A stretch of DNA of 64,000 bases. It comes from Phycisphaerales bacterium (GTDB taxonomy: Bacteria; Planctomycetota; Phycisphaerae; UBA1845; Fen-1342). Location of the stretch: assembly GCA_016716475.1 (NCBI GenBank), contig JADJWG010000004.1, positions 852,725 through 916,724 of the forward strand, written 5' to 3'. This document shows positions 1 to 64,000 of this stretch, in pieces; the first letter of the stretch is position 1; the number at the start of each line of letters is the position of its first letter. The notes below the pieces were generated by a model, which worked only from the letters and a program-made list of their open reading frames with translations, was not told the origin of the DNA and did not search any database. The position numbers were made by a program, and so were the translations under genes.

Positions 1-2837
1 GCCAGTCCGACCAGTACGACGAAGCCAATCTGCGTAAAGATGTTGATGTCCAGGCCGGCCAGCGCCACGCCCGTGACCGAGGACAGGATGCACATCGGTA
101 CCACGAGTATCACCGCCAACGGCATGGTCCAGCTCTCGTATTGCCCGGCGAGGATCAGGAATACGAACACCACGGCGCCCGCGAATGCCAGCAGCGCGGT
201 GCTGCCCGCCAGGATCTGCAACAGCGTGATCTCCGTCCACTCGAAGGTCAGGCCCGCCGGCAAGGTACTGTGGGCGATCTGTTCCATCCGCAGGATTGCA
301 GCCCCCGTGCTGACACCGGGCGCTGGGGCGCCCTGGATTGCGGCGGAAGGATACATGTTGTAGCGGTTGATCAGCAGGGGGCCGGTGGTGTCCCGCACTG
401 AGGCGAGCGTGCCCAGTGGCACCATTGCGCCCGCCGCATTCCGCACCCGCAGGCGGCGCACATCCTCTGCCGTGTGGCGAAAACCGGCGTCGGCCTGCAT
501 CTTGACCTGCCAGGTGCGGCCGAATTCGTTGAAGTCATTGACGTACAGACTGCCCAGGTTGGCCTGCAAAGTGTTGAATACGTCGCTCAGCGGCACGCCC
601 AGACGTTTGGCCTTCGTGCGATCGATATCGACGTAGAGTTGTGGCGTGTTGGCTCGGAACGGGGAGAACAGCCCGACGAGATCGGAATTGCTGTTGCCCT
701 GCGCGGCCAGGTTCGCCGCCTGTTCCTGCAAGGCGGTCAGGCCCAGATTCGCACGGTCCTGTACCATCAGCTTGAAACCGCCGGCATTGCCGAGGCCGTC
801 AACCGGTGGTGCCCCGAAGACCGCGACTTGCGCTTCCTGGATCTCGCGGAAGTAGCGCAGTCGCAACTGTGCGGCGATCGCGTCCGCGCCGCGTTCCGGA
901 CCCTGCCGGTGGTGGAAGTCGTCCAGGACGATGAACATGGATGCCATGTTCGGGCCGTTCGCACCGAGCAGAAAGGACTGTCCCGTGATAGCGAGTGTGT
1001 GGGCGACGCCGGGGGTAGCCCGCGCGATGGCCTCCAGCCGGGGTATGAGTTCCTCGGTCCGTCGAGCCGCGGCGGAGTCCGGCAACTGGACGTTCACCAG
1101 CAGGTAACCCTTATCCTGCGTTGGAATGAAGCCGCCCGGCACCCGGTTGAAGCTCCAGATCGTGAGATACCCAAGCCCCACATACAGCAGCAGTACGACC
1201 ACACTCAGCCGCAGCAGGCGCCCGACGATGGCCGTGTACACCGCGGTCGAGAACCCGAAACCGGTGTTGAAAATTCGAAAGAACCAGCCCAGCAGCAGAT
1301 CGAGCAGGGTGGTCAGCGGATCGCGCCTGGTCCCGTGGGCGCGCAGCAGCAGCGCACCGAGCGCCGGGCTCAGCGTCAGGGAGTTGATCGCGGAGAAGAT
1401 GGTCGAGACGGCGATGGTGACAGCGAACTGTCGGAAGAACTCGCCGGTGATGCCCGGGATGAACGCACACGGGATGAAGACTGCAACGAGTACGAGCGAG
1501 ATCGCGATGATCGGCCCCGACACTTCGGCCATGGCGTCGTGTGCGGCCTGCCGCGCACTCTTGCCCCGCTCGAGGTGCTGTTCGATCGCTTCGACCACGA
1601 CGATGGCATCATCAACCACGATGCCGATCGCGAGGACCAACCCGAACAGTGAGATGTTGTTGAGACTGTAGCCGATGCCCGCCATCACCGCGAAGGTGCC
1701 GATGATCGCCACCGGCACCGCGACCAGCGGGATCAGCGTGGCGCGCCAGTTTTGCAGGAAAACGAGGACCACCAGGCCCACGAGGATGACCGCGTCCCTC
1801 AGGGCCTTGAACACTTCGCCGATGGATTCAGCGATGAAAGGCGTCGTGTCATACACGATCGCGTAGTCCAGATCCTCCGGGAAGCCCTGTTTCAGCTCCT
1901 CCATTTTCGCGCGGATGCGCGCGGACGTCTCAAGCGCATTGGAACCGGGCATCTGAAAGATCGCGATACCGGTCGACGGCCGGCCATCGAGCCGGCAGGT
2001 CTGATCCTGGCTCTTGGCACCGCGCTCGATCCGGGCCACATCTCGCAGTCGGACGGTCTCCTGGCGGGCCCCCACCTTGAGGATGATTTCGCCGAACTGC
2101 TCCGCATCCGCGAGCCGCCCCAGGGTCCGCAGGACATACTGGAACTCCTGATCCGGCGGTGCGGGCGGCTGGCCGATCTGGCCGGCCGCCACCTGGATGT
2201 TCTGTTCGCGCACCGCGTTAACCACGTCCACGGTGGTCAGTCCGCGGGCCGCCAACCGTTCAGGATCCAGCCAGATCCGCATGCTGTAGTCCTGTTGACC
2301 GAACAGGACCACATCACCAACGCCCTCGATACGGGCGAGCTCATCCCGGATCTGGATCGTGGCGTAGTTGCTGAGGTAGAGCTGGTCGTACCGCCCCTCC
2401 GGTGAGATCAGGTTCACGACCAGCATGATGCTGGGTGACCGCTTTCGCGTAGTGACGCCGGCCTGCTTGACCAGGTCCGGCAAGCTCGGCAGGGCCTGGG
2501 CTACCCGGTTCTGGACCAGCACCTGCGCCATATCCAGGTTGGTGCCCAGCGCAAAGGTCACATTCAGCGTGTAGTTGCCGTCGTTCGCACACTGCGACGA
2601 CATGTAGAGCATGTTCTCGACGCCATTCACCTGCTGTTCGATGGGCGCCGCGATGGTTTCGGCCACTACCTCGGCGCTGGCCCCGGGGTAGCTGCACGCG
2701 ACACTCACGGTCGGCGGCGTAATCTCCGGATACTGCGTCACCGGTAGCGTAAAGACCGCCGCCAGGCCCATCAGTGTGATGAGGATGGATGGAACCGATG
2801 CGAAGATCGGGCGATCGATGAAGAAGCGCGACAACAC
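1..2837 (-). CDS. RND efflux transporter permease (HAE1/AcrB-like), C-terminus truncated by the left window edge
   Basis: The reverse-strand translation is open across the whole interval. N-terminus reads ...FIDRPIFASVPSILITLMGLAAVFTLPVTQYPEITPPTV.. and there are internal AcrB-like blocks such as AIIGTFAVMAGIGYSLNNISLFGLVLAIGI. Probable GTG start near 2837, just downstream of the MFP stop. Not in the ORF track because it is partial. Confidence 0.88.
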   Translation of the reverse strand, partial: MLSRFFIDRPIFASVPSILITLMGLAAVFTLPVTQYPEITPPTVSVACSYPGASAEVVAETIAAPIEQQVNGVENMLYMSSQCANDGNYTLNVTFALGTNLDMAQVLVQNRVAQALPSLPDLVKQAGVTTRKRSPSIMLVVNLISPEGRYDQLYLSNYATIQIRDELARIEGVGDVVLFGQQDYSMRIWLDPERLAARGLTTVDVVNAVREQNIQVAAGQIGQPPAPPDQEFQYVLRTLGRLADAEQFGEIILKVGARQETVRLRDVARIERGAKSQDQTCRLDGRPSTGIAIFQMPGSNALETSARIRAKMEELKQGFPEDLDYAIVYDTTPFIAESIGEVFKALRDAVILVGLVVLVFLQNWRATLIPLVAVPVAIIGTFAVMAGIGYSLNNISLFGLVLAIGIVVDDAIVVVEAIEQHLERGKSARQAAHDAMAEVSGPIIAISLVLVAVFIPCAFIPGITGEFFRQFAVTIAVSTIFSAINSLTLSPALGALLLRAHGTRRDPLTTLLDLLLGWFFRIFNTGFGFSTAVYTAIVGRLLRLSVVVLLLYVGLGYLTIWSFNRVPGGFIPTQDKGYLLVNVQLPDSAAARRTEELIPRLEAIARATPGVAHTLAITGQSFLLGANGPNMASMFIVLDDFHHRQGPERGADAIAAQLRLRYFREIQEAQVAVFGAPPVDGLGNAGGFKLMVQDRANLGLTALQEQAANLAAQGNSNSDLVGLFSPFRANTPQLYVDIDRTKAKRLGVPLSDVFNTLQANLGSLYVNDFNEFGRTWQVKMQADAGFRHTAEDVRRLRVRNAAGAMVPLGTLASVRDTTGPLLINRYNMYPSAAIQGAPAPGVSTGAAILRMEQIAHSTLPAGLTFEWTEITLLQILAGSTALLAFAGAVVFVFLILAGQYESWTMPLAVILVVPMCILSSVTGVALAGLDINIFTQIGFVVLVGL

Positions 2838-2853
2838 GGCCGTACTCCTGGAC

Positions 2854-4110
2854 TCAGGACGCGGAGGGCGCCGTGGCGGGGACGGGCGAAGTGGGTGCCG
2901 CAGCAGGGTCAGCCGGCATCGGTCCGTGAATCGGCTGCACCGTTACGCCCGGCCGCACGCGCTGCAGCCCGTTGACGATCACCTGCTCGTCCGGGCGGAG
3001 CCCAGCCCGGATCACGCGCAGTCCATCCCGCAGGGAGCCGACCTCCACCGGGCGATACTCCACGATGTTCTGCGCATTCACAACCAGGGCAAAGCGCTGC
3101 CCCTGATCGAAACCCAGGGCCCGTTCCGCGACGAGCAAGGCATCGAACGGCGCACTCGCCGGCACCTGCACCCGGACAAACAGGCCGGCCATCAGGACCC
3201 CATCCATATTGTCGAAGCGGCCGCGTACCTGCACGGTCCCCGTGCCCGGATCGAGGGCCGGGGCGCTGTAATCCAGTACGCCCGTGTGGGGGTAGCCGGT
3301 GTCCGTCATGACACCGAGATGCACGGGCCATTGCAGCGCGCGGATCTCGGGTTGCGGGCCCTCAGCAGGGCTGGTGAGGCGACCGGTGCGCGCGGCTTCG
3401 CGGAGCCGCAGCACATCGATCTCACTCGCATCGAAATACGCGTAAATCACGTCGTCGTTAACGATCGTGGCGAGCACGGTGGCGTCCGCGGTGACCAGAT
3501 TGCCGGGGTCGAGCAGGTTGCGGCTGATGCGCCCCGTGATCGGCGCCTCAACCCGGCACCAATTCAGCCGCAGCTCGGCCTCCGCCAGCGCGGCCTCCGC
3601 TCCCGCGATTTGCGCCTGGAGCGCCGCGGAGCGAGTGCGGGCGGTTGTAAGCTCGTCCGAGCTCGTGACGCCACGCTCGAACAACTCCTCAACCTTCGCG
3701 CGGTCGCTTTCCGCTTTCGCAAACTCGGCATTCAGTGCGGCCACGCTGGCCGCCGCCTTGTCGCGCTCGGCTGCGAAGGGCCGCGCGTCAATCTCGAAGA
3801 GCACCTGGCCGGCCGCGACCCGGTCACGCGGCTCGAACCGCACGGCTTCCAGAAAACCGGACACCCGCGCCCGGACCTCCACCATGGCCGCAGGGGCGGT
3901 CGTGCCCGTGAACTCGAGCGTCTCCGTCATCGTCTGCACCAGCGGGTGACTGACAGTCACCTCGACCGGTGGTCTTGCCGCGGGTGGTGCTGCCGGACGT
4001 TCGCAGCTTGCCAGCAAGAGGGGCAGGGAGAAGAACACGGCCGGTAGCGTACGGCCAAGGCATCGCCGGCCGTGGGCGTATGCACTGCGCAAGATCCTGA
4101 GCATCCACAT
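2854..4110 (-). CDS. RND efflux membrane fusion protein (AcrA/HlyD family), lipoprotein
   Basis: 418-aa ORF. N-terminal signal with lipobox LLLASC. Coiled-coil hairpin followed by beta-barrel region typical of periplasmic adaptor subunits. Lies immediately upstream of the pump on the same strand. Confidence 0.85.
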   Translation of the reverse strand: MWMLRILRSAYAHGRRCLGRTLPAVFFSLPLLLASCERPAAPPAARPPVEVTVSHPLVQTMTETLEFTGTTAPAAMVEVRARVSGFLEAVRFEPRDRVAAGQVLFEIDARPFAAERDKAAASVAALNAEFAKAESDRAKVEELFERGVTSSDELTTARTRSAALQAQIAGAEAALAEAELRLNWCRVEAPITGRISRNLLDPGNLVTADATVLATIVNDDVIYAYFDASEIDVLRLREAARTGRLTSPAEGPQPEIRALQWPVHLGVMTDTGYPHTGVLDYSAPALDPGTGTVQVRGRFDNMDGVLMAGLFVRVQVPASAPFDALLVAERALGFDQGQRFALVVNAQNIVEYRPVEVGSLRDGLRVIRAGLRPDEQVIVNGLQRVRPGVTVQPIHGPMPADPAAAPTSPVPATAPSAS

Positions 4111-4263
4111 CAGCGGGGCCTCACCAATTCTGCGCCGCGGGTAGGTCCATGTGACTCGTTCAGCAGGAGACGGATCTCCCGGTGACCCCCCGTGCGGTTG
4201 CGTATGGTACCAGCGCCGGACCGCTTGGACAGGGGACAGGACCGCTCATACCGCCCGCGTTCA

Positions 4264-4869
4264 TCAGAGTCCCCGCAGGGCCGTGTCCAATGGCAGGCGA
4301 AGTGCGCCGCAGATGCGCGCCAGCCCCCAGGCGGTCGTCCCGCTCCGACCGTTTTCGATTTGTGAGAGCTGGGCGGCAGTGAGGTCAGCGGCGCCGGCTA
4401 CATCGGCGAGGGTGCGTTGCGTCTCGCTGCGTAGCAGCCGCAACCGCGCGCCGAGGCGCTGGTTGAACTCCTCCTCGGTGCGGATGTGCAAGCCGTCTTC
4501 GGCGAGGGCGCGCTCCACGGCGGCGAGCAGGGCGGGCTGTTGAACCGGCTTTTCCAGCACATCACGGGCGCCCGCCCGCACCGCGGTGATGACCTCTGCG
4601 GTTTCGGGGAAGCCGCAGAGTGCGATGATCCGCACGCCCGGCGCGCGGATCCGCAGTTGCGCGATCACCTCGGCCCCCGCGAGTCCCGGCAGTCGCAGAT
4701 CCACGAATGCGAGGTGGGGCGGCGCCTGTGCCACGTGGGCGAGTGCCGCCGCCGGCTCGGTGAACGTTACAGCGTCGCAGGCGGCGATGCGCAGCCATTC
4801 ACCCAGCCGCCGCCCGACGGCTTCCTCGTCGTCCAGCACCAATGCGCGCAGGGGCAGCAAGCGTGTCAT
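4264..4869 (-). CDS. Orphan response regulator: CheY-like receiver fused to XRE-type (Cro/C1) HTH
   Basis: N-terminal LVLDDEE...VDLRLPG...IIALCGFPE receiver motifs with phospho-acceptor Asp. C-terminal QRTLADVAG...LSQIENG is an XRE helix-turn-helix. No kinase gene adjacent. Confidence 0.75.
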   Translation of the reverse strand: MTRLLPLRALVLDDEEAVGRRLGEWLRIAACDAVTFTEPAAALAHVAQAPPHLAFVDLRLPGLAGAEVIAQLRIRAPGVRIIALCGFPETAEVITAVRAGARDVLEKPVQQPALLAAVERALAEDGLHIRTEEEFNQRLGARLRLLRSETQRTLADVAGAADLTAAQLSQIENGRSGTTAWGLARICGALRLPLDTALRGL

Positions 4870-5140
4870 GGTGCCATTCTCCGGTCTGCCGGGTCACAAG
4901 CCAAGGGGCCGGGCGGACCGGGCTCTTGCAGCGTGAGTTCCGCTGCGGTTTGAATGTGCGAAGTTGTCAAGGGTTGTCGGTGGTGACGGGCCTGCGCTGG
5001 ACAACTGGAAAATGCGCGGCCAGAGTGCGATAGTGTGCAAGGTAATGCGGTCGGCGGGGTGTATGTGCAGAGCGGTCGCTGAGCCGATTCGCCGGCGCCC
5101 TCCGGGGCTTGGTTCGGTGCAGCGCGGAGGTTGGCAGGAC

Positions 5141-6262
5141 ATGAGAGTTATCCATCGTGGGATCGTGGCGCTGACGTTGCTCAGCGCAGGCGGAGGTGTT
5201 GCGTGGAGCCAGGAGCGCGCCTCGGAGGTCCCCGCGGCGGGCTTCTGGCCGACACCGCGCATGATCGATTTCGGCATCAACCGCATGACGGAGGAGATGG
5301 CCAAGGTCTACGACCTGACCGAAGACCAGGTCTGGCTGACGCGCGAAGTGATCAAGTCCAAATTTCCGGCTTGGATGCAGGCCAACCGGGCTGAGATGCA
5401 GACCCTGATGAATGATTACTTCGAGGGCCTCATTGCGGACGAGCCGCCGACGCCTGATCAGGTCGCCGCCTGGTCGCAGCGCGTCATCCCGCTCTTCGAA
5501 GAATTCAATGTCCTGATGGAGGAGTCGGCGGAAGAGTTCAAGACGTTCATGACGGATGACCAAGTGGTAATCCTGAACGGACAGATGGCCGCGGTGCGGG
5601 TTGGCATGAACATGGCCCAGCAGCGCATGGAGATCTGGGCGGATGGCGGCTATGACCCCGATACGGAGTGGGTCCGCAGCCCGCAGTTCCGCGAGACGGA
5701 ACGGGAACGCCGCCGCGAACTGGAGCGTGAGCAGCGCGTCGCACAACTCGTCGAAGAGGGCCTGCCCGAGTCCGAAGCGCGTGCGCAGGTCTATGCCGGC
5801 GCGGCGCCGGGCGCGGGACCCACACCGGAGGACCGGAACGTGCGGCCGGCCACGCCCGGCGGGGCAAAGGATGAATGGGACAAGTATGTCGAGGATTTCA
5901 TCCAGCGGTACGAGCTGGACCAGGCCCAGGCGAATCGTGCACTGAGTTTTCTCGAGGACGCCAAGCGCTCACGCGACTCGTATCTACGCATCAAGGCCGG
6001 CGATATCCAGCGTCTGCAGGAACGATTGAGCGCGGCGGACTCACCCGAGGCGAAGGAGCGCATCGGCAAAGACCTCGAGAAGGTCCGCGAGCCGATTGAC
6101 GGTTATTTCGCGCGCTTCAAGGACCGGCTGGAACGCTTGCCGACACGCGCGCAACGTGCGAAAGCCGAAGAGCGCGAGAAGTCACGCGAGACCGGTGGTG
6201 AGGCCCCTGCGGGCGAGCGTGCCGCTGGAAGTGCAAGGCGCACCGAGCAGAGCCAGCGCTGA
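5141..6262 (+). CDS. Secreted LTXXQ-motif protein (CpxP/Spy-like periplasmic family), charged coiled-coil C-terminus
   Basis: Start chosen at MRVIHRGIVALTLLSAGGGVAWSQ (signal peptide; GGAGG 10 nt upstream). Three LTXXQ-like motifs: LTEDQ, MTDDQ, ELDQAQ. Rest is E/R/K-rich. Confidence 0.55.
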   Translation: MRVIHRGIVALTLLSAGGGVAWSQERASEVPAAGFWPTPRMIDFGINRMTEEMAKVYDLTEDQVWLTREVIKSKFPAWMQANRAEMQTLMNDYFEGLIADEPPTPDQVAAWSQRVIPLFEEFNVLMEESAEEFKTFMTDDQVVILNGQMAAVRVGMNMAQQRMEIWADGGYDPDTEWVRSPQFRETERERRRELEREQRVAQLVEEGLPESEARAQVYAGAAPGAGPTPEDRNVRPATPGGAKDEWDKYVEDFIQRYELDQAQANRALSFLEDAKRSRDSYLRIKAGDIQRLQERLSAADSPEAKERIGKDLEKVREPIDGYFARFKDRLERLPTRAQRAKAEEREKSRETGGEAPAGERAAGSARRTEQSQR

Positions 6263-6549
6263 TACCTGTGGAAACACAGGAGTGTGATTGTCACGGGTCG
6301 ACGCACTGGCAACGGCCGGGACCAGAAATCATGCCGTCCGGCTGCGATCGCGATCGCCCAGCGCGGGAAAAAGGAGAGGGCCCGAGCTCGCCGTCGCTCG
6401 GACCCTCCAAGCCGGGCTGCCCGCACGGAGTGGGCGGGGACCCTCAGCCCTGTCCGGGTCATCGACTGCCCCCCCGGACTGCGTGAATAAGGCACGTACC
6501 GGTTTCGGGTACTGACGGCCGCGTCCGGTAACGCGTGGACACGAGTTTG

Positions 6550-6579
6550 TTGACATACACGGCCACCGGGGCCTAAAAA
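6550..6579 (+). promoter_or_regulatory. Putative sigma70-like promoter (TTGACA-N18-TAAAAA) upstream of the GT2 gene; overlaps the AAAAAGCTTTTT palindrome
   Basis: TTGACA at 6550-6555, 18-nt spacer, TAAAAA at 6574-6579. Perfect 12-bp palindrome at 6575-6587. AT-rich patch in a GC-rich intergenic region. Confidence 0.25.
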
Positions 6580-6665
6580 AGCTTTTTCGTTCGTGGTGCG
6601 CGTCGTGTCGCCGTTCGGCTCCTTTCCCGCACCGTCTTGGGGGGAGCCATGTCTGAGGCGCTTCC

Positions 6666-8220
6666 TTGGAAACTCTTGTCGCCATCCTATGTGTCGTATT
6701 CTTCGCGCTGCTGGTAGCCGTACCTAGTCTGTACGGCTTCCACATGTACCTGCTTCTGTACCTGGCCCATCGGCGCCGTGCGTCGGTACGGGCTGAACAG
6801 CAGGCCTGCATTGCGCACTACCAGCAGTCCGTGCCGGATGAACAGTGGCCGCTGGTCACGACCCAGATCCCCCTCTACAACGAAATCAACGTTGCCCGCC
6901 GCATCATCGAGGCGGCCGCCAGGATGGACTACCCCCATGGTCGGCATGAAGTGCAGGTGCTCGACGACAGCACCGACGGCACGCGCCAGGTTGTGGATCA
7001 CGTCGTTGCCGAGTTGCAGTCGCATGGTTACCACGTCGTTGTCGTTCGTCGCCCGCAGCGCACGGACTACAAGGCCGGAGCGCTCGCCCATGGGTTGCTG
7101 ACCGCGCGTGGGGAGTTCGTAGCAGTCTTCGATGCGGATTTCGTACCCGATCGTGGTTTCCTGCGTCGGATGGTGCCGTTGTTGGTTTCGGACCCGCGGG
7201 CGTGTGCGGTCCAGGGTCGCTGGGGCCACCTCAACGCGCAGGAGACCTGGATTACCTCCGGCCTCGCACTGAGTCTGGACAACCTCTTCGCCATTGAGCA
7301 GGGCGCCCGCGGTTGGAACGGGCTGCTCATGGGCTTCAATGGCACGGGAGGCATGTGGCGTCGTGCCGCGATTGATGACCCCGCCGTCGGTGGTTGGAGC
7401 GGCGACACCATCACGGAAGACCTCGATTTGTCGTACCGCGCGCAACTTGCAGGTTGGCGCATGATTTATTGTGCGGATGAGGTTTCTCCGGCTGAATTGC
7501 CCGCCGATGCCGATGCGGTCAAGAGTCAGCAGCGGCGCTGGGCCGTGGGGACGATCCAGACCGCCCGCAAGCTGTTGCCGGCGGTGTGGCGTTCGCAACT
7601 CCCGCTCGCCGCCAAGGTCGAGGGGACACTGCACCTCCTCCAGTACGGCATCTACCTGCCGATGTTGTGCGTGGCACTACTGGGGCGGTTGCTGCCGCTG
7701 CTGCCGATGATGCTGTTTGACGAGCCCTGGCCGATTTGGCTGAACTCGGTAGGTTTGGTTTTCCTCGGTGCGGCGCTTGGCACCCGTGATTGTCCACATC
7801 TATGCCCGTCGGGCCCTGGGTGGGCGCACACCCGGCTTTGCGGAGATCGTCAAGTTGCTCCTGCTGGGGCTGGGGCTGACCGTCAACAATGCCGTGGCAG
7901 TCGCGACTGGTCTCGTGCAGCGCGGAGGGGAGTTTGTCCGCACGCCGAAGTCCGGCAGCCAGGGGCACAGCCGACCGCGCGGGCGCTACCGGGGCCTGCA
8001 GAGCAAGCTGTGGATTCTCGAGCTCTTGGTCGGCACCTTCTGCTTTGCACAGTGGTGCGTGTTCGTCGACTTCGACGGCCCCGGCAGCATCTTCCTGCTT
8101 CTGTATGCCACGGGGCTCCTGCTGATGGGCTGGCAGTCACGGCCACGTTCCATTCGTGGAAAACCGAAGCGGATACCTGCGACGGCGCCACTCCAGCCGG
8201 GCGGACTCGCCACGGGGTAG
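6666..8220 (+). CDS. Family 2 glycosyltransferase (CslA / beta-glycan synthase-like), interrupted by an apparent 1-nt frameshift near 7781-7790
   Basis: Frame 1 (6666..) carries a GT2 core with DDSTD, DADF, and QQRRWA (QxxRW) motifs. GT2-like sequence stops at ...LGAALGT and becomes featureless. Frame 2 (7768..8220) reads PVIVHIYARRALGGRTPGFAEIVKLL...EFVRTPKSG, a typical GT2 C-terminus. TTG start at 6666; first in-frame ATG is at 6741. Confidence 0.7.
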
Positions 8221-8278
8221 GGTTCCGCCGCCTTCCGGTGGATCCCCGGTACCGGGCAGTACCCGCGCAGTCAGGTGA

Positions 8279-8346
8279 AAAAAACTCCCCGGATGGCCCA
8301 CTTCCTTGTGGCCACCCGGGGGTCTCACCTCTCCTGGTATTTTCGA
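8279..8346. terminator. Bidirectional intrinsic terminator-like hairpin between convergent genes
   Basis: A-tract (aaaaaaa), then ccccggatggcccac-ttcctt-gtggccacccgggg (about 13-bp stem with one mismatch/bulge), then a T-rich tract. Lies between the GT2 stop (8220) and the minus-strand gene stop (8360). Confidence 0.5.
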
Positions 8347-8359
8347 AATGGTCGCCAGC

Positions 8360-9424
8360 TTACAGCCCCGTCATCAGGGCACCGAAGAGCGTCACATCAG
8401 CACCCGTCAAGAAGTCGTCTTCATCCAGGTCGAAGCGGTAGCAGCCGCCGGTGGTGAGGTCTGCGCTCGCGCAAACCTGGAATGCGGCCGCGTCGATCAT
8501 GTCGCGCTTGCCGTTGTAGTCGATATCGCCCCACGGCGTGCCAACACCCGGCGGGAACACATCGATCTCGCGGATGATGGGAGCTTCGATTGCCTTGCGG
8601 AGCCCGTCCACGTCCTCGGGATCCATGTCGCACGAAAGATAGGCGGCATCGGTCTCGTTCGCCGCGCCGTTCCACGGGTCGCGGAAGGCACCCTGGGTAT
8701 TGCTGACGCAATAGAAGACGATCCGCAGATCGGTGCAGCCCTGAACGAGGTACTTGCTATCAAAGTTGTGTAGTTCGGTCAGACTGCCCGCCCACAGCCC
8801 GGTGTTGAAGAGCTGGCCGAATTCGCCCGTCCGCACGCTGGCCGCCACCAAGGTGTAGGTGCCAAGGTCGCCGAGACCATCGGTCGAAGCCCATACGTCA
8901 TAGTGCTGAAACACCCGACCGTCGAGATTGAGGAAGTTACCACCGAGCACACGCAGGTACCCGATGTTGGTCGGAGTCGTGAACCCGAAGCGCACGACCA
9001 GGGAGGCCCGTGCGAAGTCCCGCAGAATGCCGTCGAGCGGTCCATTCGCCAAACCGTCCACGAACACGCCCGGGTGGCCGCCGGCAAACGACGGGCAGCA
9101 GTAGAAGCCGTCGCTCGCCTGGCCGATACCCGGAAACTGATCGTAAAGGCACGGCGCAGAACCTTGATTCATCAGCATCGAGTACACTTCGTTGGTGGCG
9201 TCGATGATGCCGAAGTTGAACGGGTAGGCGCTTTCGTTCAGGATCTGGTTTGAAAGGATGCCCGATTCGGTGGTCGTCGCGAAGCCCTGCACGAGATCGG
9301 TGCTGCTCGGTGGATGCGACAATTGGGCAAAGGTGGGTGCGAGTTCCCATTTGAAGTAAGGGTTGACGTCGGCTTGTGCCGCGCCCACCACCAGCGGTAA
9401 ACAAAGCAGCGCCAGTCGCTTCAT
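8360..9424 (-). CDS. Secreted protein: uncharacterised 'DGRVFQxYDVW...RDPWxG...EIDVF' module plus C-terminal dockerin-like Ca-binding repeat
   Basis: Signal peptide MKRLALLCLPLVVGAAQA. Module shared with 9724..10497 and 21667..23865. C-terminus DIDYNGKRDMIDAAAF...DLDEDDFLTGADVTLF is dockerin-type. Confidence 0.7.
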   Translation of the reverse strand: MKRLALLCLPLVVGAAQADVNPYFKWELAPTFAQLSHPPSSTDLVQGFATTTESGILSNQILNESAYPFNFGIIDATNEVYSMLMNQGSAPCLYDQFPGIGQASDGFYCCPSFAGGHPGVFVDGLANGPLDGILRDFARASLVVRFGFTTPTNIGYLRVLGGNFLNLDGRVFQHYDVWASTDGLGDLGTYTLVAASVRTGEFGQLFNTGLWAGSLTELHNFDSKYLVQGCTDLRIVFYCVSNTQGAFRDPWNGAANETDAAYLSCDMDPEDVDGLRKAIEAPIIREIDVFPPGVGTPWGDIDYNGKRDMIDAAAFQVCASADLTTGGCYRFDLDEDDFLTGADVTLFGALMTGL

Positions 9425-9723
9425 GTGGGTTTCGCTCCTGTTCTCCAAAGTTGCGGGATTTGATCGTGGCTGCCGTCCCCCGCCGCATCGCGGCGAACGT
9501 ACCACGGCTGGTTTCAGTATACTTCGCGCGGTGCGCTGACTGCAAGTCGGAGTATCCTCCGATGCTCACCCTACAATGTCCGAATAATTGACGGATGGCA
9601 CATCAGATTCACCTGCCGATTTAGCGAAACGCTGGTATTACCGCCCGGGCCCCCGTTATACTTGTGCTTGACGGTTACGGGATTTCACGTCTGCTCACCA
9701 TCTTTACGCCTTGGAGGAGAAGA

Positions 9724-10497
9724 ATGTATCGACACTCGCTGAGACTAGGGGCCGGTTGTGCCGCACTACTGTTCGCCTTTTCGGCCACCGCTGCCATCAC
9801 CCACTCGACGCAACACAGCACGGCCGTCAATGGCCTCGACGCACAGATTGCCGCGAATGACATCATCGCCGGCATGATTGGCACGGAACTGCCCGGCGAT
9901 CTCGGTTGGCACCCGGCCAACTCGAATCCTGCCGACCAGTTGCCGGCCCTGACGGACGGCGCGGGCCTGCTGGGCTCCGGCCTCACAGGTCTGCTCAACG
10001 ACTTCCCGGGCGTCGGCACCCCCGCCAAGCTCATCCGTTACGACTTCGCCGCCGCGGACCTCGCCGAGATCCGCATTCTCTCGGGCAACGCCGGCCGCGA
10101 CGGCCGTGTATTCTCGACCACGGTCATCCGCTATTCGAACAATGACGGCCAGAGCTGGGATCTGCTGGGCTATTTCCAGTCGGATCCGTCCGGCACGCTG
10201 AATTCAGGCGGTGGCAACAATTGGGCCTCGACCCTCGTCACGATTTACGACGACGCCAGCCCGACGCTGCTGGCCGGCGCCACGAACCTGATCTTCGAAC
10301 TGTACGCGGTTGACAACACCGGCGGCCAGATGCGTGATCCGTTCGATGGCGTCAATCCGTTCACGGGTGTTGATGATGGCCTGACCGCCGCGTTCGTCTC
10401 TCCGCTGATCTGGGAGATCGACGTGGTTGAGGTGCCGGAACCGGCCGGTCTGCTGCTCCTCACGCTGGTGGGTGCGCTGGCTATTCGCCGCCGCTAG
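9724..10497 (+). CDS. PEP-CTERM-anchored secreted protein carrying the same uncharacterised module
   Basis: Strong RBS GGAGGAG. Signal peptide MYRHSLRLGAGCAALLFAFSATAA. Body has IRYDF...LAEIRILSGNAGRDGRVF...MRDPFDG...IWEIDVV. C-terminus VPEPAGLLLLTLVGALAIRRR is a canonical PEP-CTERM sorting signal. Confidence 0.75.
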   Translation: MYRHSLRLGAGCAALLFAFSATAAITHSTQHSTAVNGLDAQIAANDIIAGMIGTELPGDLGWHPANSNPADQLPALTDGAGLLGSGLTGLLNDFPGVGTPAKLIRYDFAAADLAEIRILSGNAGRDGRVFSTTVIRYSNNDGQSWDLLGYFQSDPSGTLNSGGGNNWASTLVTIYDDASPTLLAGATNLIFELYAVDNTGGQMRDPFDGVNPFTGVDDGLTAAFVSPLIWEIDVVEVPEPAGLLLLTLVGALAIRRR

Positions 10498-10531
10498 AAG
10501 GTACGTGACGGTAGGGAGCGTTCCAATTCAG

Positions 10532-10568
10532 ACCGCGGGATGGCTTGTCCACCCCGCGGTTTTTCTTT
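10532..10568 (+). terminator. Rho-independent terminator after the PEP-CTERM gene
   Basis: accgcggg-atggcttgtcca-ccccgcggt stem-loop followed by tttttcttt. Located between the stop at 10497 and the next start at 10618. Confidence 0.6.
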
Positions 10569-10617
10569 AGGGTCTCCTACGCGGCCGCACACTCTCTGCG
10601 TGCCCGTGGGAGGACCG

Positions 10618-13230
10618 ATGATGCACAGCCGAATCTCGTGGCGCGCGAACGCGACTTGGATTCACACCAGCTTGCTCTTGATGGCGACGGTGTCCCTGCC
10701 GGGCTGCGTCGTAGTCGCGGGATGGCCGCCGTTCGGACCACCCCGGACGATGGACCTTGACTTCGAGCAGCGCCGGCTCAGCCCCTTCGGCATCCACGGG
10801 CCAAGCTACTCCCACTGGGTCGCCGAGGGCAAGCCGCATCTCTGGGAAGAGGGGACCGCCCGCCTGCGCATCATCCGCGACAGCGGTGCCCGGTGGGTGC
10901 GGCAGGACTTCTGGTGGGCGCAGGTCGAGCCGCAGCCGGGAAGGTGGGAGTGGGCGAACTTCGACCGCGCGGTCGAAAGCTACGAGCGGGCCGGCGTGAA
11001 TGTGCTTGCCATTCTCTGCTACGGTTCCGCGTGGGGTGGCGGTGACAGCCCGACCACGCCGGAAGAGCGCGCGGCCTTCGGTGTTTACGTGCATGAGATG
11101 GTCAAACGCTATCGTGGGCGGATTCACGCCTGGGAAATCTGGAACGAGCCGAACATTCAGCCATTCTGGTCCCCGCGGCCGGACCCGGCACTCTATGCGG
11201 AACTGCTGAAGGTTGCCTACCGCGCGGCGAAAGAGGCGGACCCGAATTGCGTGGTGGTGGGTGGGGTGACCGCCGGTCCGGATGCGGCGTTCGTTGCGGG
11301 AATGTACGCCCATGGCGCCGCTGGCCACTTCGATGTGCTCAGCTACCACAACTACAACCAGCACGCCGACCTCGACACCGAGTGGCCTGCGCTGAAGCGG
11401 CTGCGCGAAATCATGGCCGCGAACGGGGACGCCGAGAAGCCGATCTGGCATACGGAGAACGGCTTCTACACAGGGCCGGTCGGGCTCTCCGAGGAAGACC
11501 AGGCCGCGCGCCTGATGCGCTACTCACTCGGGCTGCTGGGGCTGGGGATCGAGCGGACGTTTCAGCTTACGGTGGCAGACTGGACGGACGATCCGAATTC
11601 CGCTGACCGCAGCGTGTATCGCGGGCTGACGCGCACCGACTACACGCCGAAGCTTGCGCTGCGGGCCTACCAGGTGATGGCAGCGCGAGTGGGAATGCTG
11701 CGGGCGCAGGGTATCTTTCGGCCGGCGCCAGGAGTCACCGGCATCCTGTTCGGCGCGCCCGAGGGGTTTTCCGGCGGCAGCGCCGACACGCTGGTCGTGT
11801 GGCGTGATTGGAGCGCGCCGCGCGCTCCTGCCTGCCTCGTGCTCGGCGTCCCCGTTGTCCTGCTGCAGGATCTGCACGGCGGATGGCGCATCGAGCGGTC
11901 CGACAGCGGCGTGTACGAGATAGAGGTGGGCCGCGAGCCGCTGTACATCCTCGCGCCCGGCGAGACGATTCGGCAATCCGCAACCGCGGTGCGCTGGGAC
12001 GATCCGCTCCGCAGTACGACACCTCGCGATCTGGCAACCCCGTTGCAGGTCACGCTCGACGTGGTGCCGCCGCAGGGTGTGTCGTTCCGGATCGGCACGG
12101 GCGATCCCGACGATCGCGAGAGTTCGGTCGAGATCGCGCGCCTCGTTGTGCCGGCGCCCGGTACGAATCGAGTCTCGCTGAACACGCTGGGCTTCGAGCC
12201 GGGCCGGCACGAGGTGTGGTGGGAGCTTGCTCCACTCGGCGGGGTGGATGCCCTGATCGTTCGCGGGTATCGCGAGCTCGAAGTCCTGCCGCCCGTGCGT
12301 TTTGGCTTTGATCGCTTTCCACAGCTCGATGCGACCGCCCCGGCGGTTCCGGCCTTCGTCGAGTATGCCGGCGCTAAGCCGGCCACCGGCCGGCTGTGGG
12401 TCGAGCTTGATGGGCGGGCGGTTGCCACGCAGCACGAGATCGAACTTACACCCGGCGCGGCGGTGCGAACCGGTGTGCCGCTCGACTTGACCGCGTTCGA
12501 GGCCGGGTTGCCTGCATCGGTGACGCTGCAACTCGAGATCGAGGAGGAGCGGTACACTGTCGCGGCCGAGAAGCGCCTGATCGCGTGTCCGCCAGCGCCG
12601 GGGGCGGTGCGGGTCGACGGCGATCTCTCCGAGTGGCGCGCCCGCCCGCCGCAGATTCGGCCGGAGATGATGCGTTGGGAGTACGTCAACGCCGACGATC
12701 CGCCGGGGCCGGACGACCTGAGCGTAACGGCATGGCTTGCGTGGGACGAGCGTGGCCTGTGGTTCGCGGCCGAGGTGCGCGACGACGTCCTTGTCCTGCC
12801 CCAATCGCGTCATGTCTGGGACTGGGATTCGGTGCAGATCGGGCTCGACTTGGGCAGCGACGCGCAGCCCGCCACGCCCTACGACGGCAACGATCTCGAG
12901 ATTGAGGTCGGGGCCAACGGGGGTGGTCCGACCTGGTGTTACCTCGGCGCGTGCCCGCCCGGCTGGCCGGCCGAGGACCTCTCCGACCGGCTGCAATGTG
13001 CTGTGAAGGTGGACGAAGCGGGCGGCATCCTGACCTACGAAGTCCATGTTCCCGCCGACCTGCTCGTCTCCGTGCTGAAGCTGGAACCGGACACGGTGCT
13101 CGGCTTCTCGTTCCTCGTGAACGACAACGACGGCGCCGGCCGCGCCGGGTGGCAGGAACTCACACCCGGTATCGGGATGGGCAAACAGCCGGAACATTTC
13201 GCGTGGCTATGGCTGCGCCCGGACGAGTAA
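10618..13230 (+). CDS. Glycoside hydrolase (clan GH-A TIM barrel, GH5/GH39-like) with C-terminal CBM9-like module
   Basis: FWWAQVEPQPGRWEW and AWEIWNEPN (catalytic acid/base NEP) motifs. C-terminal DGDLSEWR...WDSVQIGLD resembles CBM9. N-terminal hydrophobic signal. RBS GGGAGGA. Confidence 0.7.
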   Translation: MMHSRISWRANATWIHTSLLLMATVSLPGCVVVAGWPPFGPPRTMDLDFEQRRLSPFGIHGPSYSHWVAEGKPHLWEEGTARLRIIRDSGARWVRQDFWWAQVEPQPGRWEWANFDRAVESYERAGVNVLAILCYGSAWGGGDSPTTPEERAAFGVYVHEMVKRYRGRIHAWEIWNEPNIQPFWSPRPDPALYAELLKVAYRAAKEADPNCVVVGGVTAGPDAAFVAGMYAHGAAGHFDVLSYHNYNQHADLDTEWPALKRLREIMAANGDAEKPIWHTENGFYTGPVGLSEEDQAARLMRYSLGLLGLGIERTFQLTVADWTDDPNSADRSVYRGLTRTDYTPKLALRAYQVMAARVGMLRAQGIFRPAPGVTGILFGAPEGFSGGSADTLVVWRDWSAPRAPACLVLGVPVVLLQDLHGGWRIERSDSGVYEIEVGREPLYILAPGETIRQSATAVRWDDPLRSTTPRDLATPLQVTLDVVPPQGVSFRIGTGDPDDRESSVEIARLVVPAPGTNRVSLNTLGFEPGRHEVWWELAPLGGVDALIVRGYRELEVLPPVRFGFDRFPQLDATAPAVPAFVEYAGAKPATGRLWVELDGRAVATQHEIELTPGAAVRTGVPLDLTAFEAGLPASVTLQLEIEEERYTVAAEKRLIACPPAPGAVRVDGDLSEWRARPPQIRPEMMRWEYVNADDPPGPDDLSVTAWLAWDERGLWFAAEVRDDVLVLPQSRHVWDWDSVQIGLDLGSDAQPATPYDGNDLEIEVGANGGGPTWCYLGACPPGWPAEDLSDRLQCAVKVDEAGGILTYEVHVPADLLVSVLKLEPDTVLGFSFLVNDNDGAGRAGWQELTPGIGMGKQPEHFAWLWLRPDE

Positions 13231-13251
13231 GCGCCGGCTTGCCGCTCGCCC

Positions 13252-14295
13252 TCAGCCCCGTACGTCAGAGGATCCGGTACCGATACGGTCCCACTTTTCG
13301 AATACGGCCCGCACGGTGTCCGGCCGGCAACCGGGACCGAATTCGCACTGCGCGATGACGCCGCCGTGCCCACGGTAGAGCGCCTGCGCGACGCGCTGCA
13401 CAGCCGCACGCGTTTCATCCGCCGTGCCGAACGCGAGCAGGCGCTGCCGGTCGATCTCACCCCAGAAAGTGATGCGCCCCCGGAAACGCCGCCCGATCTC
13501 CTCGATGTCCATGCAGAAGAGCTGGCTGTTGATGGCGTCGATGCCGATCTCGATCAGGTCTTCGTAGATGTCGAAGATGTGGCCATCGCTGTGCATGAAC
13601 GCGAACTTGCCGGCGTCGTGGATGATCTGCACGTAGTCCGCATAGAGCGGCTTGAACAGCTCACGCCAAACCTGCGGGCGGATCAGCAGGTTCTGCTGGG
13701 TGCCCCAGTCGTCATACCATACGATCCCGTCGATATCCGTCTGCACCCAATGCGTCAGCAGCGCACAGGCCCACTCGTGGACGCGCTCCCGCAGCGTGAA
13801 GAAACCGGCCGGCCGGCGGGCGATGTCCTTCAGCAGGTTCTCCGTACCTCGCAGGAACTGCATCCGCTCGAATGGGCGGATCGGCGCGAGTGCCGCCATG
13901 AACCCATCCGACGCCGCGCACGACCGGTTCACCGGGTCGGGGTTGATCTCCACCCATGCCCACGGCGGCCGGACCTTGTCGAGGTCGCCCGTGTAGCTCT
14001 TGACGAGCGGGTCGCGGACCTCGCCCATCACGTGCTGCTGCAACGTGACGAAAGCGCAGCCCCACTCGTCGACGTAAGTGCCGACCTCCTCCGGATCGCC
14101 GCGCACGCAGTCGACGGGTGGCAGGTGAATCTCGGGTCCGTGGATGTCGTCGGGGAAGTCACGCCGCAGGGCCGCCAACTCGTCCGGGTAGGCCTTTGCC
14201 GCCAATGGTCCGGCCCACACCTGTCGCGGTACGCGGGGGGTGGACTCGAAGCGCAGTGTGCGCTGCACCAGTTCGCGGGGCGTCAGGGTGGACAT
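13252..14295 (-). CDS. Uroporphyrinogen decarboxylase (URO-D)-like protein (MtaA/CmuA-type methyltransferase family)
   Basis: Start MSTLTPRELVQRTLRFE with GAGGGAG RBS. Length about 347 aa, with URO-D-like fold sequence features. The upstream part of the 430-aa ORF is out-of-frame junk. Confidence 0.65.
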   Translation of the reverse strand: MSTLTPRELVQRTLRFESTPRVPRQVWAGPLAAKAYPDELAALRRDFPDDIHGPEIHLPPVDCVRGDPEEVGTYVDEWGCAFVTLQQHVMGEVRDPLVKSYTGDLDKVRPPWAWVEINPDPVNRSCAASDGFMAALAPIRPFERMQFLRGTENLLKDIARRPAGFFTLRERVHEWACALLTHWVQTDIDGIVWYDDWGTQQNLLIRPQVWRELFKPLYADYVQIIHDAGKFAFMHSDGHIFDIYEDLIEIGIDAINSQLFCMDIEEIGRRFRGRITFWGEIDRQRLLAFGTADETRAAVQRVAQALYRGHGGVIAQCEFGPGCRPDTVRAVFEKWDRIGTGSSDVRG

Positions 14296-14320
14296 GCAAG
14301 GTACTCCCTCATGCAGGCGG

Positions 14321-14566
14321 TTACTCGCGGGCGACAGCCACCAGTGCCCGTACGTTTTCCGGCGGCGTTCCGGGGGGCAGCTTGCAGCCGACCCCCACAA
14401 TGTACCGCGGGCGCAGGGCGCGCGGAGGGGCATCGGCGGCGTATTCCAACCGGACCCCGCAGTCGGCGACATCGCACCACGCGTCGGAGCAGCACGCAAC
14501 GAGGTCAAGTTCGAAGTCTTCGAGCGCTGCGCGCGTCCGATCAACGGAGTTCATTGACTTCCCCAT
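14321..14566 (-). CDS. Hypothetical small Cys-rich protein (81 aa)
   Basis: Stop is 25 nt upstream of the URO-D-like start. Motifs CCSDAWCDVADC and GVGC. GC3 about 75%. No recognisable family. Confidence 0.3.
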   Translation of the reverse strand: MGKSMNSVDRTRAALEDFELDLVACCSDAWCDVADCGVRLEYAADAPPRALRPRYIVGVGCKLPPGTPPENVRALVAVARE

Positions 14567-14760
14567 CCGGCACGGTGAAGGCTTGGCGTGGAACCCGGAG
14601 GACGCGGGATTTACCCGTCAGAAAGAGATTCCGTTCACCTGGGGACGGGGCGAGGTGCGGGAGATGCCCTGATCGCCGGTCCTAACATGTGCCGGAAACA
14701 GGACTTCCGGCGAGCCGATATCCTTTTGACGCGGCCGGGCCGCGGGGGACAATAAGGAGC

Positions 14761-15933
14761 ATGTCCCGTCCACGGCGCAGGAACCGGAACGATCACGGCG
14801 GGTTGCCCAAGCCGCCCGCCCAGTCGCCGCCGGTCTCGCCGCCCGGCAACGGCCGCTGGCGGGGCGTCGTTCGCTACGGCGCGGTGTTCGCCTGTGGTGC
14901 CGCCCTCGCCGCCGCTGGGTTCGTTCTGCCTGATCGCCTGAAGCCAAAGCCCACCAAACCCGCATACGGCAGCATAGTTACCCCGAAGTTCGACTACGAG
15001 CGGCCGTGGCGCGCCGGTGCAATCCCGACTTCGCATTACGACCTGCTGAAGATGACGCCGGACGAGCTGGCGCAGACCGACTTCGCGCTGATGAACCTGC
15101 TCTGCGCGAAGGACCTGCCCGGCACCGAGGGAATGCACATCCCAGCGATGCTCAGGCAGCTCGACGAGTGGGCCGCGAAGGTTGCGTTTGAGACCGAGCG
15201 GCACCTCTACCGCGTCAACGATCCGAAGTACGCCGACCATTACCAGCATTCCGAGGCCCGCCTGCGGGCCGAGTTCATCGTCCAGGTGCTTCAGGAAGAT
15301 TGCGGCGTACATTACAACTTGGCGCGCGTCCGTGATCCCGACTACCGCAATTCGAAAGACATCTTTCTGCATGGCATGATCGGCAGCGACAACGGCGGCA
15401 CGTGTGCGTCGATGCCGGTCATGTACACCGCGATCGCTCGGCGACTGGGCTACCCGATCAAGCGCGCGTTGGCCCGCGAGCACGTGTTCATGCGCTGGGA
15501 CGATGGCAAGGAACGCTTCAACATCGATGGCGCCGGCAACGGCGGCGTCGATTACCCGACCGACGACTTCTACCGCACCTGGCCGCACCCACTCACGGAC
15601 AGGATGCTCGCTTCCGGCGAGTTCCTCAACTCGCTGACGCCGCAGGAAGAGCTATCGCTGTTCCTCGAACTTCGCGGTGTCTGCCTGCACGAACACGGCC
15701 GCTTCCCTGAGGCGAGCGAGACGTACGCGGCTGCGCACCGGCTGAAGCCGAAGGTGGTCATGCCGCGCCTGGCGGCCATGACCGCCATTGAAGCCACGCC
15801 GATGCCGAACCGCGAGAAGGACCAGTTACTGGCCTATACGTTCGACGTACTGAACATGCAGCGACAGGCCTTCGGGCGCTTCAAGAAGCGTTCGCTGGCC
15901 GACGACGACACGACGCCTTTCCTGCCGATGTAA
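14761..15933 (+). CDS. Transglutaminase-like (Cys-His-Asp) domain protein with N-terminal TM segment
   Basis: RBS AAGGAG before MSRPRRRNRND. GGTCASMPVMYTAIARRLGYPIK (Cys), EHVFMRWDD (His), FNID (Asp). Confidence 0.65.
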   Translation: MSRPRRRNRNDHGGLPKPPAQSPPVSPPGNGRWRGVVRYGAVFACGAALAAAGFVLPDRLKPKPTKPAYGSIVTPKFDYERPWRAGAIPTSHYDLLKMTPDELAQTDFALMNLLCAKDLPGTEGMHIPAMLRQLDEWAAKVAFETERHLYRVNDPKYADHYQHSEARLRAEFIVQVLQEDCGVHYNLARVRDPDYRNSKDIFLHGMIGSDNGGTCASMPVMYTAIARRLGYPIKRALAREHVFMRWDDGKERFNIDGAGNGGVDYPTDDFYRTWPHPLTDRMLASGEFLNSLTPQEELSLFLELRGVCLHEHGRFPEASETYAAAHRLKPKVVMPRLAAMTAIEATPMPNREKDQLLAYTFDVLNMQRQAFGRFKKRSLADDDTTPFLPM

Positions 15934-16050
15934 GGCGGGCGCTCCGAGCCGGTGATTCCGAAGCCGCCCCAGCAAGGCGTGCCGAAGGGACCATGAGATC
16001 CATGAGCTGGCCGTCCCGAAGAAGACGGCGGCTCTTTGAGAGGATTTGCC

Positions 16051-16920
16051 ATGCGATGCCGAAACAACTTGACGTTGCTGCTGGGCCTGGTCGCTCCGAT
16101 TCTGCTCGTGGACGCGGCGCAAGCGTACTACACGGCGGGCTTAGGGAGATTTCTCTGGCGCGATCCGTATTGCGAGCTTGGCTCGATCGTGATGCGTGAG
16201 CGCGACGGGCGAGCGTTCCTAAATCCACTGAGCGAGTTCGCCGATCTTCAGACGGAAGTGCATCTCTACGCCTACGTTCTTAACCGGCCGACTGATGCGA
16301 TTGACCCGTTTGGGCTCAATCTATACGCCATCGATGGGACGTGGGCCTCGTGGGGGCAGGGAACCAATACGGAGTGGATATACCGTTTGACCAGAGAAAC
16401 CAAGTACTACTGGAACGGACCGAGCTACGGTTTGACGGGAATGGACTCAGTCGGGATCGCGCGCGGCGTGCATGACCAGATTTGCAGGGATTTGCAGAAT
16501 GCGGCGAAGAAGTGCGCGACCATCACGATCAACCTCGTCGGATGGAGTCGTGGTGCCAGCGTCGCAATATGGGTAGCGCACAAGCTAAACCGCGAGGGCT
16601 GCAAAGTCTGTGGTAACCAAGTTTACCCAATCGTTGATTGGCTGGGGCTCTTTGACGCCGTTGACCAGAGTCCAGGCATTCCAAATTGGGCGATGTCAAA
16701 CCCGCCAAACGCGCTCGTGATATCACATGCTGTGAAGACGTCAACCAGCACCTGGGAGTGGACGAAGTTCCCGACGGCTCCGGTATTCCCACAAACGCTG
16801 TTCTGGCGCAAGGACGGTTCCGGGACGACCCACGGCGATATCGGTGCCAACAAGTTCAACAATAACGCGTTTTTCTGGATGAGAAGCCAGGCGAAGGCGG
16901 CCGGAGTGAAGATCAAATGA
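16051..16920 (+). CDS. Orphan polymorphic-toxin module: Sec signal, Rhs-core C-terminal end (..GRFLWRDP..LYAYVLNRPTDAIDPFGL), DUF2235/Tle1-like alpha/beta-hydrolase lipase domain
   Basis: Signal MRCRNNLTLLLGLVAPILLVDAAQA. YY..GLGRFLWRDP and DPFGL are hallmarks of the last YD repeat / Rhs core boundary. Downstream: IDGTWASWGQGTN (FDGTWN-like), GWSRGA (GxSxG nucleophile), LFDAVD, HGDIG. Local GC about 57% versus about 68% in the flanks. Confidence 0.6.
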   Translation: MRCRNNLTLLLGLVAPILLVDAAQAYYTAGLGRFLWRDPYCELGSIVMRERDGRAFLNPLSEFADLQTEVHLYAYVLNRPTDAIDPFGLNLYAIDGTWASWGQGTNTEWIYRLTRETKYYWNGPSYGLTGMDSVGIARGVHDQICRDLQNAAKKCATITINLVGWSRGASVAIWVAHKLNREGCKVCGNQVYPIVDWLGLFDAVDQSPGIPNWAMSNPPNALVISHAVKTSTSTWEWTKFPTAPVFPQTLFWRKDGSGTTHGDIGANKFNNNAFFWMRSQAKAAGVKIK

Positions 16921-17216
16921 CGCGACCGCGCTACTGGCCGCTTGCGGTCCTTCTTGTTACCGATGCACTGGCTGTCCCACTCATCGTGTCCCGTTGGATG
17001 GTGGCGTCGTACAGCAGTGTGATGGAAGCGGCATACTTGGCGTTGGGGGTGCTAATCGTGCAGCTTCCGCTGTGCATCTACGGCGCAATTGCAGCCAGAA
17101 AGGCGAGCTCGCGCGGTCTCTTCCGTGCGTATGTCGCACACGCGCTCGGCACCATCGGCCTTTTCATCGCCGCCGAGCTCGGGTTACCTCGCTTGTTTGT
17201 ACCCCTGACAGGCTGA
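16917..17216 (+). CDS. Small 3-TM membrane protein, putative cognate immunity protein
   Basis: Start overlaps the toxin stop (ATGA), consistent with translational coupling. 99 aa, three hydrophobic helices. Lower GC, like the toxin gene. Confidence 0.45.
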   Translation: MTRPRYWPLAVLLVTDALAVPLIVSRWMVASYSSVMEAAYLALGVLIVQLPLCIYGAIAARKASSRGLFRAYVAHALGTIGLFIAAELGLPRLFVPLTG

Positions 17217-17451
17217 TACCAGAGGCACACAGGTCAAACAACTCAGCCCCAGCCGAGTTCGTCGAGGGCGAGTCGCCCGAAGCCCCGCTCGCGCAACTCG
17301 CACCAGAGGCCCAGTCGTAGAAGACGATGACGGGCATCGCAATAGCACCAGCCAAGCCGAGGCCGAGCGAGATGAGCCCGATCACGCACGCGACGACCGG
17401 GGTGCATGCGATGGTCGGCATTCTGTCGCCGATCTCGGCCAGCAGCAGCAT
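17164..17451 (-). CDS. Hypothetical small membrane protein (doubtful)
   Basis: MLLLAEIGDRMPTIACTPVVACVIGLISLGLGLAGAIAMPVIVFY... with one TM helix. Overlaps the immunity gene 3' end by about 50 nt in antisense. No homology recognised. Confidence 0.2.
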   Translation of the reverse strand: MLLLAEIGDRMPTIACTPVVACVIGLISLGLGLAGAIAMPVIVFYDWASGASCASGASGDSPSTNSAGAELFDLCASGISLSGVQTSEVTRARRR

Positions 17452-17657
17452 TCCGCTATCGTAACGAGCCACATCCGCCGCCGCCTCGCGTGGAACGGCG
17501 GGGAGCGCAACTGGATCGATCCCTCCGGCTACGGCATCCTCGTGGTTATGGATGGGTTGCCGCTTGCCCCTACGCAGACCGACCGGTAGTTTGCGCTCGT
17601 CCTGAACCCCCCGCGTGCGGGGGGGGCGCACCTTGCGTCGTGCCGGGAGGATGGCTC

Positions 17658-18875
17658 GTGTCGCAGGCAACTTCAGCCGACCGCCCCTTTGATCTGGTCG
17701 TTGCAGGGCATCTCTGCCTCGACATCATTCCGTTGCTGCCGGACAGTGGCGCGCGCCGTGTCGAAGAGCTCTTTCGCCCGGGCGCGCTCCTCAGCGTTGG
17801 CCCCTGCACGCTCAGCACCGGCGGTGCCGTCTCCAACACCGGCCTCGCAGCCGTACGGTTGGGCTGTCGTGTCGCGTTCAACGCGAAGGTCGGCGATGAT
17901 GCCTACGCCGGTATCATCCGTGCCCTGCTCGGCGAGGCCGGCAGTGCCGTCGGTATCCGCAGCACACCCGACGCTTGCAGCTCCTACACGGTTGTGCTCG
18001 CGCCGCCGGGCATCGACCGCATGTTCCTGCACTGCCCCGGTGCAAACGACACTTTCGGCCAAATGGATGTTGACTACGACCTCGTCGCACAAGCGCGCCT
18101 GTTCCACTTTGGTTACCCACCACTGATGCAGCGACTCTACTCTGATGAGGGCCGCGAGCTGGTGGAAATCTTCCGGCAGGCAAAGGCCGTCGGTGCCACC
18201 ACCTCGCTCGATCTCGCCGTCCCTGACCCGCACAGTCCCGCCGGCCGCGCGCCCTGGGAGCGCATCCTCGCGGGCGTGCTACCCTATGTGGACCTCTTCC
18301 TCCCGAGTCTGGAAGAGGCCTGGTTTGCCCTGGAACGCGACACGTTTCTTGCGCGCAAGCAGGCGTACGGCAGCGAACTGCTCGACCAGGTCGCCGCCGC
18401 GGAGTGCGCCACCCTCGCCGGGCGCTTCCTCGAACTCGGCGCTGGCATCGTCGTACTCAAGACCGGCCACCACGGGCTCTACCTGCGCAGCAGCACGGCG
18501 GCCACGCTCTCACGCTTCGGCGCGGCGCGTCCGAATGCGGCCGCGGGCTGGGCCGAACGCGAGTGCTGGCAGACCGCGATCCGGCCCGAGCGGATCGCCA
18601 GTGCCACCGGCGCCGGGGACGCCTCGATTGCGGGCTTTCTCACGGCCTTGTTGCGCGGGCATCCGGTGTCAGAGTGCCTGCGTGTCGCCGCGTGCGTGGG
18701 TTGCCAGAATCTCGCAGCGTTAGATGCGGTGTCGGGTATTCGGTCATGGCAGGAAACGTGGGCCATGGCCCAACGGTCGGACCTGCCATGGCTCGATTCG
18801 TGGATCGAAGGCCAGAACTGGCGCCGCGCTGAAGCCGCTGGCCTGTGGCTCGGACCACGCGACCGTGGTGCGTAA
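17658..18875 (+). CDS. PfkB-family carbohydrate kinase (ribokinase-like) with C-terminal extension
   Basis: GTG start with GGGAGGA RBS. N-terminal DLVVAGHLCLDI. TGAGDASIAGFL corresponds to the PfkB GAGD motif. Confidence 0.8.
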   Translation: MSQATSADRPFDLVVAGHLCLDIIPLLPDSGARRVEELFRPGALLSVGPCTLSTGGAVSNTGLAAVRLGCRVAFNAKVGDDAYAGIIRALLGEAGSAVGIRSTPDACSSYTVVLAPPGIDRMFLHCPGANDTFGQMDVDYDLVAQARLFHFGYPPLMQRLYSDEGRELVEIFRQAKAVGATTSLDLAVPDPHSPAGRAPWERILAGVLPYVDLFLPSLEEAWFALERDTFLARKQAYGSELLDQVAAAECATLAGRFLELGAGIVVLKTGHHGLYLRSSTAATLSRFGAARPNAAAGWAERECWQTAIRPERIASATGAGDASIAGFLTALLRGHPVSECLRVAACVGCQNLAALDAVSGIRSWQETWAMAQRSDLPWLDSWIEGQNWRRAEAAGLWLGPRDRGA

Positions 18876-18980
18876 GCGATGAGCGACCCGCGTTCCTGGA
18901 CGAGTGCGTTCACGCGCTAGGCTAACCGAGTCGGCAACAGCCCTGGATCCTGAGCTTCAGAGACCAAAGGGACGTGCCGT

Positions 18981-19316
18981 ATGGGCTTTCGCAGGCACCC
19001 ACTGTATGAGCCAACGCTGGAAATCGGATCTGCGGTCGTGGTCGGGCTCGTGGGACTTGCTCTGTTCTTGTTCGGCGCCGTTTCGGCCGAGACATGGGAC
19101 GATACCATGCTGGTACTGGTCGGCACGGGTATCATGTTCCTCGGCCTTTCGTGGGGTCGCGATGCCTGGCGGAGGGCCCGTCGGCAGTACCGCTTTCAGA
19201 GACGCTTGTGCCTGCGCTGCGGCTACCCCATGAGGGGACTTCACAGCCCACGCTGCCCCGAGTGCGGCGCCTTGCTTCCACTTGGCATTCGGGACCACAT
19301 TTCATCCGGTCCGTAG
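18981..19316 (+). CDS. Small membrane protein with 2 TM helices and C-terminal CxxC...CxxC zinc ribbon
   Basis: LCLRCGYP...SPRCPECGALL. RBS AAAGGGA. Confidence 0.5.
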   Translation: MGFRRHPLYEPTLEIGSAVVVGLVGLALFLFGAVSAETWDDTMLVLVGTGIMFLGLSWGRDAWRRARRQYRFQRRLCLRCGYPMRGLHSPRCPECGALLPLGIRDHISSGP

Positions 19317-19381
19317 TAGACTCGGCGCATGTGATCTGTAACGCTCATCCGTCCGCCAATTTCGTGACTGGAGACACACCG

Positions 19382-20476
19382 ATGCAATGCTGGAAGCTGC
19401 GCAATGACGCCGTAGAACTCGCTGTGACCGCCGAGGGCGGGCATTTCGACGATGTGATATTTCATACGCCCATGCGCGCTGTCCGGCCGCTGCACACGGC
19501 CCCGTGGACGGACGAGGCCGATCTGACCCCCGATACGCCGACGGTGCTCCGGCTGTTGCGCGGGGATTTCTTCTGCGCACCGTTCGGTGATTCTGATGAC
19601 CTCGAACCCGGCTCCACCTGGATCCACGGGGCCTCCGCGAATGCCGCGTGGCAGGCGCTGGCGCACAGCGAAACACAGCTTACGGCCGTGCTCACGCGCC
19701 CGATCGCCGGCGCGGAGCTCACCAAACGGATCCACCTGTTGCCGGGTCACACGGTGATCTACCAGGAGCACACCTTTGTCGGCGGACGCGGACCGCTGCC
19801 GATCGGCCACCATGCCATGCTGAGGGCGCCGGAGCCGCTACGCGTCTCGCTGTCGCCGCGCATCTGGGGCGGCACTGCGCCGAAACCGCTCGAAGCTGAT
19901 CCCGGCCGCGGTGTGTCGCTGCTGAAGTACCCGCAGGAGATTTCCGATCTCGCCACGGTGCGGCTCGCCGACGGCGCCATTGCCGACTTGCGAGAATATC
20001 CTGCGCTCCCCGCCCATGAAGATCTCGTACTTTTTGCGGCCGATCCGGCCGCCGCGCTCAAGTGGTCGGCCGCGGTGGCGCCGGAAGAGGGCTGGGTCTG
20101 GTTCGACCTCTCCGATCCGCGCACGCTCGCCAGCACCGTCCTGTGGATGAGCCAAGGCGGGCGGCGCTATGCCCCATGGAACGGGCGGCACCGCAACGTG
20201 CTCGGCATCGAGCAGGTGACGGCCAACTTCAACCTCGGCTACCGCGCCTCGTGCGACCTCAACCCGCTGGCGCAACGCGGGATTGCGACGCACGTGACGC
20301 TCTCGCCGGACGAGCCGCTCGTGGTGCGCTATCTGTTCGGCGTTGCTCCTGTGCCTTTCGGCTTCGGTCGCGTGCGCGACATCTCAGCCGTTCCCGGTGG
20401 CGTACGAATCGAGGACACCGGCGGCAACGCGGTCCGCATCGCCTGCGACACCCGCTTCATCACCGGCGCGGCCTGA
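19382..20476 (+). CDS. Hypothetical protein (about 364 aa)
   Basis: Start MQCWKLRNDAVELAVTAEGGHFDDVIFH with GGAGACA RBS. Codon usage consistent with flanking genes. Family not recognised. Confidence 0.5.
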   Translation: MQCWKLRNDAVELAVTAEGGHFDDVIFHTPMRAVRPLHTAPWTDEADLTPDTPTVLRLLRGDFFCAPFGDSDDLEPGSTWIHGASANAAWQALAHSETQLTAVLTRPIAGAELTKRIHLLPGHTVIYQEHTFVGGRGPLPIGHHAMLRAPEPLRVSLSPRIWGGTAPKPLEADPGRGVSLLKYPQEISDLATVRLADGAIADLREYPALPAHEDLVLFAADPAAALKWSAAVAPEEGWVWFDLSDPRTLASTVLWMSQGGRRYAPWNGRHRNVLGIEQVTANFNLGYRASCDLNPLAQRGIATHVTLSPDEPLVVRYLFGVAPVPFGFGRVRDISAVPGGVRIEDTGGNAVRIACDTRFITGAA

Positions 20477-20563
20477 CCACGGCGACCGTGCAGACGGCAG
20501 CCGGGTTGGTGAACGTCGTGGCCCACGTCTCCTGCGTTCGTGCAATCTCCGGCCGCACCCCGC

Positions 20564-21412
20564 CTAGGCCCGGTACAGCGCCGGCCACAACTCGCCCGCG
20601 AATGCAGCGCCGTGCTGCTGCCCCTGTTTGCGCATCAGGATCGCGTTCATATGGTTATCGTCCGGCGATCCGGCCACGTATGTCGCGTGTTCCGGCAGCA
20701 GGTGCAGCACCAGCGACCTTCGCGGTCGCGGGGTCAGGTTGGGCCCGCTGGCATGCACGGTCAGGCAGTGGTGGAATGACACCGCACCGGCCGGCAGCTC
20801 GCACGGCACCGGCTTGAACGCGTGCCCCGTTCGAGCGGCGAGTCGTGCGCGGACCGCTTCGATATCGGTGTTGAAGAAGTCGCTTTCCGGCAGCAGCCCC
20901 CAGCGGTGGCTGCCCGGCACGACCAGCATGCACCCGTTCTGCGTGGTCACATCATCGAACGCCACCCACGCGGTGATCAGGTCCGGCTGCGTGCAGCGCC
21001 AGTAACCATGATCCTGATGCCAGCCGACATTGCCGGCCTGGCTTGCGGCCGCCGCGGGGCCCTGACCCGGCTTGTAGAGCAACTGGTCGTGCCACAGGCG
21101 AACCTCGGGCGTGCCCATGAGTCGCGCTGCCATCGCTCCAATGGTCGCGTTGAGAGCGAGGTCTCGCAGGGTGAGGTTCGCCCAGTGCGCATTATCGGTC
21201 TTGCGGATGCTGGTCGGGTCGCCGGTGTCCTGCCAGCCGCCGGCCCACGGCGGTCTGCCGGTTTCGAAGCGGCCGGCATAGACATCGTCCATCGCGGCGC
21301 GTAGCCGCTCGAGCGCGCCGTCGTTGAGCACGCGCGGGGCGAGCCAGAAGCCATTTTCGTGGAAGAAGCGCACATCCGCGGCGCCGGGCAACAAGTGCTC
21401 TTGAACCATCAC
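20564..21412 (-). CDS. Phytanoyl-CoA dioxygenase (PhyH) family Fe(II)/2-oxoglutarate oxygenase
   Basis: WHQDHGYW...D and a later H form the 2-His-1-carboxylate facial triad. Characteristic PhyH N-terminal region. Confidence 0.8.
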   Translation of the reverse strand: MMVQEHLLPGAADVRFFHENGFWLAPRVLNDGALERLRAAMDDVYAGRFETGRPPWAGGWQDTGDPTSIRKTDNAHWANLTLRDLALNATIGAMAARLMGTPEVRLWHDQLLYKPGQGPAAAASQAGNVGWHQDHGYWRCTQPDLITAWVAFDDVTTQNGCMLVVPGSHRWGLLPESDFFNTDIEAVRARLAARTGHAFKPVPCELPAGAVSFHHCLTVHASGPNLTPRPRRSLVLHLLPEHATYVAGSPDDNHMNAILMRKQGQQHGAAFAGELWPALYRA

Positions 21413-21666
21413 GGCGAGACCTCACGCAGGGGAATACCGAACAGCCGTCGCGCATTATGCCGCGGCCTCGGCGGGGGTGCCATGTGGGCGCCATACTGAA
21501 CGCAAGTGTGATCCGTAGGGCGGTACCACGCCGGCGGCCGGCGCTCGATTGCAGTACGGGCATACCCACCGCCGAAAGTGTAAGATAAGGCGATAGGCCT
21601 GCTTGAGCCCCTGCGCGTCGTGCCCGCGGCGGGTAGGTGCTCTGCCCGACCGGGAGAGACCCACCG

Positions 21667-23865
21667 ATGCCGGATGCCCAACTGTGCCGTACCTCGCGAA
21701 GTGGTGCTCTGCGTAACTTCCGGCTCTGCGTGGTTCTCCCGCTGCTCGCTGCCTGTGCCAGCGCCGACCTCCCCTTTGCCGGCGTGAATGCCGGGGCGCC
21801 GATCTGGAACGGCTCCATCCTGCTCGACGATGCGCTCGCTGCCGATATCGCCGGGGCCGGTTGTCGTGCCGTGCGCGTCAACTTCCGCATCGATGGTCAC
21901 GCGACGTGGACCCCGCAGCACCTCGCCAAGTACGACGCGATCATCGCCGCCGCCCGGGCGCGCAACCTCCAGGTGCTCGGCATCATTGCGTATGAATCGC
22001 TGCCCGGCACGCAGGCCCAATGGAACGAGAACTACAACACGACGGGCCTGAACCCCTATGTCTACGCCTTCGCTGAGACCGCCTGGCTCCTCATCAACCG
22101 CTACAAGGACGACGTCAAGCTCTTCGAAATCTGGAACGAGCCCAACTGCTGGTCGGTTCCGCCGGGCTCGAACCCGCTCAACGCGGGTTGCTATTACATC
22201 TGGCCGCGGATCTATGCGAACATCCTCGCCGAAACCTACAAGCGCTGCCTCGCGGGTGGCGGCGCGGACTTCTTCGAGCAGCAGGGGATCGCGCTGGTCA
22301 CGGGCGGGCTCTTCGCCCACGACATCGGCGGCGGTGTGAATTCGGCCATGCCGGACTACATGAACGCCGTCTATGGGCAGTCGGACATCTGGAATGCGTT
22401 CGAGTTGCACTCCGGGCGGCGCTACCCGTGGGATTACTTCGGTTACCACTTCTACATTCAACAAGGCGAAGCGCTGCTGACGTCCCGCCTCGCGGCGTAC
22501 TTCCAGAACGTGCGCTTCTGGAAGAGCTGGTACGGCGACACGACGCCCATCATGGTTACCGAGTTCGGCTGGAACACGCAGGCCGTCAGTGCGGCTTTGC
22601 AGGCCGAGAACCTGACGACCACCTACGACTGGCTGCGGGCGCAGCCGGACGTGGTGGCGGCCTATTGGTACCAGTGGAACGACGGTGATGGCGGGTGGGG
22701 TCTCACGTACAGTCTCGGGAACCCGAAACTGGCGTACTATGCCTTCGCGGCCCAGTGTGGCCAGGTGAACGCTCCCGTGGCGGATTTCACCGCCACGCCC
22801 CTGGTCGGGGCAGCGCCGCTGCCGGTCGTGTTTCGGCATGAAGCTGTGGGGCTGATCGATAGCCACCTGTGGGACTTCGGCGATGGAGCCACAAGCACCG
22901 ACGCTCATCCCACGTACACCTACAACGTACCGGGCAACTACGACGTCACCTTGACCGTCACCGGCCCCGGCGGCGCAGATACGCTCACCCGCCCGGCCTA
23001 TGTGCGAGTAGGCAGCATTGCCGACCTGGATGGCAACGGTGCGGCCGATCTGCACGATGTGGCGAGCTTCGCACTGTGCTACAACGGCGCGGAGCCCACG
23101 ATTCCCGACGGCTGCGCCTGTGAGGATGCCCCACCGCCGGCCCCGGTCGCTACGCATACGCTCGCTCCGACTCTCGCGGCACTGCCGCAGGCGATCTCTG
23201 CGAGCGATCTTCTGCATGGGCGGCTCGGCACGCGCGAGGCCGGAGGTTTTCACGCGGCTACGCCGGGCGGCGAGCAGGGCGGTTTGACAAGTTTGACGGA
23301 CGGCATCGCCGGCAGCGGCGCGCAGGCGGTGCTCGCCGACTACTCCCGGCCGGCGCTGCAGGTACGCTACGACTTTGAGCCCGCCGTGGACCTGGGGGCA
23401 CTCCGCGTATTCAGCGCCAACGCCGATGGCCGCGTTTTCCAGTACTACGACGTCTGGGTCGCAACGGCGGGCACGCCGGGCTGGCTACCGCTCGTGATGG
23501 GTGTCGCGACCGGCGGCTTTGGGCAGGTGAACAGCGGTCAGTTCAGCGCCGGGCTCACCGAGGTCGTGCCTGACGGTCTCGGGCCGCTCGCGACCCGGGT
23601 TGCAGCCCTGCGACTGGTCTTCTACGGTGTTTCGACCGTCGATCCCCCGGGGGTCTTCTGGGATCCGTGGGACGCCAGTGAACCCGAGGATGTCGACGGC
23701 CAGCCCCGCGCCTATGTCGCGCCCATTCTCAAGGAGGTCGATGTCTTTGCGTATGACGGTCCGCCGCTGCTGCGGAATGCGGCCGATCTGAATCGCGACG
23801 GTAGCACTGATCACGCGGATGTCGCGCTGCTGTTCGCGCACCTCACAGGCCCCCACGGCGAGTAA
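21667..23865 (+). CDS. Multidomain secreted glycoside hydrolase: GH-A catalytic domain, PKD domain, dockerin-like, shared DGRVFQYYDVW module, dockerin-like
   Basis: Signal LCVVLPLLAACASA. LFEIWNEPNCW. PKD domain (DFTATP...WDFGDG...YTYNVPGNYDVTLTVTG). ADLDGNGAADLHDVASF and NAADLNRDGSTDHADVALLF dockerin-like loops flank ...VRYDF..LRVFSANADGRVFQYYDVW...DPWDASEPEDVDG...APILKEVDVF. Confidence 0.75.
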   Translation: MPDAQLCRTSRSGALRNFRLCVVLPLLAACASADLPFAGVNAGAPIWNGSILLDDALAADIAGAGCRAVRVNFRIDGHATWTPQHLAKYDAIIAAARARNLQVLGIIAYESLPGTQAQWNENYNTTGLNPYVYAFAETAWLLINRYKDDVKLFEIWNEPNCWSVPPGSNPLNAGCYYIWPRIYANILAETYKRCLAGGGADFFEQQGIALVTGGLFAHDIGGGVNSAMPDYMNAVYGQSDIWNAFELHSGRRYPWDYFGYHFYIQQGEALLTSRLAAYFQNVRFWKSWYGDTTPIMVTEFGWNTQAVSAALQAENLTTTYDWLRAQPDVVAAYWYQWNDGDGGWGLTYSLGNPKLAYYAFAAQCGQVNAPVADFTATPLVGAAPLPVVFRHEAVGLIDSHLWDFGDGATSTDAHPTYTYNVPGNYDVTLTVTGPGGADTLTRPAYVRVGSIADLDGNGAADLHDVASFALCYNGAEPTIPDGCACEDAPPPAPVATHTLAPTLAALPQAISASDLLHGRLGTREAGGFHAATPGGEQGGLTSLTDGIAGSGAQAVLADYSRPALQVRYDFEPAVDLGALRVFSANADGRVFQYYDVWVATAGTPGWLPLVMGVATGGFGQVNSGQFSAGLTEVVPDGLGPLATRVAALRLVFYGVSTVDPPGVFWDPWDASEPEDVDGQPRAYVAPILKEVDVFAYDGPPLLRNAADLNRDGSTDHADVALLFAHLTGPHGE

Positions 23866-23956
23866 GCCCGAACCGAACGGGCGTGGCGTTGTGTTCGCTC
23901 TCGCCGGGTCCACCGTTTATCCTGCGGTTGGAAACGCATCTCGGCTGGAGCCCACC

Positions 23957-25825
23957 ATGTCGCCTGCACCTCTCGTTGTTCCTCCCGGCGTGGCGCGCGT
24001 CGTACTGCTGGTTCTGCTTGGTGGCTGTGCCGGTCGCGCAACGGCACAGGCCGGTCCCGAGTCGCAACCCGCGGCCACCGAGATTCGCCTGCGCTTCAAC
24101 GAGCGCATTCCCATGCGCGATGGCATTACGCTGTCGGCCACACTCTACGGTCCCGCTGACCCGGCTGCACCGCCGCGGCCGGTGATTTGCACGCTCACGC
24201 CCTACATCGCCGACAACTATCACCCCTGGGCCTTGCACTTTGCGAAGAACGGTTATGCCTTCGCCGCCGTCGACCTGCGTGGCCGCGGCAACTCCGGCGG
24301 TACGTTTGAACCGTTCGTCCACGATCCGGCCGATGGCCACGACGTGGTCGAGTGGCTCGCAGAACAGCCCTGGTGCGATGGCCGCGTCGCACTCTGGGGC
24401 TCGTCCTACATGGGCTTCAACCAGTGGGCCACGCTGCGGGCGGCGCCACGCCACCTTGCCACGATCCTGCCCGTGGCCGCAGCTTATCCCGGCATCGATT
24501 TTCCCATCTTCAAGAACATCTCGTCACCTTACAACATCCGCTGGCTCACGATGACGAGTGGCGTGACGATGAACAACGACATCAGCGGCGATGCGGAGCA
24601 CTACTGGATCTCCCGCCTCACCGCCTTCTACCGCGCACACCGCCCGTTCCGCGAACTGGACAGCTTCATCGGCAACCCGTCCGTGAATTTCCAGCGCTGG
24701 GTCGCGCATCCGACTACGGGGCCCTACTGGGACGCCACCGTCCCCGCTGCCGATCACTTCGCTGCGATCGATCTGCCGATCCTCACCATCACCGGTCACT
24801 ACGACGCCGATCAATGGGGGGCGCTCGAGTTCTACCGCCGCCACATGGCGCACGGCCCGCCCGCGGCGACCGCCCGCCACTACCTCATCATCGGGCCTTG
24901 GGACCATGGTGGCTGTGTCAACCCGCGGGCGGAGTTCAAGGGGCTCGCCTTTGGGGCGGCCGCGGTGATCGACATGCGCGCCCTGCAATTGGCGTGGTAC
25001 GACTGGACGCTGCGTGACGGTCCGCGCCCGGAGCTGCTGAGTCACCGCGTCGCCTACTATGTCCCGGGTTCCGGTGCGGAGTGCTGGCGCCACGCGGACT
25101 CGCTGGCCCACGTCACCGCGGGGATGCAGCCGTGGTTTCTGCAGGCCGCGCCCGCGCCGCGACACGAGCTCTTCCGGTCCGGCACACTGAGTCCCGCGCC
25201 ACCCCCGGGCGACGCTGCGCCATCCGAGTACACCTATGACCCTCTCGACATTACGCCCGCTGAGTTTGAGCAGACGCCACGACCCAACACGATCACGGAT
25301 CAGTCGGTGGTCTACACACTCGGCGGTCGCGGCGTCATCTTTCACACGCCACCCCTTGACGCGCCGCTGGAATTGGCCGGCGTCCCGCGGCTGACCGTCT
25401 GGATCGAACTCGATGTCCCCGACACGGACTTCGTCGCTACTCTCTCCGAGTTACTGCCCGATGGCACGAGCGTCATGCTCAGTAGCGACTCGCTGCGGGC
25501 CCGCTATCGGGACTCGCCCACGGCCGAGGAACTCGTCCAACCCGGGCGCGTCGAACGCTACACCTTCGACCAGTTCAATTTCTTCGCCCGGCGGGTGCAG
25601 CGTGGCAGCCGCTTGCGACTGGTCCTGCACGCGCCGAACTCGATCTTCGCCCAAAAGAACTACAACTCCGGCGGGGTGGTGGCCGACGAGACCGCCGCCG
25701 ATGCCCGGACAGCCCGCGTGCGGGTTTACCACGACTCCCGGTACCCGAGTGTGCTCGAATTGCCATTGGGGCACGCCGCGGACTCCATCGCCGCCCGCGC
25801 GAACAGCGAACAACCTTTGCCGTAA
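23957..25825 (+). CDS. CocE/NonD family hydrolase (S15 X-Pro dipeptidyl-peptidase-like alpha/beta hydrolase)
   Basis: Signal MSPAPLVVPPGVARVVLLVLLGGCAG. GSSYMG nucleophile elbow. Overall architecture resembles the CocE/NonD family, including the C-terminal beta-sandwich region. Confidence 0.8.
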   Translation: MSPAPLVVPPGVARVVLLVLLGGCAGRATAQAGPESQPAATEIRLRFNERIPMRDGITLSATLYGPADPAAPPRPVICTLTPYIADNYHPWALHFAKNGYAFAAVDLRGRGNSGGTFEPFVHDPADGHDVVEWLAEQPWCDGRVALWGSSYMGFNQWATLRAAPRHLATILPVAAAYPGIDFPIFKNISSPYNIRWLTMTSGVTMNNDISGDAEHYWISRLTAFYRAHRPFRELDSFIGNPSVNFQRWVAHPTTGPYWDATVPAADHFAAIDLPILTITGHYDADQWGALEFYRRHMAHGPPAATARHYLIIGPWDHGGCVNPRAEFKGLAFGAAAVIDMRALQLAWYDWTLRDGPRPELLSHRVAYYVPGSGAECWRHADSLAHVTAGMQPWFLQAAPAPRHELFRSGTLSPAPPPGDAAPSEYTYDPLDITPAEFEQTPRPNTITDQSVVYTLGGRGVIFHTPPLDAPLELAGVPRLTVWIELDVPDTDFVATLSELLPDGTSVMLSSDSLRARYRDSPTAEELVQPGRVERYTFDQFNFFARRVQRGSRLRLVLHAPNSIFAQKNYNSGGVVADETAADARTARVRVYHDSRYPSVLELPLGHAADSIAARANSEQPLP

Positions 25826-25899
25826 CGTGCTCTGCCGTTGTATCGGCCCGCCCGAACTCGGATGATTCATGGAAGGCAGTGTTCGAGCGGGGTGCCGCG

Positions 25900-26560
25900 T
25901 AGACCGCTGGAGGTCCGCATGCAGCACCCCGCACAGTCCGATCTGCTGGCCGGCCGCCCGGCTGCTTTCGAGTCTGGCGATGTGGACCCCGCCCACGGTG
26001 TGGCGGCATTCGAATTCGACGCCGACACGTGCCTCACACTGCGGCCGGTCCGCCCCGTGCTCGGCTTCTAGCACGGCTATGCCGCCTCGGGGCCCGCGAA
26101 GCACCTGCCGGCTCTCACCAATGGAAGTGCTGCTGATGGTGGTGTACTGCGTGACTTCGCGCGCGCCGCGGCTGCACGTCGCTATGACTTCAACCGGCCT
26201 ACCGACCTGCGCGAGCTTGCGGTCTTCGTCACCAATCCGGCGCGCGACGGACGCGTCTTTCAATACTACGACGTGTCTGTCCGTATGGCGGCCGCGATGG
26301 ACTTGACCCCACTGATTCTTGGTGTTCGTGTCGGCCGCCAAGGGCAAAGAATCCCGGCCTGTACAGTGCCTGTCGGACACGCGTGTATGCGCCCGAGGTC
26401 GGTGTGCGGGCCGAGAACGTAACCGAGATTTGGTTCGTGTTCGATGCGACGCACGTCGGCGATGCGTTCTGCGCCTTTGATCGCACACCGCGCGACGGTG
26501 CTGTGGATCTGCACGATTTTGCAGCAGCACAGCGGGCGGCCGGCCCGGATATGCCGTCGA
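25900..26560 (+). pseudogene. Decayed paralog fragment of the dockerin / DGRVFQYYDV module
   Basis: Reads ..SDLLAGRPAA...PVLGF-stop-...TNGSAADGGVLRDFARAAAARRYDFNRPTDLRELAVFVTNPARDGRVFQYYDVSVRMAAAMDLTPLILGVRVG.. with an in-frame TAG near 26070. Frame changes follow, then a dockerin-like remnant RTPRDGAVDLHDFAAAQRAAG near 26500. No start codon or signal peptide. Confidence 0.5.
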
Positions 26561-26586
26561 GCCGACGGCGCTGGGCGCCTTCGGCA

Positions 26587-27714
26587 CTATGGGCACTGGC
26601 TGACGCACGCAGCCGGCGGATTCTTGAGCAGCGCAATGAACGGCGAGATGTCCGCGAAGCTCACCACGCCGTCGCCATTCGCATCGCTGTTCAGGTAGGG
26701 TCCGTAACCCGCGTCCAGGTCACAAGTCCAGTTGGCATCACTCCCGGCCTTGAGCGCCGCAATGAACGGCGAGATATCGGCGAAATCCACAACCGTATCG
26801 CCGTTTGCATCGCCGGGACAAGCGGCCGGTGGTGTTGGGACTGGAATCCACGCTACGTGGCGAAACGTCCAGCTCGCGCTCGCCACCACGACCTCATAGA
26901 CACCGGTCGTCGGATCGAGCACTCCGACCGTGCCGCCGCTGGCGCCGGCGGTCGTACCGGCCGCGCAGTACAGGATGCGGCCGTTGCCAAGTTCCCAGAC
27001 CCCCCGCACACCGAGGTTGCCGACATCGTAGAAGTTGAGCTGGGTCCCGGTGGCATCGAACTCGTAGATTCCGCGCACCGCACTGAAGCCCGCGACGTAG
27101 AGATTTCCGTTGCCCCGGGCGTAGACCTGCTGCGGAAAGCGTAGGGCGCTGGTGGCTGCGTTGTGAAACGGCGGGAGCGGGGCTCCGGCGAGTGTGAAAC
27201 GTTCCAGGTTATGGTCATTTGAATCCGGCACGAGCACATCATGCTCGCGAAAGAGAACATAGTAGGGGCTCGCGATGATTCCGCTTGCGAACGTGCTCTG
27301 CCCCGTGCCGTCGAGCTCGAAGCGCTGCACAGTTCCGCTGTGGGGGCCGGCCGCCACGGTCACGTAGAGCTGCCCGTCGTGCAGCGCGATGCCGCGGAGG
27401 TTCTGAATTCCATGGTTCGGCTGGTCGACGATGCGGCCCAGGTACGTGCCATCATAGGCATACTCGAAAACCGCATTCGCAGTCTGGTCACTGATAAGGA
27501 TCGTGCCACGCCCGCTGTCGATCGGCGTGTGCGGCGTTCGCAGGTTCTCGGTGTCCACGATGAACGCGTCGTCGACGAGTGCCCCATCGAAGGGATCGAA
27601 CGCCCACACCGCGCGCAGGGCCGAGTTGGGGATCACCAGCAGTCCTTCGCCCCCCGCTGTCCCCACCCACGCGCACGCTAGTGCGATTACCAATCCGAGT
27701 CGTCCCGCCTTCAT
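26587..27714 (-). CDS. Secreted beta-propeller-like (NHL/SGL-type repeat) protein with two C-terminal dockerin-like repeats
   Basis: Signal MKAGRLGLVIALACAWVGTAGG. C-terminus has two copies of GDANGDTVVDFADISPFIAALKAG. Confidence 0.7.
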   Translation of the reverse strand: MKAGRLGLVIALACAWVGTAGGEGLLVIPNSALRAVWAFDPFDGALVDDAFIVDTENLRTPHTPIDSGRGTILISDQTANAVFEYAYDGTYLGRIVDQPNHGIQNLRGIALHDGQLYVTVAAGPHSGTVQRFELDGTGQSTFASGIIASPYYVLFREHDVLVPDSNDHNLERFTLAGAPLPPFHNAATSALRFPQQVYARGNGNLYVAGFSAVRGIYEFDATGTQLNFYDVGNLGVRGVWELGNGRILYCAAGTTAGASGGTVGVLDPTTGVYEVVVASASWTFRHVAWIPVPTPPAACPGDANGDTVVDFADISPFIAALKAGSDANWTCDLDAGYGPYLNSDANGDGVVSFADISPFIALLKNPPAACVSQCP

Positions 27715-27851
27715 TGCATACCTCCTCGTATGGCCTCGCCAGCAACAGTTCCGATGGACGTCCGCGTGGCCTGACCGGGATCATCGAGGTATGCATTGTA
27801 CCGAAGAAGATCGACTCGATGGGCCTGCACCGCGCACCATCATCAATTGTC

Positions 27852-27881
27852 TTGACCCTGCAACAACCAGGTAGCTATAGT
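27852..27881 (+). promoter_or_regulatory. Putative sigma70-like promoter TTGACC-N18-TATAGT for the 28040 gene
   Basis: Sits in an AT-richer divergent intergenic region between the two dockerin-protein genes. Confidence 0.3.
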
Positions 27882-28039
27882 GGAACTGGAGGATGGGTGA
27901 TTGGGCGCCGGGTGGGCACCATGCACTATTCTCACATCGTGTCTAAGGATGCCGTGGCAGACCGATAATACAGAAAATCGTGGCGGCGTATCGCTGACGG
28001 GCGGTATCCATAGTGCGACTGCCAATGATGGAGGCACTC

Positions 28040-30544
28040 ATGGCAAGACGAGCGCGTAATGGTGCGGGTGGTAGCGCATTACTGCTTGTGATGATGGCGG
28101 GCGTTTCCACCGCCTGGGCGAACCCGATCGACGCCGTATGGAACGGTGGCAGCGGATCGTGGAACACGGCGGCGAACTGGTCCGGTATCGTCGTTCCCAA
28201 CAACGCCGGCGGAAACGTCTTCCGTGCAATCATCGACTCCACGAACCCGGTGGCATCGGTCGTCACGCTGAACACCAACGTGACCATCGGGGGGCTCGTG
28301 ATCGACGCGGGGGATGAGGTCATCATCGATAATGCCCGAATCCTGACCATCGCCGGTGGCCCGATCGAGAATGCCGGTACATTGCGAATCGGGTCGGCGG
28401 GCGGTAACACGTACCTGCTCCTGAGCACCGGTCCGGTTGAGCTGACCGGCGGCGGCGACGTGCAGCTTTCGAACACGAACGCAAACTGGATCTACCGCGG
28501 CGACTTCGCCGGAAGTCTCGTCAACGTGGACAACACGATCCGCGGCTCCGGCAACTTCGGCTGGAGCGGTGCTCCGATGCCCATCGAGAACCAGGCCCTG
28601 GTCGTGGCGGACCAGAGCACCGCGCTGACCGTCGCGTCCGGAACTGCCATTTTCCGCAACCTGGGGACGCTGCGAGCTGAGAACGGCGCCACCCTGCAAC
28701 TCACCGGTAACATCGACAACGAAGACGGCCTGATCGAGGCCCTGGATGGCTCGCGTGTCCTGCTGACGAATGTGACGGTCAACGCCGGTACGCTTGACAG
28801 CGCCGGGTCCGGCGCTGTCGAGGCCGGGTTTGGCGGTACGCTGGACGGTAGTGCCCATCCGATTCACATCCAGGGTGAAGTGCGCATCCCCAACGGCCAG
28901 ATTCTTAGCGCGCGGGGCGAACTACACAACACCGGTGTGATCACGCTGAACTCGGCTGGCGGCAACACTTACCTCTTGCCCACAGGAGGCCCGCTGACAC
29001 TGACTGGTGGTGGTGAAGTGCGCTTCTCGAACTTGCCCTCCAACTGGATTTACCGCGGTGATGCCGATGGCAGTCTTGTCAACGTGGACAATACGATCCG
29101 CGGTTCAGGTAACCTCGGCTGGAGCGGAGGTCCGATGCCCATCGAGAACCAGGCCCTGGTCGTGGCCGACCAGAGCGCCGCGCTGACCGTCGCGTCCGGA
29201 ACCGCCACCTTCCGCAACCTGGGAACGCTGCGTGCCGAGAACGGCGCCACCCTGCAACTCAGCGGTAACATCGACAACGAAGACGGCCTGATCGAGGCGC
29301 TGGACGACTCGCGCGTCCTGCTGACCAGCGTGACGGTCAGCGCCGGTACGCTGGACAGCGCCGGGTCCGGCGCTGTCGAGGCCGGGTCTGGCAGCACGCT
29401 GGACGGTACGGCGCATCCGATTCACATCCTGGGTGAAGTGCGCATCCCCAACAGCCAGATTCTTCGCGCGCGGGGCGAACTGCACAACACCGGTGTGATC
29501 ACGCTGAACTCGTCCGGCGGCAGTACCTACCTCTGGCCCACGGGCGGCCCGTTGACGCTGACTGGCGGGGGTGAAGTGCGACTCTCGAACTCGGCCACCA
29601 ACTGGATTTACCGCGGTGATGACAACGGGAGTCTCGTTAACGTGGACAACACGATCCGCGGCGCGGGCAATCTCGGCTGGAGCGGTGCTCCCACGCCGCT
29701 TCTGAACCACGGAGCGGTAATCGCCGATCAGTCCACCGCCCTCCGCATCAACGCACATCCGACCGAGGGTTTCGTATCCACCGGCCACCTCGAGGCGAGC
29801 GGCAGCGGCGGGATCATCGTCGACGGCTCCGGACCCTGCACGACGTCCGGCACCGTCCATGTCGCCGCCGGCAGTTCGCTCGCTCGAACGGGTGTCTTTA
29901 CTCAGACGGCGGGCCAGACCACCGTCCTCGGTTCGTTCACGGCGACGCAGGGGATCAGTCTGGAGGGTGGCATCCTCCGCGGGACGGGGACTGTCGGTAC
30001 ACTGAGCAACTCGGGCGGCACCGTGACACCCGGACTCTCGCTGGGAACTCTCGCCATCACCGGCAACTACACGCAGTCCGGCTCCGGGTTGTTCGAAGTC
30101 GAAGTGCAAGGCCTCGACACTGGCGAGGCCGATCGGCTCGCCGCAACCGGCACCCTGTCGCTCGGCGGCACGTTGAAGGTCATCGCCCAGGGCGAGTACA
30201 CCCCCGCGATCGGCGACATGTTCACGATCGCGACGTCTTCCGGCATCTCCGGCCACTTCACCGACTACATCGCCGAGGGCTTCCCGAGCGGCGTGACCAT
30301 CACGATGTACCGCGACGGGACGACGCTGCGGGTGGCGGTGGTGCGGCCGGGCGACATCAACTGCGACGGCGTGGTCAATTTTGCGGACATTTCGCCCTTC
30401 ATTGCGGCCATCAAGGCCGGGAGTCTCGAGGCCTGGACCGAGCCGTGCCCCTGGCTCAACGCGGACGCGAACCGCGACGGGACCGTGAACTTCGCCGACA
30501 TCAGCCCGTTCATCGCGCTGATCAAGGCCGGCGCCGGCGGGTAG
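28040..30544 (+). CDS. Large secreted PATR-type (autotransporter-associated beta-strand repeat) protein with internal tandem repeats and twin C-terminal dockerin-like repeats
   Basis: GGAGG RBS, start MARRARNG..., signal LLLVMMAGVSTAWA. WNGGSGSWNTAANWSG opening motif. C-terminus GDINCDGVVNFADISPFIAAIKAG ... DANRDGTVNFADISPFIALIKAG. Confidence 0.75.
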   Translation: MARRARNGAGGSALLLVMMAGVSTAWANPIDAVWNGGSGSWNTAANWSGIVVPNNAGGNVFRAIIDSTNPVASVVTLNTNVTIGGLVIDAGDEVIIDNARILTIAGGPIENAGTLRIGSAGGNTYLLLSTGPVELTGGGDVQLSNTNANWIYRGDFAGSLVNVDNTIRGSGNFGWSGAPMPIENQALVVADQSTALTVASGTAIFRNLGTLRAENGATLQLTGNIDNEDGLIEALDGSRVLLTNVTVNAGTLDSAGSGAVEAGFGGTLDGSAHPIHIQGEVRIPNGQILSARGELHNTGVITLNSAGGNTYLLPTGGPLTLTGGGEVRFSNLPSNWIYRGDADGSLVNVDNTIRGSGNLGWSGGPMPIENQALVVADQSAALTVASGTATFRNLGTLRAENGATLQLSGNIDNEDGLIEALDDSRVLLTSVTVSAGTLDSAGSGAVEAGSGSTLDGTAHPIHILGEVRIPNSQILRARGELHNTGVITLNSSGGSTYLWPTGGPLTLTGGGEVRLSNSATNWIYRGDDNGSLVNVDNTIRGAGNLGWSGAPTPLLNHGAVIADQSTALRINAHPTEGFVSTGHLEASGSGGIIVDGSGPCTTSGTVHVAAGSSLARTGVFTQTAGQTTVLGSFTATQGISLEGGILRGTGTVGTLSNSGGTVTPGLSLGTLAITGNYTQSGSGLFEVEVQGLDTGEADRLAATGTLSLGGTLKVIAQGEYTPAIGDMFTIATSSGISGHFTDYIAEGFPSGVTITMYRDGTTLRVAVVRPGDINCDGVVNFADISPFIAAIKAGSLEAWTEPCPWLNADANRDGTVNFADISPFIALIKAGAGG
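28380..29760 (+). repeat. In-frame tandem repeat: about 2.5 copies of a 558-bp (186-aa) unit at very high nucleotide identity
   Basis: 'aactggat(c/t)taccgcgg' recurs at 28484, 29042 and 29600, period exactly 558 bp. Long stretches are nearly identical (WIYRGD..GSLVNVDNTIRGSGNLGWSG..PIENQALVVADQS..). Confidence 0.8.
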
Positions 30545-30686
30545 CGCGGTGGCGGTGTCGTGGGTGCGGTTCTGAAATTCGCTCCCGATTTGAATGGACG
30601 GCGGGCCACCATGGGGTACTCTTATCGCAGGCGGGGCGCAGCCGTACGTAGGGACGGAGCGCTACCGCCGGCGGTGGAGGTGTCCC

Positions 30687-31331
30687 ATGTTTGCGACGCT
30701 CTCCGAGACCCTGCTGGCCGATAGTGCCGGCGCTGCCGGGATTCTACTGGGTCTGTATTGGTTCGGCCTGATTGTCGGTGGCGGGCTGTTACTGCTCTCC
30801 GTCTTCAGCGGCGGTGACCACGACCTGGGCGTCGATAGCGATGTCGCGGTCGGTGATTTCGACATTTCACATACCCACGGCCTTTCTCACACGGTCGCGG
30901 CACTGAGCACCTGGTTCTCACTCAACTTCGTGGTGTTCTCCGCGGCGCTGTTCGGAGCGTTCGGGCTCGTTTTGTCCTACTTGAGCACGCTCAGTCCTTG
31001 GCTGGCATTCGGTGTGGCTCTTGGTGGGGGGCTGCTTCTTGGCCAGGGGGCTCACCAACTCATGCGGCTGGTCCGCCGAACTTCGGGCGACAGCGCTACC
31101 CAGCCGCAGGACTATGTCCACAAGCTGGCGCGCGTGACCATCGCCATCGCGCCCCACGGTAAGGGCGAGGTGGCGCTCCAGGTTCGCGGTGGAGAACGCT
31201 ACGTCCCCGCCCTCAGCGATGCCGGTAATGGCTTTGCTGCCGGAGATGAGGTTGTCGTCGTCGGCTACCGTGCCGGCATTGCCTACGTCGTGTCCAGGAC
31301 TGAGTACCGAGACCGCGTCCAAGCCGGGTGA
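30687..31331 (+). CDS. NfeD-like membrane protein (YuaF/NfeD short form, C-terminal OB-fold)
   Basis: Multi-TM N-terminus, C-terminal ARVTIAIAPHGKGEVALQVRGGERYVPA beta-barrel region. Positioned directly upstream of a flotillin gene. Confidence 0.65.
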   Translation: MFATLSETLLADSAGAAGILLGLYWFGLIVGGGLLLLSVFSGGDHDLGVDSDVAVGDFDISHTHGLSHTVAALSTWFSLNFVVFSAALFGAFGLVLSYLSTLSPWLAFGVALGGGLLLGQGAHQLMRLVRRTSGDSATQPQDYVHKLARVTIAIAPHGKGEVALQVRGGERYVPALSDAGNGFAAGDEVVVVGYRAGIAYVVSRTEYRDRVQAG

Positions 31332-31349
31332 CCGGCAGGGAGGAGCCCC

Positions 31350-32651
31350 ATGGAACCGCTGATTGCGATTGGGTTCATCACGCTCGCCGTGGCGGTGATT
31401 GCGCTGGTCATCATTGCCAAGCTCATCGTCGTCGGCAATCCCGATGAGTTGCTGGTCATCAGCGGCAGCCGCGGGCGTGAGGACCTCGGTTATCGCACGC
31501 TCATCGGCGGTCGCACGCTGGTCATCCCGGTCATCAACCGCGTCAGCCGCCTGAGTCTGCGCAACATGCAGGTCGCCATCGAGGTCAAGGCGCAGAGCGG
31601 CGGTGGACGCATGGTGCCGGTGATCGTGACCGGAGTAGCCAATGTGAAGATCTCGTCGTCCCCGGCCGAGCGCGCCGCGGCCATCGAGCGTTTCCTCGGC
31701 CAGCACACCGAGCAGCTCCAGCGTGTCGCCCGTGAGACCCTTGAGGGCGGTCTGCGGGCCGTGATCGGTAAGATGACGCCGGAGGAGATCGTCGAAGATC
31801 GCGACAAGTTCGTCGCCACCGTCATGGCCGAGGTGCATGACGACTATCGCAAGCTGGGTCTCCAGATTGATAGCGTCAACATCCAGAACGTGCATGATGA
31901 GGAGGAGTACCTCGTCTCCATTTCACGCAAGGCCCGCGCGCAGGTCCTTGCCGATGCCCGCATGGCCGAAGCGCTGCGCGCTGCCGAGGCGGTCCAGACC
32001 GAAGCGGAAGCCAATGCCGCCGCCCGCAAGGCGAAGGCGGATCGCGATGCCGAGGCCCGGCTGGTCGAAGCCCAGTCGCGGCAGCGGGCCGAGCAGGCCC
32101 GTCTCGCCGCGGAGAAAGCCGTGGCCGAAGCGGAGAACGACCTGCGTATGCGCAAGGCCGAGCTCTCGCGTGACGCGGCCCACAAGGAAGCGGAGCAGCA
32201 GAAGGCCGAAGCCGAGGCCGAGCGCGCCCGCCTTGACGCGACGGAGGTAGCCCGGGCACTGGCGGCCCGCGACGTGGCCCAGGCCAAGGCCCAGGGTGAC
32301 GCCGCCAAGACGGCCGAAGAGGGCAAGGCCCGCGCAGCCGCGATTGAGCAGATCGGCCTTGCCATCCAGAAACACCCCGACGCGTTGAAGGTCATGCTGG
32401 TCGAGATGATGCCGGCCATCGTCCAGGAAATGGCGAAGTCCGTGCAGAACATCGACCTCGGTAACGTGACGGTGATTGACGGCGGCAATGGGCAGGGTGT
32501 GGCCGGTGCGGCCCTGAGCCGAGCCCGGGTGCTGTCGGAGTCGCTGGCGACGATCGAGTCGGTGCTGGGTGTGGACTTGCGGCAGGTGTCACAAGGCATC
32601 GCACGGAACATTGCCGGTGAACCTTCTCATGCGCCGCAGCCGCGGGCGTAG
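31350..32651 (+). CDS. Flotillin-like SPFH/band-7 protein (FloT/YuaG-like)
   Basis: N-terminal TM, SPFH core, then long Ala/Glu-rich coiled-coil (flotillin domain). Confidence 0.85.
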   Translation: MEPLIAIGFITLAVAVIALVIIAKLIVVGNPDELLVISGSRGREDLGYRTLIGGRTLVIPVINRVSRLSLRNMQVAIEVKAQSGGGRMVPVIVTGVANVKISSSPAERAAAIERFLGQHTEQLQRVARETLEGGLRAVIGKMTPEEIVEDRDKFVATVMAEVHDDYRKLGLQIDSVNIQNVHDEEEYLVSISRKARAQVLADARMAEALRAAEAVQTEAEANAAARKAKADRDAEARLVEAQSRQRAEQARLAAEKAVAEAENDLRMRKAELSRDAAHKEAEQQKAEAEAERARLDATEVARALAARDVAQAKAQGDAAKTAEEGKARAAAIEQIGLAIQKHPDALKVMLVEMMPAIVQEMAKSVQNIDLGNVTVIDGGNGQGVAGAALSRARVLSESLATIESVLGVDLRQVSQGIARNIAGEPSHAPQPRA

Positions 32652-32824
32652 TGGTACAACCACGCCGCGTGGTCACTGTACGGAGGATACGAGTGGAAGG
32701 TCGCGGTCCGGGTGTCCGTCGGCCGCTATTCGGCGTGCAGAAACCCCAGGTGCAGTTCCGCGTGCCGGAGGTTCAATGCGATGCGCTCCGCACGGCCCAA
32801 CCGACCGAACACCGGGCTGTGAAA

Positions 32825-33211
32825 TTACACCGGTTCGCTTTGAAGCCGAGCGACCGCTGCGCGCAGTCGCTGCATCCCTTCCTCTGTCTCGAGCGCCTCG
32901 ATGCCGTATGTTCCACCCGGCGTCCGCGGAATCCGAAGGCCGCTTTCCATCCCGTCACGCAGGTAGCGCTTGACCTTGAAACGCATGACGAACCGCACGA
33001 ACCACGGTACGCGCAGCGGATAGCCCTCATAGGAGTAGTCGATCCAGGTCGCTAGATGTCCAAGTGTCTGCCCGAATGTCCAGTTGCCCGACCGCCGCAG
33101 ACGACCCGCCCGCTCGGCCGTGTTGAGCCGCTCGATCTCAGCGAGCAGTTCGTCCAGAGTCTCAAACCGCAGTCGGCGCCTTACGGCCGTTTTGGTGTTC
33201 ACGGTCGTCAT
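32825..33211 (-). CDS. Hypothetical protein (about 128 aa)
   Basis: Start MTTVNTKTAVRRRLRFETLDEL with GGAG RBS. Family not confidently recognised. Confidence 0.45.
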   Translation of the reverse strand: MTTVNTKTAVRRRLRFETLDELLAEIERLNTAERAGRLRRSGNWTFGQTLGHLATWIDYSYEGYPLRVPWFVRFVMRFKVKRYLRDGMESGLRIPRTPGGTYGIEALETEEGMQRLRAAVARLQSEPV

Positions 33212-33345
33212 GGTTCCGTGCTCCAGCAAGCATGCTTGCGTTGGGCATCCGGTCCTGCATCTCGGCTTGGGGTTTCCGCGGGGTGCCGACTGCCACTGGG
33301 TACGCCTGCGGCGCGCCCGGCGTCACAGCCGGCACGGCCGCTCGA

Positions 33346-34785
33346 CTATCCGCCGTATGCCAACTGCAGGCCGCGCAGGGCCACCAGGTCGACCGCGCCT
33401 TCCCCGTTGTCGAACACGTCGCACAGGCAATCCGCGTAGGCCACCCCGGGACCCAGCATGCAGACGAGGAAGGCCCGTGCATCGAGGAACTCGACGAACC
33501 CATTGTTGTCGTAGTCATACGGCGTGGGTGGCTCCGTGGGGCCCCCCGGGGTGATGCGGTAGACTTCACCCGTGTTCGCGAGATTGCCCTGTTTGACGAT
33601 GTACAGCTCCCCGCGCGCATCCTCACCGAATGACACGATCGAGTCGATGCTCAGACCACCGCCGGGTGCGAGTTCGGCCGTGCGGTCCTGTGCGACGGGG
33701 ATGAACGCCCCGGCGTAGCGGAACGACCAGACCTGCCGGCTGCAAAAGTCGCCGAAGAAGTACGTACCGCGGAGGTCCGGAATGGCGCAACCGCGGTAGA
33801 CGTAGCCACCCGTGATGGCGCAGCGGAAAGGATTGCCGCCGCGGGCGTACTCGTGGATCGGCTCGGTGAAGGGCGTCTGTGAGCAGTCCCCGGAAGTGTT
33901 GAAGTTGTGCGCGCCTTCACGGCAGCGCCAGCCATAATTCTCGCCCCCCGGGCTCTCGGCCGGCTGAAAGTTCACTTCCTCCCAGGACGCCTGGCCGACG
34001 TCGGCGATGTAGAGATCACCGGTGAGGCGGTCAAAACTGGGTCGCCAGGGGTTGCGCAGGCCGAACGACCAGATTTCGTGATCGCCGGTCAGGCCCACGA
34101 AGGGATTGGTCGCAGGGATGGCGTAGTTGCGGTTTGGATCGGCAGGAAAATCGTCGCCGTCGACGTCGATGCGCAACATCTTGCCGAGCAGGTTGTTGGT
34201 GATGTCCTGCGAGTTGCCGACTCCCGGTGTATGGCCGGCGTCCGTGTCACCGCTGCCACCGCCGTCGCCGGTTGCGATGTAGAGGTAGCCGTCGTGGGGG
34301 CCGAAGTCGAGCCAACCGCCGTTGTGGTTGGCCTGCGGCTGGGCAATGGTCAGAAGCAGGGTGGCGCTGCCGGGGTCGGCGATGTTGGGATTCGCAGAGA
34401 CGGTGTAGCGGGCGACGACGGTGCTGCCGGCGTTGTTGGTGTAGTTGACGTAGAACCAGCCGTTGCCGGCATAGTTCGGGTGAAAAGCGAGGCCGAGCAG
34501 GCCCTGCTCGCTGTTGTTCGTTGTACCCCCGCCGACGAGAGGATCGATGTTGAGGAAGGGCGTGCCGAGGAGCACGCCGCTGCCAAGATCCAGGATCTTG
34601 ATGACGCCGGCCTTCTCGACGATGAAGAGGCGATTGTCATCGCCCGGCGGGGCCGTCACATAGATCGGTCGGTTGAGGCCGGTTGCCACGCGCACCGTGG
34701 TAAGGGGCGTGGCGGCGTGAACGATGGACGTGGCCAGCAGCGCACCACAAAGAGCAATCAACAGTGTCGTAGGACTGGGCTTCAT
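33346..34785 (-). CDS. PQQ-dependent soluble sugar (glucose/sorbosone) dehydrogenase-like beta-propeller with C-terminal dockerin-like repeat
   Basis: Signal MKPSPTTLLIALCGALLATSIVHA. LNRPIYVTAPPGDDNRLFIVEKAGVIKIL, EQGLLGLAFHPNY, HNGGWLDFGPHDGYLYIATGDGG. C-terminus DYDNNGFVEFLDARAF..DVFDNGEGAVDLVAL. Confidence 0.8.
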   Translation of the reverse strand: MKPSPTTLLIALCGALLATSIVHAATPLTTVRVATGLNRPIYVTAPPGDDNRLFIVEKAGVIKILDLGSGVLLGTPFLNIDPLVGGGTTNNSEQGLLGLAFHPNYAGNGWFYVNYTNNAGSTVVARYTVSANPNIADPGSATLLLTIAQPQANHNGGWLDFGPHDGYLYIATGDGGGSGDTDAGHTPGVGNSQDITNNLLGKMLRIDVDGDDFPADPNRNYAIPATNPFVGLTGDHEIWSFGLRNPWRPSFDRLTGDLYIADVGQASWEEVNFQPAESPGGENYGWRCREGAHNFNTSGDCSQTPFTEPIHEYARGGNPFRCAITGGYVYRGCAIPDLRGTYFFGDFCSRQVWSFRYAGAFIPVAQDRTAELAPGGGLSIDSIVSFGEDARGELYIVKQGNLANTGEVYRITPGGPTEPPTPYDYDNNGFVEFLDARAFLVCMLGPGVAYADCLCDVFDNGEGAVDLVALRGLQLAYGG

Positions 34786-35056
34786 CTCACGCTCCAATGG
34801 GATAGGTATGGTTGCAGGGCGCGTCGTGCCGCGCAGACTGCACACGCTTCCGGCTTCGGCCGGGGAATTGTAGGCCGGTCCGGTGCGCTGTGCCGGTTCA
34901 CCGCAGCGAAAGTCACACGCGCAATTTCTTCGCCGCGCGGAGCGTGCCTGGCGGGCCCGGTGCAGCGCTCCCGGTTGACGGTCCCGGCGTCGTCGGGTAC
35001 TTCCTTCCGATGGAGTTCCGCTGAAGTTCCCGCTGACCGCAAGCAGGCGATCCCAC

Positions 35057-36610
35057 GTGCCCCCTTCCGCCGAAAACACGACCGCGCCAGACACGGTGTC
35101 GCGCCCATCGCCGGCCCTGCCCATCATCCTCTTGCTCGTGGCTGCGTATGCCGCCGCAATCTATCTGCCCTTTCTCGGCACCGGCCGGATGCTGACTTCG
35201 CACGAGGGGATGGTCGCGCACCCGGCGCTGAGGATTCTGTCGGACGGGGTGTGGATCGTGCCGCCGTACGCGGCCGGTCACTGGCTGGACAAGCAGCCAC
35301 TGGTCAACTGGCTCGCGGCAGTTTGTTTTGCTGTGGCCGGCGGTTTCAGTGAGTTTGCCGCGCGGTTGCCGGCGGCGCTGAGTGCCATCTTGCTGTGCCT
35401 GCTGGTGACGGTGGTGGCTGCACGGTTCGAAACGCGGCGGGCGGCGCTGCTGGCGGGGCTGGCGCAGGCCTCGATGGTGTACCTGTACATGCAGGGGCGG
35501 CTCGGCGAAGTCGATACCACTTTCGCGCTGCTGGTCACGGCGGCGCATTTCGTACTGCTGTGGCACTGGGGGAAGGGCACGTGGCACCTGCCGTGGAAGG
35601 CCGCGGTGCTGTTTCACGTTGTGCTCGCGTTAGCCGTTCTGACGAAGGGCTTTCTCGCGGTCGTCCTGGTGGGGCTCACCATTCTCGCACTGTGCTGGCT
35701 TGCCCAGACGTGGCAGCCGCTGCGCGTTGTCGTGGTGACACCGGCGGTGCTGCTGTTCGTGCTGATTGCGGGCGGCTGGCACCTGGCGGCCTACCTGGCG
35801 GTGGGCCAGGAAGCGCTCGACCAGTGGCGGTACAACTCGGTGCTGCGATTTTTCGGGCTTCATCACCTGCAGCCGAAGACCTTCTTCCTGTATTTGTACA
35901 CCGTTCCTTGGATGGTGCTGCCGTGCGGAGCCGCACTGGTGATCGCCGCGCCGCGTCTGCGGCGCGCCGCCCGCGCGCCGGATGGGTACGTGGACCGCTT
36001 TGTCTGGGCCGCCTTCTTCGCCGGCATGCTGTTCCTGATGCTCTCGTTTCACAAGGCCAAGCACTACGTGGTGCCGGTGTTGCCGGTGCTGACCCTCCTG
36101 ATTGGGCGCGTGCTCGATTGGCACGTCGAGATCAAGGGGCGCGCCGCGCAGGTGTTCTACGCCAGCGTGTTCTCGGTCGCCCTGCTCGCGTTCGGACTCG
36201 TCAGTGGCGTGGTGATGCCGGCACGTGATCACCGCCGCCCCACGGTGGAGTTTGCGCAGCGCGTGACGGGTGATTTGCCGGCCGACGCAGTGCTGCTCGT
36301 GACGGGGTTGGGGCAGCACGCGGTCTATCCGTACCTTGCGCATCCACGGATCGTCTACGCGGATGAGCCCGAAGCCATTCGGCGCCTCATTGCCGAACGG
36401 GGCGGCGCACCGCTTTGGGCGTTGACGGTGCAGAAGCGCATGCCGGATGCCGAGAAGCTCGGGCTGCAATTCGAGGAGTTGGCGCGGGAGGAGCCCCGGC
36501 GCAAACTCAACCCGGGCGACGAGCTGGTGTTCGGGCGATTGCTCGGGTTCGTCGCGTCGGGCCACCGCAGCCAGCCGACGACGGCGAAAGACGATGCCGC
36601 CTCACCGTAG
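35057..36610 (+). CDS. ArnT/PMT-family (GT83/GT39-like) membrane glycosyltransferase
   Basis: Multi-TM protein of about 517 aa with characteristic N-terminal loop and overall topology of the family. Confidence 0.75.
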   Translation: MPPSAENTTAPDTVSRPSPALPIILLLVAAYAAAIYLPFLGTGRMLTSHEGMVAHPALRILSDGVWIVPPYAAGHWLDKQPLVNWLAAVCFAVAGGFSEFAARLPAALSAILLCLLVTVVAARFETRRAALLAGLAQASMVYLYMQGRLGEVDTTFALLVTAAHFVLLWHWGKGTWHLPWKAAVLFHVVLALAVLTKGFLAVVLVGLTILALCWLAQTWQPLRVVVVTPAVLLFVLIAGGWHLAAYLAVGQEALDQWRYNSVLRFFGLHHLQPKTFFLYLYTVPWMVLPCGAALVIAAPRLRRAARAPDGYVDRFVWAAFFAGMLFLMLSFHKAKHYVVPVLPVLTLLIGRVLDWHVEIKGRAAQVFYASVFSVALLAFGLVSGVVMPARDHRRPTVEFAQRVTGDLPADAVLLVTGLGQHAVYPYLAHPRIVYADEPEAIRRLIAERGGAPLWALTVQKRMPDAEKLGLQFEELAREEPRRKLNPGDELVFGRLLGFVASGHRSQPTTAKDDAASP

Positions 36611-36793
36611 CGGAGTGCGCAGCGCTTCTCGGCCGGTTGTCCGCTTGGCGCCACGTTCGGATCGCTGCACTCGAAGTTGAGGGCGCTGCGTGCCAGGGCC
36701 GCCAGCACAGGGAGGGGCGCGGCCGTTCCACTCTTTCTCCCGAATTGGAAGTGCAACAGGCCGGGCTTCGGCTATCCTTAGGGCGGAGAGGGC

Positions 36794-37054
36794 GTGTCCA
36801 TGTTGCGGCTCTTCGCGTTTCCAACCATCTTCGTCGTCCTGTTCACGCTCGGTCTGCTGCTGATCGTGGTGGGCCTGATGTTGGGACGTGGTCGGTGCGT
36901 TCGCCGGCCGATGTTGCCGGTAGCGCCGCGGCCCGCGGAGCGCGTCTGTCCGGCATGCAGGCATGTGAACGTGGAAGCGGCGCGGTTTTGCGGCCACTGT
37001 GGGCATGGCCTTGTGGTGGATGATTCCTCGACTGACTCACGAAAAGGAGATTGA
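36794..37054 (+). CDS. Small membrane protein with C-terminal zinc ribbon (CPAC...CGHC)
   Basis: RBS GGAGAGGG. One TM helix. Stop overlaps the start region of the next gene. Confidence 0.5.
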   Translation: MSMLRLFAFPTIFVVLFTLGLLLIVVGLMLGRGRCVRRPMLPVAPRPAERVCPACRHVNVEAARFCGHCGHGLVVDDSSTDSRKGD

Positions 37055-37056
37055 AT

Positions 37057-38727
37057 ATGGCGTCCCCTCCTTCCTACGACGACCGCCCGCCACGGCGTCC
37101 GCAGGTGCATCAGCCGCCGCCGTTCCGGATCAGTCCCCTCTGGCTGGGGGTCCTGGTGCTGCCGATTCTCGCGGTGCTGGGTGTAAGCTACTGGTGGTTT
37201 GGCATGCGCATCGAAGTGCCGCCGAATCATGTCCTGGTGCTTACCCGCAACATCGGCGAGAACATCGAGACGAGAATCGAGTCCGCCGAGGGCGAGGGCC
37301 CGCAGGGCGCTGCCTCGTTCGTTGGCGGACCGACCACCCAGCTCGTGCTGTACCCGGGGCTGCTCGCGGCGCTTGGCGAGGCGCCGGGTTCGGCGCGGTT
37401 CAAGGGTGTGCAATACGAGGTGCTGGAGGAAGGGCGCCACTTCCGCGATCCGTTTCTTTGGCGGCGCGAGATTCGACCGGCCGTCATCATCGAACAGGGT
37501 GAAGTCGGCGTGAAAGTGCGGCGCTACGGGCGTCCGCTGCCGGTGGGCAAGGTTGTGGCGACCGAGCCGGATGAGCGTGGGCCACTGGCCGAGGTTCTCA
37601 TGCCGGGCCGCTACAATCTGAACCCATACGCGTACCAAATCGTGCGCGTAGCCCCGATCACGGTACCACTCGGTTACGTGGGCGTGCAGACGCTCTACCA
37701 CGGCGCCGACCCGGTGTCGCCGAACCAGTTCGTGGTGAACACCGGAGAGCGCGGCGTCCAACCGGATGTGCTCCCGCCCGGTCTGTATTACAACAATCCT
37801 TACGTCCGCCGGATCGATCTGGTCGATGTGCGCAGTCACACGCTGGACCTGCGCGGTAACGACGCGATCCGTTTTCCATCGTCGGACAGCTTCGACATCA
37901 TCATCGAGACGACCGTCGAATATGCCATCAGCCAGGACCGCGCGGCCTACGTGACTGTCGCGATCGGTACACACGAGGACATCGAGGAGAAGCTGATCCT
38001 ACCGCATGCCCGCTCGCTCTCGCGCATCGAGGGCTCCAAGCTGCTGGCCAAGCAGTTCATCTCGGGTGAGTCGCGGCTGGTCTTCCAGGACGCTTTCTTC
38101 GAGGGTTTGCGCGACCAGTGCAACAAGCAGGGGATTGAGATTCGTGCCACGCTGATCCGGCGCATCGAGCCCCCGGCGGAAATCGCCAACCCCATCAGTG
38201 ACCGGCAGATCGCCGAACAACAGATCGCCCAGTACGGCAAGGAGATCGAGGCGGCCGAATCGCAGGCCCGGTTGGTCGAGCAGACGGAGCTCCAGAAGCA
38301 GAACCAGGCGCTCGGTGCGGCCAATCGCGATGTCGTTACGATGATCGTCGATGCGCAGCAGCGCAAAGCCGTTGCCCTGACCGAGGCCAACAAGCGGCTC
38401 GAGGTGGCGCGCCTGCGGCTCGCGGCGGCGGAGGAACAGGCCACCGCGACGCTCGCACGCGGCCGCGCTGCGGCGGAAATTGTGCTGCTGCAATACCAGG
38501 CCGAGGCGGAACCGCTGCGCTCGGCGGTCGCGGCTTTCGGGGGTGGCCATACGTACGCGCAGTATTTCTTCTACGAGAAGTTGGCGCCAGCTCTCAAGTC
38601 GGTCCTGGCCAGTACGGACGGTCCGTTTGCCGATGTGTTCCGGGCCTTGGGGGATGTTTCTCCCGGGGCGACGCCGGTCCCGCGGCTCGAGCCCGCGGCC
38701 GCAGTGATGACGGGAGGTGCTGAATGA
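37057..38727 (+). CDS. SPFH/band-7 protein, HflK-like, with N-terminal TM and long pre-SPFH extension
   Basis: TM LWLGVLVLPILAVLGVSYWWF. C-terminal region resembles HflK/C. Paralogous to the next gene: PGRYNLNPYAY vs PGTYRLNPYVY; LPPGLYYNNPYV vs LQPGIYYLNPRV. Confidence 0.7.
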   Translation: MASPPSYDDRPPRRPQVHQPPPFRISPLWLGVLVLPILAVLGVSYWWFGMRIEVPPNHVLVLTRNIGENIETRIESAEGEGPQGAASFVGGPTTQLVLYPGLLAALGEAPGSARFKGVQYEVLEEGRHFRDPFLWRREIRPAVIIEQGEVGVKVRRYGRPLPVGKVVATEPDERGPLAEVLMPGRYNLNPYAYQIVRVAPITVPLGYVGVQTLYHGADPVSPNQFVVNTGERGVQPDVLPPGLYYNNPYVRRIDLVDVRSHTLDLRGNDAIRFPSSDSFDIIIETTVEYAISQDRAAYVTVAIGTHEDIEEKLILPHARSLSRIEGSKLLAKQFISGESRLVFQDAFFEGLRDQCNKQGIEIRATLIRRIEPPAEIANPISDRQIAEQQIAQYGKEIEAAESQARLVEQTELQKQNQALGAANRDVVTMIVDAQQRKAVALTEANKRLEVARLRLAAAEEQATATLARGRAAAEIVLLQYQAEAEPLRSAVAAFGGGHTYAQYFFYEKLAPALKSVLASTDGPFADVFRALGDVSPGATPVPRLEPAAAVMTGGAE

Positions 38728-40376
38728 TGCGCATCCTCAGCAGTGTGCTCGGGGCGGTGATCGTGGTGTCTGCGCTGCTGCTCGCCTTCCTGTGGTCACA
38801 GTGCCACGTCTACGTGGGACCGGACCAGGCCCTCGTATTGACCCGCAAGAGCGGTGCTCCGCTACCCCCGGGGCAGTTGATCGCTGAACGGGGGGAACGC
38901 GGGATTCAACGCGAGGTGCGTGGGCCGGGAAGGCACTTCTTCCTGCCGTGGAACTGGGAGTGGGAGCACGTGCCGGTGATTCACATTCCGGCCGGCACCC
39001 CGGCGACCTGGCGTGAGGTCTGGCACCGCGGGACGCCCGATCACGGCGTGCCGCAGATGACGGGGGAGTGGCCGCAGGTCGGGATCGTGACCACGCTGGT
39101 CGGCAAACAGTGGGATGAACCATCGGAAGTCGTGGCCCCCGGCTACCGCGGGATTCAGCGCCGGGTGTTGACACCGGGCACGTACCGTCTCAACCCGTAC
39201 GTGTACGAGGTGGAGACGGTCCCGGCCGTGGTGGTCCCCCTGGGCTGCGTGGGAGTGGTGACGTCGCAACTCGGCGAGATGCCCGGCAGCGAGGAGATCG
39301 AGGAGGTTGTGATCGGTCCGGACGGCGAACAGTTGCGCAAGGAACGGCGGTTTGTGCAGCGGCTCGCGCAGGAGGGACAGCGTGGTGTTCTCGAGTACGT
39401 CTTGCAGCCCGGCATCTATTACCTCAACCCGCGGGTCTACAAAGTCGACATCGTGCAGATCGGATACAACCAGATCACACAGTTGCGCACCGAGGACACG
39501 ACCACCAACATCGACTTCCCTTCAGAGGACGGTTTCACGATCGGAGTCGAGGTGACCGTCGTCTGGGGTCGCCAGCCGAAGTACACGCCCGGCATGATCA
39601 GCCGGCTTGGTGACGTCGAGCGGATCCGCGAGATCATTCTCGGCCAGATGCGCAGCATCTGCCGCAGCGTGGGATCGCGCTACAAGAGCACCGACTTCAT
39701 CCAGGGTATCAAGCGCGAGCAGTACCAGCAGACTGTGACCGAAACACTGCAGCAGGTCCTGCGGGAGCGCAACATTGAGATCCTCATTGCGCTGATCCAG
39801 AACATCGAGGTGCGCGGCGGTTCGGTGCCGGGCGCAGAAGGACTCGACCTCAAGAAGACGATCCAGCGCGGCTTCATTGCCGCCGAGGAGAATCTCACCA
39901 AGCAGGCCCAGCGCGAGACGGCGTCCGTGCGAGCCGAGCTGGAAACCGCCAAGGCCGACGTCGAGGTCGCCCGCGAGCAGATCAGCGCGGAGACGCGCAA
40001 GAAGGTTGCGGAGCTGATGGCCGAAGCGCGCAAGAAGTCGGAGGAAATCGATGCGCAGCGCGATTTCGAGGTCGCCCAGATTGAGCGCCAGATCGCCGAG
40101 ATCGAGGCCGAGATGGCGCTCGTGCTCGGCCGGGCCGACACGGACGTCGAGCGGCTGAAGAACCAGGCCGACGCCGACGGCAAACGGCTGATGATTCAGG
40201 CCTTCGGCGACGGTCGCGCGTACAACCTCTACCAGTTCGCGCAGAACTTCGCGCCCGAGAGCGTGCGGCTCATCTTTGCGGGTGAGGGTACGTTCTGGAC
40301 CGACCTGACACGGATGCAGGATGCCGCTGCCGCGGAACTGCTGCGGGCGCGTCCCGTGCCCGAAGGCGGGCGCTAA
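38724..40376 (+). CDS. SPFH/band-7 protein, HflC-like paralog
   Basis: Start overlaps the upstream stop (ATGA). TM ILSSVLGAVIVVSALLLAFLW. Same architecture as the upstream gene. Confidence 0.7.
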   Translation: MMRILSSVLGAVIVVSALLLAFLWSQCHVYVGPDQALVLTRKSGAPLPPGQLIAERGERGIQREVRGPGRHFFLPWNWEWEHVPVIHIPAGTPATWREVWHRGTPDHGVPQMTGEWPQVGIVTTLVGKQWDEPSEVVAPGYRGIQRRVLTPGTYRLNPYVYEVETVPAVVVPLGCVGVVTSQLGEMPGSEEIEEVVIGPDGEQLRKERRFVQRLAQEGQRGVLEYVLQPGIYYLNPRVYKVDIVQIGYNQITQLRTEDTTTNIDFPSEDGFTIGVEVTVVWGRQPKYTPGMISRLGDVERIREIILGQMRSICRSVGSRYKSTDFIQGIKREQYQQTVTETLQQVLRERNIEILIALIQNIEVRGGSVPGAEGLDLKKTIQRGFIAAEENLTKQAQRETASVRAELETAKADVEVAREQISAETRKKVAELMAEARKKSEEIDAQRDFEVAQIERQIAEIEAEMALVLGRADTDVERLKNQADADGKRLMIQAFGDGRAYNLYQFAQNFAPESVRLIFAGEGTFWTDLTRMQDAAAAELLRARPVPEGGR

Positions 40377-40408
40377 GGCCGGAAGCGGGTGCCTGGGTGC
40401 CCATTTGC

Positions 40409-40445
40409 CGCGGGTGGCTGCGCTGTTGGGGTGCAGCCACCCGCG
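40409..40445. terminator. Perfect 13-bp GC-rich hairpin between convergent genes (terminator-like; no clear U-tract)
   Basis: cgcgggtggctgc-gctgttggggt-gcagccacccgcg. Confidence 0.4.
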
Positions 40446-40462
40446 CTGCGTTCGGGCTGGCG

Positions 40463-41656
40463 CTACGCGTGCCGGGCCGCGGGGAACTTCTCCGCCACGC
40501 GCCGGATCGCCGTGAGCGCAAAGTCGATGTCGGCGAAATCGTGGCCGGCACTGATCTGACAGCGCAGCCGGGCTTCGCCGCGCGGCACCACGGGAAAGCC
40601 AAAGCCGCTCACGAAAACGCCCTCGTTGAGGAGCGCCTGCTGCATCTGAATAGCGGTCGGGGTTTCGCCGACGATGATCGGCACGATCGGGGTGATCCCG
40701 GGAATCGAGTGGAGTCCCAGTTCGGCGATGCCCGCACGGAAGCGCTGGGTGTTGGCGCGCAGCCGATCCAGTCGCTGGGGCTCGGCGCGCAGCACTTCGA
40801 TGGCAGCCATGGCGCCGTAGCACACGGCCGGCGGCAGTGCATTGCTGAAGAGTTGCGGGCGGGATTTCTGCACGAGGTAATCGCAGATGACCTTGGAGCC
40901 GGCCACATAACCGCCGCACGATCCGCCCAGCGCCTTGCCCAGCGTGCTCGTCTGCACGGTGTTGTGATCAATGACGCCGAAGTGCTCGGCCGTGCCGCGT
41001 CCGGTGGCGCCGAGAACGCCGGTGGCGTGCGATTCATCCACCACGAGCACCGCGTCATGGGCGTTCGCGAGCTCCTTGAGGCGTGGCAGGTCGGCGACGT
41101 CGCCCTCCATGCTGAACACACCGTCGGTGATGATGACACGGTTGCGGGCTTGGGCCCCCTTGAGCATGGTCTCGAGTTCGGCGAGATCGCCGTGCTTGTA
41201 GATGAATCGCTGCGCCTTGCTCAGGCGAATGGCGTCGATGATCGAGGCGTGATTCAGGGCATCGGTAAAAATCGCATCTTCCGCCGAGGATGCCAGGGTG
41301 GGCATGAGGCCCACGTTGGCATCCCAGCAACTGATGAACGTAGTCGCGGCTTCGCAGCCGATGAAGTCGCAGATCTTGCGTTCGAGTTCGAGATGGCAGG
41401 TCATCGTCCCGCAGATGAAGCGGACCGAGGCCGTGCCCAGGCCGAACTTGTCGAGAGCTTCGTGGGCTGCGGCGACCACGCGCGGATGATCCGCGAGGCC
41501 GAGGTAATTGTTGGACGAGAGCATGACGATGTCGCGCCCGTCCATGCGCGTGCGTGGTGCTTGCGGTTTCTGGAGCTCGTTGGCCTGCTTGTACTGCCCG
41601 CTCGCGCGCAGGGCTTGCAGTTCGCTCGCGAGGGTCCGTTCGAGGGTCGTCTGCAT
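40463..41656 (-). CDS. kbl: Glycine C-acetyltransferase / 2-amino-3-ketobutyrate CoA ligase (class II aminotransferase, AONS family)
   Basis: Alignable by eye to E. coli Kbl: NNYLGLADHP, FICGT, DALNHASIIDAIRLSKA, ITDGVFSMEG, TLGKALGG, FSNALPP. Confidence 0.8.
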   Translation of the reverse strand: MQTTLERTLASELQALRASGQYKQANELQKPQAPRTRMDGRDIVMLSSNNYLGLADHPRVVAAAHEALDKFGLGTASVRFICGTMTCHLELERKICDFIGCEAATTFISCWDANVGLMPTLASSAEDAIFTDALNHASIIDAIRLSKAQRFIYKHGDLAELETMLKGAQARNRVIITDGVFSMEGDVADLPRLKELANAHDAVLVVDESHATGVLGATGRGTAEHFGVIDHNTVQTSTLGKALGGSCGGYVAGSKVICDYLVQKSRPQLFSNALPPAVCYGAMAAIEVLRAEPQRLDRLRANTQRFRAGIAELGLHSIPGITPIVPIIVGETPTAIQMQQALLNEGVFVSGFGFPVVPRGEARLRCQISAGHDFADIDFALTAIRRVAEKFPAARHA

Positions 41657-41826
41657 CGGGTTCTCCGGCGCTGGGTACACGGCGCCCGTGCGTGCCCGGC
41701 CTTCAGAATGCTGGGAACCGGGGGCGCAGCGCACGGCAGCGCTGGATGGCATGATATCGCCGGGGCCCCTGTGTGCCACGGTAGCGCGCGGGCCGGGACC
41801 GCGCGGCTCCCCGCAGCCCGCTGGCC

Positions 41827-43728
41827 TCAGCGTGCTGGTGCCGACGCCGGCGCTGCGGCCGGCGCGGTTGTGGGCTGCGTCACCGGCGCTGCGGGTGGCA
41901 GGGGTGGCGACAGCCCTTCCCACGGCCGTAGTTCGGCCGTCGGCGGCAATACCACGACGGAAAAGAGCACCGGACCGGGTGGCACGTCTTTGGGCGCTTC
42001 GGCGGATCTCGCACCGGGCGCGCGCGCGTCGCTGGCGGAGGTCAGGAAAAGCAGATCCAGCAGACGCTGACGCAGCTCCAGTTCCGCGAGTTGACGTGTG
42101 TCGGAGGAAACGTCATCCGCAGGAGTAACGGCGGGTACCGGAGCGCGCTCTGCAACGGTTGCTGGCTGCGGTTCTGCGGCGCTGGGCACTTCATCGGTGG
42201 CGGGTTGCGTAGTGGCGGTGCCAGCGGCACGCTCGCGGGCTTGCTGTTCGGCAATGCGTAGTAGCATGTCGAGTAGCACACGCTCGAGTTCCGCCTCTTC
42301 ATCGTAGAGCTCACGCAGACGCCGATCGGGGCGGCCACGGCCAGCGGGCCTCGCTTCCGGCAGTACGGATTCTTCCCGCGGCTCAGTCTGCTCCCGCCTG
42401 GGCGCCGGGGCGGCAACCGCGTTGCCCCGCATGCCCCCCCCGGCGGCGGGCCCCGTGGCGGCACGATCACGAGAAGTACCCGTTGGCGGGTGCGGTCGTG
42501 ACGCGGTGGGGGGGGGCGTGGTTGCCGGCCGCCCCGTCCTCTCCGTGGCTTTGGGGGTGGGATCTTCCACCTCCTGCGGTTGCATCCGAGCTCGCAGGCG
42601 CTCCAGTTCAAGCACCAGGCCAGATCGGAGCTGGTCCGGGTCGAGCTGCGCGAGGCGCTCGGTTGCGGCGGCACGGTTGACGGCTGCGGCAACCTGCAGC
42701 ATCACGTCGGCGTCTGCAGCGCCGAGTCGCGTCTCGAAACGGACGCGCTCGCGCGAATTGGCCGCCAGCAGGGCGGTCAGGCGGGGCGCCACATCACCGG
42801 AGGCCACTCCGTACTGCGCAGTGAGGGTCACCGCTCCCCCTGGCGGAGTGGGCGGTAAAGTGTTTGCCTCAGTAAGCCCAGAACCCCCGTCCAGATCCAG
42901 AAAGCCCCTTAGGACACCTTGGTCCATCCGCCCATTTTCCCACTTGGACAACAGTGCTGCGGTTGCCTCGTACTGTGCATGGGTTTCCGGCTGGATCACG
43001 ATGTGAATCACGGGACGGCCGGTTTCGTTCGCGACCAGGATGCCCGCAGAGTCCGACTCCACCGTGGCATCGCCACTGACTGGTCCCGCGTGTGAACCGT
43101 AGCTTTCGGTCAGCACATCCGCGACAACCTGCTCCCGCGCGAAAGATTCATCGCCACGATCGGGGAGGCGTCCCGCGGGGGGCGGCAGGGTTGCCGGCGG
43201 GAGTTCAGGGTGAATGCCGCTGCGTACCGCGGGTGTGGCCGCCACGGGGGACTCCGGTGGGGCATAACGTTCACCTTCGGAAGCCCGGCTGAGGGTCACA
43301 ATCCGGTCCGTGGAAAGGGGTTCGTGAGCCGTCACACCGGGCGGCGAAACGCTCCCCGTGAGTGCGGAAGACTGTGGGTCAGGTTGCAGGGCGAGGTAGC
43401 CGACATAGACGCAGGCGATGAGGATCGCCGCGGCCGACGAATATTGCAGGGCGATCCGCAACGTGCGGTAGCGGTGTGGAATTGCGTCCGGCAGCAGGAC
43501 GCGCCGCGCCGCCGCTGCGTGGATGCGCTCTGATAGATCGGCCGGTGCGGGGTGTCGTGGCAGGGCATGCACTGCGGCGCGCATTGCGCGCAAACCGGCC
43601 AGCAAGCCACGGGCCTCTTCGGACTCGGCCAGCCAGTGTTCGACTTCCGCCGAGCGACTGGCCTCGAGTTCTTCGTCGAGGTAGGCGGACAGGTCGGCCG
43701 CGAGTTGTTCATGCTCGCGCGCGGTCAA
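41827..43728 (-). CDS. Anti-sigma factor with single TM and very long Pro/Ala-rich extracytoplasmic region
   Basis: N-terminus LSAYLDEELEASRSAEVEHWL is an anti-sigma N-terminal helix motif. TM AAAILIACVYVGYLAL. 20-nt overlap with the sigma gene stop. Confidence 0.65.
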   Translation of the reverse strand: MTAREHEQLAADLSAYLDEELEASRSAEVEHWLAESEEARGLLAGLRAMRAAVHALPRHPAPADLSERIHAAAARRVLLPDAIPHRYRTLRIALQYSSAAAILIACVYVGYLALQPDPQSSALTGSVSPPGVTAHEPLSTDRIVTLSRASEGERYAPPESPVAATPAVRSGIHPELPPATLPPPAGRLPDRGDESFAREQVVADVLTESYGSHAGPVSGDATVESDSAGILVANETGRPVIHIVIQPETHAQYEATAALLSKWENGRMDQGVLRGFLDLDGGSGLTEANTLPPTPPGGAVTLTAQYGVASGDVAPRLTALLAANSRERVRFETRLGAADADVMLQVAAAVNRAAATERLAQLDPDQLRSGLVLELERLRARMQPQEVEDPTPKATERTGRPATTPPPTASRPHPPTGTSRDRAATGPAAGGGMRGNAVAAPAPRREQTEPREESVLPEARPAGRGRPDRRLRELYDEEAELERVLLDMLLRIAEQQARERAAGTATTQPATDEVPSAAEPQPATVAERAPVPAVTPADDVSSDTRQLAELELRQRLLDLLFLTSASDARAPGARSAEAPKDVPPGPVLFSVVVLPPTAELRPWEGLSPPLPPAAPVTQPTTAPAAAPASAPAR

Positions 43729-44302
43729 CGGTATCCCTTTCCGGGCTGAGCAACTCGCGGAGCTGGAGTCGTCCGCGGTGGATCCGGCTCTTCACCGTGC
43801 CCACCGGAACTTCCAGTACTTCGGCGATGGTTGCGTAGTCCATATCTTCGAGGTCCTTCAGGATCACCGCGGCGCGAAACTCCGCATCGAGCAGCGCCAG
43901 GGCCCCGGCCACCCGGGCTTCGGTTTCCGCCTGCTCCAGGCCACGGGAGACAGCGGTCTGCTCCTCGTCCGCGCGTGCTGCCCCGCCCGCGCCCAGCAAG
44001 GTCGCGGTGCGTCGCAGCGTCTGCCGGCGGTGAGAAAGCGTGAGGTTCATGGCGATCCGAAACAGCCAGGTATAAAAGTTCGATCGTCCTGCAAACTGGT
44101 CCAGGGCCTCCAGTGCTCGCACAAAGGCCGATTGGGTCAGGTCCTGTGCATCGGCGTGGTTGTGACACATCCGATAACACGTGTTATAGATGCGCTCCTG
44201 GTAACGCTCGACCAGCGTACCGAACGCGGCAGACAGTCCGCGTTGTGCCCGTCGCACCAGCTCGGCGTCGCTGGGTTCGTTTTCATGCGCGGATCGATTC
44301 AC
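43709..44302 (-). CDS. ECF (sigma-70 family, RpoE-like) sigma factor
   Basis: Region 2 (ERIYNTCYRMCHNHADAQDLTQSAFVRAL) and region 4 (YATIAEVLEVPVGTVKSRIHRGRLQLRELL). GTG start assumed at 44302. Confidence 0.8.
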   Translation of the reverse strand: MNRSAHENEPSDAELVRRAQRGLSAAFGTLVERYQERIYNTCYRMCHNHADAQDLTQSAFVRALEALDQFAGRSNFYTWLFRIAMNLTLSHRRQTLRRTATLLGAGGAARADEEQTAVSRGLEQAETEARVAGALALLDAEFRAAVILKDLEDMDYATIAEVLEVPVGTVKSRIHRGRLQLRELLSPERDTVDRARA

Positions 44303-44328
44303 AGCGATTTGTCTGCTGACTGCACCCG

Positions 44329-44357
44329 TTTGGACGCCACCCGGCCCGCAAAGTTCC
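44329..44357 (-). promoter_or_regulatory. ECF-type autoregulatory promoter GGAACTT-N16-TCCAAA upstream of the sigma gene
   Basis: Minus-strand read: GGAACTTtgcgggccgggtggcgTCCAAA. Ends about 26 nt before the start codon. Confidence 0.5.
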
Positions 44358-44478
44358 CGGCACCTGGCAGCGCAGGGATGGGAAAATTGCGCCGGGCCCA
44401 CCGCTGCCACGCTGACGGCGGTGCCCAGGCATGATATCCGATCCGGGTGTGCGTGTCGGGGCAGGGTTTCGGGAGCGA

Positions 44479-44949
44479 TTACAGGACTTTTTCGGCCGGA
44501 ATGCGCTCGCCGAACAACAGCTCGGCAAGCGCGCAGAGGCGTTCGCGCCGTGCGGCGTCGAGTCCGTTGCGGTTCGCGGTGCGCAGCGCGTGCTCGAAGT
44601 TGGCCGGAGTCAGGAGCAAGCTGGCTGGCTCGTTCAGGCGGCAGTGGCTCACCAGCACGCGAACATCGTCGGCCTCCGCGCGCGTGAGTTGCAGTTTGTC
44701 GAGGGCCTCGGCGAGGAAGTCGCGTGGTCGGTCAATGGGGCGACGGCGGCGCTCCGCGCGCTTTGCGATCAGACCCATGAACCAGAGCGTGCCGGCAAGT
44801 GCCAGCCCGGCGACGAACAGCCAGAACAGGTCGACCTGGGGTGGGCGTTCGTTGGTTAGTCCCTGGCGAATCGCCTGCAGGCGGCTGATGCGTTCACCGT
44901 CCACCGGCAAAGTTGCGAGCAGTGACACGGTCCATGCGGGCAGCGTCAT
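44479..44949 (-). CDS. Hypothetical membrane protein
   Basis: TM FWLFVAGLALAGTLWFMGLIA. Start overlaps the upstream gene stop (ATGA). Confidence 0.45.
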   Translation of the reverse strand: MTLPAWTVSLLATLPVDGERISRLQAIRQGLTNERPPQVDLFWLFVAGLALAGTLWFMGLIAKRAERRRRPIDRPRDFLAEALDKLQLTRAEADDVRVLVSHCRLNEPASLLLTPANFEHALRTANRNGLDAARRERLCALAELLFGERIPAEKVL

Positions 44950-46097
44950 GATGAGACTCCCGCGGTGCGGCGCCGCGTGCCCAAGGCGCGTACCTGGCGA
45001 CCGGTGACATACCAGCGTGCAAAGGTGCGGAGCGGACCGGGCATTACGGCGAGTTGTCCGAGGGTCTGGACGGCGCCATCGGTCTCGAGTTGCGCGAGGG
45101 CGTAGGCCGCGGCGCGGCGAATTTCGGGGTCATCGATCCCCAACCAGCGGCTCAGCACGACGACGCGCTCATCGTCAGTGAAACCGAGCACCGTGACCCA
45201 GCGGGGCACGAGGGCGCGGGCTTCGCGCGGCAGGTCTGCGAGCGCCGGTCCGCCGGCGAACAGCCAGCGCGGGTGTTTGAGGAGACTGAGTGTCTTGCAG
45301 ATGCCGGACTCGTCAAGCAGATAGGTGCAGGCGAGCATGGCAAGCAGATGCGTGCGGGTGCTCCAGGTCTGGAGGACATCGAGGGCGGCCTGTCGCCAAG
45401 TCGGTCGGCGCAATGCAAGCAGCAGAAAAGGGGCCAGTCGTGGATCATCCCAGGTCGGCAGGCGTTTTGTGACGACATAGGCCGCTGGTGAACGGCCCGC
45501 CTCGAGCGTCGCCCAGAGGGCTTCACCTAGCTCCGGGGCAAACCAGAGACAGGGCTCGAGCACATCGACCCGATGATGCAGGGCAAAGGTTCGCAGGGCT
45601 TCGCGCAAGGCGTCCACGATGTGAGCGCGCCGCTCCTGACTGGGCATATCCGGCAGTGGTTTCCGGCCGAAAGTAATGCCGGCCGCGATCTCATCCTCGG
45701 CGGCCAGGCGCAGTACACTTGCGGCAGCGGCATGCACCGGTTCAGCAGGCGAGCGCAACGTGTCGGCGACGAGATATGCCACCTGTGGCAACGGGTGTTC
45801 TCGCAGCAGTTCGAGCGCATTCTGCTGTGCGCGGGTGTTGCCGCGCAGGGCGAGTCCGGCGGCTTCAGCCAGAACCGGTCCGGCATCACGGACCTGCTTC
45901 TGGAGGGTCGCGGGGAGCTGGCCGTAGTTGGCGATCAGCGCGGCCCACGAGGTCGACCTGCCACGCTGCAGGAGGAGGTCGCAGAGGCGTTGCTGATAAT
46001 GGGGCTCGGCGAACTCCAGGGCCGCCCCAAGCACGCGGTCGGCAGCGCTGCTTGGTTCGATCGCCAGCCAGTCGTAGAGTGCGTCGATACGATTCAT
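44946..46097 (-). CDS. Hypothetical HEAT/PBS-lyase-like repeat protein
   Basis: Helical repeats, e.g. DDPEIRRAAAYALAQL. Confidence 0.5.
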   Translation of the reverse strand: MNRIDALYDWLAIEPSSAADRVLGAALEFAEPHYQQRLCDLLLQRGRSTSWAALIANYGQLPATLQKQVRDAGPVLAEAAGLALRGNTRAQQNALELLREHPLPQVAYLVADTLRSPAEPVHAAAASVLRLAAEDEIAAGITFGRKPLPDMPSQERRAHIVDALREALRTFALHHRVDVLEPCLWFAPELGEALWATLEAGRSPAAYVVTKRLPTWDDPRLAPFLLLALRRPTWRQAALDVLQTWSTRTHLLAMLACTYLLDESGICKTLSLLKHPRWLFAGGPALADLPREARALVPRWVTVLGFTDDERVVVLSRWLGIDDPEIRRAAAYALAQLETDGAVQTLGQLAVMPGPLRTFARWYVTGRQVRALGTRRRTAGVSS

Positions 46098-46461
46098 TCA
46101 TTGCCCGCGCAGGATTCGCCAAGCGCGCCGTACCCGCGTGCCGCGGGACGATTGCGCCACTGTCATCATCGGCTGGCGGCAGGTGGGGCTCGACCTACTT
46201 AGCCCGTTGTGTGGGGGCCGCGGTACACAGATTCGGATCCTGCGGACGGCCGGCGAACGAGTGGCGGCGAGCGGCTGGAATATCGGCCGTGGGGTGCCAC
46301 TTTTTCGGCTACCCAACCGGAGAGTGTGAACATTTCCTACACTTGACCACGGAGGATGGAGACGCGCCGGCAGGCACGGAAGGCGTCGCGCTCTCCGCGT
46401 CGGCCGGGCGCTGCCCGGGGCGCTGCTTGAGTCCGGAAACCCGCGGAAGGGAGTCACGTCG

Positions 46462-46902
46462 ATGAACGACTGGAAACGGAACTTCGTGGAACGCCTCGGG
46501 CGTGTGCAGTCCCACTGGGCTACGCAATTTGACTCCGCCTTGGATGAGTCCGTGCAGCCCGTTTTCGAGGATCTGCATGCATTCCTGCGCGAGAACGGCC
46601 TCGTCGCGAGCATGCCGTTGCGGAGCGACGGGCGGCGGTCGTACAAATTTGAACTGGCCGAGGACACGTACCTGCTGATCATCTTCCGATCGGCGGCCGT
46701 GGGCGAGTTCGAATTGAACGCGCAATGGTTTGTGCTGGGGAGCGAGCCGGTGCTGGAGAAGTCGCACGAGCGGGTCGCAACGCTGAATGCCGCGTGGGCG
46801 GAACGCTGCTTCCAGCGGGCACTCGACCGGTTCGTGGAGCTGCTGGGGCGGCCGGTGGCCGACACCGTACCGGCCCGCGAGGAGCTGGTCGCGGTATCCT
46901 AA
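46462..46902 (+). CDS. Hypothetical protein (146 aa) upstream of phhA
   Basis: RBS GGAAGGGAG. No recognisable motifs. Confidence 0.5.
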   Translation: MNDWKRNFVERLGRVQSHWATQFDSALDESVQPVFEDLHAFLRENGLVASMPLRSDGRRSYKFELAEDTYLLIIFRSAAVGEFELNAQWFVLGSEPVLEKSHERVATLNAAWAERCFQRALDRFVELLGRPVADTVPAREELVAVS

Positions 46903-46991
46903 GCGCTGGGGTACAGGGCTCCTCGACCGGTGGTGGTAGCCGCCTTCCGGGCTGTCCGGCTAGAATCCGGGCGGCTCGAAAGGAGGCACCC

Positions 46992-47906
46992 ATGCCGACC
47001 ACTTCGCTGGGCCTGACCACGACCCGGGCACCGTTCATCGAGCAGGCCCGGGCCTCCGATCAGCTCTTTATCACGCAACCGTACGAGCTGTACAGCGAAG
47101 ATAACCATGCCACCTGGCAACGGCTGTACGCGCGTTTGCGACCGCGTTGGGAACGCTATGCCAACGCGCGCTTTCTCCAGGGGATCGAGAATCTGGCGCT
47201 GGACCCCGAACGCGTCCCGCGGCTCGAGGACATCAACCGTTTCCTGAGTCCGCTGAGCGGCTTCACCGCAAAGGCCGTGAGCGGCTACGTGCCCGCTTAC
47301 CAGTTCTTCGATTGCCTGCGGTGCCGGGCGTTTCCGACCACGATTACGATCCGCGACGGCGCGACCCTCGATTATCTGCCCGAGCCGGACATCTTCCACG
47401 ACGTCGCCGGCCATGTGCCCATGCACACGGACGCGGTCTTCGCCGATGTGCTGGTCCGGTTTGGCGAGGTGGCGCGGCGGGCGGCAGAGCTGGCGCGCGA
47501 AATCCGCGATGAGCACGAACGCACACGGGTCGTCGAGAGCAAGATCAAGGCGATGGCGCGTTTTTTCTGGTTCACCGTGGAGTTCGGTCTGATGCGCGAC
47601 CGTGGCGGCTTGCGGGCTTACGGCAGCGGGCTGCTGAGTTCGTTCGGTGAATTGGAGCACTGCATCGAGTCGCCGGTCGTGCAGCGTTACCCTTTCCAGC
47701 TCGAGTGGGTGGTGAACCAGTACTTCGAGATCAACCATTACCAGCCGTTGCTGTTCATTGTCGATTCGTTTGACCATCTCTTCTCCCAGGTTGACGAGCT
47801 GGAGCGCTGGTTGCTGGACAGTCGGCTCAGCAATGTCAGCCCCGGCGAACCGCACGTGGACGAGGCCGACCTCCAGTCGTTCCTGCATGCGCAGCTCGAT
47901 GGGTAA
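46992..47906 (+). CDS. phhA: Phenylalanine-4-hydroxylase (biopterin-dependent aromatic amino acid hydroxylase, short bacterial form)
   Basis: RBS AAAGGAGG. EPDIFHDVAGHVPMH (iron-binding His pair) and YGSGLLSSFGEL motifs. Confidence 0.8.
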   Translation: MPTTSLGLTTTRAPFIEQARASDQLFITQPYELYSEDNHATWQRLYARLRPRWERYANARFLQGIENLALDPERVPRLEDINRFLSPLSGFTAKAVSGYVPAYQFFDCLRCRAFPTTITIRDGATLDYLPEPDIFHDVAGHVPMHTDAVFADVLVRFGEVARRAAELAREIRDEHERTRVVESKIKAMARFFWFTVEFGLMRDRGGLRAYGSGLLSSFGELEHCIESPVVQRYPFQLEWVVNQYFEINHYQPLLFIVDSFDHLFSQVDELERWLLDSRLSNVSPGEPHVDEADLQSFLHAQLDG

Positions 47907-47970
47907 GCGCGTGGCATGACGTGGCGCTTGCGGGCGGGTACCATTCGCGCCCGAGTTCCACGGGATCACC

Positions 47971-49137
47971 ATGACCACTGCTACCCCTGCCGATTCGCCG
48001 GTCCTCGTCTCACTGGCGGCGGTGACGTGGGATTTTCGGCTGGTCGGGCGCACGCGCATGCTCACCGAGGCGTGGCTGGCGGCTGGCGAGCCGACGTGCT
48101 TTGTGCAGGTGCCATCGCTGCGGACCGGGTGGGAACGCCTGCGGGACCGGCTGCGTGGTGCCGCTCTTCCGCACGTCGTACGGCCGTGGCCGACTTTTCC
48201 GGCGCGGTGGTGGCAGCGCATCGGTGCGCGCGGTGTCGGGGCCGCGGCGCGGGCGGCGGGCCGCGAGTTGCGGCGTCAGCTCGAGCGCAAACTGGACTTG
48301 CGCGCCGCGGTCGCCTTGGTGGTCACGCCGGGATGGGAACCCTGGCTCGATATGTTGCCGTTCGGACGGGTGGTGTACGACTGCATTGATGACCTCGCCG
48401 TACACGTGCCACGGAAGGAGTTGGCGCCACAATTCGCAGCGTGGGAGCGGGCCCTCGTGGCGCGGTCGAGCGGCGGGGTTGTCGTCGCGGAGCGCCTGGG
48501 CACGCGGCTTCGGGCCCAGCGTCCGGAACTTCCGCTGGCCACGATCCGTAACGGTGTGGATGCGGCGCTGTTTGCGGAGCGTGCGGCAGCGCTGCCGCGG
48601 CCGGTGGACGTGCCCGCGGATCGTAGCGTGGTTGGGTTTGTGGGAGCGCTGTACGAGTGGATCGACTGGGAGATGATCCGGGTGGTGGCGCACGCGCTGC
48701 CGGACGTCGCGTTTGTGCTGATCGGGCCGGAGGACGGGCGCGGCTCCCCCCACGTACTGGCGAGCCTCCCGAACGTACACCTGCTCGGACCGCGACCCTA
48801 CGCGCAGGTACCGGCGTACATGGCGGCCTTCACGGCCGGTTGGGTGCCGTTCCTACAGGATGAAATCGGTGCGGCCGCGAACCCGGTGAAGATCTACGAG
48901 TACTTCGCGGTGGGTTGTCCCGTGGTGACGACGCCGGTGGCCGATACCGAACTGTTCGGAGATCTGGCGGTGGTCGTGCGGACGCCGGAGGAAGCGGTGG
49001 CGGCGCTGCGGACCGTGCTTTTGGAAGGGGCTGCCCGGGCGAGTGAACGGCGCGCGTTCGCGCGAGCCAACGACTGGAGCGTGCGGGCTCGGGAGTATGT
49101 AGCGTTCGTGCGAACGATCGGAAAGGGCAGTGCCTAG
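47971..49137 (+). CDS. GT4-family (GT-B) glycosyltransferase
   Basis: C-terminal EIGAAANPVKIYEYFAVGCPVV matches the GT4 E-x7-E region. Confidence 0.75.
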   Translation: MTTATPADSPVLVSLAAVTWDFRLVGRTRMLTEAWLAAGEPTCFVQVPSLRTGWERLRDRLRGAALPHVVRPWPTFPARWWQRIGARGVGAAARAAGRELRRQLERKLDLRAAVALVVTPGWEPWLDMLPFGRVVYDCIDDLAVHVPRKELAPQFAAWERALVARSSGGVVVAERLGTRLRAQRPELPLATIRNGVDAALFAERAAALPRPVDVPADRSVVGFVGALYEWIDWEMIRVVAHALPDVAFVLIGPEDGRGSPHVLASLPNVHLLGPRPYAQVPAYMAAFTAGWVPFLQDEIGAAANPVKIYEYFAVGCPVVTTPVADTELFGDLAVVVRTPEEAVAALRTVLLEGAARASERRAFARANDWSVRAREYVAFVRTIGKGSA

Positions 49138-49186
49138 GTCGCACTCGTCCGGGCAGGGCTTCCCGCGGGGGGGTAAGAGGTGAGTA

Positions 49187-50290
49187 TCAGCACTGGCGTG
49201 TGTTACGGATCGCGAGCTCGTACCCTTCGATCGTGCGCGTCGCCGCGGCCTCCCAGGTGAACTCTTCTGCGATACGCGATGCGAGGCGCGGCTCCGGGCC
49301 CGTGGCGAGCGCGGCGCGCACCGCCGCAGCGATGCTCTGCACATCGCCCGGTTCGGCATAATGCGCCTGCCCAGCGAAGTATTCCCGCGTACTGCCGCCG
49401 GGAGTGACCACCAGCGCGCAGCCGCACAGGCCGGCTTCCAGACTCGCGAGCCCCGGGGTTTCGTACCAGCTTACGCACGCATGCACGGTGGCGCGCTCGT
49501 AGAATCCGCGCAAGGCCTCTGCCGGCTGGGCAGGCACAAAGCGCACGTGCGCGGGGGCCACGCGGCGGCACGCGTCGTAGTATCCTTGGCTGTAGCGGCC
49601 GGGCTGGCCTACGAAAGTGAGTGGTATCTGCGTGTCCGCCAGCGCGTGCAGCAGAGCGAGCTGGTTCTTACGCGGCTCAATACGACCAATGCAGACCACC
49701 CCACTCCGCACGCCGGGGTTGCGCGGCAGGCCGAAGAGGTCCGCATCGGCGGCATTGGGCACGGGTACGACGGGACGCACCGTCCCGAAGCGGTCCGCGA
49801 TCACATCCGCCTCGGTGCGGCTGTTGGGCAACAGCACGGCCATCGATTGCAAGAGCGCTACGGCCCGCTGCCGGAAGCTGAATCGCCCGGGGGTCCAGGT
49901 GGGCATGCGCCGCTGCTCGCAGCAGTGCAGCAGGTAGCGCTGGAACAGGCGCAGGTCCTGGTAACGGGAGCTGCCGACCCGCCTTGCGAGCCAACCCTGA
50001 ACGCCCACCCGGGCTTGACGGTCGAACTCGTCACAGGGCCAGTAGATTGTGCTGAGCACGGCGGGCAGACCGGCCGCGGCAAGCCGGGCGGAATGCTCGG
50101 TGTTCTCCCAGAGCCGATCGAGGTGGAAGAGATGGGCGACATCGAAACCACCCAGGTCTTGGGGGCAGGTGTCGGCGAATTCGACCTCGACGCCGCGAGT
50201 GCGAACCGCGGCGGCCGTCTTCAGAATCTGGGTGGTGTCCCCGCCGGGGTGCTGGGTGAGGTTGCGTCGCACGAGCCAGAGCGCGCGCAT
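49187..50290 (-). CDS. GT4-family glycosyltransferase
   Basis: GRIEPRKN and ETPGLASLEAGLCGCALVVT motifs. Confidence 0.75.
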   Translation of the reverse strand: MRALWLVRRNLTQHPGGDTTQILKTAAAVRTRGVEVEFADTCPQDLGGFDVAHLFHLDRLWENTEHSARLAAAGLPAVLSTIYWPCDEFDRQARVGVQGWLARRVGSSRYQDLRLFQRYLLHCCEQRRMPTWTPGRFSFRQRAVALLQSMAVLLPNSRTEADVIADRFGTVRPVVPVPNAADADLFGLPRNPGVRSGVVCIGRIEPRKNQLALLHALADTQIPLTFVGQPGRYSQGYYDACRRVAPAHVRFVPAQPAEALRGFYERATVHACVSWYETPGLASLEAGLCGCALVVTPGGSTREYFAGQAHYAEPGDVQSIAAAVRAALATGPEPRLASRIAEEFTWEAAATRTIEGYELAIRNTRQC

Positions 50291-50291
50291 G

Positions 50292-51452
50292 TCACTTGGA
50301 CTCCAGCACGCGTTCACCAGGTGGATCGAAGGCCGCTTGGGTGAGCTGCCCGGTCAGGAGAACTTCGGCGATGCGTTCGCTCGCGCGGCCGTCTCCATAG
50401 ACGTTCCGGGGGGTGGCCATCGCGGCATAACTGGCGCTGTCGGGGCGCAGCAGTTCCATGGCCGTGGCGACGATCGTGTCCGTGTCGGTACCGACGAGTC
50501 GTACCGCACCGGCGGCGATGGCCTCCGGCCGTTCGGTTTTTTCGCGCAGGACAAGGACGGGTTTACCGAGGGCGGGGGCCTCCTCCTGGATGCCGCCAGA
50601 GTCGGTGAGCACGAGCTCGGCGCGTTGCAACAGTGCGACGAAAGTGGCGTAATCCTGGGGCGCGACCAGCCGTACGCGGGGACAGTTGCCCAGCGTCGCG
50701 TGGGCGACTTCACGCACCTGCGGGTTAAGATGAACCGGGTAGAGCAGGCAGACATCCGTGTGTTGCTCCGCAATGCGGCGCAAGGCGGCGCAGATTGCAC
50801 GGAATGGCGCGCCAAAGCTCTCGCGGCGGTGCGCGGTGACGAGGATGAGCCGGGCCGCGCCAGGATCAAGTTCCGGCGGCAGCGGGCGCGTCGCGACGCG
50901 CCTGGCCATCCAGCGCAGGGCATCGACGACCGTATTGCCCGTCAGGTAGATGCGCTCCGGCCGGATACCCTCGGTGCGCAGGTTGTCGGCCGCACCACGC
51001 GTCGGGACAAAGTGGTCGTCGGCGACCACACCGGTGACGCGCCGCTGTGCCTCCTCCGGGAACGGTGCGCGGCGGTCATGGGTCCGCAGGCCGGCTTCAA
51101 CGTGGGCAACCCGCCTGCCCGCGAGAAAGCCCGCCAGCGCCGCCGCCATGACGGTCGTGGTGTCGCCCTGAACGACCACGGCGTCGGGCTGTGTGTCGGC
51201 CAGCACGGGGTGCAGGGCGAGCAGCAATCGGCCGAGCAACTCGGTGGGGTGCTGCCCCGGTTGCATGACCTGCAGATCGAGATCGGGCTGGAGGTCGAAC
51301 GAGGCGAGGGTCTGGGCGAGCATTTCACGGTGCTGCCCGGTCGAGCAAAGGGTGAGCTGGGCCCCTTCCGGCCGCGCCCGCAGCGCATGCACCACCGGGG
51401 CGAGCTTGATGACCTCTGGCCGCGTGCCGAAAACGATCAGGATACGCTTCAC
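50292..51452 (-). CDS. wecB: UDP-N-acetylglucosamine 2-epimerase (non-hydrolysing)
   Basis: KRILIVFGTRPEVIKLAPV, HVEAGLRT, LTDSGGIQEEAPALGKPVLVLR. Confidence 0.85.
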   Translation of the reverse strand: MKRILIVFGTRPEVIKLAPVVHALRARPEGAQLTLCSTGQHREMLAQTLASFDLQPDLDLQVMQPGQHPTELLGRLLLALHPVLADTQPDAVVVQGDTTTVMAAALAGFLAGRRVAHVEAGLRTHDRRAPFPEEAQRRVTGVVADDHFVPTRGAADNLRTEGIRPERIYLTGNTVVDALRWMARRVATRPLPPELDPGAARLILVTAHRRESFGAPFRAICAALRRIAEQHTDVCLLYPVHLNPQVREVAHATLGNCPRVRLVAPQDYATFVALLQRAELVLTDSGGIQEEAPALGKPVLVLREKTERPEAIAAGAVRLVGTDTDTIVATAMELLRPDSASYAAMATPRNVYGDGRASERIAEVLLTGQLTQAAFDPPGERVLESK

Positions 51453-52981
51453 CGGCCGGCCTCGCTGCGCAGAAGTGTGTGGGCGGCGAGCAGTAACTCC
51501 TGGGTGGTGTGAAGCTGCGCCGCGGTCGTACGCAAGTTGCCGACGGAAAGATGCAGAACGTACCGGCCGCGTAGGCGCGTATGCGAGATGAAGACGCGCC
51601 CGTCGGCGTTGACGAGCGCCAGCAGGCGTTCATTGAAGGCGTCTTGCTCCTCGGGTGGCAGCGGTGGGACAGCGCGGAAGCACACGGTGCCGAACGGGAC
51701 GGGCGCGGAGAGCTCGAAATGCGACTGGCGCTCGATCCAGGCGGCGAAGTCGCGGGCGAGCCCGCACTGAAAGCGGATGCGTGCCTGCAGGCCACTGACG
51801 CCAAATGCTTTCAGTACCATCCAGAGTTTCAGGGATCGGAAACGCCGGCCGAGCTGCACGCCGTAATCCATCAGGTTCGTGACGCCGACTTCATTCGTCA
51901 TCAGGTAATCAGGAATGACAGAGAAGGCCCGTCGCAGCAGGGCGGGTTCGCGAACGAAGAGCAGGGAGCAGTCCACCGGCACGAACAGCCACTTGTGCGG
52001 ATTGGTAACGATCGAGTCCGCCAGCTCGATACCAGCGAAGAGCGGGCGGTACTCCGGACAGATGCTCGCTGCCAGTGCGTACGCCCCGTCCACGTGGAGC
52101 CACAGGTTCTCGCGCCGGGCGATGGCCGCGATCTCCGGCAGAGGGTCGACCGAGGTCGTCGAAGTGGTGCCGACGGTCGCCACGATGGCAAGTGGGTAGC
52201 GACCGGCGGCCTGGTCGGCCGCCAGCGCGGCTGCGAGCCGGTCCACGCGCAGCCGGAAGGCGCCGTCACTTTCGATGCGGCGGAGATTCTCCAGGCCGAG
52301 CCCGAGCGTAATCATCGCCTTGTCGATGGATGAGTGTGCCTGGTCGCTGCAATAGACCGTGAGGGGTGGAACGTCGGTGCGGCCGGCGAGACCGCGGCGC
52401 CGCAGCTCGAACGGGGCTCGTTCGCGTGCCGCGGCGAGGGCCAGCAGCGAACTGAGGGAGGCCGTGTCGTTGATGTGACCACAGAAGTCACCGGGTAGGC
52501 CGAGCATCTGGCGGTACCAGTCGCAGGCGTGTTCCTCGAGTTCGGTCTGCGCAGGTCCGGTGCGCCAGAGCATGGCATTGACATTCAGCGCCGCCGCGAG
52601 TGTTTCCGCGAGGATACCGGGGCCGGAGCCGGTCACCGGGAAATAGGCCATAAATCCGGGGTGATTCCAATGGGTTGTGCGGGGGGGAATCTGCCGCTCG
52701 AAATCCGCGAGGATTTCGTCGAGTGGCTCGCGCTCTTGCGGCGGTGTGGGCGGGAGCGCGCGGCGGAGATCGCCCGGAACCATGGACGGCAGGACCGGGT
52801 AGCGTTCGACTCCTTCGAGGTAGTCGGCAACCCAATCGGCGGCTTGGTGCATGGCCGCACGGAAGGCGGCGGGGTCCACGTCGCCAGGGTGGGGGGCCTG
52901 GGGGGGGCGAAGCGCAGGGTTGGCCGACTGCGCGGTGGGCGGCTGCGGGGTCTGGGGCGTACTGCTCATGGGGCCTCTCAT
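51449..52981 (-). CDS. Group II PLP-dependent decarboxylase (aromatic-L-amino-acid/tyrosine decarboxylase-like)
   Basis: SIVTNPHKWL (PLP-lysine), HVDGAYA. Overall DDC-family layout. An alternative start at 52969 is possible. Confidence 0.8.
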   Translation of the reverse strand: MRGPMSSTPQTPQPPTAQSANPALRPPQAPHPGDVDPAAFRAAMHQAADWVADYLEGVERYPVLPSMVPGDLRRALPPTPPQEREPLDEILADFERQIPPRTTHWNHPGFMAYFPVTGSGPGILAETLAAALNVNAMLWRTGPAQTELEEHACDWYRQMLGLPGDFCGHINDTASLSSLLALAAARERAPFELRRRGLAGRTDVPPLTVYCSDQAHSSIDKAMITLGLGLENLRRIESDGAFRLRVDRLAAALAADQAAGRYPLAIVATVGTTSTTSVDPLPEIAAIARRENLWLHVDGAYALAASICPEYRPLFAGIELADSIVTNPHKWLFVPVDCSLLFVREPALLRRAFSVIPDYLMTNEVGVTNLMDYGVQLGRRFRSLKLWMVLKAFGVSGLQARIRFQCGLARDFAAWIERQSHFELSAPVPFGTVCFRAVPPLPPEEQDAFNERLLALVNADGRVFISHTRLRGRYVLHLSVGNLRTTAAQLHTTQELLLAAHTLLRSEAGR

Positions 52982-53166
52982 GGGGCACCCCGCCAGTGGG
53001 GTTGATCAGAAAAATTCGCCGGAATCAGGTATTATTGGCCCGGGTCAAGGCGGCGTCTACCGGGTTGGGCGTGGGGCGCGGCTCTCGCGCTTGTGGCTTG
53101 GGTTGGGCGTGGGGGATTGCCGATAACCGGTGATAGGAGCGTGTTGTTGCTGCAGCGCTGCGCGAG

Positions 53167-54567
53167 GTGCCCGTGCCGAGTCCACGCCCGACGAATCCCG
53201 CTACGGCTGACGGTGAGTTGAGCCAGGAGTTTGCAGAGCGGCTGACGGGCCTCTCGGGCCGGGTCGGGGAACTGTGCAACGAGTTTGACCAGTTGCAGAC
53301 CGTCTTGCGTAGCGAGACGGAAGCACTGGAGCGGCAACAGGTCGAGCTGTCCGAGTTGGTCGCACGCACCGAGGAGCGCGGCCGGGAGCTGCGTACCAAG
53401 ACCGAGAAGCTCGACCGGATCGAGTCCGAGCTGCGGCGGCGGATGGAGGAATTGCAGACTCGGAAGCGGGAGTTCGACCAGCAACGCACCGCGTTCGAGG
53501 AACAGCGGGTTGCGTTCGAGTTGCGGCAGGGGGAGATCCAGGAACGGTCGCAGGCGTTCGAGGAAATCGAATCCGCCCTGAAGGAGCGCGAAGCGGAGTT
53601 GCAGGCGCGCGAGGAGGCCTGTGCAGTCCGGGCGCGCGAGTTAACCGCACAGGAAAACGGCTGCGGGGAGCGTGAGGCCGAGCTAGCCGAGCGGCGCAGC
53701 TACATCGAGGAATCACAGGAGACGCTCGGACACGAGGAAGAACAGGTTCGTAAGCGCGAGGCCGCGCTGGCCGCCCGCACCGAGATGCTCGAACAGCGTC
53801 GTGCTGAAGTGGTCAGTGAAGAAGAGCGACTGCTCCAGCGCGAGGCCGCACTTGCGGCGCGGGCCAAGGACTACCAGGGGCGACGGGCATTGCTGGCACA
53901 GAAGGGTGGTGCGAACCGGGAGGTGGGCGAGCCGCGGGACGCGCACCAGCAGCAGCGCGAGGCCGAGTTGGTCGCCCGCGTGCAGGAACTGGAATCGGTC
54001 GTCGCCGCGTTGCAGGCGGGGGCGGGCGATGCAGCCGCCCCTGAGGACGATGACGGCGTAGCGGAGCGGCAGGCGGCGCTCGCTCGGCGGGAGGCCGAAC
54101 TGCACGCCTGGGAGGAACGGCTTGAGCAGCGTGCAACCGTCGGTGGTGGGGCGTCCCCGGACGGAGGCGCCGAGGAATTGCAGCACCGCAGCGGCGAATT
54201 GTCGCTGCAGCGTGAAACGCTGGCGCTGGAGGAGGAAGAACTGAAACTGCGTCGTGCACGGCTCGACGACTTCCGTGCACAGCTTGAAGCCGAGGAGAGC
54301 GGAATCGGACTGGCACACGATGGGCTTGCCAATCTTGCACCGGCCGAGGTCGCGGGTGACGCAGAAACGCCCCCCACCGAAGCAGCAGAAGAGCAGGTCG
54401 ATGAATCTCAACTTTCCCCCCAGCAGCAGCAGAAGCTCCGCGTCCTGCGGCGCATCACCGGCGGCCGTGTGAGTGATCGTGACCTGCTGGCCCGCCTGGA
54501 GAGTGACGGTGCAGCGGATCCGGCCCCGGCGGAGCGGAAGAAGCGCAGCCGCTGGTGGGGCGGGTAA
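53167..54567 (+). CDS. Hypothetical E/R/Q/A-rich coiled-coil protein
   Basis: Continuous heptad-like ELQ/EAEL repeats over about 400 aa. GTG start. Confidence 0.5.
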   Translation: MPVPSPRPTNPATADGELSQEFAERLTGLSGRVGELCNEFDQLQTVLRSETEALERQQVELSELVARTEERGRELRTKTEKLDRIESELRRRMEELQTRKREFDQQRTAFEEQRVAFELRQGEIQERSQAFEEIESALKEREAELQAREEACAVRARELTAQENGCGEREAELAERRSYIEESQETLGHEEEQVRKREAALAARTEMLEQRRAEVVSEEERLLQREAALAARAKDYQGRRALLAQKGGANREVGEPRDAHQQQREAELVARVQELESVVAALQAGAGDAAAPEDDDGVAERQAALARREAELHAWEERLEQRATVGGGASPDGGAEELQHRSGELSLQRETLALEEEELKLRRARLDDFRAQLEAEESGIGLAHDGLANLAPAEVAGDAETPPTEAAEEQVDESQLSPQQQQKLRVLRRITGGRVSDRDLLARLESDGAADPAPAERKKRSRWWGG

Positions 54568-54679
54568 CCAGCGTCCTGCGGGTGTTTGTCGCAGGGTCCA
54601 CCGCGCGCGGTGCTGGAGGGACACGCTATACTGTCACTACGGTGTATGTTGCTGTTGCCGGCGCGTGCAGGGAGCCCGC

Positions 54680-55228
54680 GTGTCGCTCGATCTCGCCAAG
54701 CTGTACATCATTCATTACCCCGACCCGCGCCTGCGCAAGCGGAGTGCTGCGATCACGGAATTCGCCCCGGACCTTGCGGCGTTTGCCGCCCGGATGCACG
54801 AGTTGATGCGCACCGGGCGGGGTGTGGGGCTGGCCGCGCCGCAGGTCGGGGTGAACGTGCGGCTGTTCGTCCTGAACCCGACGGGTGAGCCGCAGGACGG
54901 GCTGACGCTCGTGAATCCGGAATTGCACGATCCGGAGGGGCTGGTCGAAGCCGAGGAGGGTTGCCTGTCCATCCCCGCCGTCGCGGTGCAGGTGCGGCGC
55001 GCGCAGCGGCTGCGTGTGACGGCGCAGGACGTTCAAGGTCGGCCGTTCGAATTCATCGCCGAAGATCTCGTCGCGCGCATCTGCCAGCATGAAACGGACC
55101 ATCTCGAAGGCGTGCTCATTCTTGACAAGCAGGGGCCGACGGACGAGATCGCGAATCGCAAAGTGGTCCGCGCGCTCGAGGATGCGTGGCGGGAGCGTTA
55201 CGGGCGCTTGCCGGTAGGCCGGCGCTGA
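54680..55228 (+). CDS. def: Peptide deformylase
   Basis: GVGLAAPQVG, EGCLSIP, HETDHLEG. GTG start with AGGGAG RBS. Confidence 0.85.
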   Translation: MSLDLAKLYIIHYPDPRLRKRSAAITEFAPDLAAFAARMHELMRTGRGVGLAAPQVGVNVRLFVLNPTGEPQDGLTLVNPELHDPEGLVEAEEGCLSIPAVAVQVRRAQRLRVTAQDVQGRPFEFIAEDLVARICQHETDHLEGVLILDKQGPTDEIANRKVVRALEDAWRERYGRLPVGRR

Positions 55229-55275
55229 ACCCCGCGGCCGCTGCCCCGGCGCAGCCGGCCGCAGATGGCGCGAGC

Positions 55276-56232
55276 ATGCGGATTGCTTTTCTCGGAACGG
55301 GTGACTTCGCCGTGCCGGCCTTACGGCGCCTGCACGCCGCCGGACACACGCTTGTCGTGGTGATCAGCCAGCCCGATCGTGCGGCGGGCCGGGGCCGCGC
55401 CGTGCAACCGACGCCGGTGCGTGCAGCGGCGCTCGAGCTTGGCCTGCGCCACGTGCCAACCGCGGACATCAATGGGCTGCCGCCCGCCGATCTGCTCAGC
55501 GGGGCGGATATCGGCGTGGTGGCCGCATTCGGACAAAAACTGGGGCCGGCACTGCTCGGGGCGGTGCCGCGCGGTTTTGTGAACATTCACGGATCCCTGT
55601 TGCCCAAGTATCGCGGGGCAGCGCCGTATCAATGGGCCATCCTCTCCGGTGAAACAGTGACGGGGGTTACGATCTTCCAACTCAACGAGCGCTGGGACGC
55701 CGGGTCGGTTTGGGCAAGTCGCGAGACCCCGATCGACCCGCGCGAGACGGCGGACGAGTTGCATGACCGCCTCGCGTTACTGGGCGCGGCGGCAATTGTG
55801 GACGTGCTGCCGGCAATCGCCGCGGGCCGGCTCGAGCCGCAAACTCAGGATGCGCAGCAAGCCACCCGCGCACCTAAGCTGCGCAAGTCCGACGGATACG
55901 TGGACTGGTCTGCGACGGCCGCCGAGGTCGTCCGCCGGATCCACGGCCTGTGGTCGTGGCCGGCGGTGGCATGTGCCTATGTGGGCCGTGACCAGCGGCG
56001 CGAACGACTCCTGCTGGCGCGCGCGGAAGTTGCGGACGGCGTCACACCTGTGTCCCAGCAGTGGCGACCCGGCGCGTTTCACCCCGATCGTACGATACAG
56101 GCAGGCATCGGCCGGGTACGATTGCTCGAGGTGAAGCCGGCCGGCAAGTCCCTGATGCCCTTCGCGGCGTTCGCGAACGGTCGGGCGATTGCACCGCCAG
56201 ACCGGCTCGATGCACCCGAAGCGGACATATGA
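55276..56232 (+). CDS. fmt: Methionyl-tRNA formyltransferase
   Basis: MRIAFLGTGDFAVP, NIHGSLLPKYRGAAP. Classic def-fmt adjacency. Confidence 0.85.
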   Translation: MRIAFLGTGDFAVPALRRLHAAGHTLVVVISQPDRAAGRGRAVQPTPVRAAALELGLRHVPTADINGLPPADLLSGADIGVVAAFGQKLGPALLGAVPRGFVNIHGSLLPKYRGAAPYQWAILSGETVTGVTIFQLNERWDAGSVWASRETPIDPRETADELHDRLALLGAAAIVDVLPAIAAGRLEPQTQDAQQATRAPKLRKSDGYVDWSATAAEVVRRIHGLWSWPAVACAYVGRDQRRERLLLARAEVADGVTPVSQQWRPGAFHPDRTIQAGIGRVRLLEVKPAGKSLMPFAAFANGRAIAPPDRLDAPEADI

Positions 56233-57635
56233 CAATCGTCGAAGGTCTTGATGGGCGCCGCGCGGCCGCGCACGCCGTGACGGAGGTCCTCGCCGGGGTG
56301 CGGTTTGCGGGGGAAACACTTGCCGCGCTCAGCACCGCTGGGCAACTGCACGGTCCGGCGCTGGGGCGGGCGATGGACATTGCCTACGGCACGGTGCGCC
56401 ACCTCTTGACGATTGAGCGGATTCTCGCCCAGGTAGCGCGCTTTGACCCGACCCGCACTCCGCCGGCGGTGCGGGCGATTCTCAGCACTGCCGCGTTCGA
56501 GCTGCTCTGGCGCTCGGGCACCCCGCACTACGCGGCTGTGAATGAAGCGGTGAATCTCGCGCGGCGCGTGGTGCGCGGGCGGGCGCCGGGCATGGTGAAT
56601 GCGGTGTTACGTCGGCTGGCTGCCACTTGCCCCGAAACCGACCTGGTCCCATGGGTACGACACGATCCCACCTTGATTCGCATGGGCTGGAACCTGGCAC
56701 GGCGCCTGGTCCTGGCGGTCCTGCCAACCGCGGACGCGCGGGATGGCTTCCTGGCACACACGGCGGCCGCGACCGGGCTCAGGGCAAGTCACTACGCGGG
56801 TTGGGTCACGCGGTACGGCGCAGCCCCGGCCGAGGCGGCTGCCTGGGCATCGCAGGCCGTGCCGCCCATCGTGCTCCAGCGGCATAAGCTGCGCGCGTCA
56901 GAGGACCAATTTCGTGCCACCTGCGGTGCGAACTACGGCGAGCTGGTGGAGTTTGCGGACGACGCGGCGTACTTCGCCCCCACGGTGCCGATTGCGACCG
57001 TGCCGGCTTTCGAGGATGGCCTTGGATACGTGCAGGACACCACCGCCCATGCGGCCGCGCTCGCGCTGGAACCGCAACCGGGGGAGCGCATTCTCGATCT
57101 GTGCGCGGCCCCCGGAGGCAAAACCATTGCGCTCGCGTGCGCCGCGCAAGACGGTGCACGGATTCTCGCCACCGACATCGCGCCTGACCGGTTGCGACGG
57201 ATTCGCGAGAACGTGGAGCGGTTGAAGCTTACTTCGATCGAGGTCGGGGTTGTGAGTGCGGACGGACGCGAGCTCCTGGCTGAAGCCGGTCAATTCGACG
57301 CGGCCCTGGTGGATGTACCGTGCTCAAATACGGGGGTATTGGCACGGCGCCCGGAGGCGCGCCTCGGATTCCGGTCGTCGAAGCTCGCCGCGCTGGTAGC
57401 CGTGCAGGCGGAGTTGCTGACCCGTGCCGCGCGCTGCATACGGCCGGGTGGGCGACTGGTCTACAGCACGTGCAGCATCGAGCCGGCGGAGAACGAGGAG
57501 GTGGTGGCCGCATTTGTAGCGGCGCACCCGGCGTGGCACGTGGTGGCGGAACAGGTCACGCTGCCGACGTGGGGTCCGGCGCGTGCGCTGTGGCGTGACG
57601 GGGGGTACTGGGCGCGGCTGGTGCAGGCACCGTAA
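56229..57635 (+). CDS. rsmB: 16S rRNA (cytosine-C5)-methyltransferase RsmB/Sun (NusB-like N-terminus plus NOL1/NOP2/Sun MTase)
   Basis: Start overlaps the fmt stop. LDLCAAPGGKT, DVPCSNTGV, PGGRLVYSTCS. Confidence 0.8.
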   Translation: MTIVEGLDGRRAAAHAVTEVLAGVRFAGETLAALSTAGQLHGPALGRAMDIAYGTVRHLLTIERILAQVARFDPTRTPPAVRAILSTAAFELLWRSGTPHYAAVNEAVNLARRVVRGRAPGMVNAVLRRLAATCPETDLVPWVRHDPTLIRMGWNLARRLVLAVLPTADARDGFLAHTAAATGLRASHYAGWVTRYGAAPAEAAAWASQAVPPIVLQRHKLRASEDQFRATCGANYGELVEFADDAAYFAPTVPIATVPAFEDGLGYVQDTTAHAAALALEPQPGERILDLCAAPGGKTIALACAAQDGARILATDIAPDRLRRIRENVERLKLTSIEVGVVSADGRELLAEAGQFDAALVDVPCSNTGVLARRPEARLGFRSSKLAALVAVQAELLTRAARCIRPGGRLVYSTCSIEPAENEEVVAAFVAAHPAWHVVAEQVTLPTWGPARALWRDGGYWARLVQAP

Positions 57636-57638
57636 ACC

Positions 57639-57899
57639 CTATGCCGGAGATTGCGTCGGCGCAAGTTGCTTGTGGCTGCCGTCGCACCAAGGCGGGGTGC
57701 CGGTCTGGTGGCACTGGCAGATCCACTTTTTGCCTGGCTCGGTGAGTTCGCACACGAAGGGCTTGCACCCGGTATCCATCCGGTTGTGCGAACCGTCGCA
57801 GTAGGGCAGCTTCTGTGAATGGCCGCAGGTACAGTAGGCCTTCTTGCCCGGAGTTTCGTCGACGCCGATGGGTCGAGTGCCGTGGATCGGTTCCGCCAT
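57639..57899 (-). CDS. CDGSH-type iron-sulfur domain protein (two CDGSH motifs)
   Basis: CTCGHSQKLPYCDGSH and CQCHQTGTPPWCDGSH. Confidence 0.8.
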   Translation of the reverse strand: MAEPIHGTRPIGVDETPGKKAYCTCGHSQKLPYCDGSHNRMDTGCKPFVCELTEPGKKWICQCHQTGTPPWCDGSHKQLAPTQSPA

Positions 57900-58047
57900 G
57901 GAAATTCTGCCTTGTCATACGCGGGGGTGGTCTGGTTCGAAGCCCGCAGCACCTGACGTGCGCGCGGTACCGCGGCGATTATAGCCGACTGCGGCGCCGC
58001 GGTTGTAGCGCACGACAACCGCGCCTATAAACACGGCGGAGGTTGGC

Positions 58048-59805
58048 ATGGTCAAGTCCCCGCCGCTTACCCAGGCGGATGTCGCCCGAGTATTCGAGGA
58101 GGTCGCGAACCTGCTCGAGATCCAGGGGGCGGACGGTTTCCGCGTCAACTCCTATCGCCGCATCGCACGTACGGTCAGCGAACTGACTCGTGATCTGCAT
58201 GAAATCGCTGCGGAAGGTGGCTTGGCGCAGCTCCCGGGGATCGGAAAATCCTCGGCGGAGAAGATCGCCGAACTGCTCCACACGGGCCGACTTTCGCTGC
58301 GCGAGGAACTGGCCGCCGAAGTGCCGCCCACGCTGCTCGAGTTGCTACGGATCCCCACGGTGGGGCCCAAGAAGGTGGCGCTGCTGTGGAAAGAGCGCGG
58401 CATTACGAAGCTGACGGAATTGAAGGCGGCGCTCGCCGCCGGCGCGCTCGCGGGACTCAAGGGTTTCGGCGACAAGTCGATCGCACAGATTGCACACGGG
58501 ATCGAGTTTCTCGAAAGCAGCGCCGGTCGCGTCCGCCTCGGCGATGCCTGGGGGCTCGCGGAGCGCCTGCGGGCGGAAGTGGCGCACCTGCCGGGAGTGG
58601 ATCGGGTCGAATGGGCCGGTTCGTTGCGGCGTGGGCGCGAAACGGTGGGCGACCTCGATCTGCTCTGTGTCGCGGAAGACGGCGCCGCAGTCGTTGCGGC
58701 GTTCGTCCAACTGCCCGGCGCTGTGGAAACCCTGGCAGCCGGTGACACCAAAGGTTCAGCGCGCTTCGAGCTGCGTGGCGGACAGGTGCAGGTGGATCTG
58801 CGCGTAGTCTCGGCGCGTTCGTTTGGTGCGGCCTGGCAGTACTTCACCGGCAGCAAGGAACACAATGTCCGCCTGCGCGAGCTCGCGGTACGGCGCGGGT
58901 GGAGTCTCAATGAGTACGGCTTGACGGAGGGCGAGCGGGTCATCGCCTCGGAAACGGAGGAGGAGATCTATGCGGCGCTCGATCTGCCCTGGATTCCACC
59001 CGAGTTACGTGAGGACCGTGGCGAACTGGCGGCGGAGGGAGTGCCGGCGCACTTGTTGCGGGTGGAGGACATCCGCGGGGACTTGCACCTGCACACCACG
59101 GCGAGTGATGGTCGCAACACCATCACCGAGATGATTGCGGCGGCGCAGACGCGCGGCTACGAGTACCTCTGCATCACGGACCACTCGCGCAGCAGCGTGA
59201 TCGCCAACGGCCTGTCGGAGGAACGCCTGCGGGCGCACATCGCCGACGTGCGGGCCGCGGCGCGGACCGCGCAAGGTATCCGGGTCTGGATCGGGAGCGA
59301 GGTCGACATTCTCGCGGACGGCAAGCTGGATTACCCGGATGAACTGCTGGCCGAGCTGGATTTCGTCGTGGCCTCGGTGCATGCCGGCATGGGTCAGGAT
59401 GCCGCGGCGAACACCCGGCGTGTCCTCGGCGCCATCCACAATCCATACGTCCATTGTATCGGCCACCTCACGGGTCGGTTGATACATGAACGGGAGGCGA
59501 TGCCACTCGATGTGGAAGCAATCTGCCGGGCGGCGGCTGCGACGGGCACGGCGCTGGAGATCAACGCCAGCTACCTGCGGCTTGACCTCAAGGACCAGCA
59601 CGCGCGGCGGGCGCACGAGTTGGGTGTCACCATCGCGATCAACACGGACGCCCACGAAGTCGGCCAGTACGACCAGATGCGCTACGGAGTGACCACCGCC
59701 CGACGCGCCGGGCTGGAGCGCGGTGATGTCCTGAACACCCGGCCGGCGGCGGACATCATGGCCTTCGTTTCCGCGAAGAGAAAACACGGCCCCGCGCGGG
59801 ATTGA
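58048..59805 (+). CDS. polX: DNA polymerase X family with C-terminal PHP phosphoesterase domain
   Basis: N-terminal helix-hairpin-helix / pol-beta-like region (GIGKSSAEKI, GDLDLL). C-terminal LHLHTTASDG...DHS... PHP motifs. Confidence 0.85.
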   Translation: MVKSPPLTQADVARVFEEVANLLEIQGADGFRVNSYRRIARTVSELTRDLHEIAAEGGLAQLPGIGKSSAEKIAELLHTGRLSLREELAAEVPPTLLELLRIPTVGPKKVALLWKERGITKLTELKAALAAGALAGLKGFGDKSIAQIAHGIEFLESSAGRVRLGDAWGLAERLRAEVAHLPGVDRVEWAGSLRRGRETVGDLDLLCVAEDGAAVVAAFVQLPGAVETLAAGDTKGSARFELRGGQVQVDLRVVSARSFGAAWQYFTGSKEHNVRLRELAVRRGWSLNEYGLTEGERVIASETEEEIYAALDLPWIPPELREDRGELAAEGVPAHLLRVEDIRGDLHLHTTASDGRNTITEMIAAAQTRGYEYLCITDHSRSSVIANGLSEERLRAHIADVRAAARTAQGIRVWIGSEVDILADGKLDYPDELLAELDFVVASVHAGMGQDAAANTRRVLGAIHNPYVHCIGHLTGRLIHEREAMPLDVEAICRAAAATGTALEINASYLRLDLKDQHARRAHELGVTIAINTDAHEVGQYDQMRYGVTTARRAGLERGDVLNTRPAADIMAFVSAKRKHGPARD

Positions 59806-59950
59806 AGAGGACCGGCACCGGGGGCTCTCGCGGTTCCATTGTGCGCCGCTGGCCGGGAGGGCGCCCGACGAAGTTCTGTTTGACACATCCCGGCACAGCG
59901 GTATCGTCGGCCGCCGGGATTGTGGGTGTACCATTGACAGGGAGCGGCCG

Positions 59951-61369
59951 ATGAACGCTGGAAATCGTACGCTAGTCGGGCCAGGTGAACGGGCGTGGAT
60001 TGGGGGGATTGGTGTCATCCTGCTGGTCTGCGGTGCCGCTCGCGGTGCAACGGCACAGAATGTCGAGCCCACTGCGACGAAACCGGCCGAGCCCCTGGCG
60101 ATCCTGGAACGCCTGGTCGGGACGTGGCTGGCCCAGGGCCTGTGGGAGGACCCGACGCGCGGGGGTCTTCGCGTGGAGTACGAGCGCGCTCTGCAAGGCA
60201 AACTACTGAAGGGCTACTCGTACACCGTGGATGCCGGCGTAGCGCGCCTGGTGTACGAAACATCGATGTACTACCACCCGGGGGAAGAAAAGATCGTTTT
60301 TCGCAGTGTCTCGGCCGGCGGTGTGCTCTATGACGGTACCGTGGGGGAACTGGACGCGGATACGCTTGAGTTCCACTGGACCGACTACGGTCCGGGAACC
60401 GCACGCAAGTGGCGGCAGACGCTGCGCTTCGTGGACCCAGACACCTACGAGTGGGAGGTCTTCGCGGCGACCGGGGAGGGCTGGAGGTCCGCCTTTCGCA
60501 GCATCTTTCACCGGGAGTGTGACTTGCGCAAGCACGCGGCCGACCGGCGCGTGACGGCAGAGGCACTGATCGCGGGTTCGCCGGAGCAGGTCTGGCAGCG
60601 CTGGGCCACGCAAGAGGGTGTGACTAGCTTCTTCGCACCGGCAGCCCGCATTGAACTGCGCCCGGGCGGGGTCTATGAATTGTATTTTCTTCCGGATGCA
60701 GACGAAGGGAGCCGGGGGTCGGAGGGTTGCCACGTGCTCGCGTTTGAGCCGGGGCGTTTCCTGGCGTTCGAGTGGAACGCGCCGCCCTCCTTGCCGAATG
60801 TCCGGAAGGAGCGAACGCATGTGCTCCTTACGTTTGAAGCGGTGGGGGCGGCATGGACGCACGTCCGCCTGGTGCAGCACGGGTGGGGCATGGGCGATGA
60901 GTGGGAGCGTTGCTACGAGTATTTCTCGCGGGTGTGGCCGGTGGTGCTGGAGAAATGTCGGACGGTTTGCGCCCAGGCGTTGGAGGGTGCTGGGTCTGCG
61001 CCACTTGATACCTGGCGCCATGACGACGGCGTCCTCATGCGACCCATGGCCGACCCGGTGCGGATCGAGTTTGAGTTGGTCATCCCGGCGCGGGCGTCCG
61101 AGGTTTGGCTGACGCTGCACACGCTGATGGCGGGGGCGGAAGTTCTCACCGCGCTGGAACCCGAACTGCTCGTAGGTCGCACACCGGTGAATCCCACACA
61201 CCTCTTGCTGTTCACGCTTTCACCCGCAGGAAATGGAGCGACACTAGTACATCGCACCGTGGAGCGGGAGGGCGATGCACCCTGGTCCGGCGAGGAGGTG
61301 GCACAGTTGATGCGCGCAGGGGCCGAAGAATTGCGCCTGCTGCGGACGCGTTCGACAACGAGCAATTAA
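59951..61369 (+). CDS. Secreted protein with lipocalin-like (DUF1579-like) N-domain and SRPBCC/AHSA1-like C-domain
   Basis: Signal ILLVCGAARGATA. LERLVGTWLAQG motif. C-terminal START/AHSA1-like region. Confidence 0.55.
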   Translation: MNAGNRTLVGPGERAWIGGIGVILLVCGAARGATAQNVEPTATKPAEPLAILERLVGTWLAQGLWEDPTRGGLRVEYERALQGKLLKGYSYTVDAGVARLVYETSMYYHPGEEKIVFRSVSAGGVLYDGTVGELDADTLEFHWTDYGPGTARKWRQTLRFVDPDTYEWEVFAATGEGWRSAFRSIFHRECDLRKHAADRRVTAEALIAGSPEQVWQRWATQEGVTSFFAPAARIELRPGGVYELYFLPDADEGSRGSEGCHVLAFEPGRFLAFEWNAPPSLPNVRKERTHVLLTFEAVGAAWTHVRLVQHGWGMGDEWERCYEYFSRVWPVVLEKCRTVCAQALEGAGSAPLDTWRHDDGVLMRPMADPVRIEFELVIPARASEVWLTLHTLMAGAEVLTALEPELLVGRTPVNPTHLLLFTLSPAGNGATLVHRTVEREGDAPWSGEEVAQLMRAGAEELRLLRTRSTTSN

Positions 61370-61423
61370 CCGTGGGTGCAGATGCACGGGTGAGGCCTGG
61401 CGCGGGGATGCTTTGCGCTCCGC

Positions 61424-62074
61424 CTACGGAGTTTCCTCGGAGCGCCTCTGCAAGGTGTGCTCTTCTCTGTGCAGCAGGCGTCGGATGTTTTCCAGGTGGC
61501 GCACGATGATCAGCGCCCCCAGCAACACGCTCACCAGCACCAGTGGCCAATTCGCCGCCAACGTTTCGCTTGTGAGGACAATGTAACCCACACACGCGGC
61601 GGGAAACACGACCGCGAGCGTCAGCGAACCCACCGACACAGTACTCGTCAGGAAGCGCGCTATCCCGTACCCGATCAGCGCCGCAAACATCGCAAGGGTG
61701 TACACCGGCCATAATCCCAGGGCCACACCCACCGTGGTCGCCACACCCTTGCCGCCGCGAAAGCGGAGATAGACCGGAAAGACGTGACCGAGTACGGCCG
61801 CGGCCGCGACCCCCAACAACAAGAGTTGTCGTTGTGGTCCTGCCGCGTGCGTCAGCCAGAGGGATGCGAGCAGTGTGGGTGCGAAGCCCTTGAGAATGTC
61901 GAGAACGAGACAAACATAGCCCCACTTTCGCCCCAGCACGCGGCCCGCATTGGTGGCGCCAATGTTGCGGCTGCCGAGCGTGCGGATATCGACGCCGCGC
62001 GTCATACCGATGAGCAGACCGAAAGGGATCGCGCCCAGCAGATAGGCACCGGCAATCAGCAGGGTGGGCAGCAT
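61424..62074 (-). CDS. plsY: Glycerol-3-phosphate acyltransferase PlsY
   Basis: GSRNIGATNAGR and FRGGKGVAT motifs, multi-TM protein. Confidence 0.85.
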   Translation of the reverse strand: MLPTLLIAGAYLLGAIPFGLLIGMTRGVDIRTLGSRNIGATNAGRVLGRKWGYVCLVLDILKGFAPTLLASLWLTHAAGPQRQLLLLGVAAAAVLGHVFPVYLRFRGGKGVATTVGVALGLWPVYTLAMFAALIGYGIARFLTSTVSVGSLTLAVVFPAACVGYIVLTSETLAANWPLVLVSVLLGALIIVRHLENIRRLLHREEHTLQRRSEETP

Positions 62075-62299
62075 GGGGACGCTCCGCGCAGGATCATTCG
62101 GCTCCGCGCCGCAGACGGAGCCACAGCGGCCGCAGACGATCGCGAGTCCACTCTGTCATCCGCCAGCCCCGGTGACGGGTCTGCGTGGGGAAATCCAGGC
62201 GGGCGAAGTCTTCCGGCCGTGCGCGGAGGCGTCGACGCGCTGCCACCCAGGTGCATACTGCCCACACCCAGCCCAGCCAGCGCCCGGCGCGCACCGGTC

Positions 62300-62893
62300 C
62301 TAGCGTTGCACGGTCCGCCGAACGGAGGCGTAAACCTCGTCCGCGGTGCGCGTCTCGTGTGATCCGGCGCTCCATAGCTGGTGTCGCTCGAGGAGGGTCT
62401 TTTCTGTTTCGTAATAGTTCGTCACGTGGCTCGGACCGCCTTCGACCAGGTCTCCGCCCGTATACCGGCCGGCAAGCAGCCACTGGGAGACCGCGGCCTC
62501 GTATTCGGCCGGGTAGATCAGGGCCACCACGTACCGGTCACGTTCCGCTGGCGCGCCATAATCGGCGCATTGGAGCTTCGCCCGGCAGGGCGGCGGGGTG
62601 ATTTCCGCGAGGTGGCGTAGCGCAGCGCAGTCGGCCAGCGCCGCGGTCTGTGCAAGACGGTGAAAAAACAACCCGCTTTCCAGGAGGAATCGCTCCCGCG
62701 CTACGCCTTGGAGTTCCAGCGCGCCGTCCGGCCCGGCCCGCACGATCTTGAACACCTTGCCATGCTGGTACTGCTCGCGCTCGTACAGTAGGGCAATCTC
62801 TTCGGCCGTATATCCGACCGAGGTCCAGTCACCGAAATCAAAGGCGTACAGGCCGGCATAGTGCTCAGGCCCGGTTACGCTGGGCAGCTTCAT
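62300..62893 (-). CDS. Hypothetical protein
   Basis: Start MKLPSVTGPEHYAGLYAFDFGDW. Family not recognised. Confidence 0.45.
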   Translation of the reverse strand: MKLPSVTGPEHYAGLYAFDFGDWTSVGYTAEEIALLYEREQYQHGKVFKIVRAGPDGALELQGVARERFLLESGLFFHRLAQTAALADCAALRHLAEITPPPCRAKLQCADYGAPAERDRYVVALIYPAEYEAAVSQWLLAGRYTGGDLVEGGPSHVTNYYETEKTLLERHQLWSAGSHETRTADEVYASVRRTVQR

Positions 62894-62992
62894 GAGGCGG
62901 TTCTCCGGAGGCACTCCCACCGTGGATCGTATGGAGATGATCGCCGGACGGCAACTGTGCGGGACAGCTTGCCCCGACGGCGAAACTGCGGT

Positions 62993-64000
62993 TCAGGGCG
63001 TAAGCACAGCCGCGGGAGGGTTCGCGACGGTGGGGCGTGGAATGGCCATCCCGGCGGGCCACGGCACCGTGCAGGGAATTCCTGGCAGGAGGTCCATGTA
63101 ATTGTCGGCGAGCGGGGTTTCACCGGTTGGGTCGAGGCAGACGGCCCACGAGAAGCGCTCCGCGGTGAGCGTGAGCGCAGCGCCGTGGCGCGACACGGTC
63201 ACTTCGGCAGGAGTCCAGGCCAACTCCGCGAACCGGGCACGGAAGAGCCGCTGCTGGCCGATCGTGCCATCTTCGGTGCGCCAGGTCGCGAAAGCGCCAT
63301 GGGTCGTGATGCCAAGCACATCCCACTCCCGGAGTGGCTGCTCGAATGCGACCACGGCGCCATTGGCAGGGCAGTTGACGGTCTGTTCGATCTCATGCCG
63401 CCGACCGCCAGCCAGCGCAAAGAGGCCGGTACGTAAGGTAAGGCGCTGCGGTACGCGCGTATCATTGACCACGATGACGCACCAGCGCTCAGCCCTGCAC
63501 GTGCAGATGGCGCGCAACGGGGCAAACGCCCGCTTGACGTACCAGAAGGCCGGCTTGCGGCGCCGGTAGTAGTCGATTGGCGTCCAACTTGTAACCATCG
63601 GCCAGGTATCATTGAACATCCAGAAGATGGCTGCGGACGTGTCGAACTTCCGGCGGCGCCAGTTGTCGATCGCAGTCTCGAGCGCTTCGCCGTGGAGCAG
63701 TGCGGCGTAGCGCAAGTAGTCCTCGAACGGAAGCCGCCGTGGAGCCGGACACAGGTTGACGCGCAAAAGGTGATCGAGCAGGGGCTCGCCCTTCCAGGTA
63801 TTCTGCGAGTTGTCGTGGTGGTTCCAGGTGCGACTGCCCAGGAAACGCTCCTCCGACGGCAGGATGGACTCGATCGTCGGTGGTGTGCTGGGGCCGAGCA
63901 TGCCGCCCTCGTTCGGGAAGCGACTCGCATCGTGGCGGTAATGCCAATAGTCCCCCTTCGGCGCGCCGAGCGCAACGTCCCATGGATGCTGGTCGCCGAT
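62993..64000 (-). CDS. Glycoside hydrolase family 2 (beta-mannosidase-like), C-terminal part; N-terminus beyond right window edge
   Basis: AIFWMFNDTWPMVTSWTPIDYYRRRKPAFWYVKRAF matches the conserved GH2 beta-mannosidase block ([26 protein letters not shown]). The frame stays open to the window end. Confidence 0.6.
   Translation of the reverse strand: MGDQHPWDVALGAPKGDYWHYRHDASRFPNEGGMLGPSTPPTIESILPSEERFLGSRTWNHHDNSQNTWKGEPLLDHLLRVNLCPAPRRLPFEDYLRYAALLHGEALETAIDNWRRRKFDTSAAIFWMFNDTWPMVTSWTPIDYYRRRKPAFWYVKRAFAPLRAICTCRAERWCVIVVNDTRVPQRLTLRTGLFALAGGRRHEIEQTVNCPANGAVVAFEQPLREWDVLGITTHGAFATWRTEDGTIGQQRLFRARFAELAWTPAEVTVSRHGAALTLTAERFSWAVCLDPTGETPLADNYMDLLPGIPCTVPWPAGMAIPRPTVANPPAAVLTP

What the first reader, a model, noticed from the sequence alone, without database searches (positions are those of the whole stretch)
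8360..10497. Divergent paralogs sharing an uncharacterised secreted module but ending in different surface anchors (dockerin-like vs PEP-CTERM)
Genes 8360-9424 (minus) and 9724-10497 (plus) are transcribed divergently from a 300-bp region. Both encode signal-peptide proteins containing the same module of about 170 aa: (I/V)RYDF..L..LR(V/I)..N...DGRVF(Q)(Y)YDVW ... (L/I)R(L/I)(V/I)FY.V..T.G..RDP(W/F).G ... AP(I/L)..EIDV(F/V). One ends in a dockerin-type Ca-binding repeat; the other ends in VPEP-TM-RRR (PEP-CTERM, exosortase substrate). A third copy is embedded between two dockerin-like repeats at the C-terminus of the GH/PKD enzyme at 21667-23865, and a decayed fourth copy lies at 25900-26560. 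A single conserved module with swappable C-terminal sorting/anchoring signals behaves like a 'choice-of-anchor' domain. I could not assign it to any named family from sequence alone.
Basis: seen in the sequence. Interest (0 to 1): 0.7.

Follow-up and report, generated by a model that had tools for sequence, protein, structure and literature searches.

The report
Unnamed discoidin-like module with swappable tails
Three secreted proteins (plus one dead copy) in this planctomycete genome share a previously unnamed sugar-binding-type domain that carries different C-terminal sorting tails; it belongs to a gene cluster conserved across Planctomycetota, so it is a new family of a familiar kind, not a new kind of system.

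Summary
Genes A (8360-9424, minus), B (9724-10497, plus) and C (21637-23865, plus) share a module of about 210 aa (BLASTP E 4e-11 to 1e-27). A decayed fourth copy lies at about 25922-26454.

The sequence family is compact: 282 clusters at 50% identity among 1.84 billion proteins. It sits mostly in Planctomycetota and Verrucomicrobiota, and B orthologues are 55-69% identical.

In 25 of 29 well-flanked loci a second module gene lies beside the B-type gene. Often a clan GH-A glycosidase carrying the module (C-type) and a pilin-like gene are there too.

Tails vary across the family: PEP-CTERM, dockerin-like, both together, and others. A's tail does not match any dockerin model.

Most likely these are cell-surface glycan-binding modules working with the co-encoded hydrolase. 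The ligand is unknown. I rate it a new member of a known kind, of moderate interest.

The parts
8360..9424 (-). Gene A (354 aa): Sec signal peptide, module with an insertion of about 70 aa, then a 64-aa Asp/Cys-rich tail. It equals the database protein IPM18_17560 of a Phycisphaerales MAG.
   Evidence: ORF and translation. Exact hit P0001. BLASTP to B and C. AGGAG upstream of the ATG at 9424.
8555..9358 (-). Module of A (aa 23-290). It includes a lineage-specific insertion at aa 49-119 (nt 9068-9280).
   Evidence: Family HMM hit of 221 bits on the 381-aa ORF 8360-9505, at ORF residues 28-323; the aa 23-290 bounds are my estimate from the alignments. The AF2 core is confident, while the insertion and tail have pLDDT below 50. 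The insertion is conserved in A-type homologues at 53-59% identity.
8363..8554 (-). Tail of A: ...PWGDIDYNGKRDMIDAAAFQVC...GGCYRFDLDEDDFLTGADVTLFGALMTGL. It has two EF-hand-like Asp loops and a Cys pair. It resembles a dockerin but is not shown to be one.
   Evidence: The consensus is conserved in about 10 homologues. A's tail has no Pfam or NCBIfam hit. One homologue's tail gives Dockerin_1 at 14.3 bits, below the cut-off of 22.9.
9425..9723 (.). 299-bp divergent intergenic spacer between A and B.
   Evidence: Sequence read. No sigma-70 consensus match; planctomycete promoters are not covered by that scan. In related genomes such as L001 and L012 a pilin-like gene sits between the two genes, but here it is absent.
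9724..10497 (+). Gene B (257 aa): signal peptide (aa 1-24), module (aa 27-236, nt 9802-10431), PEP-CTERM (aa 237-257, nt 10432-10494). It belongs to a highly conserved orthologue group.
21637..23865 (+). Gene C (the start is probably the ATG at 21667). It has a lipobox-like LLAAC, a clan GH-A catalytic domain (aa 45-377, nt 21769-22767), a PKD domain (aa 379-458), a dockerin-like stretch, the module (aa 493-710, nt 23113-23766), and a dockerin-like half-repeat (aa 713-736).
   Evidence: Pfam: PKD_4 at 5e-15, Cellulase at 28.8 bits, Dockerin_1 at 14.8 bits. The module scores 202 bits. The GH domain is 46-54% identical to genes next to B-type genes in about 20 other loci. The NEP and TEFG catalytic motifs are read from the sequence.
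25922..26454 (+). Decayed fourth copy (pseudogene). The first half of the module contains an in-frame stop. The rest is frame-shifted and partly deleted, followed by a remnant of an Asp-rich tail up to about 26530.
   Evidence: tblastn E 2e-12. Frame translations. HMM 54.8 bits over positions 14-133, then 2.3 bits in another frame.
10540..13230 (+). Context: a PslG-like (GH39-type) glycosidase with a C-terminal CBM9, immediately downstream of B.
   Evidence: PDB PslG 5bx9 at E 3e-19. CBM9_1 at 3e-9. Syntenic only in the close relatives L001, L006 and L012.
6666..8220 (+). Context: a BcsA-like processive family-2 glycosyltransferase, with an apparent frameshift near 7720-7780.
   Evidence: Pfam GT2 families. 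PDB BcsA 4hg6 at E 1.6e-20. The GC3 frame switches at that point. It is not found next to the module genes in other loci.

Best explanation
The shared module is a divergent discoidin-type (F5/8 type C, CBM32-like, galactose-binding-domain-like) beta-sandwich. It most likely acts as an extracytoplasmic glycan-binding unit.

The genome deploys it in three formats. These are the local version of a gene cluster conserved in Planctomycetota:
- B: the module alone behind a signal peptide, ending in PEP-CTERM. It is presumably cleaved by an exosortase and retained at the cell surface or in the matrix.
- A: a diverged module with an insertion and an Asp/Cys-rich, probably Ca-binding tail.
- C: the module fused, in the position of a carbohydrate-binding module, to a clan GH-A glycosidase that itself has a lipoprotein-type N-terminus.

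Together they would capture one polysaccharide at the cell surface and cut it.

Shown: paralogy, fold, signal and tail motifs, fusion to a glycosidase, conserved synteny, and taxonomic spread.

Inferred: carbohydrate binding, the ligand, Ca dependence, processing by an exosortase, and surface location.
For: Paralogy: BLASTP E 4e-11 to 1e-27.

Fold:
- The AF2 model of B has pLDDT 93.2 and pTM 0.87.
- 50 of 71 family members hit PF00754 weakly. Where the matched region was reported (three relatives), it was the same core, profile positions about 30-88.
- The layout reads like an F5/8 type C domain (my reading, from general knowledge of the family): LTDG near the N-terminus, then VxYDL...I.I, then S.DG..W, then E.DV at the C-terminus.

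CBM-like placement: the module follows a catalytic domain with intact NEP and TEFG motifs in C. The same domain architecture, a clan GH-A domain followed by the module, occurs in the long module genes of many other loci, while the GH domain itself is found beside B-type genes in about 20 loci. Elsewhere the module is fused to VanY, Golvesin_C, Ig or a canonical F5/8 type C domain.

Synteny: of 29 loci with at least 4 kb of flank on each side, 25 have a second module gene within 3 kb, 12 have the C-type GH within 6 kb, 16 have a pilin-like gene within 3 kb, and 11 have all three.

Sorting signals: TIGR02595 passes in B. 59 of 71 members match the Pfam PEP-CTERM model (PF07589) and 55 of 71 match TIGR02595. 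PEP-CTERM proteins are proposed to be exported surface or matrix proteins (PMC1569441).
Against: - No binding data exist, and no ligand can be read from the sequence.
- The family profile does not reach canonical F5/8 type C proteins. It finds only 282 clusters in 1.84 billion.
- PF00754 is never reached at its gathering score among the scores I saw (about 21 bits against 28.2).
- B orthologues are unusually conserved for a CBM or a PEP-CTERM protein (55-69% identity across classes and in Verrucomicrobiota). This could point to a conserved protein partner.
- No exosortase or cohesin was seen in the window ORFs scanned.
- The GH family, and therefore the substrate, is unassigned.
Confidence: 0.55

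Rival explanations
1. Self-matrix reading. The modules bind the cell's own exopolysaccharide. B and A would be matrix or floc-type proteins that organise a polymer made by the neighbouring BcsA-like synthase and trimmed by the PslG-like hydrolase, as proposed for PEP-CTERM proteins in floc-forming bacteria.
For: - In this window A and B are flanked by a BcsA-like GT2 (E 1.6e-20 to 4hg6) and a PslG-like GH39 (E 3e-19 to 5bx9).
- PEP-CTERM systems are linked to exopolysaccharide loci (PMC1569441).
- PEP-CTERM proteins are required for floc formation in Zoogloea (abstract of PMC9012009).
Against: - The GT2 gene is not found next to module genes in any of the 52 other loci.
- The PslG-like gene is syntenic only in three close relatives.
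- The GT2 gene looks frameshifted here.
- The partner that is conserved across loci is a different clan GH-A enzyme.
Confidence: 0.2
2. Protein-assembly reading. The module is mainly a protein-protein interaction domain (as in the IFT25, DOC or SUN members of the fold). It would assemble the paralogues, the glycosidase and the adjacent pilin-like protein into a surface fibre or complex. Carbohydrate contact, if any, would be secondary.
For: - B is very strongly conserved.
- A specific orthologue group of prepilin-type N-methyl/DUF1559 proteins (50-70% identical to one another) lies within 3 kb in 16 of 29 loci.
Against: - The window itself has no pilin-like gene (no tblastn hit), and neither does L006, yet both keep A and B.
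- The module is fused to enzymes in the position of a CBM.
- Most high-scoring structural neighbours are CBM32 or F5/8 type C domains of glycosidases.
Confidence: 0.15
3. Artefact reading. The similarity is chance or compositional in a 66% GC genome, or the ORFs are not genes.
For: High-GC genomes give many long spurious ORFs.
Against: - E-values reach 1e-27 with compositional adjustment.
- There are hundreds of homologues in other genomes.
- GC3 is 0.75-0.81 in the called frames.
- Ribosome-binding sites are present.
- The structure model is confident.
Confidence: 0.01

Closest known systems
F5/8 type C (discoidin) domains, CAZy CBM32, galactose-binding-domain-like superfamily (Pfam PF00754 / PF22633)
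   Different: Only 9-15% identical to solved members. Never reaches the Pfam gathering score where scores were reported. A family profile does not retrieve canonical discoidin proteins (282 clusters only). It has a long conserved Asp/Gly-rich loop (VDNTGGQMRDPFDGVNPFTGVDDGL) before the last strand. No ligand is known.
PEP-CTERM / exosortase substrates (TIGR02595; Haft et al. 2006, PMC1569441)
   Same: B has a signal peptide, then VPEP, a hydrophobic helix and RRR at the extreme C-terminus. The host phylum is known to carry the system.
   Different: PEP-CTERM proteins are described as highly diverse, with little homology between species (PMC1569441). The B family is instead 55-69% identical across Planctomycetota classes and in Verrucomicrobiota. 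The exosortase has not been located.
NCBIfam 'choice-of-anchor' domain families
   Same: One extracytoplasmic domain followed by alternative C-terminal sorting or anchoring tails in different proteins and lineages.
   Different: No named choice-of-anchor model, nor any other NCBIfam model, matches the module. The resemblance is in behaviour only.
Dockerin type I modules (PF00404), including the proposed 'planctosome' of Phycisphaerae (PMC6461901)
   Same: Asp-rich D-x-D/N-x-D/N-G loops in pairs at the C-termini of secreted enzymes. Pirellulales orthologues of the C-type gene pass PF00404 (24.3 and 28.6 bits). Several other dockerin-bearing genes lie in the window.
   Different: A's tail has no hit. 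C's last tail scores 20.1 bits for half a dockerin, below the cut-off. The A-type tail has its own conserved Cys pair. No cohesin was seen.
Floc-associated PEP-CTERM proteins (for example PepA, NF033554)
   Same: Small secreted PEP-CTERM proteins associated with polysaccharide genes.
   Different: The matches to those models were not localised, but every NCBIfam family matched by many members is a PEP-CTERM or other C-terminal sorting-signal model, so they probably reflect the tail only. The passenger domains show no detected relationship.

Membership tests
Galactose-binding-domain-like / F5/8 type C superfamily | Distorted beta-jelly-roll (discoidin) fold | tested here: met
Pfam PF00754 F5_F8_type_C (sequence family) | Score at or above the gathering threshold (28.2 bits) | tested here: not met
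   A, B and C have no hit at E of 0.1 or better. 50 of 71 relatives hit weakly, best E 9.5e-6. The bit scores that were reported, about 18-21 bits for three relatives, are below the threshold.
CAZy CBM32 / carbohydrate-binding module | Demonstrated carbohydrate binding by the isolated module | not testable with these tools
   Needs glycan arrays, ITC or affinity gels.
CAZy CBM32 / carbohydrate-binding module | Occurs appended to carbohydrate-active catalytic domains | tested here: met
   C has a GH5-like domain plus the module. The long module genes of many other loci have the same GH-plus-module architecture, and a homologous GH domain lies beside B-type genes in about 20 loci.
PEP-CTERM sorting signal (TIGR02595 / PF07589) | PEP motif, transmembrane helix and basic cluster at the extreme C-terminus, with an N-terminal signal peptide | tested here: met
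   B ends in VPEPAGLLLLTLVGALAIRRR. TIGR02595 scores 16.8 bits against a cut-off of 16. PF07589 scores 14.9 bits, below 20.7. 59 of 71 relatives match the Pfam model.
PEP-CTERM sorting signal (TIGR02595 / PF07589) | A cognate exosortase (EpsH/Xrt) in the same genome | not testable with these tools
   Only the 64-kb window is held. None of the roughly 27 ORFs scanned is an exosortase.
Dockerin type I (PF00404) | Two Ca-binding repeats of about 22 residues matching the model at the gathering score (22.9 bits) | tested here: not met
   A's tail has no hit. C scores 14.8 bits as a whole protein and 20.1 bits for the isolated last tail, covering only half the model. Some Pirellulales orthologues do pass, at 24.3 and 28.6 bits.
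Dockerin type I (PF00404) | A cohesin partner | not testable with these tools
   No cohesin among the window ORFs scanned. A genome-wide search was not possible.
NCBIfam choice-of-anchor families | Match to a named choice-of-anchor model | tested here: not met
   No such hit for A, B or C. In the per-member scan of 71 relatives, none of the 25 most-matched families (of 44 matched) is a choice-of-anchor family.
NCBIfam choice-of-anchor families | The same domain paired with different C-terminal sorting signals | tested here: met
   Tail census of the 150 best-scoring cluster representatives and of 52 loci.

The most novel reading that the evidence does not exclude
The conserved cluster (pilin-like N-methyl/DUF1559 protein, two stand-alone discoidin-like proteins, and a clan GH-A glycosidase carrying the same module) encodes a PVC-specific surface apparatus for polysaccharide capture. 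In this reading the discoidin-like proteins would be the glycan-binding component of the pili-like fibres that bind dextran in planctomycetes. The composition of those fibres is still unknown (PMC5394234).
Probability: 0.08. Interest if true: 0.75.

Novelty: new member of a known kind. Interest (0 to 1): 0.4.

Why it matters
Planctomycetota and Verrucomicrobiota are major degraders of complex polysaccharides, yet most of their secreted proteins have no annotation.

This work defines a compact family that no model library covers. By fold it is a lectin/CBM-type domain. It is conserved to an unusual degree, and it sits in a recurrent cluster with a glycosidase of no assigned family and a specific pilin-like protein. 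That gives three concrete gains:
- Annotation: an HMM for a new CBM-like family, and a definition of the cluster.
- A tractable target: B is a small, single-domain, well-modelled protein suited to ligand discovery.
- A test case for how one passenger domain is routed by PEP-CTERM, by dockerin-like tails, or by both.

It does not reveal a new mechanism. Fold, sorting signals and domain logic are all of known kinds.

Tried and rejected
- Pfam and NCBIfam on A, B and C gave nothing for the module. NCBIfam run on each of the 71 members matched, among its most-matched families, only PEP-CTERM and other C-terminal sorting-signal models.
- A profile of the module against PDB sequences gave no hit even at E of 10.
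- The search for related loci with the mixed alignment A3 failed because no stretch was conserved enough. I repeated it with B-type sequences only.
- Fold search against afdb50 was not available.
- tblastn of B against plasmids gave no match.
- The structure model of A was poor outside the core (pLDDT 64.7), so the insertion and tail could not be interpreted.
- I tested whether the flanking GT2 and PslG-like genes are part of the conserved unit. They are not; only close relatives share the PslG-like gene.
- I tested whether A's tail is a GC-type or type I dockerin. No model matched.
- I tried to assign the C-type GH to a family through a 15-sequence profile against PDB and Pfam. Only weak clan GH-A hits appeared (5jvk, GH1, GH39, GH128, GH5), so it stays unassigned.
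- The sigma-70 promoter scan of the divergent spacer found nothing.
- The three literature searches run for this purpose found no paper on this family; none of them queried the module's own motifs.
Full report
**1. What is in the sequence**

The window is 66% GC. Its proteins A and B are identical to entries from a Phycisphaerales bacterium MAG, on a contig of 986 kb.

- Gene A (8360-9424, minus strand, 354 aa) and gene B (9724-10497, plus strand, 257 aa) diverge from a 299-bp spacer.
- Both called frames have high third-position GC (0.75-0.76).
- Both ATGs have a Shine-Dalgarno-like site upstream.
- Both proteins start with a typical Sec signal peptide (read from the sequence).
- Gene C (21637-23865, plus strand) probably starts at the ATG at 21667. 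It has a lipobox-like LLAAC, a GH5-like domain (Pfam Cellulase, 28.8 bits), a PKD domain (E 5e-15) and weak dockerin signal.

The three proteins share one module. BLASTP gives A-B 4e-11, A-C 1e-27 and B-C 7e-14. The alignment shows about 35 invariant positions spread over roughly 200 columns of ordinary sequence.

It begins at a conserved (S/N)DL(I/L)xG just after the signal peptide. A has an extra insertion of about 70 aa (aa 49-119).

The fourth copy is real and dead:
- tblastn with the C module hits 26072-26347 at E 2e-12.
- A family HMM aligns 25922-26341 at 54.8 bits, over HMM positions 14-133 only, across an in-frame stop.
- The continuation lies in another frame (26350-26454), is barely recognisable, and lacks the C-terminal third.

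**2. What the module is**

No Pfam or NCBIfam model hits the module in A, B or C. A profile of the three copies finds nothing among PDB sequences.

A word-indexed search of 5.8 billion proteins with that profile returned at least 511 relatives. Most are proteins of about 255 aa from Planctomycetota, annotated only as "PEP-CTERM sorting domain-containing protein" or hypothetical.

With a 71-sequence alignment, AlphaFold2 models B at pLDDT 93.2 and pTM 0.87. The structure comparisons agree with each other:
- It also includes other members of the same superfold: IFT25 (12.3), netrin LN, DOC/APC10 and SUN. Identity is 9-15% throughout.
- Foldseek gives the same families at E of about 1e-3 to 1e-4.

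Scanning each of the 71 relatives against Pfam, 50 hit PF00754 (F5/8 type C) weakly, with a best E of 9.5e-6. For the three relatives where the matched region was reported, it was the same core, profile positions about 30-88, at 18-21 bits against a gathering score of 28.2.

So the module is a divergent sequence family inside the galactose-binding-domain-like (discoidin) superfold. It is not a fold without relatives, and it is not a member of the curated Pfam family either.

An exhaustive HMMER search of 1.84 billion cluster representatives with a module-only profile finds just 282 clusters at E of 1e-3 or better (188 at 1e-10, 102 at 1e-30). The family is therefore compact and well separated from canonical discoidin domains.

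**3. Conservation and context**

B-type orthologues are 55-69% identical to B. They occur in Phycisphaerae, Pirellulales, other Planctomycetota, several Verrucomicrobiota MAGs and a few other MAGs. The PEP-CTERM founding paper describes these proteins as diverse and poorly conserved between species (PMC1569441), so this level of conservation is unusual.

I fetched 52 related loci and scanned their ORFs with a family HMM. Among the 29 loci with at least 4 kb of flank on both sides:

| Neighbour of the B-type gene | Loci |
|---|---|
| Second module gene within 3 kb | 25 |
| Homologue of C's glycosidase domain within 6 kb | 12 |
| Prepilin-type N-methyl/DUF1559 gene within 3 kb | 16 |
| All three | 11 |

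- The pilin-like genes belong to specific orthologue groups (50-70% identical within Pirellulales).
- C's catalytic domain (aa 45-377) is 46-54% identical to genes beside B-type genes in about 20 loci.
- In Pirellulales those genes read GH, module, dockerin (PF00404 at 24.3-28.6 bits, above threshold), PEP-CTERM.
- In the closest relative (L001) the order is A-homologue (48% identical, E 3e-80), pilin-like gene, B-homologue, PslG-like GH, C-homologue, all within 8.5 kb.

A, B and C in the window are therefore the local, slightly dispersed version of a conserved cluster. The pilin-like gene is missing here.

Clustering of module sequences gives this picture:
- The three Pirellulales paralogues all carry B-like modules.
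- The A-type module occurs only in the window, L001, L006 and L012.
- The C-type module occurs only in the window and L001.
- A-type and C-type modules are 29-38% identical to B-type modules.

The catalytic domain has the NEP and TEFG motifs of clan GH-A. It cannot be assigned to a GH family. The best PDB profile hit is the uncharacterised 5jvk at 3.5e-8, followed by weak GH1, GH39 and GH128 hits. Pfam gives Cellulase, Glyco_hydro_cc and DUF5722.

**4. The tails**

B ends in VPEP, a hydrophobic helix and RRR. TIGR02595 passes narrowly (16.8 bits against 16) and Pfam PF07589 does not.

Tail census of the 150 best-scoring of the 282 cluster representatives:

| Tail type | Count |
|---|---|
| PEP-CTERM directly after the module | 43 |
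| Dockerin-like plus PEP-CTERM | 7 |
| Asp-rich dockerin-like tail only | about 30 |
| Verrucomicrobial tail of about 75 aa ending ...FFRLRF | 3 |
| Tails of 12-17 aa ending ...DWSLY or similar | about 12 |
| Fragments or other tails | the rest |

Longer family members fuse the module to VanY plus SH3, Golvesin_C, Ig or FlgD-Ig domains, or a canonical F5/8 type C domain.

No named NCBIfam choice-of-anchor model matches.

A's own tail is conserved among A-type homologues: PWGDIDYDxDRDLxDAAAFQxC...NGCFRFDYDxDxxVDxxDLxxF...GPQ. It matches no Pfam or NCBIfam model. Calling it a dockerin rests on two D-x-D-x-(D/N) loops only. C's last tail scores 20.1 bits for half a dockerin, below threshold.

No cohesin or exosortase was found among the window ORFs I scanned. 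The rest of the genome could not be examined. A cohesin/dockerin "planctosome" has been hypothesised for some Phycisphaerae (PMC6461901).

**5. Mechanism**

The best-supported reading (confidence about 0.55) is that the module is a surface-displayed glycan-binding unit. It is used both as a stand-alone lectin-like protein (B, A) and as the binding module of the co-encoded clan GH-A glycosidase (C). The C-terminal tails, and C's lipobox, would set where each protein is held.

- Shown: fold, fusion to a hydrolase, export and sorting motifs, synteny.
- Inferred: carbohydrate binding, the ligand, Ca dependence, exosortase processing, surface location.

There are two serious rivals.

(a) The ligand is the cell's own exopolysaccharide. 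In this window A and B lie between a BcsA-like synthase (E 1.6e-20 to 4hg6) and a PslG-like GH39 with CBM9 (E 3e-19 to 5bx9). PEP-CTERM systems are linked to exopolysaccharide loci (PMC1569441). But neither flanking gene is conserved beyond close relatives, and the synthase appears frameshifted.

(b) The module is mainly a protein-protein adaptor that assembles the paralogues with the pilin-like protein. This is consistent with the protein-binding members among the top structural hits and with B's strong conservation. But it is contradicted by loci, including this one, that lack the pilin-like gene.

**6. Novelty and verdict**

Three literature searches aimed at this question found no paper on the family; none of them queried the module's own motifs. 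No model library I could search covers it.

It is a new sequence family of a very familiar fold, carrying familiar sorting signals, in a gene cluster that has not been described. I rate it "new member of a known kind", interest 0.4.

The most novel reading still open (probability about 0.08) is that the cluster of pilin-like protein, discoidin-like proteins and glycosidase supplies the glycan-binding component of the dextran-binding fibres of planctomycetes, whose composition is unknown (PMC5394234).

Noticed in passing
L001 8444-9343(-); L002 7397-8422(-); and 14 further Pirellulales loci (for example L008 7331-8353, L040 7345-8370): A specific orthologue group of prepilin-type N-methyl/DUF1559 proteins (50-70% identical within Pirellulales, with a second group in Phycisphaerae-type loci) lies directly beside the module genes in 16 of 29 well-flanked loci. 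The window has no such gene.
   Followed up: partly
window 6666-8220 (+): The BcsA-like family-2 glycosyltransferase appears frameshifted. The coding (GC3) signal moves from frame 0 to frame +1 near 7720-7780, and the C-terminal part (...EFVRTPKSG...) reads in the ORF 7768-8220. This is either a sequencing error or a pseudogene.
   Followed up: partly
window 10540-13230 (+): An 896-aa glycosidase most similar to the Psl exopolysaccharide hydrolase PslG (PDB 5bx9, E 3e-19), with a C-terminal CBM9. It is syntenic with B only in L001, L006 and L012.
   Followed up: partly
P0160, P0170, P0174, P0190, P0203, P0240, P0252, P0253, P0259 and others (family representatives): A dozen distant family members end 12-17 residues after the module in a short shared C-terminus: ...(D/E)W(S/T)(L/M)(Y/F), for example ...VPDWTMY and ...GIADWSLY. 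This may be another terminal signal or a structural strand. I could not identify it.
   Followed up: no
L019 9968-10900, L023, L024, L025, L039 (Verrucomicrobiota MAGs): Verrucomicrobial B-type proteins replace PEP-CTERM with an extension of about 75 aa ending ...FFRLRF/YLRLRF. They have no second module gene nearby.
   Followed up: no
window 21742-21756 (C, aa 36-40): C has a lipobox-like LLAAC after a hydrophobic stretch. The glycosidase may therefore be lipid-anchored at its N-terminus, in addition to carrying its Asp-rich tails.
   Followed up: no
window 26587-27714 (-) and 28013-30544 (+): Two more secreted proteins with C-terminal dockerin-type repeats: Dockerin_1 at 16 bits and NF041540 GC-type dockerin at 18.4 bits for the first, and Dockerin_1 at 26.8 bits (above threshold) for the second. 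Proteins with dockerin-like tails are clustered in this region.
   Followed up: no
window 31350-32651, 37051-38727, 38724-40376 (+): Three SPFH/Band 7 (flotillin-like) genes lie within 9 kb.
   Followed up: no
L050 8072-15979 and L051 8105-16138: Giant proteins of about 2,650 aa in uncultured-bacterium MAGs carry one copy of the module (aa ~635-845; 38% identical to B).
   Followed up: no
window 23819-23865: The ORF of the S15 (X-Pro dipeptidyl-peptidase family) gene 23819-25825 overlaps the end of C by 47 nt. Its true start is probably further downstream.
   Followed up: no
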